The translations under genes and the position numbers were made by a program. This document shows, piece by piece, positions 1 to 64,000 of a stretch of 64,000 bases of DNA (position 1 is the stretch's first letter; the number at the start of each line of letters is the position of its first letter). The notes below the pieces were generated by a model, which saw nothing but the letters and a program-made list of their open reading frames with translations, was not told the origin of the DNA and searched no databases. The stretch is from Rebecca billardiae RCC1528 (taxonomy: Eukaryota; Protista; Haptophyta), in NCBI GenBank assembly GCA_965240325.2, contig OZ251236.1, positions 1,860,001 through 1,924,000 on the forward strand, written 5' to 3'.

Positions 1-390
1 CGCCGCCGCCGCCGCCGTCGGCGCCGTCGTCGGCGTCGTCGGCGTCGTCGGCGAGCCCGTCGGCGGCGGCGGCGTCGGCGTCAGCGGCGGCGCGCAGCAT
101 CGGCAGCGAGAAGTACACCTCCTCCAGCGCGAGCGCGAGCAGCGCAGCCAGCGGCAGCGGCAGCGGCGGCGGCAGCGGCTCGAGCGGCGGCGGCAGCGGC
201 GCGGCGGGGCGCGCGGCCGCGCCGCGCTCCGCGCCCGCGGCGGCCGCGCCCGCGGCCTGCAGGGACAGGCGCGCGCGCGCCTCGCACGCGGCGCAGAACG
301 CGTCGGCGACGAGCTCGAACGCGCCGCCCAGCTCGGCGCCGCCCGCCGCCGCCGCACCGACCGCGCCGCCCGCCGCCACAGCGCCGCTGA

Positions 391-425
<35 letters not shown>

Positions 426-2142
426 GCGGCGGCGCCGCCGCCGCCGGGCGCGCACGCGGCCGCGGCCTCGCCGAGCAGCGCGTCGACGGCGTCGAGCGAG
501 ACGGCGCCGGCGTGCGCGGCGTGCGCGCCGCCCACGTGCACGTACCGCCTCGCGCCCACCTCGCGCAGCGCGCCGCCCAGCCGCGCCAGCTGGCGTGTGC
601 GCGCCAGCTCTGTGAGCGAGGCGGCCAGCGCGCGCTCCGAGAGGGGAGCTAGCCAGAACCCTCGCAAGGGGGGCGGCGGCGCGGGGGCGTGCGCGGGGGC
701 GGAGGGCGGGGCGAGCGCGCGCAGCGCCTGGCTGGCGAGCGCCTGCGCCGCCGCGTCGCGCCCCTCGCACCGCGCCAGCGCCTGCAGCGCCGCGAGGCGG
801 CGCGCGCGCCACGCGGCGGCGCGCTCGCGCGGCGCGGCGGCGGCGCAGCCACCGGCCAAGGCGAGCGTGGCGCGCGCGAGCGCGCTCGCCGAGAGCAGCG
901 CGCGCGCGTGCGCGGGGCCGAGCGGCGCGCTCGTGCCCGGGCCGCTGCCCGCGTGCTCCGACGCCGCGCCGTCGCCAAGGTTGCCGCCGACGCCGCCGAC
1001 GCCGCCGTCGTCGGCGCCGCCGCCGGCCGCGCGGCCGCGGCCGCGGCCGCGGCCGCGGCCGCGGCCGCCGCGCCCGCGGCCGCGGCCGCGCGCCGCCGCC
1101 GCCTCCGCGCTCGCGGCGGCCGGCGGCGGCACGGCGCCGCCGAGCCGCCCGCCCTCGGCCGCGCCGTCCGCGCCGCCGCCGCCCGCGCCCGCCCCGCCGG
1201 GCCCGAGCCGTGCGCCCGCGGCCGCGCTCGGGCGGTGCGCGTGCTGTGCCCGCTGTGCGCCGTGCGTGTGTGCGCGCGCCTGCAGACGCTCCGCCAGCAG
1301 CTCGGCGACTGCGAGGAGGAGGGCGGGGGCGGCGGGGCCGAGGGCGGCGTCGGCGGTGCGCGCGAGGCTGGCGGGGTGCCAGCACGCGGGCAGCGCGGCA
1401 GCCGCGCCGCCGCCGCCGCCCGTGTCGGCGCCGCCCTCGGCGGCGGCGCCGCGCGCGCCGCCCGCCGCCGCCGCGTCGGCGGCCGCGCCCGCGCCGCCGC
1501 CGCCGCCGCCGCCGCCGCCGTCCGCGCCGCCGTCGCGGCCACCGCCCTCGCGGCTGACGAGGTCGTCGAAGAGCTCGAGGACGGCGTCGCCCAGCTGCGC
1601 CGCGGCGCGCGCGCTCCCGCCGTCGAGCCCGCCCTCCTCGCCGCCGCGCGCCTCGGGCCAGCCGTCCGCCATCGTGCGCAGCGCAGCCCAGCACAGCGCG
1701 CGCAGCGGCAGCGGCGCACGCGCCGCCAGCGCGTCCAGAGAGGCGCACAACGCGGCGGGCGCGGCGGGCGGCTCGGGGGTCGGCGCGGTCGGGGCGCCGC
1801 GCCCGCGGGCCGCGCGGCCGCCCGGCGAGCCGCCGCCGCGCGCGCCGCGCCCGCCGCCGCGCTCGGCGCGCGGCGGCGGCGGCGGCGCGGCGGGCGGCGG
1901 CGCGGCCGCGGCGGCGCGCGCGCACGCGCGCCCGAGCGCGCGCGCGACGCGCGCCACCGCCGCCTCGCCCCACCCGTCGGCGGTGCGCGCGGACGTGCGC
2001 TTCGCGGCGGCGGCGGCGGCGGAGGCGGCCGCGCTCACGCCCGAGGCGCTCCGGCGCGCGCGCTGCGCCGCCGCCGGCAGCGCGTCCGCGTCGGCGGCCG
2101 CGTCCGCGTCCGCGCGCGCCGCCGGGCCGTGCGCCGCCACCG

Positions 2143-2179
<37 letters not shown>

Positions 2180-3484
2180 GCGCTCCGCCGCCGCGCCGCC
2201 GCCGCGCGAGCGGCGCTCGCGATCCGCGCCGAGGGGCGGCGCGGCGGGCGCGTGCGCCGCGCGCGCGCGCGCGCTCGGCGGCATGCGCACGCGCGCGAGC
2301 GTCTCCAGCCCGAGCGCGTGCGGCGCGAGGCCGGAGGCGCGAGTGCGGCCGCTCCGCTCGAGCGCGCGCGCCGCGCCGTGCAGCGCGCGCAGCAGCGCGG
2401 TGCACAGCTCGCGCCACGCGCACATGGCGGCCTCGGCGGCGGAGGCGGCGGGCGCGCTCGTGCCGCGAAGCTCAAGCACGAGCGCGGGCTGCGCCGCCGC
2501 CGCCGGCCTCGCGCCGTGCTCCGCCCCGCCGCCCGCCGGCGGCGCGTCGGCGTCGGCGTCGGCGTCGGCGGCCTCGGCGCGCGGCGCGTGCGGCGCGTGC
2601 ACGGCGTCGGCCGCGCGCGCAAAGCGCGCGGTCCACAGCGCGCGCGCGGCGGGCATGGTGACGGGGGCGCCAGCGTCGTCCGGCGCGCGCTCGCTCTCGC
2701 TCCCGTCCACCTCCATCGGCGCCGCCGCCGCCGCGCCGCCCGGCGGCCGCGCGCCGGCGCGCGCCGCGCCCGGCGCGCCGCGCGCCGCGCGCGCGCCGCG
2801 CGCGGCCGCCGCGCGCGCGCGCCGCGCGCGAGCGCCGCGCGGCGGTGCGGCCGCGGGCCAGAGCGCGCCTGGCGCGATGGCCGCGTGCAGCCGCGCGTGC
2901 GCCGCGCGCGCGCCGAGCCGCGCCTCGCCGTGCACCGCGTCGCCGATCGCGGCCAGCAGCGTGTCCAGCGCGCGCAGCGCGCGCTCGTGCCTCGGGCTCG
3001 CGCGCAGCGTGCGCTCAAAGGCGCGGCGCGCGCGCAGCCACGCGTGCTCGCGCGCGGCGAGCACGCCCACCGAGTACCACACCTCCGGGTCCGAGTCGTC
3101 GAGCGCAAGCGCCTCGGTGCGCGCCTCGAGCGCGTCCTCGTCCTCGAGCGGCCACGCGGCGAGCGCGCCGTACCGCAGGCGGCGCGCGCGCGAGGTGGGC
3201 GGGTCCTCGCGCGTGACGTCGGCGATGAGCGGCAGGCGGAGCAGCTCGTCCAGCGCCGCGACCGCCTCGCCGCGCGCGCGCTCCGACGGCTCGCGCAGCA
3301 GGCTGAGCGCGCGCGCGTACAGCGCGCGCGCCTCCGCCTCCTGCGCCTCGATGCTCGGCGCGGCCCTGGACGGCGGACGGCCGCGCGCGCGCTTGAACGG
3401 GCGGGCGGCGCGGGGATCGGCCCCGCCCGACGCCTCGCCCGCGCCGCGCAGCACCGCCATCGTCGCCGGCGCGAGCTCGTCCAT
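1..3484 (-). CDS. CABIN1/HIR3-like TPR protein (HIRA histone chaperone complex), 3' end outside window
   Basis: Not in the ORF track because it runs off the left edge. Manual translation from ATG 3484: MDELAPAT...SIEAQEAEARALYARALSL...ALDELLRLPL...RLRYGAL...EALALDDSDPEVWYSVGVLAAREHAWLRARRAFERTLRASPRH. This parallels the recalled CABIN1 N-terminus (EAQEAEAFALYHKAL...EAVMLDSTDVNLWYKIG...ARHAFEEGLRCNPDH). Confidence 0.72.
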
Positions 3485-3891
3485 GCTCTCGCTCGCGAGC
3501 GTCGCCGTCGTCGGGGGTGGCCACCGCCGCGGCGCGCGGCCGAGATGACGGTTGGACCGCGGCGTTTATTAGTCGCACCCCACGAATTCCAATTCAAATG
3601 CCCCGGCCGGGCCAAGGAACTCTCCCAGCTCGGCGCGCGGCAGCGCCCGCTCGCGCGCCCGCTCACATCAAAGCTCGCTCGCTCGACACGTCACACTGCG
3701 GCACGAGCCGCGCCTCGAAGGGTGCGCCTCCATCGTCATCAAGCGCCCGATGCCCGGCTGGCGGGTGCTGCCGCGCCCGAGCTCGCGGCTCGTGGCGTCG
3801 ACGCTGCTCTGGCCGGCGAAGGGCGACGTCGTGATCGGCCGCCTCGTGCGCAGCGTGCGCCAGCGCGGCGGGCACAAGCTCGAGCGCCACT

Positions 3892-4691
3892 ATGACTGGG
3901 GCTCCCGGCTCACGCTCAGGCTGCGCGAGCACGCCGGGCACGCGCCCAAGCGGGGCGAGTAGCGGCGGCGGCGCGGCCGAGCCCGGGCGGGGCGAGGCGC
4001 CGGGCTCGGCGGACGTGCACGCGCTCCTCGCGCGCGCGCTCGCCCTCGCGCGCCGCGAGCCCGAGCGGCCGCCGAGCGCGGCGCTCGTGGAGGTGTGCGT
4101 GCCAAGCGCGCTCGGCGGCCGCGTGCTCGTGCGCGTCGGGCGCTCGCAGCTCTCGCCGGCGGTGCAGGCGGCGCTGGACCTGCGCCCAGTCGCCGCGGCG
4201 CTCCGCCGCGCCGAGGCCGAGCACGCGCCCGCCGCGGCGCCGGCGCTCGCGGAGGCGCGCGCGCGCGCGGCCGTGGGCATGGCGGCCGCGGGCGTGGGCG
4301 GCGCCGCTGTCGGCAGTTGGGCCGAGGACGAGCCCGCGCCCGCCGCGCCCGCCGGCGCCGAGGGCGAGGCGGCGTGGCCGACGGCGCTCGAGCGCGAGAT
4401 GCTCCTCCGCGCCAAGCTCGGCGCGCTGCTCTCCCACCGCTGGCTGTGCGCGTGCGCACCGTCTGGCTTTGCCGCCGCCAGCCGCGCCGCCGCGCGCTGG
4501 CTCGAGCACGGGCCGTCGCTCGGCGCGCTGCACGCGGCGCTGACGCGCGGCGGGCACGACGAGGCGTGCGGCGCGCGGGGCGTGCGCGCGTACGCGTGCG
4601 TGCTCGCCCTCAGCGCCGCGCTCGACCGCAGCCTCGCCGAGCTGCACCGCGCGTCACAGGAGCAGCAGCAGACGCAGCAGCAGCAGCAGCC

Positions 4692-4727
<36 letters not shown>

Positions 4728-7554
4728 GCAGCAGCAGCAGCAGCAGCAGCAGCAGCCGCAGCGCGCGCGCGCACAGCAGGCGCGTCCGCTCGCCCCGCTG
4801 CTGAGCGAAGTGCTGCTGCGCTCGGAGGGACTCGGCGCGGCGCTGGGCGCGCGCGCGCTGGGCGTGGCGCGCGCGCTGCTGCTGCCGCGCCTGCTCAACC
4901 TGCGCAACCTCGCGTGGCACGGCTACCTCTGTCCTGCGCACTTTGGAGCGGCGCGGCCGCCCAGAGCGGCGCGCCCGCCCCGCCGGACGGCCTGCCGCGC
5001 GGACGCGGACGGGCGGCCGGGCCGGGCGGCGCGCGCCGCCGACGAGCCGCGCTCGGCGCCTCCCGCGCGCGCCGCCGACGGCGCGGAGACGCGCGCCGGC
5101 TGGCTGCTGCCGTACGCGTCGCTGCTGCTCGCGCTGCTGCTCGCCGCGGGCGAGGCGATGGCGGCGCTGCCGGCGCCACCGCGCTCGGCGCGCGGCAGCG
5201 GCGGCAGCGGCGCCGCTGAGCCGGCCGAGCAGGCGCGCGCGCTCGCGGACGTGCGCGCGCTGGACGCGTCGCGCGAGCTGTGGCTGGTGCTCGCGCAGCT
5301 CGAGGGCGGCGCGCCCGCCGCGCCGGCCGTGCCACCGCGCTGGCACGGGTGCGCGCACTCGCGCGCGGAGGCGGAGGCGGGGGCGGAGGCGGAGGCGGAG
5401 GCGGAGGCCGAGGCGGTGCGCGCCGCGCGCGCGCGCTGGCACGGCCGCGCAGACGGCGACGACGCGATGGCGGCGGCCGTGTGCGCCGCGGCGCCGCTCA
5501 CGCCCGCGGGCCAGGCGGGCGCGCTGCTGGCCGCCGGCGCGTGGCTGCGCGCCCCACCGCCCTCCGCCGCCACCGCCGCCGCGGGCGGCGCCGCGTGGGC
5601 GTGCCTGGATGGCAGCGGGCTGCTGGCGGCGGCGCTGCTGCTGCCCGCGGCCGAGTGCGCGCTGCGCTGCGCGTTCGTGCGCGCCAACCCCGCCACCGCG
5701 CGCGCGCTCGCGTGCGCGCAGCCGTGCGCCTACTTCCCGACGCTGGACGGGTGGGGCCAGCGGCACCTGCACCAGCTGCTGCTCGGCACACACCTGCACC
5801 CCGCCGCGTCTGCGGCCGCACCCGCGCGGCCCGAGGCCGAGGCACCAGCCGCCGACACCGACGTGCGCGCGCGTGCGCAGCAGCAGGCGCGCGCGCAGCA
5901 GCAGGCGCGCGAGCGGGGAGGCGCAGAGCGGGGAGGCGCCGCGCCCGCCGCGGCACACGCGGCGGCGTGCGCGCCGCCGCGTGCGCGCAACGAGCTGGCC
6001 GGCCGCCTCTCGCGCGCCGTGCGGCACGGGCTGCTCGACCTGCTCGCGAGGCCGGCCGGGCCAGCGCTGCGCGCGCGCGTCGCCCACGGGGAGCTGAGCG
6101 CGCTGGGCGCGCTGGGGCGCGCGCACGCGCCACGGCTGGCGGAGGGGTGCGGCGCGCGGCCGGAGGGCGGCGGTGCGGAGGCGGGCGCGCCGCCCGCGTG
6201 CGTGCGCGCGCTGTGGCACCTGCTCGCGCTCGCCTGCGCCGACTCGTGCGCGCCGCCGCCCCCCGAGCTCCGGCTGCTGGGCGGCCGCACGCTCGGCCTG
6301 CTGCGCGGCCACGCGCGCGCCTGCCGCGCGTACGCGCCCGTGGGCACCGAGCGCGCGGCGCTGCTGCGCGAGATGGCGGCGGCGCGCGACGCGTGCGTGT
6401 GCGCCGTGTGGGAGGCGCGGCTGTGCGGCGCCGCGCCCGGGGCGCTGCGCGTTGGCTCCGCGCTGCTCGAGCTGCGCCTCCCGCACCTGCCGCCGCGCGG
6501 CGCGGAGGGCGGCGGCGCGGAGGAGGCGGCAGCAGAGGCGGAGCGGCCGCCGGCCTCGGGCGCAGCGCCGCACTCGGCGCGGGGTGATGGCGAGGGGTGG
6601 TGGGCGCTGGCCGCGCGACAGGCGGCGGCGGCGGCGGCGGCGGCGGCGCTCGATGCCGCCACGGCCGCGGCCGCGCAGCTGCCCGCCTCCGCGCCCGCCT
6701 CCGCCGAGCCCACCGCCCCGACGGCCGCGCCGGCCGCGGCGCTGCCGCCGCGCTCGGCGCCCGCCCGCGCGGCCGCGCAGCCGGCCAGCGCGCCGGCCGC
6801 GGCGGGCGCGCCGGCCGGCGCCGAGCCGCCCGCCCTCTGCGCGGGCTCCGCCCTGGTGCGCGTCTCCGCCTCGATCCGCGCGGCGGACGTGAGCGCGGCG
6901 GCCGAGCTGGCGCAGCTGGGCGCGAGGGCGCGCGCGCTGCTGTGGGCGTTGCTGTGCGCGCCGCCCCAGCCCGGCGCGCAGCCCGGCGCGCGCTTGCCCC
7001 CCTCGCCGCCCTCGCACGCGCACTGCGCCGCAGCGCACGACGTGCTCGCGCTGGCAGCCGCGTTTGAGGCCGCCGCACGCCCAGAGCAGCGCGCGGCGCA
7101 CGGCCCGGCGCCTCAGCCCGCGGCCCCCGCCGAGCTGGACGGCGGTGCGTCGGAGGGGTGCGCTGCGACGCGCGTGTGTTTGCGCCTCTGCGCGGCGCTG
7201 CTGGCCACGGAGCGCGCGCGGCTGAGGCGCGCGCACGCGCACGTCGCGAGCCGCGCGGCGACGAGCGCGCAGCGGCGGCAGCTGGTGCTCGCGTGCTGCG
7301 CGAGCGCGCACCTCCGGCTGACGATCGGCGTGGCGGCGGCGGGCGTGGCGCTCGGCGGGAGCGCGGGCGTGTGTGCGCACGTGGCGCTCTGCAGGCTGCA
7401 GGCGCTCGAGTCGGCGCTGCAGGGCGCCAAGGGGGCCGAGGGCGCGCTCACGGCCGCGCGGCTGCTGCTGGACGCGCTGCAGCCGCAGCCGCAGCCCGCA
7501 GCCGGGGCGCCCGCCACCCGCTCGCAGGCATCGGCTGGCGGCGACGCGGTGTGA
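3892..7554 (+). CDS. ERMARD-like (DUF4209) protein with polyQ and Ala-rich insertions; start uncertain
   Basis: Motifs LNLRNLAWHGYL, LLLPAAECALRCAF, YFPTLDG and LLDLLARPAGPALRARVAHGE occur in the same order as ERMARD motifs (LNLRN..WHGF, LL..LE.GLR..F, ...GPRIRD.LSHGE). Confidence 0.7.
4663..4761 (+). repeat. Interrupted (CAG)n encoding polyQ
   Basis: Directly visible CAG run with CCG/ACG interruptions. Confidence 0.95.
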
Positions 7555-8033
7555 GACTGTGAGACGGCTGGGCCCGGCCGCGCCCGATGACTCATGCTGT
7601 CACAGCGGCGGCATCACTGGCGTCGTCACGCGGCCGGGCTCAGCACGGCAGCGATCCGACACGGTCGTATCGTCGTCGTCTGGCCTACAGTTCTGCCGAT
7701 GACAGAGACGAGTAGAAGTAGCTAGCAGTAGTCAGTAGCTGCGACTACTACTACTACTGTTAGCAGTATGCGGGTAGTCGTAGTACTTCGAGCAGATCTC
7801 GCTGACGAAGATCTGTTGCTGCGCTGACGAGATGAGATCGAGCGAGTCGGAAGCGGCCATTGTGCGACTGCTGAGCTTGCGAGCGGCGTACGTTCAGAAC
7901 TGCTTCGCGGGAGCCGCAGCGCTCGCGTCCGGCCGTGCGACCGCCGTGAATCGGACGGTCACGACCGCGAGCAGGCACGCACGCCCTGAGGCGCGCGCAC
8001 TGCAGCGGCGCGGCGCCGGCCCGCGGGCGCGCG

Positions 8034-10271
8034 ATGTGCAGCCCGACGCTGTGGCTCACGCTGCGGCAGCTCCTGCTGCCGGGGGTCAGCCCGAAGCGGC
8101 TGCAGCCGCCACCCCCGTCGCTCCCCGCGCTGCTGCACGACGCGGTCGGGCTGCACTTGCTCGCCGCCCACTGCGCGGCGCGGCGCGCGTGCGACGAGCT
8201 GCTCGCGTGGCTCGAGCTCGAGATGTACCGGCTGAACGCGGCGCAGCTGCTGCAGCGGCACCAGGCGAAGCGCATCGTCGCGGCGTACCTGAGCGAGAGC
8301 GACCCGCGCGCCGCGGAGCGCCTCGGCGTCCCCGAGCCGATCGCGCGCGCCGCTCGCGAGGAGGTGGCGCGCCGGCTGGCCGAGGGCGTGCCGCCGAGCG
8401 CCTCGGCGTTTAGCGCGGTGCAGCGCGCGATCGAGGCGCGGCTGGAGGGCGCGGTGCTGCCCGGCTTCCTCCGCTCCGAGCACTACGCCCGCTTCGTGCG
8501 GCTCGGCGGGCTGGGCGCCGACATCGGCGCGCTACTCGTCCCGTCGCAGCTCGACTTTTTGCGCACGCTCGGCGCGGGCGGTTACGGGGTGGCGGTGCTG
8601 GCGCGGCGGCGGAGCAACCTGCGGCTGGTGGCGGTGAAGGCGGTGGACAAGCGCGCGCTGCTCGACCGCGCCAAGGTGCACACGTGCTTCCGCGAGAAGG
8701 CCGCCCTCGCGCACCTCTGCCACCCGTTCCTGCTGTCGCTCAAGTGGAGTGCGCACACGCGCGAGCACGCGCTCTTTGTGTGCGACTACGAGATGAGCGG
8801 CAGCATGTACGACGACCTGCGCGCGCACGGGGTGTACGGGCTGGAGCGCACGCGGCTGTACGCGGCGCAGCTCGTGCTCGCCATCGCGCACCTGCACGAG
8901 GGCGGCATGCTGCACCGAGACATCAAGGTGCGTACCGCGGAGTGCGCACTGCACCGCGCGGGGAGTGTGTGCAGAGTGTGTGCGCATGTGCAGTGTGTAC
9001 CGCGCGGGTACGGTGCTGTGGGGCCCGCACTGCGCGGGGCGGAGGAGGGCGGCGCTGCTCACGCCCGCCGCCCACGCGCGCCCCCGCCCCTCTCCCCTCC
9101 CCCCCAGCCCGACAACGTGCTGCTCGCCTCGGACGACGGGCGCGCGCGTCTGGCAGACATGGGCGCCGTGCGATCTGTGTACGAGGGAGGCGCCCTGGGC
9201 AACGAGAGGCTGGGCGCGGCGCACAGGCTGCAGACGTTCGACGGGCGGGGCATCCGGGACCCGCAGCGCGAGCGCGGGGCGAAGGCCGCCGCGGCCGCCG
9301 CCGCCGCCCCGCCCGCGGCCGCCTCCCCGAGCAGCGCGGGCGCGCCCTCCTCCTCCGCGCCCCCCTCCGCGCCCCTCGCCGCCGTGGAGCGCACGCGCGC
9401 CCACCGGCTGACGGCTGCCAGTGGCACGCACGGCTACCTCGCCCCCGAGGTCTACTCGCACCAGTACGACGAGGGCGCGGACTGGTGGAACCTCGGGCTG
9501 CTCGTCGTGGAGATGCTCACCGGCACGGTGCGCGGCGCGCAGCGCGCTGCCCACGGACTGCGCCCGCCGCCCGCCGCCCGCCGCCCTGCCAGCCGCCCGC
9601 GCCGAGCGCACGCCCTGCGCGCGCCGCGCCCCGTGTGCCGCGTGTGCCGCGCGCCCCCGAGCCCACGCCCGCCGCAACGTCCGGCCGCGCGCGCCCCTGC
9701 GCGCGCGCGCGCGCGGCTTGGCGTGCAGAACCCCCTGCGCGGCGAGGACCGCGCTCAGAGCGAGCGCCTCGCCAAGACGGGGCCGATCCCCGAGGGGCTG
9801 CCCGGCGGCGACGCGCGCGCGGCCGCGTTCGTGAGCGCGCTGCTGCAGCGCGACCGCAGCAAGCGGCTCGGCTGCACGGCGGGCGGGTACCGCGCTGTGA
9901 TGGCGCACCCGTTCTTCGAGGGCATCGACTGGGACGAGCTGATGGACATGGACAACCAGCCGGGCAAGTACCCCAACTACGCGCGCCCGGCCAAGGACGC
10001 TGCCTTCAAGGCGCTGCGCCGCGAGCCGCCACGGCCGGGCACCAACTCGATCGAGCACTTTGTGGAGCAGGTGGCGCACCTGCGCAGCGCCAAGGCGCGC
10101 CGGCTGGCGAGGCCGATCACGGCACCGGAGCACGCGCAGTTTGACGGCTTCGCGTTCGAGTCGCTCGAGGCGCTGCGCGAGGATCTCCTCCTCGCGCGCG
10201 GCGCGGCGAACAACCGGCCGACCGCGTTCGGGACGCCTGCCTTCGTCAAGTACCGCTTCATGGGCCAATAG
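8034..10271 (+). CDS. RGS-domain AGC kinase, GRK-like; introns 8928-9107 and 9528-9728
   Basis: RGS-like N-terminus (LLHDAVGL...LLAWLELEMY...AKRIVAAYL...VLPGFLRSEHY). Kinase motifs GAGGYG, VAVK, HRDIK|PDNVLL, DMG, GTHGYLAPE, DWWNLG, KRLGC, HPFFEGIDW. Removing two GT..AG introns restores the motifs. Confidence 0.85.
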   Translation: MCSPTLWLTLRQLLLPGVSPKRLQPPPPSLPALLHDAVGLHLLAAHCAARRACDELLAWLELEMYRLNAAQLLQRHQAKRIVAAYLSESDPRAAERLGVPEPIARAAREEVARRLAEGVPPSASAFSAVQRAIEARLEGAVLPGFLRSEHYARFVRLGGLGADIGALLVPSQLDFLRTLGAGGYGVAVLARRRSNLRLVAVKAVDKRALLDRAKVHTCFREKAALAHLCHPFLLSLKWSAHTREHALFVCDYEMSGSMYDDLRAHGVYGLERTRLYAAQLVLAIAHLHEGGMLHRDIKVRTAECALHRAGSVCRVCAHVQCVPRGYGAVGPALRGAEEGGAAHARRPRAPPPLSPPPQPDNVLLASDDGRARLADMGAVRSVYEGGALGNERLGAAHRLQTFDGRGIRDPQRERGAKAAAAAAAAPPAAASPSSAGAPSSSAPPSAPLAAVERTRAHRLTAASGTHGYLAPEVYSHQYDEGADWWNLGLLVVEMLTGTVRGAQRAAHGLRPPPAARRPASRPRRAHALRAPRPVCRVCRAPPSPRPPQRPAARAPARARARLGVQNPLRGEDRAQSERLAKTGPIPEGLPGGDARAAAFVSALLQRDRSKRLGCTAGGYRAVMAHPFFEGIDWDELMDMDNQPGKYPNYARPAKDAAFKALRREPPRPGTNSIEHFVEQVAHLRSAKARRLARPITAPEHAQFDGFAFESLEALREDLLLARGAANNRPTAFGTPAFVKYRFMGQ

Positions 10272-10371
10272 CAGCAGCAGCCGCGGTGGCGGTGGTGGCC
10301 TCAGAGCTTGATATGCGCGCGTGTATTATATATTGACGTTATATATATCGTCATCGACGACATCAGTAGCA

Positions 10372-10526
<155 letters not shown>

Positions 10527-10696
10527 GCGCCAGCAGACTGATGACGCGATGACGATGCAAGGCGCGCGCGACGACATCGGCGTGCTAGCCGGTCCGGTGA
10601 CGACGGTCGCGTTCAGTGAGACTGTGAGTACTCAGTCTGCCGCGCCGTGACGACGGGGCCCGCTGGCGCGCCATCCACGCACGCTGTCGCCACGCG

Positions 10697-12883
10697 TCAT
10701 TCCGCGGTATTTAGCGTGAGGCAGGCGAGCATCGCCGACTGCGGCACGCTCACCTTGCCGAACGTCTTCATCCGCTTCTTGCCCGCCGCCTGCTTGAGCA
10801 GCAGCTTCTTCTGCCGCGAGACGTCGCCGCCGTAGCACTTGGCGGTCACGTCCTTGCGGTACGGCGCGATGTGCGCGGCGGCGATCACCTTGGCGCCGAT
10901 CGCCGCCTGGATCGGCACCTTGAACTGCTGGCGCGGGATGAGCTCCTTGAGCCGCGCCGTGAGCTTGCGCCCGAGCCGCTCCGCCTCCTCCCTGTGCACG
11001 ATCATCGAGAGCGGGCCCGCGCGCTCCCCGTTCACGAGCACGTCCAGCTTGACGAGGTGCGCGCGCCTGTAGCCCGCCAGCTTGTACTCGAGCGAGGCGT
11101 ACCCGCGCGTGCGCGACTTGACGCGGTCGAAGAAGTCGGTGAAGACCTCGGCGAGGGGCAGCTCGTACCGCAGCAGCGTGCGCCCCTCGGCCGCGGGCTG
11201 CATGTCCACGAACGCGCCCCTGCTCTCCTGGCACAGCTCCATCAGCGCGCCCGCGTACTCGAAGGGCGCGAGCATCTCCGCGCCCACGAACGGCTCGTAC
11301 ACGGCCTCGATGGAGCCAACCTCGGGGAAGCGGTCGGGCGAGGTGATGAGCACCACCGCGCCGCCGCCGCCCTCGTCGGGCTGATCGGCGGCACTGCTGC
11401 CGCCGCTGCGCACGTCGCGCCCTTCGGGCGGCACCGTTCCCGTGCAGGGCTGGGCGGAGGGCTGGGCGGAGGGCAGGGTCGGGTCGCACCCCTCGGGAAG
11501 CACCGCGCCCGTGCCCGCCAGCTCGGCCGCGGGCTGCACGCCGGGCTTGAGCCGCACGCGGTAGCCGACGGAGGGCGAGGTGACGATGAGCTCGAGCCCG
11601 TGCTCCCGCTCCAGCCGCTCCTGCACCACCTCCATGTGCAGCAGCCCGAGGAAGCCGCAGCGGAAGCCGGCGCCGAGCGCGTCTGAGGAGTCTGGCGCCC
11701 AGCGCAGCGCTGCGTCGTTGAGCGACAGCCGGCCCAGGCCGTCGCGCAGCGCCTCGAAGCGCGCGGCGTCGGCGGGGAAGAGGCCGCAGTGCACCATGGC
11801 CTGCGGCTCCGCGTACCCCGGCAGCGCCTCAACCTCGGCCGCGTGCCGCGCGAGCGTCACCGTGTCCCCGACGCGCGCGTGCGTGAGGTGCTTGATGGCG
11901 CCGCACACGAAGCCCACCTCGCCCGCGCGCAGGGCGGCCACGGGCGTGGGGCCGGGGGACATGACGCCGACCTCGGTCGCGTCGTACTCGGTGCCCGAGT
12001 TGATGAAGCGCAGCGCGTCGCGCGCGCGCAGCTCGCCGTCCACCACGCGCAGGAACGCCACCACCCCCTTGTAGCTGTCGTAGTGCGAGTCGAAGATGAG
12101 CGCGCGCAGCGGGCGCGCGCGGCCGCCCGGCGGCGGCGGCGGCACGCGCGTCACGATCGCCTCGAGCACGTCGTCGATGCCGTGGCCGAGCTTGGCGGAG
12201 CAGTGCAGCGCGTCGGCGCAGTCGATCGCCAGCGTGCCCTCCACGTCCGCCGCCGTGCGCGCCACGTCCGCCGTGGGCAGGTCCACCTTGTTGAAGACGG
12301 GCACGATCTCGAGGTTGTGCCGCAGCGCCAGCTGCACGTTGGCGACCGTCTGCGCCTGCACGCCCTGCGAGGCGTCGACGACGAGGAGCGCGCCCTCGCA
12401 CGCGAGGAGCGCGCGGCTCACCTCGTACGAGAAGTCGACGTGCCCCGGCGTGTCGATCAGGTTGAGCACGTACGGCTGGCCGTCGCGCGCGGTGTACTCC
12501 ATGCGCGCGCTCTGCAGCTTGACCGTGATCCCACGCTCGCGCTCGACGTCCAGGGTGTCGAGCACCTGCTCGCGCATCGCCGAGCCGGAGATCGTGCCCG
12601 TGCGCTCGAGCAGCCGGTCCGCCAGCGTCGACTTGCCGTGGTCCACGTGCGCGATGATCGAGAAGTTGCGCAGCCGAGACTCGTCCACCAGCTCGTCCGC
12701 GGCGGCGCGCGCGGCCGCCTCGTCGCCGCGCGGCGCGGCGGCCTGCGACAGGCCTCGCCTCGCGGGGCCCACGGCGCGTGCGGGCCACGCCAGCGCGCGC
12801 CGCGCCGCGAGGGTGCCCACCGCGCGCCTCGCCACCGAGGTGTGCACGACCTGCCGCCTGCTCGCGACGCGTGTCGCCATCAT
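10697..12883 (-). CDS. GUF1: Translation factor GUF1/LepA (EF4), organellar
   Basis: RNFSIIAHVDHGKSTLADRL, ERERGIT, LIDTPGHVDFSYEVSR, NKVD, GFRCGFLGLLHMEVVQERLERE, KCYGGD..KGKKRMK-type C-terminus; Arg/Ala-rich N-terminal extension. Confidence 0.96.
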   Translation of the reverse strand: MMATRVASRRQVVHTSVARRAVGTLAARRALAWPARAVGPARRGLSQAAAPRGDEAAARAAADELVDESRLRNFSIIAHVDHGKSTLADRLLERTGTISGSAMREQVLDTLDVERERGITVKLQSARMEYTARDGQPYVLNLIDTPGHVDFSYEVSRALLACEGALLVVDASQGVQAQTVANVQLALRHNLEIVPVFNKVDLPTADVARTAADVEGTLAIDCADALHCSAKLGHGIDDVLEAIVTRVPPPPPGGRARPLRALIFDSHYDSYKGVVAFLRVVDGELRARDALRFINSGTEYDATEVGVMSPGPTPVAALRAGEVGFVCGAIKHLTHARVGDTVTLARHAAEVEALPGYAEPQAMVHCGLFPADAARFEALRDGLGRLSLNDAALRWAPDSSDALGAGFRCGFLGLLHMEVVQERLEREHGLELIVTSPSVGYRVRLKPGVQPAAELAGTGAVLPEGCDPTLPSAQPSAQPCTGTVPPEGRDVRSGGSSAADQPDEGGGGAVVLITSPDRFPEVGSIEAVYEPFVGAEMLAPFEYAGALMELCQESRGAFVDMQPAAEGRTLLRYELPLAEVFTDFFDRVKSRTRGYASLEYKLAGYRRAHLVKLDVLVNGERAGPLSMIVHREEAERLGRKLTARLKELIPRQQFKVPIQAAIGAKVIAAAHIAPYRKDVTAKCYGGDVSRQKKLLLKQAAGKKRMKTFGKVSVPQSAMLACLTLNTAE

Positions 12884-12970
12884 GCGGAGGCACCCCTCCC
12901 GCTCGGCCTCGGTCTTGCTCGGTCCGTCACGCACTCACGCCCGGGCCCGCGCGGCTCGTGCACCTGCACG

Positions 12971-14443
12971 ATGGCGGACACCGACGCGACGGCACGCGCG
13001 CTGGGGGACCTCCCGCCCGAGCTGATCGAGCGCATCCTCGGCTTCCTCGACCCGCCCGACCTGGCGCGCGCGAATGGTGCCTCGCGCCTCTTCCGCGGCG
13101 CCCCCGGCGACCGCTCGCCGGTCGAGCACGCGCTGCGCGAGCGCGCGCGCGCCCGCGGCCACGAGCGCACCCTGCGCACCGCGCGGCCAGACGGCGAATG
13201 CACGTGGACGGAGGAGCTGTTCGCGCGAGAGGCCGTGCTCGGGCTTGCAAACGCGCACGCGCTCGTGGTGGCCGTCGGCTCGCGCCGGGATCGATGCTTC
13301 AGCGCATTTGTGGACGTGGAGGGCGGGCTGCACGCGTGCGGTGAGGGCCCCCCCAATGCACAGCAGTTGCTGTGCTGCGAGCTGCTCGGCCTGGGAGTGG
13401 CTGCCGGGCATTCGGTCGTCGCGCCGACTCGCGTAACCTCGCTCGGCGCGGCGCGTGTGCGCTCCGTCGCCGCTGGCTCCCTCCACCTGCTCGCGCTGAG
13501 CGAGGCCGGTGCCGTGTACGGCTGCGGCGATAACAGGTACGGCCAGCTCGGGCTGGGCGACAGGACCATGCACCGGGGCGTTGCACGCGTCGAGGCACTG
13601 GCGGGCGTGCTCGCTGTCGGCATTGCCGCGGGGGCCAATCATAGCCTCGCGCTCACGGCTGCGGGCTGCGCGTACAGCTGGGGCTACAACCAGTACGGCC
13701 AGCTCGGCCACGGCGACACGGCAAACCGGCTGGCGCCGACGCGCATCGAGGCGCTGGACGGCGTGCGCGTGGGTGGCGTGGCCGCGGCCGGCTTTCACAC
13801 TCTGCTGCTCTCAACCAGCGGCGCCGTGTACTCGTGCGGCTGCGGCTGCTACGGCCAGCTCGGCCACGCCTCCACGAGGGACCAGTGGAGCCCGCGCCGC
13901 ATCGAGGCGTCCGCGCGCTGTGCGGAGCCGCCGGCTGCTGTGCGCGCCGTGCATGTGGACACAGCCGTTGCGCACAGCCTGCTGGTGGACGCCGCCGGCA
14001 ACGTGCACTCGTTCGGCCTCGGCAGTGCGGGGGCGCTCGGGCACGACGATCGCTCCGTGCTGAGCCGGCCCCGGCGCGTCGAGGCGCTGGCTGGTGTGCG
14101 CGCCGTGCGCGCGAGCTGTGGCCTCCACGGCAGCGCGGTGGTGTGCGCGGACGGCAGCGTGCGCGTGTTTGGGACCAACGGCAGCGGCGAGCTCGGCGTG
14201 GGCGAGGCGGTCGCGCTCGGCGGCGTGACCGAGCCTGTGCGCGTGGACGCCTTCGGGCACGCGCGCGTGGTGGCGTGCTCGCTCGACGAAGCGCGCTCCC
14301 TGTACGTGACGGCGGACGGCGCCGTGCACGCGTGCGGCGAGCAGTCGGCCGCGCTCGGCCTCGGCGTGGGCGCGACCGCGGGAGCCCGCGCCGTGCGCAC
14401 GCCCACTCGGCTCGAAGGGCTGCCTCGAGTGCACGCGCGCTAG
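12971..14443 (+). CDS. F-box plus RCC1-repeat protein
   Basis: LGDLPPELIERILGFLDPPDL (F-box) followed by several RCC1 repeats (VAAGSLHLLALSEAGAVYGCGDNRYGQLG; IAAGANHSLAL...YSWGYNQYGQLGHG). Confidence 0.9.
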   Translation: MADTDATARALGDLPPELIERILGFLDPPDLARANGASRLFRGAPGDRSPVEHALRERARARGHERTLRTARPDGECTWTEELFAREAVLGLANAHALVVAVGSRRDRCFSAFVDVEGGLHACGEGPPNAQQLLCCELLGLGVAAGHSVVAPTRVTSLGAARVRSVAAGSLHLLALSEAGAVYGCGDNRYGQLGLGDRTMHRGVARVEALAGVLAVGIAAGANHSLALTAAGCAYSWGYNQYGQLGHGDTANRLAPTRIEALDGVRVGGVAAAGFHTLLLSTSGAVYSCGCGCYGQLGHASTRDQWSPRRIEASARCAEPPAAVRAVHVDTAVAHSLLVDAAGNVHSFGLGSAGALGHDDRSVLSRPRRVEALAGVRAVRASCGLHGSAVVCADGSVRVFGTNGSGELGVGEAVALGGVTEPVRVDAFGHARVVACSLDEARSLYVTADGAVHACGEQSAALGLGVGATAGARAVRTPTRLEGLPRVHAR

Positions 14444-15273
14444 TGCTGCCCGCCCGTCACGCTCTGCTCGCGCGCGTACGCGGTGATGATGCCACCTGCG
14501 CTGGCTGCCCGCGCGCCAGATCGTCGCGCAGTGCGGCGTGCGTGCGCCCCGTGCGCGCTGGGACCGTCTCGGACTCAGGTGACAGCTCTGGCGCGGGCGG
14601 CCCCGTCGCCGCGTCGGGGCCCGGGACCGGGCCCGATCCGGGCCCGGGGCCCCTGCTGCGCGTGCTGGCTGCTGCTTTCGACTATATCACAGCAACATAA
14701 TACGTACTACGCATATACGCAGTCGTCTCATACCGCGACGCGACGACTGACGATGGTCGACCGCCGATCAGCAGATAGACGATATGTGCTGATATACGCG
14801 ACGCGCCTGATCGCGCTGCGATGTGAATTGTGATATGGCTTATTGATGCGGCGGCATGGGATCGACGACCTCGCGACCAGTCATCGACCTCGTCACGCCA
14901 TCGCGCCAATCATCATATATGATCGATCATCCGGACTATATATACTCGTTCCGGCTCGCGCGGAATGTAGTCGTCGTATATGTATAAAATATATATGTAG
15001 TATGCGCCCAGCAGCAGCTGTTGATGCTGGTCGAGTGGTCGCGTTGCGGAGTCTGTCGTTCATCAAGTTGATGCCAATGATGAAATGAATCCGAACATGC
15101 ATTGCATTTCGACGAGAAGCTGTACGAGACGGACGAGCCCATCGGCTCGCGCTCACAAAGCGCCGGCAGGAAGGTCGCGCGGCCGTGACGAGAGGTGTGC
15201 CCTCGTCACTCACGCGCGCGGCCCCTCCGCCGGCAGGTCCCCGCCCCCCTCTGCGCCGGGCTGCGCACACGCC

Positions 15274-17183
15274 TCAGTGCGCGCCGCCGTCGTCGGCGCC
15301 GCGCGCGGCGTTGTACGCCTCGGTGAAGGCGAGCTCGTCCTCGGTGAGGATGCGCCCACCCTTGGTGATGCGCCCCTGCGTGCTCAGCGTCTGCACCGCT
15401 TGCTGCGAGGTGCGCGCCCGGCGGCGCGGGCGGCGCGGGCGGCACGTGAGCGCGCGCGCGCGTCTAGGCGGGCCGCTGCGCTCCGTGCCGCCGCGCAGCT
15501 GTGCGCGCACCCGCACTTCCGCGAGGGAGATGCGCCCGCTCCCGTGCTTGTCGATCATGTCGAACAGCACGCGCAGCTCCGAGTTTTTGATGTTGCTGCG
15601 CATCTCGGGCGGGAGCTCGAAGACCTGACGTGCGCGCGCGGAGCGCGGCGCGCCGGGGGCGCGGCGTGGGCGCGCGCGCGCTCGGGCCGCGCGCGCGTGC
15701 GCGCGCGCGCGCGGCGGTGCACCTTTGTGAGTCGCATCTTCTCGATGCTTCCGGAGAGCTCGAGCTTGTCGCGCGCCGCCTTGTCCGCCATCGCCTTGCG
15801 CTGGCGCAGCGACTGCGTCTTGTACTCGAGCATCGAGCCGATGCGCTCGTCCGTCTGGTGCAGCTTCTCGTCGAGACACTCTCGCGCGTACTCGTCACGG
15901 CGGGAGTTGCGCTCGACGGTGAGGTGGCGCTCGAAGAGGCGCATCGAGAGCTCGGCGGCCTGCTGGTCGAGGCGCTCTCGGCGCTGCTGGTGGAAGCTGC
16001 TCCGGTTCTCGTCCGCCGCGAGCTGCTTCCTGTGCACCTGCTCGACGTACTTTTCGTTCTTGCGCTCGAGCGCGCGCAGCACGGTGACCACCTGCTCGCG
16101 CTTGGACGCGGCCTGCTGCGCGACCGAGCGGAGGTAGTCCTCGCGCGTGCGCACCCAGCGCTCGCGCCGCTCCTCCGACTCGGCCTCGCGCTGCTCGAAC
16201 GTCATCCGCTGCCGCCGCTGCAGCTCCTCGTGCGCGTGCTGCGCCTGCTGCACGCGCAGCTCCTGCTTGGCGCGCTTGAGCGCGTTGGCGTGCGCCGTGC
16301 GCGCCTTGAGCTCCTCCAGCCGCGCCAGCCGCTGCTCCTCGCGCTCCTCGTCCGCGCGGCGCTTCTCGGCGGCGGCCTCCTCCTTGGCGCGCAGCGAGGC
16401 CTCGAAGCGCTCCTGCCGCACGATCGCCTTGGCGCGTATCGACGCCTCCTTCATCCGCACGCTCTCGCGGTACTCCCGGGCGCGCGCCTCCTCCAGCTCG
16501 GCGCGCTTGCGCTCGGCGGAGAGCTTCTTCGACTGCAGCGAGCGGAGGCGCTTCTGCTCGTCGCGCTCGGCGCGCGCCTTCTCGAGCGCGGTGCGGCGCT
16601 GCTGCTCCGCGAACTCCGCGCGGCGGCGCTCCACCTCCCTGCGCAGCTCCTCCGCGCGCTCGGCGTCCTTGGTGTTGCGCTCGTCTCGCTCGTCCAGGAT
16701 GCGCTGCCGCTTGATCTCAAAGAGGATCATCTGCTCGATCTCCTCCTGCTGCTTGGCCTGCATGGCCTGCAGCTGCACCTGGTCGCGGTGCACGGCGGAC
16801 GAGTTGAGCTGCTCGAACCGCTTCGCGCGCTGGATCTCCGCCGTGCTCTTGATCGGCGAGGGCGAGCTCTGCGCGCGCGGCGCGTACGCAAACACGGACG
16901 TCTCGCCGATACCGTCCTCCTCCTTGGCGATGATGCGGTCGCGCTCCTCGTTCACCCTGCGCAGCGACTGCTGGCGGAGGCTCTCGAAGCGCTCGTACTT
17001 GATCCGCGCCACCTCCTCCGAGCGGCCCGGCTCGCGGAACGCCTCGAACGGCAGCGCGATCAGCTCGGCCGGCTCGACGCCGTGCCGCTTGCACGCCTCG
17101 ACCGAGCGCGGCGTGAGCGGCGGCACGGCGGAGCGCGAGGCCGGGCTCTGGAGCAGTGCCATGGCGCTAGAGCCGGGCGGCAT
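15274..17183 (-). CDS. Long coiled-coil protein with C-terminal EF-hand; introns 15625-15722 and ~15403-15516
   Basis: N-terminal TPRSVEACKRHGVEPAEL, E/R/K-rich heptads, and after splicing ELRVLFDMIDKHGSGRISLAE. The last acceptor is less certain. Confidence 0.78.
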
Positions 17184-17657
17184 GCTGCCTCGTGCCGCGC
17201 CGGTGTGCGCACTCGGTACCGGCGCGGCGGGTCAGGGCGTGCGCGCCGCAGCAAGTCCCGCCGCCTGCCTGGGCGATGGCGCGCGTCTCGAGACGCACTG
17301 CTTGCGGAAGAAACAGTCGTCTGTGTTTGCGCGCGTAACCACCTTCGTTTTTCCACTCGCGTGCTGCCGTCGTCGTCGGTCGCGAAAAATGGCGCGGGTC
17401 GACAGAAAATGTCAAAATGAAGCTCGGGGGCGGTCGTTTTTCATGTAGGCCGGAGGATTTCTATTTTCTGCTTTCGTCGTCCAGTGGGCAACGGGTGGCA
17501 TTCCCATCGAATGCGCGCGCTGCCGCCGTCGACGCTGCGACACGAGCCACACTCGAGGTGACGGGCCTACTTGCAGGCTGGCCCTCACGCCGTCGCGCTT
17601 CGCGACGCGGCCTCCCACTGCGAGGCGGTCCGATCGCTCCTGTCAGGCTGACACTGG

Positions 17658-18449
17658 CTAGTCGTCATTCTCGTCGTGGTCCTCGTCGATCACGACCGCG
17701 ACCGCGAGCACGGCGGCGGCGTCCACGCCCGCGGCCACCTCGACCTGGTACTGGTCGACGTCGTTGAAGAACTCGATCAGATTGCGCCCCACGCGCGCGA
17801 CGACCTGCCCGCCATCCTCGCGCGTGAACGTGTACTTGCGCTGCGAGAAGGAGCCCGACGCCTTCAGCGTGCACGACGGCCGCTCGCCCTGCTCGTACAC
17901 AAACTTGTAGCACGGCGAGAGCGAGAAGAGCTCGCGCTCGATGCGCGCGATGCAGCGGCCGTCGCGGTACAAGTCATAGCACGTGCTCGCGGCGACGATG
18001 CGCCGCTCGACGGAGAACTCCTCGCCCGCCGCGCTGTCGGTCGGCTTGAAGTAGAGCTTGTCGAGCACCGCGCCGCCGATGTTGAGGTTTGCGCCCGAGA
18101 TGGTGATCACCTCGCGGCCGGACGCGTCGCGCACGCGGAAGTCCTCGCCGCTCAGCGAGAGGAGCTTCTCCTGCAGCACGTAGTGCGCCGCCTCGCCCTT
18201 CACCAGGCCCGGCAGGAGCGGCGCGCGCGGAGGCTGCTGCTTCTCCAGCTCGCCGCCACCCCAGATGTCGGCAAAGAGGTTCATGCCGGACTCGGCGCGG
18301 GTCGCCGAGGGCGGGCGAGCGAGCCATCCACCCGGCGATCGCACCCGCCCACGCGGGCCCGGTCGCCTCGTCGCCGCGGCGGCCGCCGGACGAGACGCGA
18401 GGGCGAGGGCCGCCAGCACGCCCAGGAGCCGGGCCGCCATCGCCGCCAT
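17658..18449 (-). CDS. LURP-one / Tubby C-like (scramblase superfamily) protein with bipartite-type presequence
   Basis: YVLQEKLLSLSGEDFRVRD...ASGSFSQRKYTF...VVARVGR...DQYQVEVAAGVDAAAVLAVAVVIDE is the LURP-one/LOR pattern; hydrophobic signal followed by an R/P/S-rich stretch. Confidence 0.85.
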   Translation of the reverse strand: MAAMAARLLGVLAALALASRPAAAAATRRPGPRGRVRSPGGWLARPPSATRAESGMNLFADIWGGGELEKQQPPRAPLLPGLVKGEAAHYVLQEKLLSLSGEDFRVRDASGREVITISGANLNIGGAVLDKLYFKPTDSAAGEEFSVERRIVAASTCYDLYRDGRCIARIERELFSLSPCYKFVYEQGERPSCTLKASGSFSQRKYTFTREDGGQVVARVGRNLIEFFNDVDQYQVEVAAGVDAAAVLAVAVVIDEDHDENDD

Positions 18450-18531
18450 CGCGCCTCCTCGGTATTTTCCCACCCCGCGACGGTGGACCCGTCCGCCCGC
18501 CAAGCAGCTGAAGTCTAAAAAGGCTGCCGCG

Positions 18532-19921
18532 ATGGCGAGCGGCACCGCCGCCAGCCTCGGCGGGCCGGCCGCGGCCGTGCTCGGCCGGCTGCTGCAGGAT
18601 GGCGCCGCGGACGCGTCGGGCCTGATCGGTGGGCTCACGACCGTCGGCGTCGTGCTGCTCATCGCGTTCTTCATCTTCTGGAACTCGTTCTACATCGTGC
18701 ACCAGGCGGAGGGGATGGTGATCGAGCGGTTCGGCAAGTTCAACAAGGTGCTGCTCTCCGGGTGGAACTGGGTGATCCCCTTCATCGACCAGCCGCGTTC
18801 GATCACGTGGCGCAAGACGCACGTCGGCGTCGACGGCCGGCTCGAGGACGAGACCATCAACCAGACGCGCATCGACCTGCGCGAGTCGATGTTCAACTTC
18901 ATGCGGCAGGAGGTGTACACGCGCGACACCGTGCTGCTCGACGTGAACTCGCTCATGTTCTATCGCATCTTCGACATCAAGAAGGCGACGTACGAGGTCG
19001 AGGACCTGCAGTCGGCGCTCTCGAACACCGCGCAGACCCAGCTCAAGGAGGTCTTTGGCAAGATGACGTTCACGGAGGCGCTCGCCTCGCAGCGCTCGAT
19101 CAACGAGCACCTCGTGCAGCAGTTCTCCAAGCTCTTCCTCGGCTGGGGCATCCACGTGGAGCGCATGGAGCTGCTCGACCTCGTGCCCAAGTCGATCGGC
19201 GAGGCGATGAAGAAGCAGATGATCGCGGAGCGGCAGGTGCGCGCGCCGAGCCGGCGGGTCGCCCGGCGCCGCGCCGCGCGGCAAGCCCGCTCTTTGCGCC
19301 CGCCTGCGCCCCCTCCTGACGCGGCCGCCCTCCACGCCGCGCTGCCCCGCGCGCGCCAGCGCCGCGGCGACTTCATCCTGTCGGAGGGCAAGAAGTCGGC
19401 GATGAAGCTGCAATCGGAGGGCACCATGAAGGTGAGCGCGCCGGGAGCGGCCGGCCGCGCGGGGCGCACCGCGCGCACTGCCCTGCTGCGGCGCTCACCC
19501 ATCTGGCCGCGCGCGCCGCCGCGTCCGCCCACGCGCGCGCGCGCAGGTGCAAATCAACATGGGCATCGCCGAGCAGCAGAACACGCGCAAGGTGTCCGAG
19601 GGCGAGAAGGACGCGAAGATCGAGCTGGCGCGCGCCGAGCGTGCCGCGCTCGAGGAGATGGGCGCCGCGATGCGCGAGGACAACATCCGGCAGAGCGACT
19701 ACATGCTCTCGCAGCGGTACAACGACCTGCTGCGCACGTGCAGCACCGTCAAGGAGAACACCATCTACCTGCCCTTCGAGGCGCACAGGCTGGGCGGGCT
19801 GATCGGCTCGCTGCACAGGGTGTACGGCGAGGAAGGACCGCGCTCGGCGCCGACGCGCAAGGTCAGTGCCGCCCAGCTCGAGGCCGCAGGGGTCGGCGGC
19901 GACGACTCGGCGCTTGATTGA
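18532..19921 (+). CDS. SPFH/band-7 (stomatin-like) membrane protein; introns 19237-19359 and 19432-19546
   Basis: N-terminal TM, then IVHQAEGMVIERFGKFNKVL, IDLRE, QEVYTRD, WGIHVERMEL, AMKKQMIAER|RR..IL.SEG. Confidence 0.92.
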
Positions 19922-20667
19922 GAGTTGCGACGACGCAGCCTACGCTCAGTCGCGCAGGGCGGTATACTATTAAATTCCGCCGGCGGTGGCGGCGGTAGTA
20001 GCGCAGCAGTAGCCGGTCGACTACTACTATGTTGTCGTCGCGTCAGTACCAGTGCCGGCCGCGGGGCCGCCGCCGCGGCCCGCGGATCCCGGTGGCGATC
20101 TGCCGCCCATGCAGCGGCCGTCCGCCCGAGCGGAGTGCCCGGCCGAGTCCGAGCCCGAGGGCGAGTCGGGCCCCGGCCGGCACCGCAGCCGAGCCGACGG
20201 AGTGCCGTGACGGACTCCCGTCGGACGACGACCCGCGTCACCGGTACCGCCGCGCCACGCCCACCGGACCCGTCACCCGGGGCCGGGCGGTACGGTCCCG
20301 CGGCTCGGTGCGGCGGACAGCACGACGGCGAGTGAGCCGTGACTCGGGCGGCCACGACGCGGCACGACTGCCACTACTGTCGTAGTAGTGGACGACTAGC
20401 TTAGTAGTACACGCCTGGCCCTTAGATGGAGACGAGTATACCGTATCACAGCACGACTCTATAAGTGATGAAGCTGTCAGCACTGACTCTCTGCCGAGTC
20501 ACTGTCAGCAGGATGGCTCGGCAAAGACGACCCGTAAGTGCTATATATATGGCGCGCGGATCTGATTCGTCTGCTCAAACTGCGCTCGGCAGCAGCATCA
20601 TATATATATATATATAACTGCGCGACACGGGGGCCCGCCTACCTACGCGCGACCGCCCCAGCGTCGA

Positions 20668-23600
20668 TCACCAGCGCGGCGAGACGCACGTGCCCTCGAG
20701 CATGGTGTGGATGACACCCTGCACCGCGCTCGCCAGCGAGTCGGCAGAGAGGAATCGCTTCACGTGCTTCTTCATGTGCGTCACCTGCCTCAGCCAGCGC
20801 TTCTTGTCCATGTACAGGACGCGCGCGCGCGCCGCAAACTCGCTGGGGCTGTCGGCGATGTGGAACGCTTCTTTGGTGCTGTTGCGCGAGGCGCCCACGC
20901 AGCCGTGCGACGTCGGGATCAGGTGCTGCAAGGCGAGAAGGGTCTTCGTCGATATGCCGCTGCCGCCTATCAGGGTGGGCAAGAGCAGCACGCGCGCCTG
21001 CTTCAGGTACTCCTCGAGGTCGTCGACCACGCCTGCCGTCTTCACCGCCGGGTGCCCTTGCGCAAAGTCCTTCCAGATGTCCGCGCCCACCAGGTGGAGC
21101 TGCGCGTACGGCATTTTGCGGTGCACGCGCGGCCACACCTTGTCGAGCAGCCAGCGCACGGCGCGCTGGTTGCCAGAGTGGTGCGAGCCGACGTACAGGA
21201 ACGACTTGCGCCCCCACAGCCGCGGCCGCTTGCTCGCCATGCCCGACACGATCATCGGCACGTGCCGCACGCACTGCTGCGCCACGCGCGCGTTGCGGAG
21301 GAAGGGCAGCATGCTCCGGGCAGCATGGCCTGCCGGTCCTCCGCCGTCACGGCGATGATGGCGTCCGCGCGCGCGTAGTCGGCTAGCTCGCGCTCCCTGA
21401 TGGACGCGTTGCGCAGCTTGCACCCCTGCGCCACGAGCTGCTGCTGCTGCGCGCGCACGTGGTGCAGGTCGTCGCTCAGCACCACCAGCCGGCCATGCGC
21501 CGCGCTGCTGAGCTTGAGGTGCGCGAGCTCGGGCGCGCTCGGCGCGCCGCACTGCCAGTAATCACCAGGTCAAAGCTGCCGAGCGTGTGCAGGCGGTCGA
21601 ATTGGACGTCGCCAACAATCACGCGCACGCCCAGCTGGCGCGTCGACCGGACCCACTGCGGCGGCGCGTGCAGCACGCCGGGCAGGACGCGTCATCATCC
21701 CTCGGCACGCCGGAGCGAGGCACAGGCAGTGACGCATAGATAGGCGCTCGCGCATCCTGCGCGGCGGCGGCCCGCAAGACATGCCGCGCGCGCGCTCGCT
21801 CGGCGTGGCGCGTCGCCTCACCTTGGCCATCCCTGGCGCCCACGCGGGGTCTCGAGCCACGTAGGTGAGCCGGTGCCCCGAGGCGATCAGCTCGTCGATC
21901 AGCTGCTGCAGCCGCACGTGGCTGCCCTCGATGCCGGCGAGGGGGGTCTCGTTCAGCAGCAGCACCTCCAGGCCGATGTACTTGCGGTACTGCTGGAGAG
22001 TCCGGGTGGATGCCTCGACGATCGCGCCCTCGGTCATCGCCGCGGGCAGCTGGGGCCGCGCTCCGCGCGCGGGTGAGCTGCTGAGCCTTGGCAGGGCGCC
22101 TGGCTGGGCCGCCCCGCCGACGGCCGCCACGGCGCCGAGCGGCGGTGCCTGGGCTGAGGCGAGCGCCGTCGCCGCTGCGCCCATCGCCCAGCCGTCCGTG
22201 TCCGCGTGCAGCATGCGCAGCGTCTGCAGCGGCATGTCCAGGTGGCAGACAGCATGGCCCCGCACCGACACGCGCAGCCACAGCTCCCAGTCCGCGATCG
22301 CCGCCATCTCCGGCCGCTCGTCGAACTGGCCGACCGCGTCGATCAGCGAGCGGCGCCACGCGATCGAGCGCAGCGGGAGCCTCGCGCGGCCGACGATCCG
22401 CCGCCGGTCGTCCGCAGCCTCGTTCGCCGCGGGGCTCGCCGTCAGGTGGAAGAAGTGGCGCGGCCGCAGGCTGGGCGGCAGCTTGCCATGGGGCCGCCAC
22501 TCGGCGGCGCCCAGCGCTCGCACGCTCGCGAACGGCAGCACGGCGTCTTGCGCGTGCACATTGGCCTCGGCCGCCGGCGCCGCGGAAGCGTCGTCGACAC
22601 TGCTGCCAGTGTGCGCCAGAGAGGCCACTGCGCCGCTGCGCTCGACGAGGACGGCGGAGGTGAGCGCGGCGCACAGCGGCCGCGCCATCAGCCCTTCCAG
22701 CCTCGCGCTCAGCGCGTCGTGGGCGAGGCGCTCGTCAAGGCGGAGCGCTGTGATCACGTCGGCCGAGGCGAGCCGCCAGCCGGCGTTGAGCATGGCGTGG
22801 ACCCGCGTGCTCGCGCGCAGCCGGTGGTGCCGGTACACGGCCCCCAGCCCGCCCTCCGCGTCGAGGTACCGCACGGGCCCTCCCCAACTCCCCGCCTCGA
22901 GGTACCGCGCGTCATCAGGCGCGCACAGCCGGCGCAGCAGCCACGGCTCGTCCTCGAGCGGGCGCGTGGAGAGGAGGAGCACCTCGACGACCTCCATGCC
23001 GCGCTGCTGGTGCAGCTCGACCAGGAAGGAGGAGACAGCGCTCTCGCGCTCGGTCAGGTTCGTGTGCTCGCCACCCGTCGCGGGCGAGACCAGCGGCACG
23101 AGCAGCGTGATCGACGGCGGCATGGCGCCGCGGCTGTGGCGTCGATGCTGTGCATCTGGATGGCCCGGCCAAGCTGCGGCTTCCCCGCCCTCGGGCTGCG
23201 CTGCGCGCGGGCTGCAGTACGACCATGATGATGACGACGACGCGCTCGACGCCGTCGGCACGCGGCAGAGCTGCACGGTCAGCTCGAGCGGCGAGGGGTC
23301 GAGCTCGGAAGGCGCGAAGCACGACTCGGCCGAGGCCTCCACGAAGCACAACAGGTGCGAGCACAGCGAGAGCAGCGCCCGCCGCTCGCGCGCGCGAGAC
23401 GGCCGCTGATGCAGCTCGAGCCGCTCCGCGTTCACCACGTCGATCGTGCACCGCCCTGCCTCCGTGTGCGAGAGCGAGATGTGCACCTCGGCAGGCTGGC
23501 CGGGCTCGATGCGCCGCACGATCCGAAGCCCCTCCATCGCGAGCAGCCGCAGCTCCTCCGCCTCCCTGCTCGCGGCGGGTGTCATGCCCAGCCCAGCAGG

Positions 23601-23984
23601 GTGTGACTTGGGCCCAGCAGCATCGCCGCTGTGTGCTGCGGGATGCCTCTCGCGAACTGATGGGCGGATCGGGCCGCCGCTGCCGCCGCTACCGCCGCTG
23701 CGAACGCTGCCGACTCGCGTTGCGCCCTGCCCAGGCGGAGCACCGCTGGCGGGGAGTGCCGCCACGGCCGAGGATGTCGGCCGCAACACAGAGCTGTGCC
23801 CGCCGTCTGAGCGGCGATCGTCGTTGCTGCCGCGTGCCTGTCCTGCGCGCGCGGTGAGTTTGCTTGTCGCCTTGCGCTCGTCCGACGAGTGGAGACGCCC
23901 GAAGAAGAGGATATATATACATACCAGCGCGCCGGTCGCGAGCGCCACCAAGAGGTAGCGCCCCGCGCGGCGCGTCGTCGACAT
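20668..23984 (-). pseudogene. Type II membrane GT2-like plus GT4-like glycosyltransferase fusion with two apparent frameshifts (pseudogene or assembly errors); intron 21656-21821
   Basis: N-terminal TM; GT-A-like LNAGWRLASADVI...WRRSLIDAVGQFDE...ADWELWLR; GT-B-like GSHVRL...GHRLTYV, FLYVGS, GVVDDL, GSGISTK. The C-terminal half is split over three frames, at ~21555 and 21304-21327. Confidence 0.65.
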
Positions 23985-24850
23985 CGATCAGCCCCACATC
24001 GCCATCATCATCAAGCAGAGGAAATACGATACGGGTCCCCGGGATCAGATTCGAGGCGGAATAACTTTCGCGTCAACTTTATTCGTCGTCAACTAATAAC
24101 TACGACTACTACTACTGCTACTAATACCACAGAACTTCACACCAGGTACGTTGTCTACAACGCGTACCCGCCTGGACCTCGTCTGAATCGGGCATATGCG
24201 ATTTCGAGTCGCGTCGCATTTTTTTGATATTTTTCCCGCGGCCAGCGGAGTAACGGCGGGCGGTTGACTATGATGATGATGATGACTGATGGAGTGAGCG
24301 CGCACGCGGCGCACGGGGACGGCTTGGACCAGCTGCTATCCGATACCAGCGGCTGAGACTGCTGCCATTAGACTGCCGCATCCGGCCCCAGTGGCAGTGC
24401 TCCCTTGACGGGCCTTACTAGCTGCCCTCGGCCTCGACCGTCCGGCCCGCCGCTGCGCAGCTGGCCCGTGGATCACACTCACTACCGTAGCCTACCGAAA
24501 CTCCGGGTCAGCGGGCGGTGCTCTGATCAGAGTCTGCTCACCACCCGAGCGTCCGACTTGTCGACAATATTGGGGCACTGCTGCCGACGAATCAAGAGAC
24601 TTGCGTAGTCATACGTACCTCATCACTGCTACCTTCCCTGTGTCTTTCAGTCAGTCTGACCCGAGCACTGAGCAAGCGCAGTGGTTCCCGACCCGGACGG
24701 GCGCCGCGCCGATGCGACATTGTTCGTCAAGTTCCGCCGCGAAGCGCAAAAGCGACAACCGAGAAATCAGCGCGCCTGGGCCTGGCCGCCCTGGCGGCCT
24801 GGCCGCCCTGGCGTGCCGAGATCGGTCGAACGCCGGCGTCGGCCGCCATC

Positions 24851-26251
24851 ATGCCGAGCATGATCGTGCGCGTCGCGATTGGGATCCTCTCCTTCTTCCC
24901 GCTATCGCTCGCCTTCCGCGCCATCCCGCGCGGCAGCGTCGCCAAGCACGTCTTCTCCGCGGCCATGGGCTCGCTCGCCGTGCTCGTCTGCACGTCGGCG
25001 CAGCACTTTGCGCACATGTCCGTGATCACGCTCGCCTCGTACGCGCTCATGCAGCTCGCGCCCCGGCGGCACGCGGGCTGGGCCGTGCTGCTCTACGCGT
25101 TCGCGCACGTCTTCGTCGTCCACCTCGCGCGCGACGGCGCGCTGCCGTACCTGCTCGACGCCGAGCTGCACGCGCCGCTGCTGGGCGCGCTGAACGTGCG
25201 CCAGTTCCAGGTGCTCGTGATGGGCGCGACGCTCAAGGCGGGCGGGTTCGCGCTGAGCTGGGCGGACGGCGCGCGGCCCGCGGGCGCGCTGAGCAGGCTG
25301 CACGCCTCGCAGCGCCTCGGCCGCATGCCCAGCCTCCTCCGGTACTGGGGCTACATGTTCTTCTTCCCTTCCGTGTTTGGGCACCCCACCTTCTACTCGT
25401 ACGCCGAGTACGAGCACGCCGCGGGGGACGAGCGCCCGCTGTGCGCCGCGGCGGTCACGCCGGTGCCGCCGCTCCCGCCGCTGGACTGGCGCACCATCGC
25501 GCAGCGGCTGTGCGAGGGCCTCGGCTTCGGCGCCATCCACGCGCTCGCGCCGCGCTTCACGGCCGAGTGCTCGGCGGGTGTGTACGCGCCGCTGCCGTGC
25601 TACTGCGCGTCCGTGCTCTCGCTGTCCAAGTTCTACGCGTTCTGGCGCGTGAGCGACGGGCCGATCGTGATCGCCGGGCTGCTGCCCTCGGCGCAGCTCG
25701 CCGGCGCCGAGCACTTCACGCGCGTGCGCCACACGCTCCTCGCGCCCGACTTTGCGTTTGCCGTGCGCATGTGGAACCTGCCGGTCGCGCGCTTCCTCAA
25801 GGTGCACGTGTTCGCGCGCTCGCCGCGCGCGCTCTCGGCCTCGCTCACGTTCGCCTTCTCGTCGCTGTGGCACGGCGTGGCGCCGGGGTACTTCCTGGCC
25901 GCATCGACCGCGCTGCTCTTCCTGTCGGTCACGAGCGCCCTGCAGCCGCTCGGCGCGGTGCTCGCGCCGCCGTCCGCGCCCGCGCTGCACGCGGCGTGGG
26001 GCGCCGCCGGCCGCGCGCTCTCGCACGGCGCGGCCGCCTTCCTCTTCCTGCCCATGATGACGCTCACGGGCGCGGAGACGCTCGCGATGCTGCGCGCGCT
26101 CAAGTTCGCGCCCTACTTCGTCGCCGGCGCCCTGCTGCTCGGGAGCGCGCTCGTGCCCGTGCCTGCCAGCGGCACGGCGGCCAAGCGTCACAGCCGGACG
26201 AAGGAGAATGGCAGCAGCAGCAGCAGCGGCGGCGGCGACCACTCGTCATGA
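24851..26251 (+). CDS. MBOAT family lysophospholipid acyltransferase-like
   Basis: Multiple TMs; PSLLRYWGYMFFFPSVFGHP, WNLPVARFLK, TFAFSSLWHGVAPGYFL with the catalytic His. Confidence 0.9.
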   Translation: MPSMIVRVAIGILSFFPLSLAFRAIPRGSVAKHVFSAAMGSLAVLVCTSAQHFAHMSVITLASYALMQLAPRRHAGWAVLLYAFAHVFVVHLARDGALPYLLDAELHAPLLGALNVRQFQVLVMGATLKAGGFALSWADGARPAGALSRLHASQRLGRMPSLLRYWGYMFFFPSVFGHPTFYSYAEYEHAAGDERPLCAAAVTPVPPLPPLDWRTIAQRLCEGLGFGAIHALAPRFTAECSAGVYAPLPCYCASVLSLSKFYAFWRVSDGPIVIAGLLPSAQLAGAEHFTRVRHTLLAPDFAFAVRMWNLPVARFLKVHVFARSPRALSASLTFAFSSLWHGVAPGYFLAASTALLFLSVTSALQPLGAVLAPPSAPALHAAWGAAGRALSHGAAAFLFLPMMTLTGAETLAMLRALKFAPYFVAGALLLGSALVPVPASGTAAKRHSRTKENGSSSSSGGGDHSS

Positions 26252-26401
26252 CGCGAGTCTTACTCAGAGGTAATACTAGGAGGCTTCAGCGGCAGCGCTG
26301 CGAGGCGCTGTGTCGACCGTCGTCATCTGACTAAGCAGACTCGCGGGCGGTCGATACTCCGTAGTCTCATCCCGGGGCCTGACGCCGCGGCCGCCGGCGT
26401 A

Positions 26402-28119
26402 GGGGGGCCAAAGTGGCACTGTAGCGTTACTGACGGCCACGAGCGCGGGTCCTAGGCCTAGCGAGTGTTTAGAGCTGATTTCGGGCTGGATCATTTGCCC
26501 TCTGGAGGGGTCTGGGCCGGCCATGTAAAAAAATCAGGTGCACATACCCTGAATATAGGGCGTAACGGCTAGCATATTTACTTATTAGAATGAGCCTGAA
26601 CTTATTGGAAACGGTATGTAACGGTCGTCCTATATGTGACATATAGACCATGTCGACCTCACTTTGATAGAGCATCTCAGCGAGATCGTTCTGAGTCCCC
26701 AGCAGCAGCAGGTCCCAACATGCGATATAGGCTGTGTACTGGCAGGCTGTCAAATATGTAGTTTCCTAGAAGCCACCGATCGTTACATACCCACTGTGTA
26801 TATAGGCGCCATGCTGATGAATACAGCCTCGTCTGATCTCGAGCTGCGAGATACGTTTTCAGACTGTGTATACGGCCACGCGTACGGCGTATTGCAGACA
26901 TAGTAGACCCAAAGCACCGGCCCCACGTCCTTAGCCCGGGAGTGCTCTCGGTCATAGTCAAGGTTTAAAGTGACTCGAGCCAACCGTCACCGCTCCCTGG
27001 CCGAGACCTACGAGGCAGGTCAAATCTGTCGTCGTCGCAGTGCGGCACAGTGCCGAGCATGCGATTCGGCAGCAAACGTCTGCTCCAGGCGGTGGCTGGC
27101 GTGTCTGCACCAAACCAGGCTGGATGGGATTGGTCCATATAGGTACGCACTACCCTGTTCCGCGCTATTTCTGGGCTTAGGGGCGGATATTCGGCCTACA
27201 GAGGCTGATCCGGCGCTGTTCGGCGCTCCTGGCTGGCTGCGCGGAGCCCAACGGCAAGCGCCGGCGTGTGCAAGGTGTCAAGATTGAGACGGTCTCTGAC
27301 GCTCCCGCCGGTCTTGGGCGCACCAGGGTGCATGAGGGCCCATCTGCATCTGCTTCTGCAGGCATGAGCGTCACAGGGGCGCGCTTGCAGGCACGGTCGA
27401 GTGCACGTCGGACCTGTCGAATGAGCCAACCGCTGCCTGCGAGCACGTCCGCGACGTCCTGAGAGGCGAATGGGAGGCGCCCAGACGCCATCAGAGGGCA
27501 CACGTGACCCATACCCAACGTACTGACCATCGCAAGTGCCACGGCAGGTGCAAACACGGGCCCTACAAGCGGAACATGACAGTTGCGAGCTCCGCGGAGG
27601 TGTTGCGCGCGAGCTCGCGCCGGTCTGCTGACGGCGATTCCGGCGCAGCAGGGCAGGTTAGGCGAGCTGGGCATCCACATACATACATGGGCACTTGGTG
27701 CGAGCATCGATCTCAACTGTGCGAGTTGATCATGAGCCACACCGTGCGGTAGCGTGACGGGCGCACGCAGCGCGCCAATTCAAGCCGGCCGACGCGCGCC
27801 GCGCACGGCGCGAGATGGCCAAGAAGCGGGTGGTGAGCCGCTGGTGGCGCAAAGGCACGGGTCAGTAGCGCCCACCAGCGTCACGCGCGCGCGCACCCGA
27901 GACCATCTCGGCGTCTCAAAGGTCGCGAGCGCGCGGCGGTCCACTGCCTCCGGCCGCTCGCGCTGGAGCGGAACCGAGCTCTGAGCGTCCGAAGGCGTGA
28001 AGCTCGATTTTCGAGCGGGGTCCGAGAAAAAGGCTCCGCGCCACCCTAAAAGGCCGAGGGCGGAGCGAAAATGCGACGCGACTTTGCTTTTCATTTTTAA
28101 ATGGGCGGTTTGGCCCCCC
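26402..28119. mobile_element. Putative non-autonomous DNA transposon, 11-bp TIR GGGGGGCCAAA, TA flanks
   Basis: ta|GGGGGGCCAAA at 26400-26412 and TTTGGCCCCCC|ta at 28109-28121 bracket a lower-GC block that has only short broken ORFs. Confidence 0.55.
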
Positions 28120-28991
28120 TAGCCCGGCGCGCGCGGGCCTCGCGTCGTATTAAATATATATATATATATATAATATTATAATATATATGTGATGGCGTTA
28201 TAGGGAACCTATAACTGAGTGTCTATGAGCGACGCCAAGAATCCGGCTCGCACGGCATTCCTGCGTTGTCCTGTGCGCACCGCCGCGCGCAGGAGTCCTG
28301 GTGCGCTGCCAATTAATCTCGGGCCCACAGCGGCGCACCTGCAGGACTCGGTTGGTTACCGCTCACATCGGATCGATCAGGCTTCTCTCTCGGGGGCGCC
28401 ATGGGGCTGCTCACGACGAAGGCGCCGAGCTGGGCAAGGGAATCGCCTGCATCGAGCACTGCCGGGTGCACTCTCCGCTGCAGGAGGTGCACCGCCGAGT
28501 CGCGCAGCCCCTCTGCTCGGTAAGGTCGCTGGCTGTCTGTGTGGCCCGGCTCCCCGCCTGATCGTTCGGCGGCGCGACGACATCATCTACTGTCTTCGCC
28601 GCGTCGCCCCTCATGCAATATGGTCTCCTGCTCTCGCCGCTGTCGCGTCAACCCGCACGCTTCATTCATCGTTTGCCCGCCCGCCCACCCTCGGCCTCTG
28701 GCGGATATGGAAGCACTGCAGTGTCAGCGAGCCATCAGCCTTAATCGACCTTGCTCAGTGACTGACGACTCGCGGGCGCCCTCTCGACCTCGGGCAGCAG
28801 CTCAACCGCCACGCCGCTGCCAGCGCCCGCTGTCGTTCGTTGCTCAAATCCCAACATAGCTAAGGCTGATCGTTCCATGATTGATCATTGTGGTCTGTCT
28901 ACTCCACGACGCCGCGCGCCGCGACCATCCAGCTCCAGAGTCCATTCGTACCCGACGCCTTGTACGTGAGCCGGGCATGGCGGAGTGGCTA

Positions 28992-29163
<172 letters not shown>

Positions 29164-29514
29164 GGCCCGCGGTGTAGGGCGGAGCGCGTAGCGTGGAGCC
29201 CCGCCGGGGGCCCTCACTACGTTGTCAAAAAGATCTTTTGATCAAAGAAAAGGGGACGGGGGACGATTTTGAGGGGTGTTGGAGGGTGAGTTTTCGCTTA
29301 TTTTTCGAGGGGTACGTTGGCCCATAGTGCTCTGCATTAGCAACTACGCGCTTGACGAAATAAGCGCGCCCACGCCATTCCGCATAAGTCGATGGACGGA
29401 CGTGGGATCAGATACCCCGGGGGTGAAACAAGTGAGTATTTTTGTCATTCTTGTATGCTGGAGTACGAGTTTGCCGAGCGACGTTTGATTGTTTCGAGTC
29501 AAAAATTGTTATGA

Positions 29515-29813
29515 GAAGGATCCCAGCAAAACCGTTTAATTGGAGCTACGGGAGCTACGACCTAATGGAGATCGCCGTAAACGCTATTATCTCGTTTGGT
29601 TTTGATTCTTGCCGAAGCAGAGATAACCGTGATCACTATCTATCTCCATTCGATCTTACGCGAAGGATCCCAGCAAAACCGTTAATTGGAGCTACGGGAG
29701 CTACGACCGCTAATGGAGATCGCCACGGGTAAACGCGATTATCTCGTGTAGTTCTGATTATTGCCAAAACAAAGATAACCGTAGTCGCTATCTATCTCCA
29801 TTCGATCTTACGC
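29515..29813. repeat. Tandem duplication, two units of ~150 bp (29515-29661, 29662-29813)
   Basis: Both units start GAAGGATCCCAGCAAAACCG and end TATCTATCTCCATTCGATCTTACGC. Confidence 0.92.
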
Positions 29814-29979
29814 GCCAACTACCTTATTTATGGGGTTACTCAGGCTATTTGATTTTGAAGCGGTTGCTCAGGACTGGTCAGCTCGCACCGCAGATCAGCG
29901 CGACGTGCCGCGTTGGCGGCGGAGGCGGCCGCCGCCGACGCCTCGCCCGGCGGCGGCGCGTGGCGTGGCACGCGGGTTC

Positions 29980-30250
29980 AGGCCAGGTGCCGCAGTGCAT
30001 CCAGGACCGCCGCCGCGTCAGGACGGCGAGCGCACGGGCCGTGCCCGCCGCCGGGGCGTGCGGCCGCCAGTCAAACTCGGCGCGAACCGCGGCAGTGAAG
30101 ATGATCAACACAGCGAAGAAGCAGGTGGTGATCGAGGCGCTGGGCCTAGTGGGCCTGAACATGATGCTGCGCATCTTCTTGGGCCTGCCCGACGCGCACC
30201 CCACGCAGACGTCGCTTCTGGGCGAGTGGCACTCGCGACCCGTGACTGTT
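29980..30250 (+). pseudogene. Possible decayed hAT transposase C-terminal (dimerisation) fragment
   Basis: SNSA...KMINTAKKQ...LGLVGLNMMLRIFLGLP loosely resembles hAT C-termini; it lies in a repeat-rich island. Weak. Confidence 0.3.
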
Positions 30251-30313
30251 CCCGGTCGACTCGCTCGCACTTCGCAGGCCGTGTTCACTCAAGCTGGTCT
30301 TCGTCTACTGTCC

Positions 30314-30520
30314 TCCGCGTCGCGACGATGGGCTCGACGGAGCCGCACAACCTGCAGCTGCTGCAAGATTCACGCACCCTGCGCGTGCGCTGCCCCGAGA
30401 CCGCGCCGCCGCCACCGCGCGTCTTCCGCGTCGCGACGATGGGCTGGCGACGGAGCCGCACAACTGCTGCAGCTGCTGCAAGATTTATTCACGCACCCTG
30501 CGCGTGCGCTGCCCCGAGAC
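30314..30520. repeat. Direct repeat, two copies of ~90-95 bp
   Basis: TCCGCGTCGCGACGATGGGCT...CACGCACCCTGCGCGTGCGCTGCCCCGAGAC at ~30314-30401 and ~30425-30520. Confidence 0.9.
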
Positions 30521-31099
30521 TACTCGAGGGACTGGTCGCAACCGCCTCCGGGGCTGGCCGTCACCCCGCTGGCGCCGGGCGGCCCCGGGTCGCGGGACTA
30601 CTGTAGCCGCGCAGCCATTCCGGAATCCGGTGGCGGGGCGTGCGGCCCCGGGCTGCCATCGGCATCGCCATCGGCATCGGGCATCGCCATCGGCCCCGGC
30701 CGAGTTGCCGAGGCAAGCCGACGGCGACGTGCCGCTGCGAGCCGGAGCCTTGACTCTTGACTCTTGAGGCTTGACGAGTGGCATGGCCCATGCGGCAGTA
30801 GTTAGTCGCCGGACTCGGGCCGTATCGCCATCGGCGATCCAGAGTCCTCGCTCGGCCCCCGGGCCGCAGCCCGGGCCCGGAGCCAGTGGGCGGGCAACTG
30901 AGTGAGCCGTAGCATGGCACTGCTCACAGGCGAACTGTTGGTTGGCACCGACGGTCAGACTATAATAATTAGATGACAGACAGCGTCTGTATGACGATAC
31001 ATACTGCTGGCTAGTATTCGGTTAGCAAGCCGACAGAGAGTCGGCACCGCGGGCCCCTAACTACGTTGGTTCTACGAAAGGACCGCGGAACGCGGTCAT

Positions 31100-31170
31100 A
31101 TGATGATGATGATGATGATATAGATGATGATGATGATGATGATGATCATGATCATGATCATGATTATTAT
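31100..31170. repeat. (GAT)n/(GATCAT)n microsatellite
   Basis: Directly visible. Confidence 0.92.
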
Positions 31171-31540
31171 TATAACTTATTTGAAGCCGCTGGCGCCGCT
31201 GCGGCTGGTCACTCGCCGCTCGCGGCTCGTCGGTCTGTGGGCGGCGTCCGCACGTCACGCCTCCGTCGACTGATTCGAACTCAGGTCACTCAGCCGCAGC
31301 GGACCCCGGGCCCCGGCCCGGGGGGCGCGAGACGGTCTGCCAGTCGGACGACGAGTGAGTCGAGACGAGTGACGAACGATATTATAATAATATATATATA
31401 ACAGTACGACTATAGATTAATAACAGAACGTCGTCAGTCCGCTCACACGGACAGACACACGGACCGGCGGCCGGCGCTGCCGTGAGTCGCGGACGAGTCA
31501 GAGTCCGGCGGACGACGTAGGCGGAGAGTACTATAGCGTC

Positions 31541-32900
31541 TTAACCCCTATTGTGGAACGGACCCCTATTGTGGAACGGCGCCAGTTTTTCCTATGTAGA
31601 GCTCGGATGTCGCGGAGGCGATGAGATCGGCGGCTACCGCCGTGTGCGCCTGGCCAAGGCGCGTCCAATGAGCCCAAGAACGTCGTCATAGCCCCGCCCC
31701 AGCGCCGTCCGCAGCCGATCGTTTGCTGGAGTCAGAGCTGAGAATCTGGTGTGAAAAAATGGTTTTCGGCTTCTGTAGGCCGAAGCTTCGGCCGGGAGGG
31801 CGCGCACGGTATTTTTGGGAGCTCCCCGAAAGCAGCCCGGGCAGGGAATCAAGCCGGCTTGCCGCTGCCGCACTCGTGGATGGAGCGCGAGTGACACGAA
31901 TTGGGTCAGGTCAGCATGGCTGATTCCTGGTTTGGAGGGTCGAGGACGCCCCGCCGCGGCGGGGGGCGGTGCGGCGGCGCGAGCTGACTGGTGGCGATGA
32001 TGAACGCGTAGCCGAAGGTGCCGGACCGTCAGGCGACGCCCAACCCCGCAAAGCAGCTTCATCGCCTGCCGACCGCGCGAGAGCCGCGCCGCACGAAGCG
32101 GCTGGGCGCGAGTGGACTACGACCCGCCGGATGCAGCCATCAGGGACTGTGTGTAGAGTGGGGAGCTGCGTGAGGGCACAGCTGTCGCCGACTTCGGCTC
32201 ATACGCCGTGACAACGGGCCACGCTCTGTCGGATGGTGAAGGACCCGACCAGCCCGTCGAGGCCGCTGGGGCTGAAGCCGCGGCTGAGCGGCTGTGACGG
32301 TCGAGCAGATGCACACCAACTGGGTCGCGGAGATAGCGCTACTCGGCTTCGCGCCGACCACGCGGCAGGTCTGCATCGATGCGGCGCTTCTCTTCCTGCG
32401 TAGCGGCGCGCCCTTCTCGACGCTCTCCAGCATGCCCTGGAAGCGGTGGTGTCGGCGGCGGCTCAGGCGCCACGCGAAGGCGAGCGAGCGTCGATGACGG
32501 ACACGCTCGTCGACCGCATCACTCATTGTGGAGAGGGTTCGCGCGGGCAAGACGTGCCCCCCGGCGGCTGCGGGGTCGAGGGCGGGTGCCCACACCACCA
32601 GCGCGCCGGCGAGCGCCAGTGGGCCGACTGCGAACGCTCAGGAGCCAGCAGTGGCACCGTCCTGAGCGAGGAACCAAAATCGTTCCACAATAGGGGTCAG
32701 TCGACCCGTCGACGCACCCCGCGGGCGCGCGCGCGCGCGCGCGCGCGCGCGGGCGAGTTCCGAGCTCCGCACCCTCAGAGGTGTATGGTCCCTTCGGTAG
32801 GACCCATGGCCAGTACCTGACACCTTAAGATCGCTCGCCGAGCCGCACTACCTCGCCCTAGGGGCGGAAAACCCGAAAATCGTTCCACAATAGGGGTTAA
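31541..32900. mobile_element. piggyBac-like non-autonomous element (TTAA TSD, CCCC termini, subterminal inverted repeats)
   Basis: TTAA|CCCCTATTGTGGAACG at 31541-31560 and CGTTCCACAATAGGGG|TTAA at 32881-32900; a second pair at 31561-31578 and 32681-32698; no intact transposase. Confidence 0.85.
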
Positions 32901-33205
32901 GACGTTAGCGGCGGTATCTGACGACGCGACTACTGCGGCCGGCCCGGAGCAGTATAGGCGCCTGGACCGAGGCTGCGGCATCACGACTGCTCACACTTCA
33001 CAGCAGGGACTGGCGGCGACGGATGACCGTGTCCGTTGCATGGCACGACTGAGTAGCAGCAGCAGTCGTCGCATTGCTGAGCACATGCAGACCCCGCCCC
33101 GGGAACCGCGCCGGCCGCCAAGCTGACATCTCGCAGCGATTGGTCGGCGAGAAGCGCTGCCCGCCAGGAGGGCCCGCGCTGCCACGCGCCAGCGCTGCCA
33201 CGCGG

Positions 33206-35280
33206 TCACCTGAACGGCACCGGCGCCGCCCTGCGTGGCGAGCGCGCCTCCGCGGCGGTGCGCTGCAGGTTGCCCAGCTCGGCCTGCCGCTCGACCTGCT
33301 GCACGTCGCGCGCGTGGATGGCGTCCAGGTACGCCTCCGCGCGCGCCCAGCGGCCCCAGCGCTGCTCGTGCGCCGGGATCATCGTCGCCAGCGCCTGCGT
33401 AGTGCGCGCACACACGGGGACACGGGCGCCACGCGCTGAGCCGCCTGCGCGGCACCGTCCGGCCGGGCCTTGCGCGCGCGCACCTCGTTGAGCGCCTTGA
33501 GCTGGGCGTACAACTCGGAGCGCGTGCGCTCCTCCGCGAGCAGCCGCGCGCTCTGGGCGTGCGCGCCACGCCCGCCGCGCTGCTGCTCGGCCCCGCGCCT
33601 GCCGGTCGCGAAGAGCCGCACCGGGTCGGTCGAGCCCTTTGCAAACAACGCGATGCGCTGCGCCCGTGCGCGCCATGGGCGCACGGCACGCGCGCGCACG
33701 GGGCGGCAGGGGCGGTGCGCGCGAGGGGCGGGCGCGCGCGCAGGGCGTGAGGCGCCGCGCGAGCGCGGCGAGGGCCGGCGCGTGCGCGCGTGCGGGCGCA
33801 CCTGCTTGAGGTGCTCGCGCTGCGCCATGCGCTCGACGACGGGCAGCTGGTCGCTCAGCCGGCGCGCCTCGTGCCGGCAGAGGGCGAGCGCGCGCCGCTG
33901 CTGCGCGCCCGCGCACCGCAGCCGCGCGCAGACCGAGCGGAGCTCGGGGTGGAACGAGGCGAGCGGCGCGTCGCGCCCGCCGCCGCGCGCGCGCGCCTGC
34001 TCCACCGCGCCGCCGTGCTCGCCCGCCGCCTCCTCCGCCGCGTCGGCCTCGAAGACGGCGGCGGCCAGCGGCAGGCTGAGCCGCGCGCGCTCACCCGCGG
34101 TCGCCTCGACGGCCGTCCACAGCTGCTCGAGCTGCTGCAGGGCGTCGACGAGGGCGGCGCGCGCGCCCAGCGCGTCCGTCGCGGCGTCGCGCAGCGCGTC
34201 GAGCTCGGCGCCGCGCTCCGCCAGCTCGGCGCCCAGCGCCTCCGCGCGCGCCGCCTCCGCCTGCACGTGCTCGCCCATCTGCGCGCGCACGGCGTGCGCG
34301 ACGCCGCCCATCTGCGCGCGCAGCCGCTGCAGCTCGACGGCGGACTCGTCGCGGCTGGCGGCGAGGGTGCGCACCGCGTCGATGGCCGAGGCCTGCAGCC
34401 CGGTGATCGCCGCGTCGACGCGCGCGGCGCACTCCCCGCGCAGCTCCTCGCGCCACGCCGCCGCGCTCGCGTGCAGCTGCCTGAGCTGCGCGACCGCGCG
34501 CGCGTTCCACTGCGCCTGCTCGTCCTCGCGCTGCTGCACCTCCGCGTCGCCGTCGACCGAGTTGAGGAGGAGCTCGCGCATCTCGTCGGCGAAGTCCTGC
34601 CGCTCGGACGCGGCCTGCAGCAGCCACTGCTGCCGCTGCGTCTTGAGCGAGTGCACCACCTCCTTGCGCCACTGCTGCTGCTCGCGCGCCAGCTCCGCGC
34701 GCAAGGACTCGATCTCGGCGTCGCGCGTCGCGATCGCCTCCTGCAGCGAGCTCTGCGCCGCGGCGGTGGCGGTGGCGCTGATCTCCGCGGCGGCGGCGGT
34801 GGCGCGCTCCGAGACCTCCTCCGCGGCGCGCGCGCCGTGCTCCTCGATCGCGCGGCGCAGCTTCCGCTGGTGCTCTCGCTCGAGCGCCTCGAGCTTGGCG
34901 CGCCACACCGCGCCGCCCGACTCCGACGCCTCGCGCTCCGCCTCGAGCGCCTTGCGCGCCGAGGCGCGCTCGGCGTCGAGGAGCGAGCGCGCGTGCTCGA
35001 GCTCGCCCTGCAGCCGCGCGAGCTCCGTGCGCATCCGGCTCATCTCCGCCGCGTGCTCGGCGCGCTCCTCCTCGAGCGCGCCCGCGGGCAGGTTGTTGCC
35101 CGCGGCGATCTCGTCGCGCATGCTCTGCAGCGCGGCGCGGTGCGCGCGCTGCGCGGCCTGCGAGGCGATGCGCTGCACCGCGAGCTCGCGCTCCACGCTG
35201 GTCAGCTCGCCGAGCACGATGTCATGCTCCACGCCGCGGCGCGGCCGAGGGCCGCGCTCGGCGAACGCCGCCGCCACCAT
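33206..35280 (-). CDS. Coiled-coil protein with C-terminal MAP65/Ase1/PRC1-like domain; introns 33658-33801 and 33395-33483
   Basis: The spliced C-terminus REHLKQ|RIALFAKGSTDPVRLF...ARLLAEERTRSELYAQLKALNE|ALATMIPAHEQRWG parallels PRC1 (ASDPNRF..LLKEEKQR..LPKLEEEL...WEQE). Confidence 0.7.
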
Positions 35281-35546
35281 CGCGCGGCCTTCAAGCTCGA
35301 GCGACCGGTCGCTCGGGTGCCTTCTCACTTCTGGCTTTGAATTTCGTCTCTGACGACGAAATTCGCGGACGGATCCATTTGTCGGACGATGGGCCGATGG
35401 CTGCCGAAGGGCGAGACGGGAGACAGCGCCGGGCTGCTACTGTACAGCTAGCTTACGCGCTCGTCGCTCGCGCGACTCTCTGCACGCCGCGGCGCCGTCG
35501 GGCCACCGCGTGGCGCGGGCCCGCCGGCCGCCGCAGCCCGCTCGGC

Positions 35547-36656
35547 TCACGAGCACATGAAGTACTCGTCCGCGGTGCCCTTGACGCACTCGGGGTACGG
35601 GTCGGTGTGCCGCAGGAAGGGCGGCGGCTCGCTGCGCGCAAAGGCGCCAAACAGCAGGTCCGGATCCTTGAGCTTGTTGCCGTTCGGGATGTTGGGGATC
35701 TGGATCCACGGCACCTTGAGGCCGAGGCCCTTGGAGTACGCGATCGCGATCAGCGTCGAGACGCACTGGTCCCCCTGCTTCGAGCGCCGGATCACCTCCA
35801 GGTCCTGGCAGTTGGTGAGCCATGTGCGCACGAACTGCAGCGTGAGCGGGTTCTTCTGCCACACGGAGAAGGACGCCTGCACGTGCGGCGCGTCCCAGTA
35901 GTGGCGGCAGCACGCGTCGTCGTCGACGGAGGCGCACAGCCCCATCACCGCGAGGATCTCGCACAGCGCGCACTTCAGCGGCCAGAACCAGTGGCTGCGG
36001 TTCCGCTCCTTCAGCCGCAGCCCCGGCACCATGCCGAACGAGAGCCGAGACGGGTCGACCGCGCCGCGCCGGTTCGCGTACAGGAAGTTGGTCAGCGGGA
36101 TGACGGACTTGGTGAAGCCCTTCTTGAAGAAGCGCGACGCGTCCATGTACACGACAAAGTCGCCGTCCTCCACGCGCTGCAGCGCGTCCCAGATCACGTA
36201 CGGCTTCCACACCCAGCGCGCGTGCTTGGAGAACTTGGAGTAGAAGAAGCGCAGGTGCTTCTCGCCCCACGCCGTCTGTAGCAGCTGCGCGCGCGACCAG
36301 GGGAAGGTGCGGTCGACGCCGCCCACCTTGCGCGCGGTCTTCACGTGCATCTTCTGCGTCGTCGAGTACGGCTCGCCCGCGGCGTAGCTCGTGTACGCGA
36401 TCGTGTAGTTTGCGATCTTCTCGGTGCGCAGCAGCCGCGGCAGCTTGATGCGCTCGAGCGGCGTCGGCGGCATCGACTTGCGGCTGGGCAGCTCGAACAT
36501 GCGCGTGGCGGGCGGGTGGAAGCGCGCCACGGGGCAGGGCGCCGTCTGGTTCCTCGGCGGAGTCAGCCCGCCCGCGCCGAGCGCGAGCGAGAACCAGGAG
36601 AGCAGCCGGCGCGGCTGCGAGGCCGACGGCATGCTGAATGGTGAGCGCACTTTCAT
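35547..36656 (-). CDS. Putative GT-A-type glycosyltransferase
   Basis: WVWKPYVIWDALQRVEDGDFVVYMDAS and GDQCVST motifs; clean codon usage; intronless; weak N-terminal hydrophobic segment. Confidence 0.6.
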   Translation of the reverse strand: MKVRSPFSMPSASQPRRLLSWFSLALGAGGLTPPRNQTAPCPVARFHPPATRMFELPSRKSMPPTPLERIKLPRLLRTEKIANYTIAYTSYAAGEPYSTTQKMHVKTARKVGGVDRTFPWSRAQLLQTAWGEKHLRFFYSKFSKHARWVWKPYVIWDALQRVEDGDFVVYMDASRFFKKGFTKSVIPLTNFLYANRRGAVDPSRLSFGMVPGLRLKERNRSHWFWPLKCALCEILAVMGLCASVDDDACCRHYWDAPHVQASFSVWQKNPLTLQFVRTWLTNCQDLEVIRRSKQGDQCVSTLIAIAYSKGLGLKVPWIQIPNIPNGNKLKDPDLLFGAFARSEPPPFLRHTDPYPECVKGTADEYFMCS

Positions 36657-37110
36657 CGCGGCCCCGGCTTTTTATATTATTTTTCCGATCGTCCTCGCTG
36701 TCTGCCGCCGTCCAATCCTAGACTGTGATTAATACAAGTAGGGCCATACAAGTAACCATATTTGGGATGAGATTGGATGAAGATCGCGATCCAGGCTTTG
36801 GAGCAAGGGGGGTTTAACAGTTGGGGGTGGACCTTCGCCATCAACCCACCGGCCACCAAATTGATTGAGGGGTAAAATGGCTGCGCTTTCGGCCCTCGGA
36901 ACGTCGGAAGCATTGTTCCCTGAGCCGATTTGCACTTACCATTTCCCCTTCACGATAATCGTGGCAGTATTCATCGCCGTGACGAATAGGCCGAAGGACG
37001 AACCGATGTAAGTGCAAAGTAATTGCCTTGCTCTAACCGGAGTGGACCCTCACCACCGGATCCCTTCGCGCTCGGTGGTTCCGTGGTGCTCGCCAACGCT
37101 GCCCGGCGTG

Positions 37111-40100
37111 ATGCGCGCGGCAGGCTGCGTGCTGCTGGCCGCGTGCCTGCTGGGTGGGCGGAGCGCGCACGCGCTCAACCCCGGCGACCTCGCCATCGTC
37201 GGCGTGAACACCGTCAACCCAGACGAGATCGCGGTCGTCGCGCTGGCCGACATCCCGTCCGGCACCGTGATCTACTTCACGGACAACGGGTGGAAGGCGG
37301 ACAGCAGTTGGCGCACGGGCGAGGGGACGCACACGTGGACGCTTGGCTCGGCCGTCTCGACGGGCACCGTCGTGACCATCACGCTCTCCGGCCCGCTGCT
37401 CGCGGCCGCGGGCGACGTGCTGTACGCGTACACGAACACCGAGGCGGCCCCCAACTTCCTCTACGCCATCTCGACCGCGAGGGACGCGTTCGACGCGGAC
37501 TCGACGTCCGCGAGCACGGGCGCGCTACCCTCCACCCTCACGCTGGGCACCTCAGCCGTGGCGCTGGGCGGCGCCTCCGCGTCTATTGAAAACGCTGAGT
37601 ACGTAGGCGCTCGGAGCGGCACGGCGGACGCGCTGCGGGCTGCGATCGGCAACGCGGCGAGCTGGACGACGTCGTCGTCGCGCTACGCGTTCGACTCCAG
37701 CGCATTCAGCGAGAGCACGCCGGCTGCGCTCAGCCCCGGCGACCTTGCCATCGTCGGTGTGAACACCGTCAACCCAGACGAGATCGCGGTCGTCGCGCTG
37801 GCCGACATCCCGTCCGGCACCGTGATCTACTTCACGGACAACGGGTGGAAGGCGGACAGCAGTTGGCGCACGGGCGAGGGGACGCACACGTGGACGCTTG
37901 GCTCGGCCGTCTCGACGGGCACCGTCGTGACCATCACGCTCTCCGGCCCGCTGCTCGCGGCCGCGGGCGACGTGCTGTACGCGTACACGAACACCGAGGC
38001 GGCCCCCAACTTCCTCTACGCTATCTCGACCGCGAGGGACGCGTTCGACGCGGACTCGACGTCCGCGAGCACGGGCGCGCTGCCCTCCACCCTCACGCTG
38101 GGCACCTCGGCCGTGGCGCTGGGTGGCGCCTCCACGTCTATTGATAACGCCGAGTACGCAGGCGCTCGGAGCGGCACGGCGGACGCGCTGCTGGCTGCGA
38201 TCGGCAACGCGGCGAGCTGGACGACGTCGTCGTCGCGCTACGCGTTCGACTCGAGCGCATTCAGCGTGAGCACGTTGCCGCTCCCGCCACCCTCGCCACC
38301 GCCGCCGAGCCCGCCGCCATCGCCGCCGCCGAGCCCGCCGCCGAGCCCGCCGCCATCACCGCCGCCGAGCCCGCCGCCACCCAAGCCACCACCCAGCCCA
38401 CCACCGTCCCCGCCGAGCCCGCCACCGAGCCCACCGCCGTCAGCGCCGCCGAGCCCGCCGCCCAGCCCACCGCCTGGCCCGCCACCAAGGCCGCCGCCGA
38501 GCCCGCCGCCGACCCCGCCGCCATCGCCACCACCATCGCCACCGCCGAGCCCGCCGCCGAGCCCGCCGCCGAGCCCGCCGCCGAGCGCGCCGCCGGACCC
38601 ATCACCGCCAAAACCGCCACCAAGGCCGCCGCCATCGCCACCACCATCGCCACCGCCACGCCGGCCGCCGAGCCCGCCGCCGAGCCCACCGCCGAGCCCG
38701 CCGCCATCACCGCCGCCATCGCCACCGCCGTCACCGCCCCCGCCATCGCCGCCGCCGAGCCCGCCGCCGAGCCCACCACCATTTCCGCCGCCGAGCCCGC
38801 CGCCGCCGAGCCCGCCGCCCAGCCCGCCGCCCGGCCCGCCGCCCTCGCCGCCGCCCTCGCCGCCGCCGAGCCCGCCGCCCAGCCCGCCGCCGCCATCGCC
38901 GCCGCCATCGCCACCTCCGTCACCGCCGCCATCTCCGCCGCCGAGCCCACCGCCGCCTTCGCCACCGCCCTCGCCACCACCGAGCCCGCCGCCCAGCCCA
39001 CCGCCAAGCCCACCGCCACCGTCGCCGCCGCCGTCGCCGCCGCCGAGCCCGCCACCATCGCCGCCGCCGTCGCCGCCTCCAAGCCCACCACCTGTGCCAC
39101 CGCCGAGCCCGCCGCCGAGCCCGCCACCACCATCACCGCCACCGTCACCGCCGCCCTCGCCGCCGCCCTCGCCGCCGCCCTCGCCGCCGCCGCCCTCGCC
39201 GCCACCATCGCCGCCACCATCGCCGCCGCCCAGCCCGCCGCCCGGCCCGCCGCCCTCGCCGCCGCCCTCGCCGCCGCCGAGCCCGCCGCCCAGCCCGCCG
39301 CCGCCATCGCCGCCGCCATCGCCACCGCCGTCACCGCCGCCATCTCCGCCGCCGAGCCCACCGCCGCCTTCGCCACCGCCCTCGCCACCACCGAGCCCGC
39401 CGCCCAGCCCACCGCCAAGCCCACCGCCACCGTCGCCGCCGCCGTCGCCGCCGCCGAGCCCGCCACCATCGCCGCCGCCGTCGCCGCCTCCAAGCCCACC
39501 GCCTGTGCCACCGCCGAGCCCGCCGCCGAGCCCGCCACCACCATCACCGCCACCGTCACCGCCGCCCTCGCCGCCGCCCTCGCCGCCGCCCTCGCCGCCG
39601 CCGCCCTCGCCGCCACCATCGCCGCCACCATCGCCGCCGCCCAGCCCGCCGCCCGGCCCGCCGCCCTCGCCGCCGCCCTCGCCGCCGCCGAGCCCGCCGC
39701 CCAGCCCGCCGCCGCCATCGCCGCCGCCATCGCCACCGCCATCACCGCCGCCATCTCCGCCGCCGAGCCCGCCGCCGCCCTCGCCACCGCCCTCGCCACC
39801 ACCGAGCCCGCCGCCCAGCCCACCGCCAAGCCCACCGCCACCGTCGCCGCCGCCATCGCCGCCGCCGAGCCCACCACCATCGCCGCCGCCGTCGCCGCCT
39901 CCAAGCCCACCGCCTGTGCCACCGCCGAGCCCGCCGCCGAGCCCGCCACCACCATCACCGCCACCGTCACCGCCGCCCTCGCCGCCGCCCTCGCCGCCGC
40001 CCTCGCCGCCGCCGCCCTCGCCGCCACCATCGCCGCCACCATCGCCGCCGCCCAGCCCGCCGCCCGGCCCGCCGCCCTCGCCGCCGCCCTCGCCGCCGCC

Positions 40101-43100
40101 GAGCCCGCCGCCCAGCCCGCCGCCGCCATCGCCGCCGCCATCGCCACCGCCGTCACCGCCGCCATCTCCGCCGCCGAGCCCACCGCCGCCTTCGCCACCG
40201 CCCTCGCCACCACCGAGCCCGCCGCCCAGCCCACCGCCAAGCCCACCGCCACCGTCGCCGCCGCCGTCGCCGCCGCCGAGCCCGCCACCATCGCCGCCGC
40301 CGTCGCCGCCTCCAAGCCCACCGCCTGTGCCACCGCCGAGCCCGCCGCCGAGCCCGCCACCACCATCACCGCCACCGTCACCGCCGCCCTCGCCGCCGCC
40401 CTCGCCGCCGCCCTCGCCGCCGCCGCCCTCGCCGCCACCATCGCCGCCACCATCGCCGCCGCCCAGCCCGCCGCCCGGCCCGCCGCCCTCGCCGCCGCCC
40501 TCGCCGCCGCCCAGCCCGCCGCCCAGCCCGCCGCCGCCATCGCCGCCGCCATCGCCACCGCCGTCACCGCCGCCATCTCCGCCGCCGAGCCCGCCGCCGC
40601 CCTCTCCACCGCCCTCGCCACCACCGAGCCCGCCGCCCAGCCCACCGCCAAGCCCACCGCCACCGTCGCCGCCGCCATCGCCGCCGCCGAGCCCACCACC
40701 ATCGCCGCCGCCGTCGCCGCCTCCAAGCCCACCGCCTGTGCCACCGCCGAGCCCGCCGCCGAGCCCGCCACCACCATCACCGCCACCGTCACCGCCGCCC
40801 TCGCCACCGCCCTCGCCGCCGCCCTCGCCGCCGCCGCCCTCGCCGCCACCATCGCCGCCACCATCGCCGCCGCCCAGCCCGCCGCCCGGCCCGCCGCCCT
40901 CGCCGCCGCCCTCGCCGCCGCCGAGCCCGCCGCCCAGTCCGCCGCCGCCATCGCCGCCGCCATCGCCACCGCCGTCACCGCCGCCATCTCCGCCGCCGAG
41001 CCCACCGCCGCCTTCGCCACCGCCCTCGCCACCACCGAGCCCGCCGCCCAGCCCACCGCCAAGCCCACCGCCACCGTCGCCGCCGCCGTCGCCGCCGCCG
41101 AGCCCGCCACCGTCGCCGCCGCCGAGCCCGCCGCCGCCCTCGCCGCCGCCCTCGCCACCACCGAGCCCACCGCCCTTGCCACCGCCAAGCCCGCCGCCAC
41201 CGTCGCAACCACCATCGCCTCCGCCGAGCCCACCACCGAGCCCTCCACCGAGCCCACCACCACCGTCGCCACCCCCTAGCCCGCCACCAGCGCCGCCCCC
41301 GAGTCCGCCGCCACCACTCCCGCCTCCGTCACCGCCGCCATCGCCGCCCCCGTCGCCGCCGCCCAGCCCGCCGCCCTCGCCTCCGCCCTCGCCACCGCCG
41401 AGCCCACCGCCGCCTCTACCGCCACCGAACCCGCCCCCCAGCCCGCCACCAGCACCACCGCCGAGCCCGCCGCCGCCATTCCCGCCACCGAGCCCGCCAC
41501 CTGTCCCTCCGCCCTCGCCCCCTCCGAGCCCGCCGCCCGTGCCGCCGCCCAGCCCGCCACCCAGCCCGCCACCGAGCCCCCCACCGCCGTCTCCGCCGCC
41601 GTCTCCACCGCCGGTCTCGCCTCCGTCACCTCCGCCGCGCCCGCCGCCCTCGCCACCACCGAGCCCGCCGCCCACCCCGCCGCCATCGCCACCTCCGAGT
41701 CCGCCGCCGCAGCCGCCACCGTCGCCCCCGCCAAGCCCGCTGCCGCCATCTCCGCCACCGAGCCCACCGCCATCGCAGCCGCCGAGCCCACCTCCGAGCC
41801 CACCACCGCCGGTGCCGCCACCAGTTCCACCGCCATCGCCGCCACCGGCCTCGCCGCCGAGCCCGCCGCCGAGCCCGCCGCCAGCCACACCGCCATCGCT
41901 TCCGCCGAGCCCGCCCCCGCCCGCTCCGCCTCCGTCACCGCCACCGCGTCCACCGCCCCCGCCGCCACCAGTGCCGCCGCCGCCAAGCCCGCCACCAAGC
42001 CCGCCGCCGCCAAGCCCGCCGCCGCCAACGCCGCCTCCAAGCCCGCCGCCGGCCGCTCCGCCCGCCCCGCCGCCTTCGCCCCCACCTGGCATGCCGCCTG
42101 CTGCTCCACCACCTGCACCGCCGCCGAGCCCGCCGCCAGCCCCCCCGCCCGCCGCGCCGCCGCCACTGCCTCCGCCGTCGCTGCCGCCGCAACCGCCGCC
42201 CAGCGCGCCGCCTGCCTCGCCGCCGCCGAGCCCGCCTCCCCTGCCCCCGCCGAGCCCACCCCCTCCGAGCCCACCGCCCCTTCTGCCACCGCCGCCGAGA
42301 TCGGAGCCGTTCCCTCCGCCCGCACCTCCGCACACGCCGCCGAGCCCTCCGCCGAGCCCGCCGCCCTTGGCCCCGCCTTCGCCGCAGCCGCAGCCGCCGC
42401 CTCGATCCCCGCCGCTGCCGCCGCCGCGGCAGCCGCCGCCACCGCCGCCTGCGAGCCCGCCGAGCCCGCCACCAACACCGCCGCCACGGCTGCCGCCGTC
42501 GTCACCGCCGTTGTATCCGCCGGCATCGCCCCCGCCGTCGCCGCCGCCGAGCCCACCGCCGTCGCCGCCGCCGCCAAGCCCGCCGCCGACACCGCCGCCG
42601 CCGCCACGCACGGATCCGTTCCCGCCGCCTTCGCCGCCGAGTCCGCCGCCATCCCTGCCGCCGTTGCCACCGCCGCCGCCGCCGCCTTCTCCGCCGCCGA
42701 GCTCGCCGCCAGCGTCACCACCGCAGCCGCCACCGTCCCTGCCGCCCAGCTCGCCGCCGCCACCGCCACCGGCACCACCGCCATCACAACCACCGTCGCT
42801 GCCGCCGAGCGCGCCGCCGAGCACGCCGCCGGTACCGCCACCGAGCGCACCGCCATCGACGCCACCATCGTCGCCGCCGCCGAGCCCGCCACCGGCGCTG
42901 CCCCCGCCGCCACGCACGCAGCCGTTCCCACCGCCCTTGCCGCCCAGTCCGCCGCCCAGCCCACCGCCTCCGCCGCCGCCATCGCCGCCGCCATCGCCTC
43001 CGCCGAGCCCGCTGCCGGCACTGCCGCCACACCCGCCGCCGTCAGCACCGCCATCGACGCCGCCGTCGCCGCCGCCCCGGTCGCCGCCGCCGTCGCCGCC

Positions 43101-46100
43101 GCCCTTGCCGCCGCCGCCGAGCCCGCCGCCGGCACCGCCGCCGCCACGCACGGATCCGTTCCCGCCGCCTTCGCCGCCGAGTCCGCCACCATCGCCACCG
43201 CCGTTGCCACCGCCGCCGCCGCCGCCTTCTCCACTGCCGAGCTCGCCGCCAGAGTCACCACCGCAGCCGCCACCGTCCCTGCCGCCCAGCTCGCCGCCGC
43301 CACCGCCACCGGCACCACCGCCATCGCAACCGCCGTCCCTGCCGCCGAGCGCGCCGCCGAGCACGCCGCCGGCACCGCCACCGAGCGCACCGCCATCGAC
43401 GCCACCATCGTTGCCGCCGCCGAGCCCGCCTCCGGCGCCGCCGCCGCCGCCACGCACGCAGCCGTTCCCACCGCCCTTGCCGCCCAGTCCGCCGCCCAGC
43501 CCACCGCCTCCACCGCCGCCATCGCCGCCGCCATCGCCTCCGCCGAGCCCGCCGCCGGCACCGCCGCCACACCCGCCGCCGTCATCGCCGCCATCGACGC
43601 CGCCGTCGCAGCCGCCCCGGTCGCCGCCGCCATCGACGCCGCCGTTGCCGCCTCCGCCGAGCCCGCCGCCGACGCCGCCTCCGCCGCCACGCACGGATCC
43701 GTTCCCGCCGCCTTCGCCGCCGAGTCCGCCACCATCGCCGCCGCCGTTGCCACCGCCGCCGAGCACACCGCCACAGCGACCGCCACCCCCACCTCCGGCC
43801 CCGCCACCGTCCCTGCCGCCGAGCGCGCCGCCGAGCACGCCGCCGGCACCGCCACCGAGCGCACCGCCATCGACGCCACCATCGTTGCCGCCGCCGAGCC
43901 CGCCTCCGGCGCTGCCGCCACCGCCGCGCACGCAGCCGTTCCCACCGCCCTTGCCGCCCAGTCCGCCGCCCAGCCCACCGCCTCCGCCGCCGCCATCGCT
44001 GCCGCCATCGCCTCCGCCGAGCCCGCCGCCGGCACCGCCGCCACACCCGCCGCCGTCATCGCCGCCATCGACGCCGCCGTCGCAGCCGCCCCGGTCGCCG
44101 CCGCCGTCGCCGCCGCCGTTGCCGCCGCCGCCGAGCCCGCCGCCGACACCGCCGCCGCCGCCACGCACGGATCCGTTCCCGCCGCCTTCGCCGCCGAGTC
44201 CGCCGCCATCCCCGCCGCCGTTGCCACCGCCGCCGCCGCCGCCTTCTCCGCCGCCGAGCACACCGCCACGGCCACCGCCACCCCCGCCTCCGGCCCCGCC
44301 ACCGTCCCTGCCGCCAAGCGCGCCGCCGAGTGCGCCACCGGCACCGCCGCCGAGCGCACCACCATCGACGCCACCGTCGTCGCCGCCGCCGAGCCCGCCA
44401 CCGGCGCTGCCCCCGCCGCCACGCACGCAGCCGTTCCCACCGCCCTTGCCGCCCAGTCCGCCGCCGAGCCCACCGCCTCCACCGACGCCATCGCCACCGC
44501 CATCGCCTCCGCCGAGCCCGCCGCCGGCACCGCCGCCACACCCGCCGCCGTCATCGCCGCCATCGACGCCGCCGTCGCAGCCGCCCCGGTCGCCGCCGCC
44601 GTCGCCGCCGCCGTTGCCGCCGCCGCCGAGCCCGCCGCCGACACCGCCTCCGCCGCCACGCACGGATCCGTTCCCGCCGCCTTCGCCGCCGAGTCCGCCG
44701 CCATCGCCGCCCCCGTTGCCACCGCCGCCGCCACCGCCGTCTCCGCCGCCGAGCACACCGCCACGGCCGCCGCCACCTCCGCCTCCGGCCCCGCCACCGT
44801 CCCTGCCGCCAAGCGTGCCTCCAAGCGCGCCGCCGGCATCGCCTCCGAGCGCACCGCCATCAACGCCACCGTCGTCGCCGCCGCCGAGCCCGCCGCCGGC
44901 GCTGCCCCCGCCGCCACGCACGCAGCCGTTCCCACCGCCATCTCCGCCGTCACCGCCGCCATCGCCGCCACCGTTGCCCCCACCGTCATTGCCGCCTCTG
45001 CCTCCGCCGAGCCCGCCGCCGGCACCGCCGCCACACCCGCCGCCGTCAGCACCGCCATCGACGCCGCCGCCGCCGCCGCCGCCCGCGCCGCCGCCGCGCC
45101 CGCCGCCGGTGCCGCCGACACCGCCGCCGCCGCCGCGCACGGAGCCGTTCCCGCCGCCCGCGCCGCCGAGCCCGCCGCCGAGCTCGCCTCCGTCACCACC
45201 GCCCAGCTCGCCACCGCCGCCACCGCCGTCGCCGCCGCCATCGCCGCCGCCGGGCCCGCCGCCGCACCCGCCGCCGAGCTCTCCGCCGCCGCTGCCGCCG
45301 CCCAGCCCGCCGCCGCCGCCGCCGCCCGCGATCCGCGTGAGCGTGCTCAGCGGCAGCCGCGAAGGCGCGCCGCTCGGCTCGGACGACGCGGCGCTCGAGC
45401 TCGAGGGTGCGGGCTTTGACAGCCTGGCCGGCGGCGAGTTTGGCGAGATCCAGTGCGCCTTCACGCGCGCCGATGGCGGCGGGGACGGTGGCGGCCCGCT
45501 GCTCTCGGGCGCGACGGTGCTGAGCGACGCGCGGCTGCGCTGCGCCATGCCCGCCGCCGCCTCGTCCGGCGCGCCCTCCGCCGCGGGCGCGTACACCGTC
45601 GGCCTCGCCCTCGGCGCCGTGGGCGCGTCCACGGACGTGGATGTCTCCGGGCTCTTCGGCCCGGTCTCGTTTGAGCTGTACGACATGGCGGCCGTGTCGG
45701 TGCTCGAGCTGCGCCCGCCGGGCGGGCCGGTGGGCGGCGGCACGGCGGTCACGCTCGTGGGCTCGGGCTTTGCCGAGTACGGCGAGGGCCAGCTGTGCTG
45801 CGTGCTCGGCGGCGGCGGCTGCGCGGCGGCGGCGACGCTGCTGCCGCCGTCGGCGGCGGCGCCAACCCTGAGCCGCGCGCGCTGCGTGCTGCCGCCGCCG
45901 CTGGGCGGCGCGGCGGGCAGCGTGGCGCTCGAGCTCTCGCTTGGCGGCGGCAGCGCCGACTCGACCACCGCCTCGGCGCTGCCCTTCCTCGCGTACGACC
46001 CGCCCACCCTCGGCTCCGTCAGCCCGGCGAGCGGCGACGCGAACGGCGGCACGGAGGTGACGATCGGGGGCGCGGGCTTTGACGCGCTGGCCGGCGGCGC

Positions 46101-49100
46101 GCTGCTGGCCGTGCGCTTCGGCGACGCGCCCGCGCAGCCGCCGGCGCGCGTCACGGCGGGCGAGGTTGTCGTCTCCACGCGGTACGGCGCCGCGGGCCGC
46201 GCGCAGCTCCGCGTGTCGCTCAACGGCCAGCAGTTCACGCCCGCGGCCGCCGCGACGCCGCCGCCCGCGGGTGCGCTCGCGTTCACGTTCGTCGGCCTGC
46301 ACGCGCCCGTGCTCGAGGGTGTGGCGTTCAACGGCGCGGCGACGCTGATGGTGCTGCGCTTCGACGCGCAGCCGACCGACCGCGCGGGCATGGGCAGCGG
46401 CATGGGCGAGTGCTCGCGCGTCCTCGACGACGACACCGTCGCGCTGGTCGGCGGCGGCGCGGCCGCGGCCGCGGCCGCGCCGCCGCAGTGCTACTGGACG
46501 GACGACTCGACGCTCGTCGCGCGGCTGAGCTCGGCGACGCTCGTGCGCGCCGGCTCGGAGGTGGGCGTGCGCGCGGGCGCGCTGCGCCCCGAGCAGTGCG
46601 GCACGCCGTGCGCCGCCGCCCTCGCCTCCGCCGCCGCGCGCGCCGCCATCGACGCGGACGCGCCGTGCGGCGAGGGCGTGCCGTGCCCGATGCCTGTCGC
46701 AGCCGTGTCGGGCCCGGCGGTGCTCTCGGCGTGCCCGGGCGCGTCGCTCGCGCTCGACGGCTCCGCCTCGTCGCGCGGCGGCATCGGGCCCGCCGCCTTT
46801 GAGTGGCGCGTCGACCCGAGCCGCTCGGCGCGCGCGGCGTCGCTCAACGCGCGGCTGAGCGCGCTGCCGGCGCGCACGCCTCAGCTCTCGCTCGGCGGGC
46901 CCGGTGCGGCCTCGCCGACCGAGCTCGGAGTGAGCGGCTCGTTCGTGTTTGTGCTGCGCGTCACGTCCTTCCTCGGCGTGCCCTCCGCGCCCGCCGAGTG
47001 GCCCGTGTCGCGCGGCGACGGCGCCAGCCCGATCCTCGCCATCGATGGCGCGCCCGAGCTGCGCGCGCGCGCCTCCGAGCCCACGCTGCTGAGCGGGCGC
47101 GCGGAGCTCGCGCCGTGCTGGCCGCCGAGCTTCGAGCCGGCGATGGTGTTCAGCTGGGCGCTCGAGGGCGCGGCGCAGGTGGGCGGCGGCGCGAACGCGA
47201 GCAGCAGCGCTTCCGCCGGCGAGCTCGCCGCCGCGACGGACGTGCTGCTCGCGCGCCTCGCGTCCGCGCGCACCGCGGTGCTGCAGCTGCCGCCGCACTC
47301 GCTGGCCGCCGGCTGGGCGTACGACCTGGCGCTCACGGCGAGGATGGCGGCGGCACCCGCGCAGGCGTCGACGGCGCGCGTGCGCGTGCGCGTCGCGCGG
47401 CAGCCGCTGCGCGCGGTGATCGCCGGCGGCGACCGCCGCGTGCCGAGCTCGCTGCGCCTCGCCGTCGACGCCTCCGCGTCATTCGACCCCGATGCGCCGA
47501 CGGCCGACGGCGGCGACGGCGGCATGCCGCCGCTGTCGTTCGCGTGGAGCGTGGCGAACGCGAGCTCGCTCGAGCCGGTGGCTCTCGAGCCGTCCGCGGC
47601 GAACGCGAGCGGCGCGCTCTTCGAGCTTGCGCCCGGCACGCTGCCGCCCGGCGTGTACGCGCTCACCGTGCGCGTGTCCGCGCCCGGCCGCGCGCCCGCG
47701 GCCGCGTCGGTGACGGTCGAGGCGGTGCCGGGCGCGGTGCCCACGCTCGGCTTCGAGCCGCTCGGGCGGCGCAAGTGGCCGGCGGTGTTCGACCGGAACC
47801 CCGAGCGGCTGACGATCAACGCGCGCCTCGACGCTGCCTCGCGCGCGCTCGAGGCGGCGGGGCAGGCGCGCTTCAGCTACGAGTGGAGCGCGCGGCGCGT
47901 GGGCGCGGCCGGCGCGCTCGAGCCCGCCGGTCTCGACCTCGCGGACAGCGAGCGGGTGAGCACGACGGGCGCGGCGCTGCGCACGGTCGCGATCCGCAGC
48001 GGCGCGCTCGCGCCCGGCGCGACGTACGCGTTCCGCCTCGCCGTGCTCGGCGGCGCGCAGCCCGCGTACACGGAGGTGCGCGTCACGATCAATCGGCCGC
48101 CGTACGGCGGAGGGCTCGAGGTGGCGCCGGCGTCGGGCGTGGCGCTGCAGACGAGCTTTGCGCTGTACGCGGCGGGGTGGGCGGAGGACGACGAGGAGGA
48201 CCTGCCGCTGAGCTACGCGTTCTCGCACGCGCCGCTCGGCACCGACGCCGTCGCCGACGTCGCCGCGCTCGGCGCCGCCTCCGCCTCCGCCTCGGCGAGC
48301 GCGCTTCTCCCCGCGGGCAACCGCACGCTCACCGTCAGGGTGGCGGACGCGCTCGGCGGCGCGGCGCACGCGCACGCGGCCGTGGCCGTCGCGCCGCCCG
48401 GCGAGGGCGCGGGGCTGCTCGACTCGGTGCTCACGCGCGCGTACGCCGCGGTCGCGACGGGCGCGGCCGAGACCGCCACGCAGCTCGTGAGCGCCCTCGC
48501 CGACGCGCTCGACGCGACGCCCGCGGGCGGCGACAACGCCACCGTCGCCTCGGCCACGCTCGCTCGGCTGCTCGAGCTCACGGCGGGCGCGGCGGAGGCG
48601 TCCGCGCCGACGGCCGAGGCGCGCGCGGCGAGCGCGTCCGCGCTCGCCGCCGTGCTCGAGGCCGCGCCGCCCGGCGCGTTCGACGCCTCCGCGCAGACCG
48701 CGGGCCTCGAGCAGGTCGCCGCCCTCGCGTCGCAGTCGGCCGCGTCGGGCGTCGACGGACCGACCGCGGCCGCGCTGCTGCGCGCGGCGGACGCGGCGCT
48801 CTCCGCCGACGCCGACGCCGACGCGCCGCTGAGCGCGGCGGAGGCGGAGGCGGTGGGCGGAGCGGCGACGAGCGCGGTGGGCGCGCTCGCCATCGCGCTG
48901 CTCGCCGGCGCCGTGTCGGGCGAGGCGCCCTTCGAGGCCGTGGGCAAGGCCATCAACGTGAGCGCGACGCGCGCGGACGCGGGCGCGCTCGGCAACATCA
49001 CGCTGCCCGGGCCGGGCGGCGCGGGCTCGGTGGGCGTGCCGGCGAGCGTGTTCGGCGGCGTGCCGCTCGAGCTGCTCGAGGGCGGCGTTGACGTCGTGCT

Positions 49101-52100
49101 CTGGTCCTCGGCGCGCAACGTGCACGGCGACCCGTCGACGCAGGCGAACGGCACGGCCGTGGCGTCGGGGCTGGTGACGCCCGTCTTCTCCGTCACGCTC
49201 TACTCGGCGTCGGCCGGGCTGGCGCTCACCATCTCCGACCTGCCGGACGAGGGGCGCGTGCTGATCGAGGTGCCCGGGCTCGACGGCGCGGGCGGCGCGG
49301 GCGAGTGGGGCTGCGTGTGGTGGGACGAGGGCGCGAGCGCGTGGCTCGACGACGGCTGCGAGACGGTGGTCGCGCGTGCGGACGATGGCTCGCTCGCGCG
49401 CTACTGCGCGTGCACGCACCTGACCGACTTTGCGGGCGTGGCCGTGCCGACGGACGCGGACGCGGCGCGCACCGAGGTGGTCGAGTTCAACATCAACACG
49501 CTCTCCCTTGATGACGCCGCTGCAGCCGTCGGCGTCGGCTCCGGCCCCGTCCTCGCGCGCAACCCGTACATCTTCTGGCTGGTGGTGGCGATGAGTGCCG
49601 GCTGCGGACTCAGCGTGGCGCTGTTCGGGGCGCGCGACTTGCGCGACCACGCGCGGCGCAAGGAGCGCATCCGGCGGCTGCTCGCGAGCGAGGCCGGGCC
49701 CGCCGGCGGGCTGCCGGCCTCGCCGGCCAAGAGATCCTCCCCCTTCCAGCGCCGCGCGGCCAAGCTCAAGGCGGAGGAGGACGCCCTGTTTGGCGGCTCA
49801 CCGCGGCAGCCCGCGCCCGCCGACGCGCCCGCCGCCGTCGGCACGCACAGCCGGCCCGCCTCCTCCTCCGTCCCGGGGCCGCGCTTGGTGGCGCCGGCGG
49901 ACGGCGGGGACGCGGGCGGGCGCGCGGTGCGCGCGCCGGCCCCTCTCGCCTCCATCTCGCCCGAGGGCAGCTTCGCCAAGCGGCAGCCGCCCCAGCTCTC
50001 GCCGCGGCGCGGCAGCGACGGCGCCGCTAGCCGCGGCGGCGCGGAGGCGCTCGGCTTTGCCGACAGGCTCGAGGCGCGGCTCGACGACCTCGACGACCTG
50101 GTGGACGAGACGAAGCGGCGCGCGGCGCTCACGATGCAGAAGTACGCGCGCGGGCGCAAGGCGCGCGCCCGTGTCGACGAGGCCTCGCCCCAGCTCCGCG
50201 AGCGCAAGGCGCGCGCCTCGGACCGCACGCGCGACCACTCGCTGACCAAGCTCGTGCGGCTCGTGGGCGAGAGGCTGAGCACAGACCACTCGCTGCTCGG
50301 CATCTGGTTCGCCGACCCGGAGGACGCGAAGCGCGCCGAGCTGGCGCAGATCTTCTGGAACATCGCGATGCTCGGCCTCGTGATCACGTGCATGCTCTAC
50401 GACGCGAGCGGCGGGCCTCCGGACGCGTCGGCGGCGCCGAGCGTCTCGCTGCTGAGCGCGGTGCTCACGGCGCTTCTCACCGCGGCCCTCTCGTTCCCCG
50501 CGCTCGCGCTCTTCCGGCTGCTCTTCCGCTGGGGGTACGGCCGGCGCTCGGCGCCGCTCTCGAAGCGCGTGTTCGCCACGTTCCTCCGCGCCGAGCTCGC
50601 GCAGCGCGAGCGCGAGCGCGCGCCCTTCTCCACCGCCGTCAAGACGAGCGTGCGCACCGGCGCGTACCTGCGGCCCGCGCTGCCGCGCACCAACTCGGAC
50701 CGGCGCGGCGCCGGCGGCGCGCTGCGCGCCGCCGCGCCCGCCGACCTCGAGCTCGCGCGCGAGTTCGCGCGGCGCTCGTCGACCGAGGCGGAGCGCTCCT
50801 CCACGCCGCCGGGCATGCCCAGGCTCGCGCCGGTCACGCTGCCCGGCATGCCCGGCCGCTCGTCGCCGCGCGCCAAGCCGCGCCCGCCGCCGCCGCCGGG
50901 CATGACGGTGCGCCGGCCGGGCGGGCCCCGCGCCACCGGCCAGCTGCCGCCGAGCATGGCAGCGTCGGTGGCGGCGACGTCGGTGGCGACGGCGGCGGCG
51001 GCGGGGGCGGCGGAGGGCGAGCGCACCGACGCGCCCGCCGCGGCCACGGCCGCCAAGCCGGGCAGCACCTTCGCGCCGCGGGCGGTGGCCGTGCCGAGTG
51101 CTGACGCGTTCAAGCAGGGGCGAGTCACGCCCGTGCCCACCGCGGGCGCGCTCGACCCCGGCTCGTTCGGCCGGCACATGAAGTCGGACGGGGACGAGTT
51201 TGAGGCGAACGGCGGCTCCAACCACGCGGCGTCCGAGCGCGCCGCCCGACGCGCGGTCGCCGCGTCGCTCAGCGTCTCGCTCCGGGGCACGAGCGCGCAC
51301 GCGGAAGCGGAGCGCGCGGCCGCGGCCGAGCCGCCGTCCCCGCTCGGCACCGCCGTGCCCTTCTTCGAGGACGTGGCGTCGCACCGGCACGGCCGCTCGC
51401 CGCACCCCGGCTCGCCGCCGCCGAGGCGCGATGACGCGCCGCTCACGCCCAGCGGCCTCGCGGGTCGGCAACGCCCGCGCTGCTCGCACGCCTCCTCGGC
51501 ATCGTGCGCCGCCATCTCCGCCGCGTCCACCCCGCGCGCGGGCGCAGCGGACGGCGAGGAGGCGCGTGCGACCGAGGAGGCGGAGGAGGCGATGCGCACG
51601 AGCATGGACGAGGTGCTGCCCACGCCCCCGCCCAGCCCGCCGCCGCCGGGCGGTCCGGCGTTCTCGTTCAAGACGGGGCAGGTCCCCGCGCCCACCGGCC
51701 TGCCGCCCGCCAGCGCGCCCGACGGCGCGCCCGCCGCCGCTGCGGAGGAGGAGGAGGCGGAGGGCGGCGGTCTGGACGAGCAGACGGTCGCGCTGCTCAA
51801 GCTCAAGTTCGACGCGTTCGACGCGGACGACAACGGCTCGGTGGACGGCACCGAGTTCGGCGCGCTGCTCGAGTCGCTCGGCTTCCGGCTGCGCCCGCGC
51901 CGCGTGAAGCAGCTCGCCTCGGAGCTGGACACCAACGGCAACGGGCTGATCGGCTTCGACGAGCTGTGCGACTGGTACGAGAAGATGGTCGCGGACGAGG
52001 CCGCAAAGGAGGCGCGCCGCGCGGCGGGCTGGCCAGGCCGCGTGCGCCGCGCGCTGCGCAGGCTGACGCCGCCGCCACTCGCCAAGCTCGTGCTCGCGTG

Positions 52101-52383
52101 GCTGTGCATGTGGGCCATCTTCGTCGTGCTCGCGCTGCTCGCGGTCGCGTACGCGCTCACGTTTGGCGCGCAGCAGACGCGCTGGCTCCTCTTCAGCTGG
52201 ACGTTCGCCGAGGTGCAGACGCTCGGGCTGGAGGAGCCGGTCATCATCGCGCTCACCGTGCTCGCGCCCCTCCTCTTCGACCGGCTGCTCTCGCAGGGCG
52301 GCGCGACGGGCGAGGCGATCAACGAGCTGCTCGCGACGACCGTCGGGACGGCCGTCACCGCGATGCACAACCTCTGCGGCTGA
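37111..52383 (+). CDS. Giant polycystin-1 (PKD1/REJ)-like GPS receptor, ~5090 aa, with Pro-rich stalk, IQ motif and EF-hand pair
   Basis: Signal peptide; two 185-aa repeats; SPPP stalk 38281-45330; IPT/TIG-like (GPVGGGTAVTLVGSGF; GDANGGTEVTIGGAGF); REJ-like (LAVDASASFDPD, INRPPYGG.LEVAPASG.AL.T.F, DLPLSYAF); GPS WGCVWWDE..W..DGC...CACTHLTDFA at ~49306-49440; TMs; IQ at ~50122-50175; EF-hands DADDNGSVDGTE and DTNGNGLIGFDE. Confidence 0.88.
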   Translation: MRAAGCVLLAACLLGGRSAHALNPGDLAIVGVNTVNPDEIAVVALADIPSGTVIYFTDNGWKADSSWRTGEGTHTWTLGSAVSTGTVVTITLSGPLLAAAGDVLYAYTNTEAAPNFLYAISTARDAFDADSTSASTGALPSTLTLGTSAVALGGASASIENAEYVGARSGTADALRAAIGNAASWTTSSSRYAFDSSAFSESTPAALSPGDLAIVGVNTVNPDEIAVVALADIPSGTVIYFTDNGWKADSSWRTGEGTHTWTLGSAVSTGTVVTITLSGPLLAAAGDVLYAYTNTEAAPNFLYAISTARDAFDADSTSASTGALPSTLTLGTSAVALGGASTSIDNAEYAGARSGTADALLAAIGNAASWTTSSSRYAFDSSAFSVSTLPLPPPSPPPPSPPPSPPPSPPPSPPPSPPPSPPPPKPPPSPPPSPPSPPPSPPPSAPPSPPPSPPPGPPPRPPPSPPPTPPPSPPPSPPPSPPPSPPPSPPPSAPPDPSPPKPPPRPPPSPPPSPPPRRPPSPPPSPPPSPPPSPPPSPPPSPPPPSPPPSPPPSPPPFPPPSPPPPSPPPSPPPGPPPSPPPSPPPSPPPSPPPPSPPPSPPPSPPPSPPPSPPPPSPPPSPPPSPPPSPPPSPPPPSPPPSPPPSPPPSPPPSPPPSPPPVPPPSPPPSPPPPSPPPSPPPSPPPSPPPSPPPPSPPPSPPPSPPPSPPPGPPPSPPPSPPPSPPPSPPPPSPPPSPPPSPPPSPPPSPPPPSPPPSPPPSPPPSPPPSPPPPSPPPSPPPSPPPSPPPSPPPSPPPVPPPSPPPSPPPPSPPPSPPPSPPPSPPPSPPPPSPPPSPPPSPPPSPPPGPPPSPPPSPPPSPPPSPPPPSPPPSPPPSPPPSPPPSPPPPSPPPSPPPSPPPSPPPSPPPPSPPPSPPPSPPPSPPPSPPPSPPPVPPPSPPPSPPPPSPPPSPPPSPPPSPPPSPPPPSPPPSPPPSPPPSPPPGPPPSPPPSPPPSPPPSPPPPSPPPSPPPSPPPSPPPSPPPPSPPPSPPPSPPPSPPPSPPPPSPPPSPPPSPPPSPPPSPPPSPPPVPPPSPPPSPPPPSPPPSPPPSPPPSPPPSPPPPSPPPSPPPSPPPSPPPGPPPSPPPSPPPSPPPSPPPPSPPPSPPPSPPPSPPPSPPPPSPPPSPPPSPPPSPPPSPPPPSPPPSPPPSPPPSPPPSPPPSPPPVPPPSPPPSPPPPSPPPSPPPSPPPSPPPSPPPPSPPPSPPPSPPPSPPPGPPPSPPPSPPPSPPPSPPPPSPPPSPPPSPPPSPPPSPPPPSPPPSPPPSPPPSPPPSPPPPSPPPSPPPSPPPSPPPSPPPPSPPPSPPPSPPPLPPPSPPPPSQPPSPPPSPPPSPPPSPPPPSPPPSPPPAPPPSPPPPLPPPSPPPSPPPSPPPSPPPSPPPSPPPSPPPPLPPPNPPPSPPPAPPPSPPPPFPPPSPPPVPPPSPPPSPPPVPPPSPPPSPPPSPPPPSPPPSPPPVSPPSPPPRPPPSPPPSPPPTPPPSPPPSPPPQPPPSPPPSPLPPSPPPSPPPSQPPSPPPSPPPPVPPPVPPPSPPPASPPSPPPSPPPATPPSLPPSPPPPAPPPSPPPRPPPPPPPVPPPPSPPPSPPPPSPPPPTPPPSPPPAAPPAPPPSPPPGMPPAAPPPAPPPSPPPAPPPAAPPPLPPPSLPPQPPPSAPPASPPPSPPPLPPPSPPPPSPPPLLPPPPRSEPFPPPAPPHTPPSPPPSPPPLAPPSPQPQPPPRSPPLPPPRQPPPPPPASPPSPPPTPPPRLPPSSPPLYPPASPPPSPPPSPPPSPPPPSPPPTPPPPPRTDPFPPPSPPSPPPSLPPLPPPPPPPSPPPSSPPASPPQPPPSLPPSSPPPPPPAPPPSQPPSLPPSAPPSTPPVPPPSAPPSTPPSSPPPSPPPALPPPPRTQPFPPPLPPSPPPSPPPPPPPSPPPSPPPSPLPALPPHPPPSAPPSTPPSPPPRSPPPSPPPLPPPPSPPPAPPPPRTDPFPPPSPPSPPPSPPPLPPPPPPPSPLPSSPPESPPQPPPSLPPSSPPPPPPAPPPSQPPSLPPSAPPSTPPAPPPSAPPSTPPSLPPPSPPPAPPPPPRTQPFPPPLPPSPPPSPPPPPPPSPPPSPPPSPPPAPPPHPPPSSPPSTPPSQPPRSPPPSTPPLPPPPSPPPTPPPPPRTDPFPPPSPPSPPPSPPPLPPPPSTPPQRPPPPPPAPPPSLPPSAPPSTPPAPPPSAPPSTPPSLPPPSPPPALPPPPRTQPFPPPLPPSPPPSPPPPPPPSLPPSPPPSPPPAPPPHPPPSSPPSTPPSQPPRSPPPSPPPLPPPPSPPPTPPPPPRTDPFPPPSPPSPPPSPPPLPPPPPPPSPPPSTPPRPPPPPPPAPPPSLPPSAPPSAPPAPPPSAPPSTPPSSPPPSPPPALPPPPRTQPFPPPLPPSPPPSPPPPPTPSPPPSPPPSPPPAPPPHPPPSSPPSTPPSQPPRSPPPSPPPLPPPPSPPPTPPPPPRTDPFPPPSPPSPPPSPPPLPPPPPPPSPPPSTPPRPPPPPPPAPPPSLPPSVPPSAPPASPPSAPPSTPPSSPPPSPPPALPPPPRTQPFPPPSPPSPPPSPPPLPPPSLPPLPPPSPPPAPPPHPPPSAPPSTPPPPPPPAPPPRPPPVPPTPPPPPRTEPFPPPAPPSPPPSSPPSPPPSSPPPPPPSPPPSPPPGPPPHPPPSSPPPLPPPSPPPPPPPAIRVSVLSGSREGAPLGSDDAALELEGAGFDSLAGGEFGEIQCAFTRADGGGDGGGPLLSGATVLSDARLRCAMPAAASSGAPSAAGAYTVGLALGAVGASTDVDVSGLFGPVSFELYDMAAVSVLELRPPGGPVGGGTAVTLVGSGFAEYGEGQLCCVLGGGGCAAAATLLPPSAAAPTLSRARCVLPPPLGGAAGSVALELSLGGGSADSTTASALPFLAYDPPTLGSVSPASGDANGGTEVTIGGAGFDALAGGALLAVRFGDAPAQPPARVTAGEVVVSTRYGAAGRAQLRVSLNGQQFTPAAAATPPPAGALAFTFVGLHAPVLEGVAFNGAATLMVLRFDAQPTDRAGMGSGMGECSRVLDDDTVALVGGGAAAAAAAPPQCYWTDDSTLVARLSSATLVRAGSEVGVRAGALRPEQCGTPCAAALASAAARAAIDADAPCGEGVPCPMPVAAVSGPAVLSACPGASLALDGSASSRGGIGPAAFEWRVDPSRSARAASLNARLSALPARTPQLSLGGPGAASPTELGVSGSFVFVLRVTSFLGVPSAPAEWPVSRGDGASPILAIDGAPELRARASEPTLLSGRAELAPCWPPSFEPAMVFSWALEGAAQVGGGANASSSASAGELAAATDVLLARLASARTAVLQLPPHSLAAGWAYDLALTARMAAAPAQASTARVRVRVARQPLRAVIAGGDRRVPSSLRLAVDASASFDPDAPTADGGDGGMPPLSFAWSVANASSLEPVALEPSAANASGALFELAPGTLPPGVYALTVRVSAPGRAPAAASVTVEAVPGAVPTLGFEPLGRRKWPAVFDRNPERLTINARLDAASRALEAAGQARFSYEWSARRVGAAGALEPAGLDLADSERVSTTGAALRTVAIRSGALAPGATYAFRLAVLGGAQPAYTEVRVTINRPPYGGGLEVAPASGVALQTSFALYAAGWAEDDEEDLPLSYAFSHAPLGTDAVADVAALGAASASASASALLPAGNRTLTVRVADALGGAAHAHAAVAVAPPGEGAGLLDSVLTRAYAAVATGAAETATQLVSALADALDATPAGGDNATVASATLARLLELTAGAAEASAPTAEARAASASALAAVLEAAPPGAFDASAQTAGLEQVAALASQSAASGVDGPTAAALLRAADAALSADADADAPLSAAEAEAVGGAATSAVGALAIALLAGAVSGEAPFEAVGKAINVSATRADAGALGNITLPGPGGAGSVGVPASVFGGVPLELLEGGVDVVLWSSARNVHGDPSTQANGTAVASGLVTPVFSVTLYSASAGLALTISDLPDEGRVLIEVPGLDGAGGAGEWGCVWWDEGASAWLDDGCETVVARADDGSLARYCACTHLTDFAGVAVPTDADAARTEVVEFNINTLSLDDAAAAVGVGSGPVLARNPYIFWLVVAMSAGCGLSVALFGARDLRDHARRKERIRRLLASEAGPAGGLPASPAKRSSPFQRRAAKLKAEEDALFGGSPRQPAPADAPAAVGTHSRPASSSVPGPRLVAPADGGDAGGRAVRAPAPLASISPEGSFAKRQPPQLSPRRGSDGAASRGGAEALGFADRLEARLDDLDDLVDETKRRAALTMQKYARGRKARARVDEASPQLRERKARASDRTRDHSLTKLVRLVGERLSTDHSLLGIWFADPEDAKRAELAQIFWNIAMLGLVITCMLYDASGGPPDASAAPSVSLLSAVLTALLTAALSFPALALFRLLFRWGYGRRSAPLSKRVFATFLRAELAQRERERAPFSTAVKTSVRTGAYLRPALPRTNSDRRGAGGALRAAAPADLELAREFARRSSTEAERSSTPPGMPRLAPVTLPGMPGRSSPRAKPRPPPPPGMTVRRPGGPRATGQLPPSMAASVAATSVATAAAAGAAEGERTDAPAAATAAKPGSTFAPRAVAVPSADAFKQGRVTPVPTAGALDPGSFGRHMKSDGDEFEANGGSNHAASERAARRAVAASLSVSLRGTSAHAEAERAAAAEPPSPLGTAVPFFEDVASHRHGRSPHPGSPPPRRDDAPLTPSGLAGRQRPRCSHASSASCAAISAASTPRAGAADGEEARATEEAEEAMRTSMDEVLPTPPPSPPPPGGPAFSFKTGQVPAPTGLPPASAPDGAPAAAAEEEEAEGGGLDEQTVALLKLKFDAFDADDNGSVDGTEFGALLESLGFRLRPRRVKQLASELDTNGNGLIGFDELCDWYEKMVADEAAKEARRAAGWPGRVRRALRRLTPPPLAKLVLAWLCMWAIFVVLALLAVAYALTFGAQQTRWLLFSWTFAEVQTLGLEEPVIIALTVLAPLLFDRLLSQGGATGEAINELLATTVGTAVTAMHNLCG
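37171..38270 (+). repeat. Near-identical coding tandem duplication, period 555 bp
   Basis: PGDLAIVGVNTVNPDEIAVVALADIPSGTVIYFTDNGW...YAFDSSAFS occurs twice. Confidence 0.95.
38281..45330 (+). repeat. Extensin-like (SPPP)n coding array with 411-bp and ~470-540-bp higher-order units
   Basis: The PGP marker recurs at 38830, 39241, 39652, 40063, 40474 and 40885; later units are marked by RTDPF/RTQPF. Confidence 0.93.
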
Positions 52384-53635
52384 TCATTGATATATGCTGA
52401 TGACTGCGCCATAGCCCCCGATGCTGAGGCGTGCTGCCATGACGAGACAATATGGTTTATTATTTATTACGAAACCTGCAGCTAGCATGTATATATATAT
52501 ATATATGCATATCTAATATCGGCAGTATAGCATATAATAACGTCATCGCATCGTCATCACATCCGCCGATCCGGTCCGCCGACGCGACTACTAATACTGC
52601 GCGCTGTATGTACTATACCGTATCGCCACGGGCATGCACCGGCGGCGCACCGCGACTAGAGCAGTGTCTAGACCGGAGTCCGGAAGCGGGAAGTACTGCA
52701 GAGACTGCCTAGTGCCTATATCGGATGGACCAATTTGACAGCACGTCGTGATGACTCTGCCAGCTGAGACGAGGCAGACTACTGACTAGCGATGCCGATG
52801 CTGGCGCCACATATGGCGCATCACTTCATGCATCAGAGCGCATCACGCCTGGCTAACCGCCTGGCATGCACGCAATACCGTACCGTTGGCAGCACGCGGC
52901 AGAATCGGTGCGGCCACTGCCGGCCCCCGGGGACGCGAGGCCCGGCGCTGGCCGCCAGGGCGGCAGGCCACGGTGGGCTGTGGCTGGCTCGAACATAGTA
53001 CACCTCGCGATATGCTGCGTTGCCGATGGCGATGGTCGTTGACACCACTAGTCGGGCGTTCTTCCACCCATCTCAGGCTCCATCGTGCGCCTGCACACAC
53101 ACGGCCCTCGGATGGGTCCGCCGAGTCCCGGCGGCCGCTCCGCGCGCCCGGCTTGCGTGCCGAACTCACACGGGTCGACCGCGATCGAGTGCCGGCGGGC
53201 ACGTGGCAACATGGCCATGCAGAAGTAAAACTCCCTCGATCGCGCACGGTTTCGAAGAACGGCTTATACAAGGCGATGAGGCGGAGGCGGGCCTGAGTGG
53301 GCTTACCTCGTCTGTCAGTACCTGCGCGCCGCACGAACGAACGCCGGCTGGCGACCGCTCGCGCGCGGCGCCGGCCGTGAACCGCGAAGCAGATCGATTT
53401 GCGTCCGGCTCCGCCGGCCCGGGCGGGCGGCCGGACCTCACGTCGCGGATTATTACTATTAGTTCCGGCGGCAACGGCCAGCAGCTAAGTACTACTAAAC
53501 CTAAATATATATATATACATACGTAGTGCACCGTCCCGCGCCACGGTGTGACACTAGCTACTCGCGAACAGAACCCGCGCGCGCGGTGACCGGCCACCGG
53601 GTGACGCGGTCGTCACACTCACACAGTCCGAGTAC

Positions 53636-54428
53636 TCACAGGCCACGCAGCTGCCTCTCGAGCTCCGTCATGTTGTCGGATCCCCTCCCGCTGCGGTCCG
53701 ACCCGGCGGGCGCCACGCTGCCCGCATCGGTCGTGCGGTTCTCTGTTTGCGCGTCGAGGTCGAGCCTGGCCGCCTCGATGTACTCCGCGACGATGCGCGC
53801 GAGTCCGGGCGCGTCCTGCGGCAGCGGCTGCAGCAGCGGGTGCGCCAGCAGCGCCTCCGCGCCTGGCCGCTCCGCGGGCGCCTTGCGCAGGCTGCGCGCG
53901 CGCGGCAGCCGGGCGGGCGCGCCGCGCGGCTCAGCGCGCGCGCGCGCGCGCGCCGCGCGCGCCGGCCCCGCCCCCGCGCCGCGCGCGCGCGTGCCGCGCG
54001 CACCACTGCTCGAAGAGGTCGGCCGCGCGCGCGGACAGCGGCCCGCCCGGCTGCGCGGGCGGCACCAGCGACGACTCGGCCGACGTGAGCTCGTGCAGCA
54101 GGTCGTAGTACGAGCGCAGCGCGCCGAGCGGGTGGACGCCGAGGCAGCCCTCCAGCCCAAGGATCCCGACGGCCCACACGTCCGCAGCGTACGAGTAGTC
54201 CTCGCCAGAGATGCGCTCGGGCTGTGCGCGGCGCGGCGCGGCGCGCGACGGCCGCGCGCCGCGCGTGGGCCGGGCGCGGGCGCGGGCAGAGCGCGCACCG
54301 CCGCGCCGCGCGCGCGCACCGCCATGTAGAGCGCCGTGCCGACGAAGGAGCGCGCCATGCCGCGCGTGTCGTCGAGCGCCTTCGCCATCCCAAAGTCGGA
54401 GAGCTTCACCGTGCCGTCGAAGTCGACG

Positions 54429-54460
<32 letters not shown>

Positions 54461-55214
54461 CTGGTGGCGCGCGCCGTGCAGGTAGGAGAGCCCGCGCAGC
54501 ACCTGCGCGCACACGGCGCTCACCACAAGCTCGGGCAGCGCGCCGGCGGGGGCGGCGGCGGCGGGCGCGGATGCCGGCGCGCCGGCCGCCGCCGCCCCGT
54601 CCGGCGGTGCGTGCTGCCCGCTCGGCCTCGCCCTCGCGGCCGCGTAGAGCGCCTCGACGGACGCGCGCATCAGCTGCAGCGCGAGGTGCAGCACGCCGTC
54701 CGAGTAGAAGGCGTCGAAGAACTTGACGAGGTGGTCGCACTCGCACGCGTACAGCACGCGCAGCTCGTTGATCGCCGCCGCGCGCGTCGCCTCGTCCGCC
54801 ATCATGTTGAGGCCCTGCGCGCGCGGCGCGACGCGCGCGCGGCGCGGGGGACGTGAGCGCGCGCGCGCGCGCGCGCGCCCGCAGCGGGCGCGCGCGGCGC
54901 GCGCGCACCTTGAGGGCGAGCAGCTTGCCCGTCGGGCGATGCCTCGCCACTTTCACCACGCTCGTCGCGCCCGAGCCCAGCGTGTGCAGCGGCTCGAGGT
55001 CTGCAAACGCCATCGCGGCATAGTCGGTGCGCGAGAGCGGCGCCGCGCTGATGCCGTTGAGCTTGATCGAGAAGCCGCCCTTGGAGAAGGTGCCCGTCTC
55101 CGAGAGGCTGAAGCCCTCGATCGCCGCGGAGCGCAGCGCCGGCGCCACCTCCAGCTTCAGCGGTACGCCCACCCGCTTCGACTTGGTCGGCGGCTTCGCT
55201 CCCGCCGACGCCAT
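53636..55214 (-). CDS. MAP kinase kinase (STE7/MEK family); introns 54815-54908, 54222-54319 and 53892-54003
   Basis: D-site KSKRVGVPLKL, LGSGATSVV, LALK, HRDLKPANVL, SDFGM, activation loop T-x5-S (DTRGMARSFVGTALYMA|PERI), DVWAVG, C|LRKAPAERP. Confidence 0.92.
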
Positions 55215-55318
55215 GCGGCCTCGGCCGCGGTGCACGGGGCCGCCCGCGCGCACTCTTTTTGCGACCGGACGGGGGTCGGGGGCGCCCACCCACCACCGGC
55301 GGAAGGGCACAACTCACG

Positions 55319-55531
55319 ATGGCGACGACGCCCGCGCTCGCGCTGGGCCTGGCGGTCGCGTGCGCCACGCTCGTGGGCGCGCGCGCGGCCACACCGACGT
55401 TTGGCGCGGGCGAGCCGCCGGCCGTGACGTCCAACGCCACCGCGCCGCCGCCGCCGTGCCCGCCGGGCGGGTGCCCGGCGGCGCGCGGCGCCGTGCCCGA
55501 GCGTGCCGAGCGCCGCGGCGGCGGCGGCGGC

Positions 55532-55562
<31 letters not shown>

Positions 55563-56848
55563 CGCGGGCGGCGCCCGGGACGAGCGAGGACGAGCTCGTG
55601 GCGTGCCTCGCGCGCGTGTCGCGCGCCGACTTCCGCTGGGCGCGCGCGCCGCTGAGCGAGGCGGAGCACCTGTGCCGCGCGAGCTTGATCGTGTGCGCGC
55701 TGCTGGGCGTGCGCGCGCTCACGTCGCTGCTGGCGCACACGCCCGACGCGCCGCGCGCGCTGGCGCTGCTCGGCGGCGGCGCGGTGAGTGCGCTGGCCGC
55801 GTGGAGCGCCGCGCTGCTCAGCGCGCAGTGGCTGCGCTGCGGGCTGGGCGCGTGCGCGTGGCTGTGCCTGGGGTGCGTGGGCGCGGGCACGGCGTGCGCG
55901 CTGCTGCTGTGCTGCCACCACGCGCACTACGCGCGCGAGCGCTGGCTGCCGCTCTCCGCGCTGCTGCAGCTGGCGGGCGCGCACGTCGCGCTGGCGCGCG
56001 TCGTGCGCGCCGAGCACGCGTGCGCGGACGCGCGCGGCGCCGTGCTGCTGCTGCGCGGGTGCGCGTGGCTGTGTGCGGGCAGCGGCGCTCTGCTGGCGCA
56101 GGCGTACGCACTGCTGCGGCAGGGCGCGCACAGGGCGGGGCCGCTGGGCTGGGGCGCGCCCATCGCGGCGTGGGGCGCGGGCTGGCTGGTGCAGGCCGAG
56201 CTGCTCGGCCGCGGGCTGCGCGCCGCCACGCACCCCGCGCGCCCCGCGCGCGCCGAGGGCGCGGCGGCGCTCGCGTGCGCGCCGTGCAGCGTGTGTGCGC
56301 GCGCGCTGGGCCTCGCGCTGCTCGGCTGCGCGCTCGGCCCGCGGCTCGGGCCGTGCGCGGCGGCGGCGGCGCTGCTCGCGCTCGGCGCGCTCGTGCCGCC
56401 GCTGCTGCGAGCGCCGCGCGGCGCCGGCGGCCCGAGCGCCGCGCGCGACCGCTGGGCCGCCGCGCTCGCGCACGCGCTGCTGCGCGCGGGGTGCCCCGTG
56501 CTGCTCGGGCTGAGCGAGCACCCGGCCACCGGACACGCGCCGAGCGCGGCCAAGGAGGCGCGCGTGCAGCTCGCGCTCGGCGCGGCCGAGGCGGCGCTGG
56601 GCGCGGCGGCGCTGAGCGCGCCGTCGGCGTGGCGCGCCGCGCAGCCGGCGCGCGTGCTGCTCGGCGCCGCGCTCGTGCTCGGCGCGTGCACCGCCGGCCG
56701 GCTGTGGGCGGTCGCGGTGCTGCTGCGCGCCAAGCGGCGCTGGGAGGAGAGGGGCGGCGCCGACGCGCGCGCGCACCTCCAGCACCACGCGGTGCCGACG
56801 CCGCAGCCGCAGCGGCAGCACCCGCCGTCGCACCAGCTGCTCGTCTGA
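55319..56848 (+). CDS. Uncharacterised multipass membrane protein with signal peptide
   Basis: Signal-like N-terminus and roughly 10 Leu/Ala/Cys-rich hydrophobic segments; GC3-biased codons; no family recognised. Confidence 0.6.
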
Positions 56849-57345
56849 CGCCGGGCGACGCGGCTGAGACGATGCGCAGCATCATCGATCGTCGGTGATG
56901 CGTTGATAGGAATATCAGAGACGCCGCGCGCCCGTTCGTCACGTGCACGGCTGTGACACGCGCTGCGCGCATCGCCATCATGTCGCGTCATCATCATCTT
57001 CGTCATCGTCATCATTATTGATGCTGTCGTCATCATCATCGCGTCGCGTCATCGATCAGTATAGTTATTGACTGACGACCGGCGATGTCACTTCCGATGT
57101 GATCACGACGGATGTGACGGTGACGCGATATAATTAATTAATTAACTAATTAATATATATATATATGTACCCGCCGCCGTATCCGTTCAGACCGCCGTGA
57201 CCGGACTGATGCGCGTCGTCATGACGTCCTCGGCATAGCGGCGCTTCGCGCACGCGATCGTACGATGAGTTGTCGTCGTCGACGTGAGCAGTCGTCCGTC
57301 ATCGCGTCCGTCATCGGTCGCGTTGCCGTGCTAGTGCTGGTCGCG

Positions 57346-58701
<1,356 letters not shown>

Positions 58702-58912
58702 CGCGGCGCGAGGAATTCGAACGGCGCAGCAGCGAGTGTTGATCTGCGCGTCCGGCGCGCGGCTGGAGCGCCCGGACTTGTGCGACGGGTGGCGCCCCGG
58801 TGCGCCCTCGCGAGGAGGCGGCGCTCCACTGCGCGGCAGGTCTGCAGCGAGCGGGAGCAGCGGCAACCGACTCGACGCGCGGGGGCGCAAACCCGTTGAG
58901 CAGCAGCGCGCG

Positions 58913-59224
58913 ATGGCGGACGAGCAGCCGGCAGGGGGCGACGTGGACATGGGGATGGCGGCGCCCGCGGCCGATCCGGCCGCCGCCGCCGACGACGCGC
59001 AGGGAGCAGGCGGCGACGCGGGCGGCGGCAGCGCCAAGCCGCAGACGGCGGTGCAGCAGCTCCCCATCCGCGCGTACCTCGACCAGACGGTGGTGCCGCC
59101 GCTGCTCACCGCGCTCTCCGCGCTGGTGAAGGAGCGCCCGCCCAACCCGGTCGAATGGCTCGCCACCTACCTCCTCCAGAACAACGACAAGCAGCCGGCG
59201 CCGAGCGCTCCGACAGCAGAGTGA
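58913..59224 (+). CDS. DPY30: Dpy-30 (COMPASS subunit)
   Basis: [44 protein letters not shown] is a canonical Dpy-30 motif. Confidence 0.92.
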
Positions 59225-60262
59225 GCCGGAGCGCCAGGCCGCGCCGCACCGCGCCCGCGCGGGGCGGGGCGGCCGGCGGGGCGGCCGGCGCGGGCGGCTG
59301 CGCCGGCCTCGCGTGGCGTCTTCGCGCCGGCGGCCGCGCGCGCCGCGCGCCCGCCCGTCCGCCGGCCGCGCCGCGCAGGGCGCAGGGGCGAGACGCGGCG
59401 CGCGTGCGCGCACCGGCGCCGCACGCTCTCGGCGGGCGGGCGGGCGGTGCAGCGGGGCGCGCGGCCGGATCGCGGGGCCGGCCGGCCACCTCGCTGGGCC
59501 CGGCGCTGTGCGCGGAGCCGCGCGGCCCGTGCGCACACAGCCGCAGCGGCGCCCGGCCGGTCAGGCCTGGCTGTGGGGTTCAATCAGCCAGGCGTGAGGC
59601 GCGCGGGTGCCTGCCGCGCAGCCGGGGGGGGCATTGCTCGCTCGGATCAGCGCGAAGCTGCAGTCGTCGTGGCTGCAGGCGAAGGCAGCCGCGGTCTGTC
59701 TGTCTGGCCGTCGGTCGCGGCGGCCTGCGGCTGGGCCGCGCACGGCGCGCGTGCCTAGTCCACGCAGGCCGTGGTCGCGGGGCACTCATCAGTCATCACG
59801 CGACGGGCCGCTGCCACGCGCCGCCGCTGCTGCGGCTGTCACCGCAGTTACTCGGGCAGTTCCGTGTGAGTGTCACTCACCGCGGCGCGGCGCCGGAGGC
59901 TTCCGCCGCTGCCTGAGTCAATAATCTATCGTCTTCCGTACTAGATACACGCATATTAATATTATGTATACAGCTCGCATATGGCCATCGCATCACAGGC
60001 CATCACTCATCATCATCACTCAGAGGTGCTGACGCGGTGCTGAATCTGAAGCTCCGACGACGCCGACGCCGTCTCAACTCATCGTCGCGCATCATCGACC
60101 CATCGTCGGTCTCGTCGTCGGAGAGTCACGCCAGTCGTCGGAAGTCGCTGATCTGCCGCGCGTATGGTCCGCCTCGCCATTCTCGGGCGAGTGCGCATAC
60201 GCCGACATGCCGAGCTCGGACACGCCCACGCTGCGCCGGGATGGCGGACGGCCCCCTCTCTC

Positions 60263-62050
60263 TCAGATGAAGATGTTCTTGCCCGCCGCGTGCACCATGG
60301 GCGTGATGGCGCGCTTGAGCGCCGGCGGCGGCTTGGCGGCCGGGCTGCGCGCCTCGGTCTTGCGCTCGCGGCCGCGGCGGCCCATCGTCGCCATCCGGGT
60401 GAGGGCACGTCCCGCGCGCCCTGCGGCGTGATGGCGAAGCAGCAGCGCAGCCGGGCGGAGGGCGCCGAGGATGAGCAGGCGAGGCCGGGCCGGCGGGCGA
60501 GGCGGAGGAGCGCGCGCGCGCATGGACGCGCGCGCCCGCCGCCGCGTGCTATCGGCCCACCGCCCGGCTGACGCTGCGGCCGAGTGCGCGCAACGCACCC
60601 GGTGGGGAGGCCGAGCGGGCGCGCGGCTGGCGCTCGGGCGGCGGCGTGGGCAGCTCGCTCCACAGCTGCCGGTCCACCTCCGGCTCCTCCTCGTGCGGCG
60701 ACGCGGAGAAGGAGACGCGCGAGCCCGCAGAGCGCGCGCGCGGCTCGATGCTGCCCATGCGGCCGCGGCCGCGCGCGGGGGAGGGCGTGGCGGGCGAGGA
60801 GGGCGCGAAGACGGGCCACCAGCTCGAGCCGCCGCCGCCGCCCTGGCTGCCGGGGCTCGGCTCCGCGCCGCGCGCCTGCCGCCGCTCGCGCGAGGGCGAG
60901 CGCGTGTTCGTGCTGCCGAGCACCGCCAGCCCGAGCGCGCGGTCGGGCGGCGCGGAGAGCAGGTCGCCGTCTCTGGCGACCGGCGGCAGCCCCTGCTGCG
61001 GGCCCTGCCAGAAGGCCATCATCTCGAGCGAGACGGCGGAGGGCGCGGGGGCGGTCTGCACCTTGCCGCCCGCGCGCACGTCCTGCGTGTCGTTGAGCAC
61101 GGCGAGCTTCGACTGGTTCGCGAGCCGCTTGGCCCTGCGCTCGGCCGCCATCTGCTTCATCTGCGTCGTCTGGCGCGCGAGGCCGGGCGCAGAGCACGCG
61201 CGCGAGCACGAGCGGTCCATCGCGGACGTGGAGCCGCGGCGCGCGGCGAACTCGCCCTGCGGCGGGAGCTCGCCCCTCGCGACGGCCATGTCCGTCTCGA
61301 ACCTGCCCGTGACGATGGCGTCCCTGTGTATCGAGAAGTCGCCCATGAGCTTGTCCGAGTCCTTGCGGATCTTGTTCATGATGAAGAGCACAAACGAGGT
61401 GCAGATCACGCCCGAGATCAGGTGGAAGGCGAGGAACGACTGGGCGGCGCGGGGGGGCAGCGACGGGGGCGCACGGGTGAGGCCGACGACGACGACGCGC
61501 GCGCGCGCCCTCGCCCCCTGTGCCCTGTGTTGTGTGCGCTGCTGCGTGCGCGCACGTTGGCGCAGACGGAGACGTTGAAGAGCGTGAGCGCAGAGCGGAA
61601 CGTGCCGACCACCTCGCGGTTCACGCGCGCGAGGCCGATGACGGCGCGGTCCATCGAGCCCTCGGGCCCGCGCAGCGCGAGCCCGGGCCCGAGGATGCTC
61701 GTGATCAGGCAGATGTACAGCGTGTACAGCGTGCTGCCCATCGCGGAGATGGTGGAGGTGAGGTAGATGAGCTCGAGCACCACCTGGAAGATCTCAGACA
61801 CCGAGAGCTCGGAGAGGTCGCCCACGCCGATCACGAGGAAGACGACGCCGGGGTTGGCGGCGTAGATGCTCTTGAGCACCGCGCTCGACTTGTGCGTCGC
61901 GAGGATGGTGAACGCGAAGCCCGCGAGCAGCGCCGCCTGCCGGCCGACGTTGTTCACGTTGTTCGTGTAGTAGTTGAGCTCGCGCTCGCGCACGCTGATG
62001 ATGCGCCGGGTGGTGAAGGCGTGCAGGTCGCGCTTCGAGGCGAAGAGCAT
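60263..62050 (-). CDS. Membrane protein with Orai-like TM1; introns 61440-61555 and 60421-60598
   Basis: ELNYY...RQAALLAGFAFTIL resembles Orai SRTSALLSGFAM; further TMs; GPGLALRGPEGSMDRAV; intron phases give a continuous frame to the stop at 60263. Confidence 0.7.
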
Positions 62051-62419
62051 CGCGCCCGCCCGTCGCGCTCCGCCGCCCGCGCCGCGGGCGTGCGCTGCGG
62101 TGCCAGCTCAGCCCCGAAGCCGGCCGGATGCGGGGCGCCGCGCGCTGGATGCCCACCGCCCAAAGCGAGATGAGAGATTGGGGCACGTCAAGGGGCGCGA
62201 GCCGGTGGGTGCCTTTCATCAGGCCGCGTACGTGTGTGGCGGGTAAAAAGCGCGAGGGTGCTCACTTTGCGGTTACAACAGCCTTTCTCCTCGCCTCGGA
62301 AAGCGGCACCTCGCCGTTACGGACGTTTCCCGCGGGTACGTACACTCCGGACGCCGCTGCTCATGAACAGCGACGTCCTCGCGAGGCCGCACGCTCGTTC
62401 GCTGGCCAACGAATGAATA

Positions 62420-63520
62420 GTAAGGTTCGGGGGAGCTCCCGGACTGCAGTCTGAAAACGGACGTGACAACTTTTGTTGGCATGCTGTGGCCGCATGGCGG
62501 CCGGCCGCCCGCCGCCCACCGCCAACAAAAGTGCGTGCGCGTGCGTGGTGGACACGCACGTGTCGATGGTGTAGGCCTGGCAGGTCGGTACGTGCCATGG
62601 TCGATCTCCAGGCGCGTTTAAGCCCCCATCCCCGGCGCCTGAGGCACCACACAGGCTGGCGATGACAGACGTCGTGCTCAGCACGGGTGGCTGTGCATGC
62701 GCCGGTACGGCGGGGTGGTGCACATGAAGAGAGAGCCTAGAAAGGGGTGCCCTGCGTTCCCGCAGACCTAGTCTCCACTGCCGTCGCCCGGCGCGTGGGT
62801 CGGGTGTCCCAGTATGCTTGGAAGCGTCCCAAATGTCTTTTCTTCCACTATACCACGAGACACTTGCTTTTCAAACGAAATGTACGCAACTGCGCGTTTT
62901 GTATCGGGCAGATGGCAATGGTCCAGAGCCATGGCGCGCGCTGAAGTCCAGGGCGCAAATGGCCGTCAAGGCGCCGGTTGAGGTGTCGGGGTGACCACGC
63001 AGGACACACCAGACCTAACGGCCTCTCTCTCTGGAGACTTCCCGGCTGAACGCCTCGCTGAGGGTACACGCCCACGGCCTGTGTGTCGTACGGTGAGCAT
63101 TCGTTGCCATCCACCAACAAAGAGCGCTTCATAGGCCACCCATTCTTATGACACGCGCGCCGGGCGACGGCAGTGGAGACTAGGTCTGCGGGAACGCAGG
63201 GCACCCCTTTCTAGGCTCTCTCTTCATGTGCACCACCCCGCCGTACCGGCGCGTGCACAGCCACCCGTGCTGAGCACGACGTCTGTCATCGCCAGCCTGT
63301 GTGGTGCCTCAGGCGCCGGGGATGGGGGCTTAAACGCGCCTGGAGATCGACCATGGCACGTACCGACCTGCCAGGCCTACACCATCGACACGTGCGTGTC
63401 CACCACGCACGCGCACGCACTTTTGTTGGCGGTGGGCGGCGGGCGGCCGGCCGCCATGCGGCCACAGCGTGCCAACAAAAGTTGACGGGGCAGCTCCCGG
63501 ACTTGGCCCCCGAACCTTAC
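62420..63520. mobile_element. Fold-back / long-TIR non-autonomous element with TA flanks
   Basis: ta|GTAAGGTTCGGGGG ... CCCCCGAACCTTAC|ta; inner arms 62467-62795 and 63156-63484 are 329-bp inverted copies around a 360-bp spacer. Confidence 0.88.
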
Positions 63521-63549
63521 TATAACGATGCGTCGATGGGCGGCCGCCG

Positions 63550-64000
63550 TCAGTCTGCGGCGGCCGTCGCGGGCACGCGCGTGTACGCGGCGGGCGAGGC
63601 GGCGGAGGCGGAGGGCCCCGCGGCGCTGGACGGCCGGCGCGAGCCCACCGCCTTGCCCCACGCCGCCTCTTGCTCGGGCTCGCGCGCGCAGTAGCACACG
63701 AGCGCGAGCGCGGCGATCAGCCCGCCGACCGCCGCCGCCGACTTGCGCGCGTCCGCGGTCGACGCGTGCGGGATGGCGCGGCGCGTCGAGCGCAGCGTGT
63801 GCTCCGCGCCGCCCGCCGAGTAGTTCTTCATGCTCGCCTCGTCCACGGGCGGGCGCAGCACGAGGATCAGCGCGGAGAGCGGCGGCAGCGACACGTTGAG
63901 CGACATGGCTCGGCGCGAGCGCCGGTCGGCCTCGGACGTGGAGACGGTGACGACGCGCTCGCGCTTGCCCGCCAGCACCGTCGCACCCGCGCCGTCCGAG
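63550..64000 (-). CDS. 3' end of a gene; possible glycoside-hydrolase C-terminal beta domain plus TM anchor
   Basis: SLNVSLPPLSALILVL resembles GH13-type C-terminal strands, followed by VGGLIAALALVCYC; the frame is open to the window edge. Confidence 0.45.
   Translation of the reverse strand, partial: SDGAGATVLAGKRERVVTVSTSEADRRSRRAMSLNVSLPPLSALILVLRPPVDEASMKNYSAGGAEHTLRSTRRAIPHASTADARKSAAAVGGLIAALALVCYCAREPEQEAAWGKAVGSRRPSSAAGPSASAASPAAYTRVPATAAAD

What the first reader, a model, noticed from the sequence alone, without database searches (positions are those of the whole stretch)
37111..52383. Giant polycystin-1-like receptor carrying both an IQ motif and its own EF-hand pair: a possible self-contained Ca2+-switched surface sensor
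Seen: one intronless 15.3-kb ORF with signal peptide, twin tip domains, ~2350-aa Pro stalk, IPT and REJ-like domains, GPS (HL|TDF), TM, IQ motif (AALTMQKYARGRKAR), two TMs, a long disordered loop ending in two EF-hands, then final TMs. Known: PKD1-type proteins autocleave at the GPS, usually have a PLAT domain after TM1 and end in a 6-TM channel-like module; IQ motifs bind EF-hand lobes. Neither PLAT nor a channel module is recognisable here. Inference: IQ (after TM1) and EF-hands (after TM3) are both cytosolic and could clamp intramolecularly in a Ca2+-dependent way, coupling load or ligand on a very long stalk to calcium state without calmodulin.
Basis: partly seen in the sequence, partly recalled or inferred. 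Interest (0 to 1): 0.85.

Follow-up and report, generated by a model that had tools for sequence, protein, structure and literature searches.

The report
Channel-less polycystin-1-like giant stalk receptor
A single 15.3-kb exon in a very GC-rich, Pavlovales-like haptophyte genome encodes a 5,090-residue surface protein: a polycystin-1-type base without the channel half, on a ~0.7-micron proline rod, with a calmodulin-binding-type IQ motif and an EF-hand pair on its cytosolic side; it belongs to an undescribed Pavlovales-wide family, and its proposed self-clamping calcium switch is untested.

Summary
ORF 37111-52383 (+) is one continuous coding exon: third-codon-position G+C (GC3) averages 0.97 in the body against 0.61 in the flank.

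Confirmed parts:
- signal peptide and two head domains 98% identical in DNA
- a 2,353-residue Ser-Pro3-4 rod
- TIG, REJ, and a GAIN fold with a canonical HL|T GPS
- five TM helices whose model matches human polycystin-1 TM1-TM5 far above any other solved chain (Z 16.1)
- a canonical EF-hand pair just before TM4

No PLAT and no TRP-like channel half was found. The IQ motif is below Pfam's cut-off in this protein. It is still credible because it recurs at the same place in about 10 homologs.

The gene is not unique. Relatives 35-42% identical occur in Diacronema lutheri, Pavlovales sp. CCMP2436 and environmental assemblies, named only as hypothetical, REJ or EF-hand proteins. First-stage notes of this scan report the same architecture on other pieces of this genome; none had been followed up. 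I found no paper describing it.

IQ and EF-hands do lie on the same (cytosolic) side. The intramolecular IQ-EF clamp "without calmodulin" remains untested. Several homologs keep the EF pair without an IQ, so it is not obligatory.

Best reading: a GPS-type adhesion or mechano-receptor of the polycystin-1/REJ kind with built-in Ca2+ sensing, probably working with separate partners. New variant of a known kind.

The parts
37111..37173 (+). Start codon and predicted signal peptide (residues 1-21, Ala at -3 and -1)
   Evidence: Read from the sequence. It is the first ATG in the frame. No predictor was run.
37171..37725 (+). Head domain, copy A (185 aa)
   Evidence: 98% DNA identity to copy B. No Pfam family. 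The Atlas feature search gives uncharacterised bacterial (mostly Bacteroidota) extracellular domains at 0.97 with 220 shared features.
37726..38280 (+). Head domain, copy B
38269..45327 (+). Ser-Pro3-4 rod, 2,353 aa (329 SPPP). About 730 nm if it forms a polyproline-II helix at 0.31 nm per residue.
   Evidence: There are 6.4 copies of a 411-bp unit at 95% identity and about 4-5 copies of a 495-bp unit. Length and hydroxylation/glycosylation are inferred.
45328..46245 (+). IPT/TIG region (best Pfam stretch at residues 2965-3043)
   Evidence: Pfam TIG 6.3e-14, 2 stretches.
47269..48324 (+). REJ domain (residues 3387-3738; it may run on, since the query piece ended there)
   Evidence: Pfam REJ 1.6e-38.
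48409..49446 (+). GAIN domain: helical subdomain A plus beta subdomain B ending in the GPS
   Evidence: AF2 model m7e02514b1a43, pLDDT 81.6 and pTM 0.76. Foldseek top hits are GAIN domains of BAI3, BAI2, latrophilin, GPR126, CELSR1 and GPR110, E 1e-9 to 3e-6. Pfam GPS 2.4e-6.
49417..49425 (+). H-L-T of the GPS; predicted cleavage between L4104 and T4105
   Evidence: The motif CxCxHLTDF is invariant or nearly so in 20 aligned homologs. Cleavage itself is inferred.
49564..49632 (+). TM1
   Evidence: Hydropathy 2.14. AF2 helix with pLDDT above 90. Followed by 8 K/R in 21 residues.
50122..50175 (+). IQ motif (core MQKYARGRKAR) in the TM1-TM2 cytosolic loop, where PLAT sits in polycystin-1
   Evidence: Pfam IQ 13 bits, below the cut-off. 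Conserved as [IVL]QRxxRGxxAR in about 10 homologs. Pfam IQ hits 7 of 17 members at E<=0.1, best 3.3e-4.
50224..50334 (+). Conserved helical segment before TM2 (DHSLLGLWF...RAEL)
   Evidence: Alignments (H and R invariant). AF2 pLDDT about 80-97.
50335..50406 (+). TM2
50449..50520 (+). TM3
   Evidence: The TM2-TM3 loop has no K/R; 5 K/R follow TM3.
50521..51777 (+). Long, mostly disordered cytosolic TM3-TM4 loop (~420 aa)
   Evidence: AF2 pLDDT below 50. GC3 0.94-1.0 shows it is coding. Not conserved in homologs.
51796..51978 (+). EF-hand pair with loops DADDNGSVDGTE and DTNGNGLIGFDE
   Evidence: Pfam EF-hand_7 6.9e-11. Calmodulin hits at 1e-10. Structure matches centrin and calmodulin lobes, Z up to 12.8. 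Conserved in 13-14 of 17 homologs.
52075..52158 (+). TM4, about 35 residues after the EF pair
   Evidence: Hydropathy 2.78. pLDDT above 90.
52168..52296 (+). TM5, a long helix with an invariant Glu-Pro in the middle; its second half could be a sixth pass
   Evidence: The match to polycystin-1 ends at model residue 989, which is protein residue 5048.
52297..52383 (+). Short C-terminal tail with a Cys near the end, and the stop codon
   Evidence: Tails of homologs are Cys-rich. Palmitoylation is only an inference.

Best explanation
A real single-exon gene for a surface glycoprotein of the polycystin-1/REJ kind, reduced to the 'receptor half'.

Outside the cell:
- a duplicated head domain of a bacterial type
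- a ~0.7-micron Ser-Pro rod, presumably hydroxylated and glycosylated like algal HRGPs
- TIG, REJ, and a GAIN domain with a cleavage-competent HL|T site

In the membrane: a five-helix bundle like polycystin-1 TM1-TM5.

Inside the cell:
- a helical segment with a complete IQ motif where polycystin-1 has PLAT
- a canonical EF-hand pair ~35 residues upstream of TM4
- no TRP-like channel half

Most likely mechanism (inferred):
1. The head binds a ligand or surface.
2. Pull on the rod acts on the non-covalently held GAIN/GPS junction, as in polycystin-1 and adhesion GPCRs.
3. The five-TM base passes this on to partners, such as a separate PKD2-type channel.
4. Ca2+ feeds back through the intrinsic EF pair, which acts on TM4, and through calmodulin or a calmodulin-like light chain held on the IQ.

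Shown here: gene continuity, domains, folds, topology logic, family conservation. Inferred: cleavage, glycosylation, Ca2+ and calmodulin binding, partners, cellular location.
For: - Continuous coding signature.
- Pfam TIG, REJ, GPS and EF-hand.
- GAIN fold.
- Top structural match of 48,161 chains is human polycystin-1 residues 3063-3610, i.e. TM1-TM5: Z 16.1 over 194 residues. Every other listed entry is an EF-hand domain, at Z 12.8 or below.
- Positive-inside pattern.
- The IQ+TM2/3 and EF+TM4/5 modules are conserved at 35-50% identity in Pavlovales proteins while the loops are not.
- An MMETSP transcript (P0024), clustered at 90% identity with KAJ1633484 of Pavlovales sp. CCMP2436, spans REJ to the C-terminus in one ORF.
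- Precedents: polycystin-1 binds Ca2+/calmodulin through its tail (PMC4999191). Chlamydomonas MST3 joins a proline-helix shaft hundreds of nm long to a polycystin-type TM domain (PMC11015965). SpREJ proteins have 1-11 TM segments and only half carry PLAT (PMC1934368).
Against: - No transcript or protein data exist for this gene.
- The TM modules show no sequence-level similarity to polycystin-1; the link is by fold plus the REJ/GAIN context.
- The IQ is below Pfam's cut-off in this protein.
- No partner channel lies in the window.
- Rod length could be mis-assembled, given 95% identical repeats.
- Function, location and cleavage are all inference.
Confidence: 0.6

Rival explanations
1. The IQ helix and the protein's own EF pair bind each other in a Ca2+-dependent way, forming a self-contained switch that needs no calmodulin.
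For: - Both elements are cytosolic and belong to the same polypeptide.
- Both are conserved together in about 10 family members.
- The EF pair keeps hydrophobic positions typical of a target-binding lobe, including a conserved W-Y after EF2.
- The IQ helix is modelled with pLDDT about 80, so it is not treated as free coil.
Against: - No contact could be measured.
- A complete IQ usually binds a two-lobed calmodulin or light chain, and one EF pair covers only half of it (general knowledge).
- Five homologs keep EF-hands without an IQ, and one has three IQs without EF-hands.
- Two EF-domain alignments start at model residue 148-150 (rows 14 and 29). I read this, without coordinates, as a different and non-conserved helix (model 152-168) lying near the EF pair.
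Confidence: 0.2
2. Mainly structural. The protein is the membrane anchor and shaft of a surface or flagellar hair or coat fibre, analogous to MST3 in Chlamydomonas mastigonemes. The IQ and EF modules would serve trafficking, assembly or shedding rather than sensing.
For: - The rod would be sub-micron to micron in length.
- MST3 shows that such proline helices form filaments tethered by a polycystin-type TM domain (PMC11015965).
- Unchecked scan notes report many paralogs with different heads.
Against: - A conserved GAIN/GPS, a canonical EF pair fused to TM4 and an IQ are signalling-type parts.
- No polymerising partner or localisation is known.
- The anchor is the PC1-type five-TM bundle, not the PKD2-like domain of MST3.
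Confidence: 0.15
3. Artefact. The ORF is a chance open frame in GC-rich DNA, a fusion of two genes, or an assembly error in the repeats.
For: - At about 80% G+C, long ORFs occur in several frames and on both strands.
- The repeats are 95-98% identical.
- No RNA evidence exists.
Against: - Strong frame-specific GC3 along the whole frame.
- Five Pfam domains in the canonical order.
- High-confidence folds.
- Homologs with the same order, one of them from a transcriptome.
- All repeat units are multiples of 3 bp.
Confidence: 0.04

Closest known systems
Polycystin-1 (PKD1) and PKD1-like proteins of animals
   Same: REJ domain and a GAIN/GPS with HL|T directly before TM1. The five-helix N-terminal TM bundle matches (VIA Z 16.1 to 8z6b chain A, residues 3063-3610). 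The TM1-TM2 and TM3-TM4 loops are cytosolic. Ca2+/calmodulin regulation is known for PC1 (PMC4999191).
   Different: No PLAT, no TM6-TM11 TRP-like half, no C-terminal coiled coil found. An IQ sits in the PLAT position and an EF-hand pair in the TM3-TM4 loop. The ectodomain is a Ser-Pro rod with a bacterial-type head instead of LRR, PKD repeats and C-lectin. There is no sequence-level match in the TM part.
Sea urchin SpREJ proteins and Ectocarpus Esi0130_0068
   Same: REJ+GPS proteins with a reduced or variable TM part. SpREJ have 1-11 TM segments and only 5 of 10 carry PLAT (PMC1934368). Esi0130_0068 is an algal REJ+GPS protein with 6-7 TM expressed in male gametes (PMC4700764). Both are thought to be recognition receptors.
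   Different: No IQ or EF-hand is reported in them, and they have no proline rod. Relationship beyond the shared REJ/GPS domains was not tested.
Chlamydomonas MST3 and its seven SIP-dependent relatives
   Same: A giant hydroxyproline-type proline-helix shaft with head domains, tethered to the membrane by a polycystin-family TM domain. The family has varied heads (LRR, SRCR, SEA) (PMC11015965).
   Different: MST3 carries the PKD2-like (channel) half, lacking S1, which SIP completes. Here the anchor is the other half of polycystin-1 (REJ-GAIN-TM1-5). The lineage also differs (haptophyte versus green alga), so the likeness is probably convergent.
Adhesion GPCRs
   Same: GAIN domain fold with an autoproteolysis motif and a long adhesive ectodomain.
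   Different: Five, not seven, TM helices, and the best TM match is polycystin-1.
C-terminal domains of voltage-gated Na+/Ca2+ channels
   Same: An intrinsic EF-hand-like module and an IQ motif on the same cytosolic face, with calmodulin resident on the IQ (general knowledge). There are weak Atlas leads to GPHH/IQ_SCN5A_C clusters.
   Different: Different order and context. No homology was shown; this is an analogy only.

Membership tests
Polycystin-1 / REJ (PKD1) family | REJ domain | tested here: met
   Pfam PF02010, E 1.6e-38, 133 bits.
Polycystin-1 / REJ (PKD1) family | GAIN fold with a GPS (HL|T) just before TM1 | tested here: met
   Pfam GPS 2.4e-6. The AF2 model matches GAIN domains at E 1e-9. 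HLT is conserved.
Polycystin-1 / REJ (PKD1) family | PLAT/LH2 domain after TM1 | tested here: not met
   No PLAT hit at E<=1 in the query, nor at E<=0.1 in 17 family members. The loop is helical or disordered.
Polycystin-1 / REJ (PKD1) family | TM1-TM5 bundle of the PC1 type | tested here: met
   VIA-align Z 16.1, 194 residues, rmsd 3.2 to 8z6b_A 3063-3610. No other non-EF chain is among the 50 entries listed, which reach down to Z 8.6. This is by structure only; the profile searches found no PC1.
Polycystin-1 / REJ (PKD1) family | C-terminal six-TM TRP-like (PKD_channel) half, 11 TM in all | tested here: not met
   No PKD_channel or Ion_trans hit. The ORF stops about 70 residues after the last hydrophobic core. 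The next gene is a convergent kinase on the minus strand.
Polycystin-1 / REJ (PKD1) family | Autoproteolysis at the GPS | not testable with these tools
   Only the motif and fold are present.
IQ calmodulin-binding motif | Consensus [FILV]Qxxx[RK]Gxxx[RK]xx[hydrophobic] | tested here: inconclusive
   The query has M at position 1 and otherwise fits. Pfam gives 13 bits against a cut-off of 20.3. The pattern arises in 0.55% of shuffles. The position is conserved in about 10 homologs, and 7 of 17 hit Pfam IQ at E<=0.1.
IQ calmodulin-binding motif | Binds calmodulin or an EF-hand lobe | not testable with these tools
   Needs a binding assay.
Canonical EF-hand pair | Two 12-residue loops with ligands at positions 1, 3, 5 and 12; Pfam above cut-off | tested here: met
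   EF-hand_7 at 42.8 bits against a cut-off of 30. The loops are D-D-N...E and D-N-N...E. The fold matches calmodulin and centrin lobes.
Canonical EF-hand pair | Ca2+ binding | not testable with these tools
   Inference from the loop residues.
Algal hydroxyproline-rich glycoprotein rods (MST3-like) | Long Ser-Pro(3-4) repeats forming a PPII shaft | tested here: met
   2,353 residues, 71% Pro, 329 SPPP. The helix and glycosylation are not testable here.
Algal hydroxyproline-rich glycoprotein rods (MST3-like) | PKD2-like TM domain completed by SIP | tested here: not met
   The TM part matches PC1 TM1-5, not the PKD2 fold. No PKD_channel hit.
Adhesion GPCR | Seven-TM secretin-like domain after GAIN | tested here: not met
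   Five TM helices, and no 7tm Pfam hit.

The most novel reading that the evidence does not exclude
The Pavlovales family is a naturally 'split' polycystin-1. In this reading the REJ-GAIN-TM1-5 half is an autonomous module that docks in trans on separate PKD2-type channels. It gates them in response to pull on a micron-scale glycoprotein hair, and its own EF pair and IQ close a Ca2+ feedback loop. That would make the receptor half of polycystin-1, whose role is still debated, separable and testable by itself in a unicellular alga.
Probability: 0.2. Interest if true: 0.85.

Novelty: new variant of a known kind. Interest (0 to 1): 0.6.

Why it matters
What the N-terminal five-helix bundle and the cytosolic PLAT region of polycystin-1 do is poorly understood. 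Here the receptor half exists without the channel half. PLAT is exchanged for an IQ helix, and an EF-hand pair is wired directly to TM4. The arrangement is conserved across a family that spans at least two named Pavlovales taxa (D. lutheri and strain CCMP2436), besides the window's own genome, and is said to be expanded in this genome with different head domains.

This suggests the five-TM bundle is an independent signalling or anchoring module and that Ca2+ read-out is part of its job. It also parallels the Chlamydomonas mastigoneme protein MST3, which combines a proline-rod shaft with a polycystin-type anchor. MST3 uses the opposite half of the polycystin fold, which points to repeated evolution of micron-long glycoprotein 'feelers' on polycystin anchors.

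Tried and rejected
- Word-indexed search for full-length relatives of 2,800-8,900 aa found none. A second search on the IQ-TM2-TM3 part returned only P0002.
- Sequencing-run searches listed one run of unknown kind holding 9% of the words, and no RNA run. Laying that run gave only short fragments 90-99% alike, mostly partial matches, which are useless for transcript structure.
- Foldseek of the whole post-GPS model against the PDB returned only EF-hand proteins. The polycystin-1 match appeared only with the Foldseek-independent search.
- Profile searches of the TM2/3 and TM4/5 modules against PDB sequences found no polycystin, only chance GPCR-level hits at E>=0.02.
- The Atlas search of the post-GPS part gave scores of 0.66 or less, which are leads only.
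- Downstream exons for a channel half are rejected. The next gene is a convergent, intron-containing protein kinase, and the flank lacks coding periodicity.
- A green-alga origin, my first guess from the SPPP repeats, is rejected. All 11 relatives that carry an organism name are from Pavlovales, and D. lutheri has 73% G+C and 45% single-exon genes (PMC8379373).
- An IQ-EF contact in the AF2 model could not be checked, because coordinates and PAE are not returned.
Full report
**The observation**

The frame opens at 37012, but the first ATG is at 37111. From there one ORF of 5,090 codons runs to the stop at 52381-52383.

The window has 66-87% G+C, and long ORFs occur in other frames and on the other strand. 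ORF length alone therefore proves little.

The frame-specific signal is decisive.
- G+C at the third codon position (GC3) is 0.93-1.00 in every 100-codon window outside the proline rod.
- This includes the two long disordered loops.
- No 25-codon window of residues 2740-5090 falls below 0.84 (mean 0.967).
- The 1.2 kb after the stop are flat at about 0.61.

The base of the protein is thus one uninterrupted coding exon. A hidden in-frame intron of 75 bp or more is very unlikely.

The next gene downstream is a convergent protein kinase on the minus strand with a frame switch typical of an intron. The genome therefore has introns, and there is no room for further plus-strand exons.

**Anatomy, from the N-terminus**

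- **Signal peptide:** a plausible one at residues 1-21, read from the sequence.
- **Head domains:** two 185-residue copies whose DNA is 98% identical, so a very recent tandem duplication.
  - They have no Pfam family.
  - They resemble uncharacterised bacterial extracellular domains in the Atlas feature search (0.97, 220 shared features).
- **Rod:** residues 387-2739 are 71% Pro and 18% Ser with 329 SPPP.
  - The rod is built from 6.4 copies of a 411-bp unit (95% identity) and about 4-5 copies of a 495-bp unit, both multiples of three.
  - As a polyproline-II helix it would be about 730 nm long. This is an inference from 0.31 nm per residue.
- **Ectodomain base:** Pfam finds TIG (6.3e-14, two stretches), REJ (1.6e-38) and GPS (2.4e-6).
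- **GAIN domain:** an AF2 model of residues 3700-4180 (pLDDT 81.6, pTM 0.76) has a helical subdomain followed by a beta subdomain.
  - Its best PDB matches are GAIN domains of BAI3, BAI2, latrophilin-1, GPR126, CELSR1 and GPR110 (E 1e-9 to 3e-6).
  - The motif CxCxHLTDF is invariant or nearly so in 20 aligned relatives.
  - The predicted cleavage is between L4104 and T4105.

**The membrane part**

Hydropathy gives TM1 (4152-4174), TM2 (4409-4432), TM3 (4447-4470) and TM4 (4989-5016). A long final helix (5020-5062) has an invariant Glu-Pro in its middle.

An AF2 model of residues 4060-5090, built on 58 family sequences, is confident for three regions and disordered in the loops:
- GPS and TM1
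- the IQ helix with TM2/TM3
- the EF pair with TM4/TM5 (pLDDT mostly 80-98)

A Foldseek-independent comparison with 48,161 representative PDB chains puts human polycystin-1 from the PC1/PC2 complex (8z6b_A) first.
- The match has Z 16.1, 194 aligned residues and rmsd 3.2.
- It aligns model residues 68-989 with PC1 residues 3063-3610, which is PC1 TM1 to TM5.
- All other listed entries are EF-hand domains at Z 12.8 or less.
- No other membrane protein appears among the 50 entries listed, which reach down to Z 8.6.

At sequence level the TM modules do not hit PC1. The link rests on fold plus the REJ/GAIN context.

No PLAT or PKD_channel is detectable in this protein (E<=1) or in 17 relatives (E<=0.1).

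Charge distribution fits N-out, five TM, C-in:

| Segment | K/R count |
|---|---|
| after TM1 | 8 |
| TM2-TM3 loop | 0 |
| after TM3 | 5 |
| before TM4 | 7 |
| TM4-TM5 loop | 0 |

Both the TM1-TM2 loop and the TM3-TM4 loop are therefore cytosolic, as in polycystin-1.

**IQ and EF-hands**

The EF pair (residues 4896-4956) is above Pfam's cut-off (EF-hand_7, 42.8 bits). It has canonical loops and matches calmodulin and centrin lobes by sequence and by fold. It lies only about 35 residues before TM4.

The IQ (core at 4342-4352) scores 13 bits, below the cut-off of 20.3. Three things argue that it is real:
- The strict pattern occurs once in the protein and in only 0.55% of shuffles.
- It recurs at the homologous place as [IVL]QRxxRGxxAR in about 10 relatives, although the surrounding linker is not conserved.
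- Pfam IQ hits 7 of 17 members at E<=0.1.

**Relatives**

An exhaustive HMMER search with residues 3891-5090 found 2,500 hits in all. Most of these are EF-hand proteins. Of the best 150, about 60 match outside the EF-hands.

The family shares three modules: REJ-GAIN-TM1, IQ-TM2-TM3 and EF pair-TM4-TM5.

All 11 relatives that carry an organism name are from Pavlovales, and none has a functional name:
- Diacronema lutheri: KAG8462819, KAG8461221
- Pavlovales sp. CCMP2436: KAJ1636386, KAJ1635852, KAJ1633484, KAJ1630048, KAJ1617166, KAJ1617167 and KAJ1615768

They are labelled hypothetical, REJ domain-containing or EF-hand domain-containing.

One relative (P0024) comes from an MMETSP transcriptome and spans REJ to the C-terminus. 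This shows a single transcript for the base in a relative.

D. lutheri has 73% G+C and 45% single-exon genes (PMC8379373), which fits this window.

The library searches turned up no paper that links REJ or polycystin-1-like proteins to haptophytes, and none that describes this IQ/EF arrangement.

First-stage notes of this scan list the same architecture on many other pieces of this genome, with RCC1, LRR or other heads. They also note PKD2-type channels. These notes are unchecked and served only as leads.

**Mechanism**

What is shown is a polycystin-1-type receptor half, without the channel half, that carries two Ca2+-signalling elements on its cytosolic face.

I consider the following sequence most likely:
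1. It works like polycystin-1 or an adhesion GPCR on the outside: ligand or load on a long tether acts on a cleaved GAIN junction.
2. It passes the signal to partners through the five-TM bundle.
3. The EF pair acts on TM4.
4. A calmodulin-type protein is held on the complete IQ.

Three points count against it as stated:
- It could not be tested here.
- Members with EF-hands but no IQ exist, and one member has IQs without EF-hands.
- Two EF-domain alignments that begin at model residue 148-150 suggest, as my reading without coordinates, that the model places a different, non-conserved helix near the EF pair.

A mostly structural role as a hair or coat fibre is a serious rival. MST3 shows that proline-helix shafts hundreds of nm long can be tethered by a polycystin-type TM domain (PMC11015965). 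There, however, the TM domain is the PKD2-like half.

**Limits**

- No RNA or protein evidence exists for this gene.
- Repeat number and the head duplication depend on the assembly.
- Cleavage, glycosylation, Ca2+ binding, partners and location are inferred.

Noticed in passing
window 37171-38280: The two head domains are 98% identical in DNA, so the tandem duplication is very recent. They look like an uncharacterised extracellular domain of Bacteroidota and other bacteria (Atlas 0.97), and neighbouring clusters carry LTD or Por_Secre_tail. This may be a horizontally acquired binding domain.
   Followed up: partly
window 38269-45327: Inside the rod GC3 drops to 0.70-0.80, against 0.93-1.0 in the rest of the gene. 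GC skew reaches -0.46. The Pro codons are mixed (CCG/CCA/CCC), unlike the genome's usual bias, and I have no explanation for it.
   Followed up: no
window 52168-52296: An invariant Glu-Pro lies in the middle of the last long hydrophobic helix in all family members, and the C-terminal tails are Cys-rich. These could be a functional membrane-embedded acidic site and palmitoylation sites.
   Followed up: no
window 8034-10271 (+): This ORF carries an RGS domain followed by a protein kinase domain, the architecture of a GPCR kinase (GRK).
   Followed up: no
window 11789-14443 (+): This ORF combines an F-box-like domain with an RCC1 propeller. Scan notes mention RCC1 propellers as heads of other giant receptors of this genome.
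   Followed up: no
window 1-3900: This stretch has 82-87% G+C with long ORFs on both strands. It was not examined and may be another repeat-rich gene running off the window.
   Followed up: no
window 53636-55310 (-): A convergent Ser/Thr protein kinase gene is split over two frames, which implies an intron. It shows that the genome does splice.
   Followed up: partly
scan note s1-341090 (another piece of the same genome): A first-stage note describes a 5,123-aa single-exon receptor of 15,372 letters on another piece. That is exactly the length of this frame from its GTG at 37012. It may be an allelic or duplicated contig.
   Followed up: no
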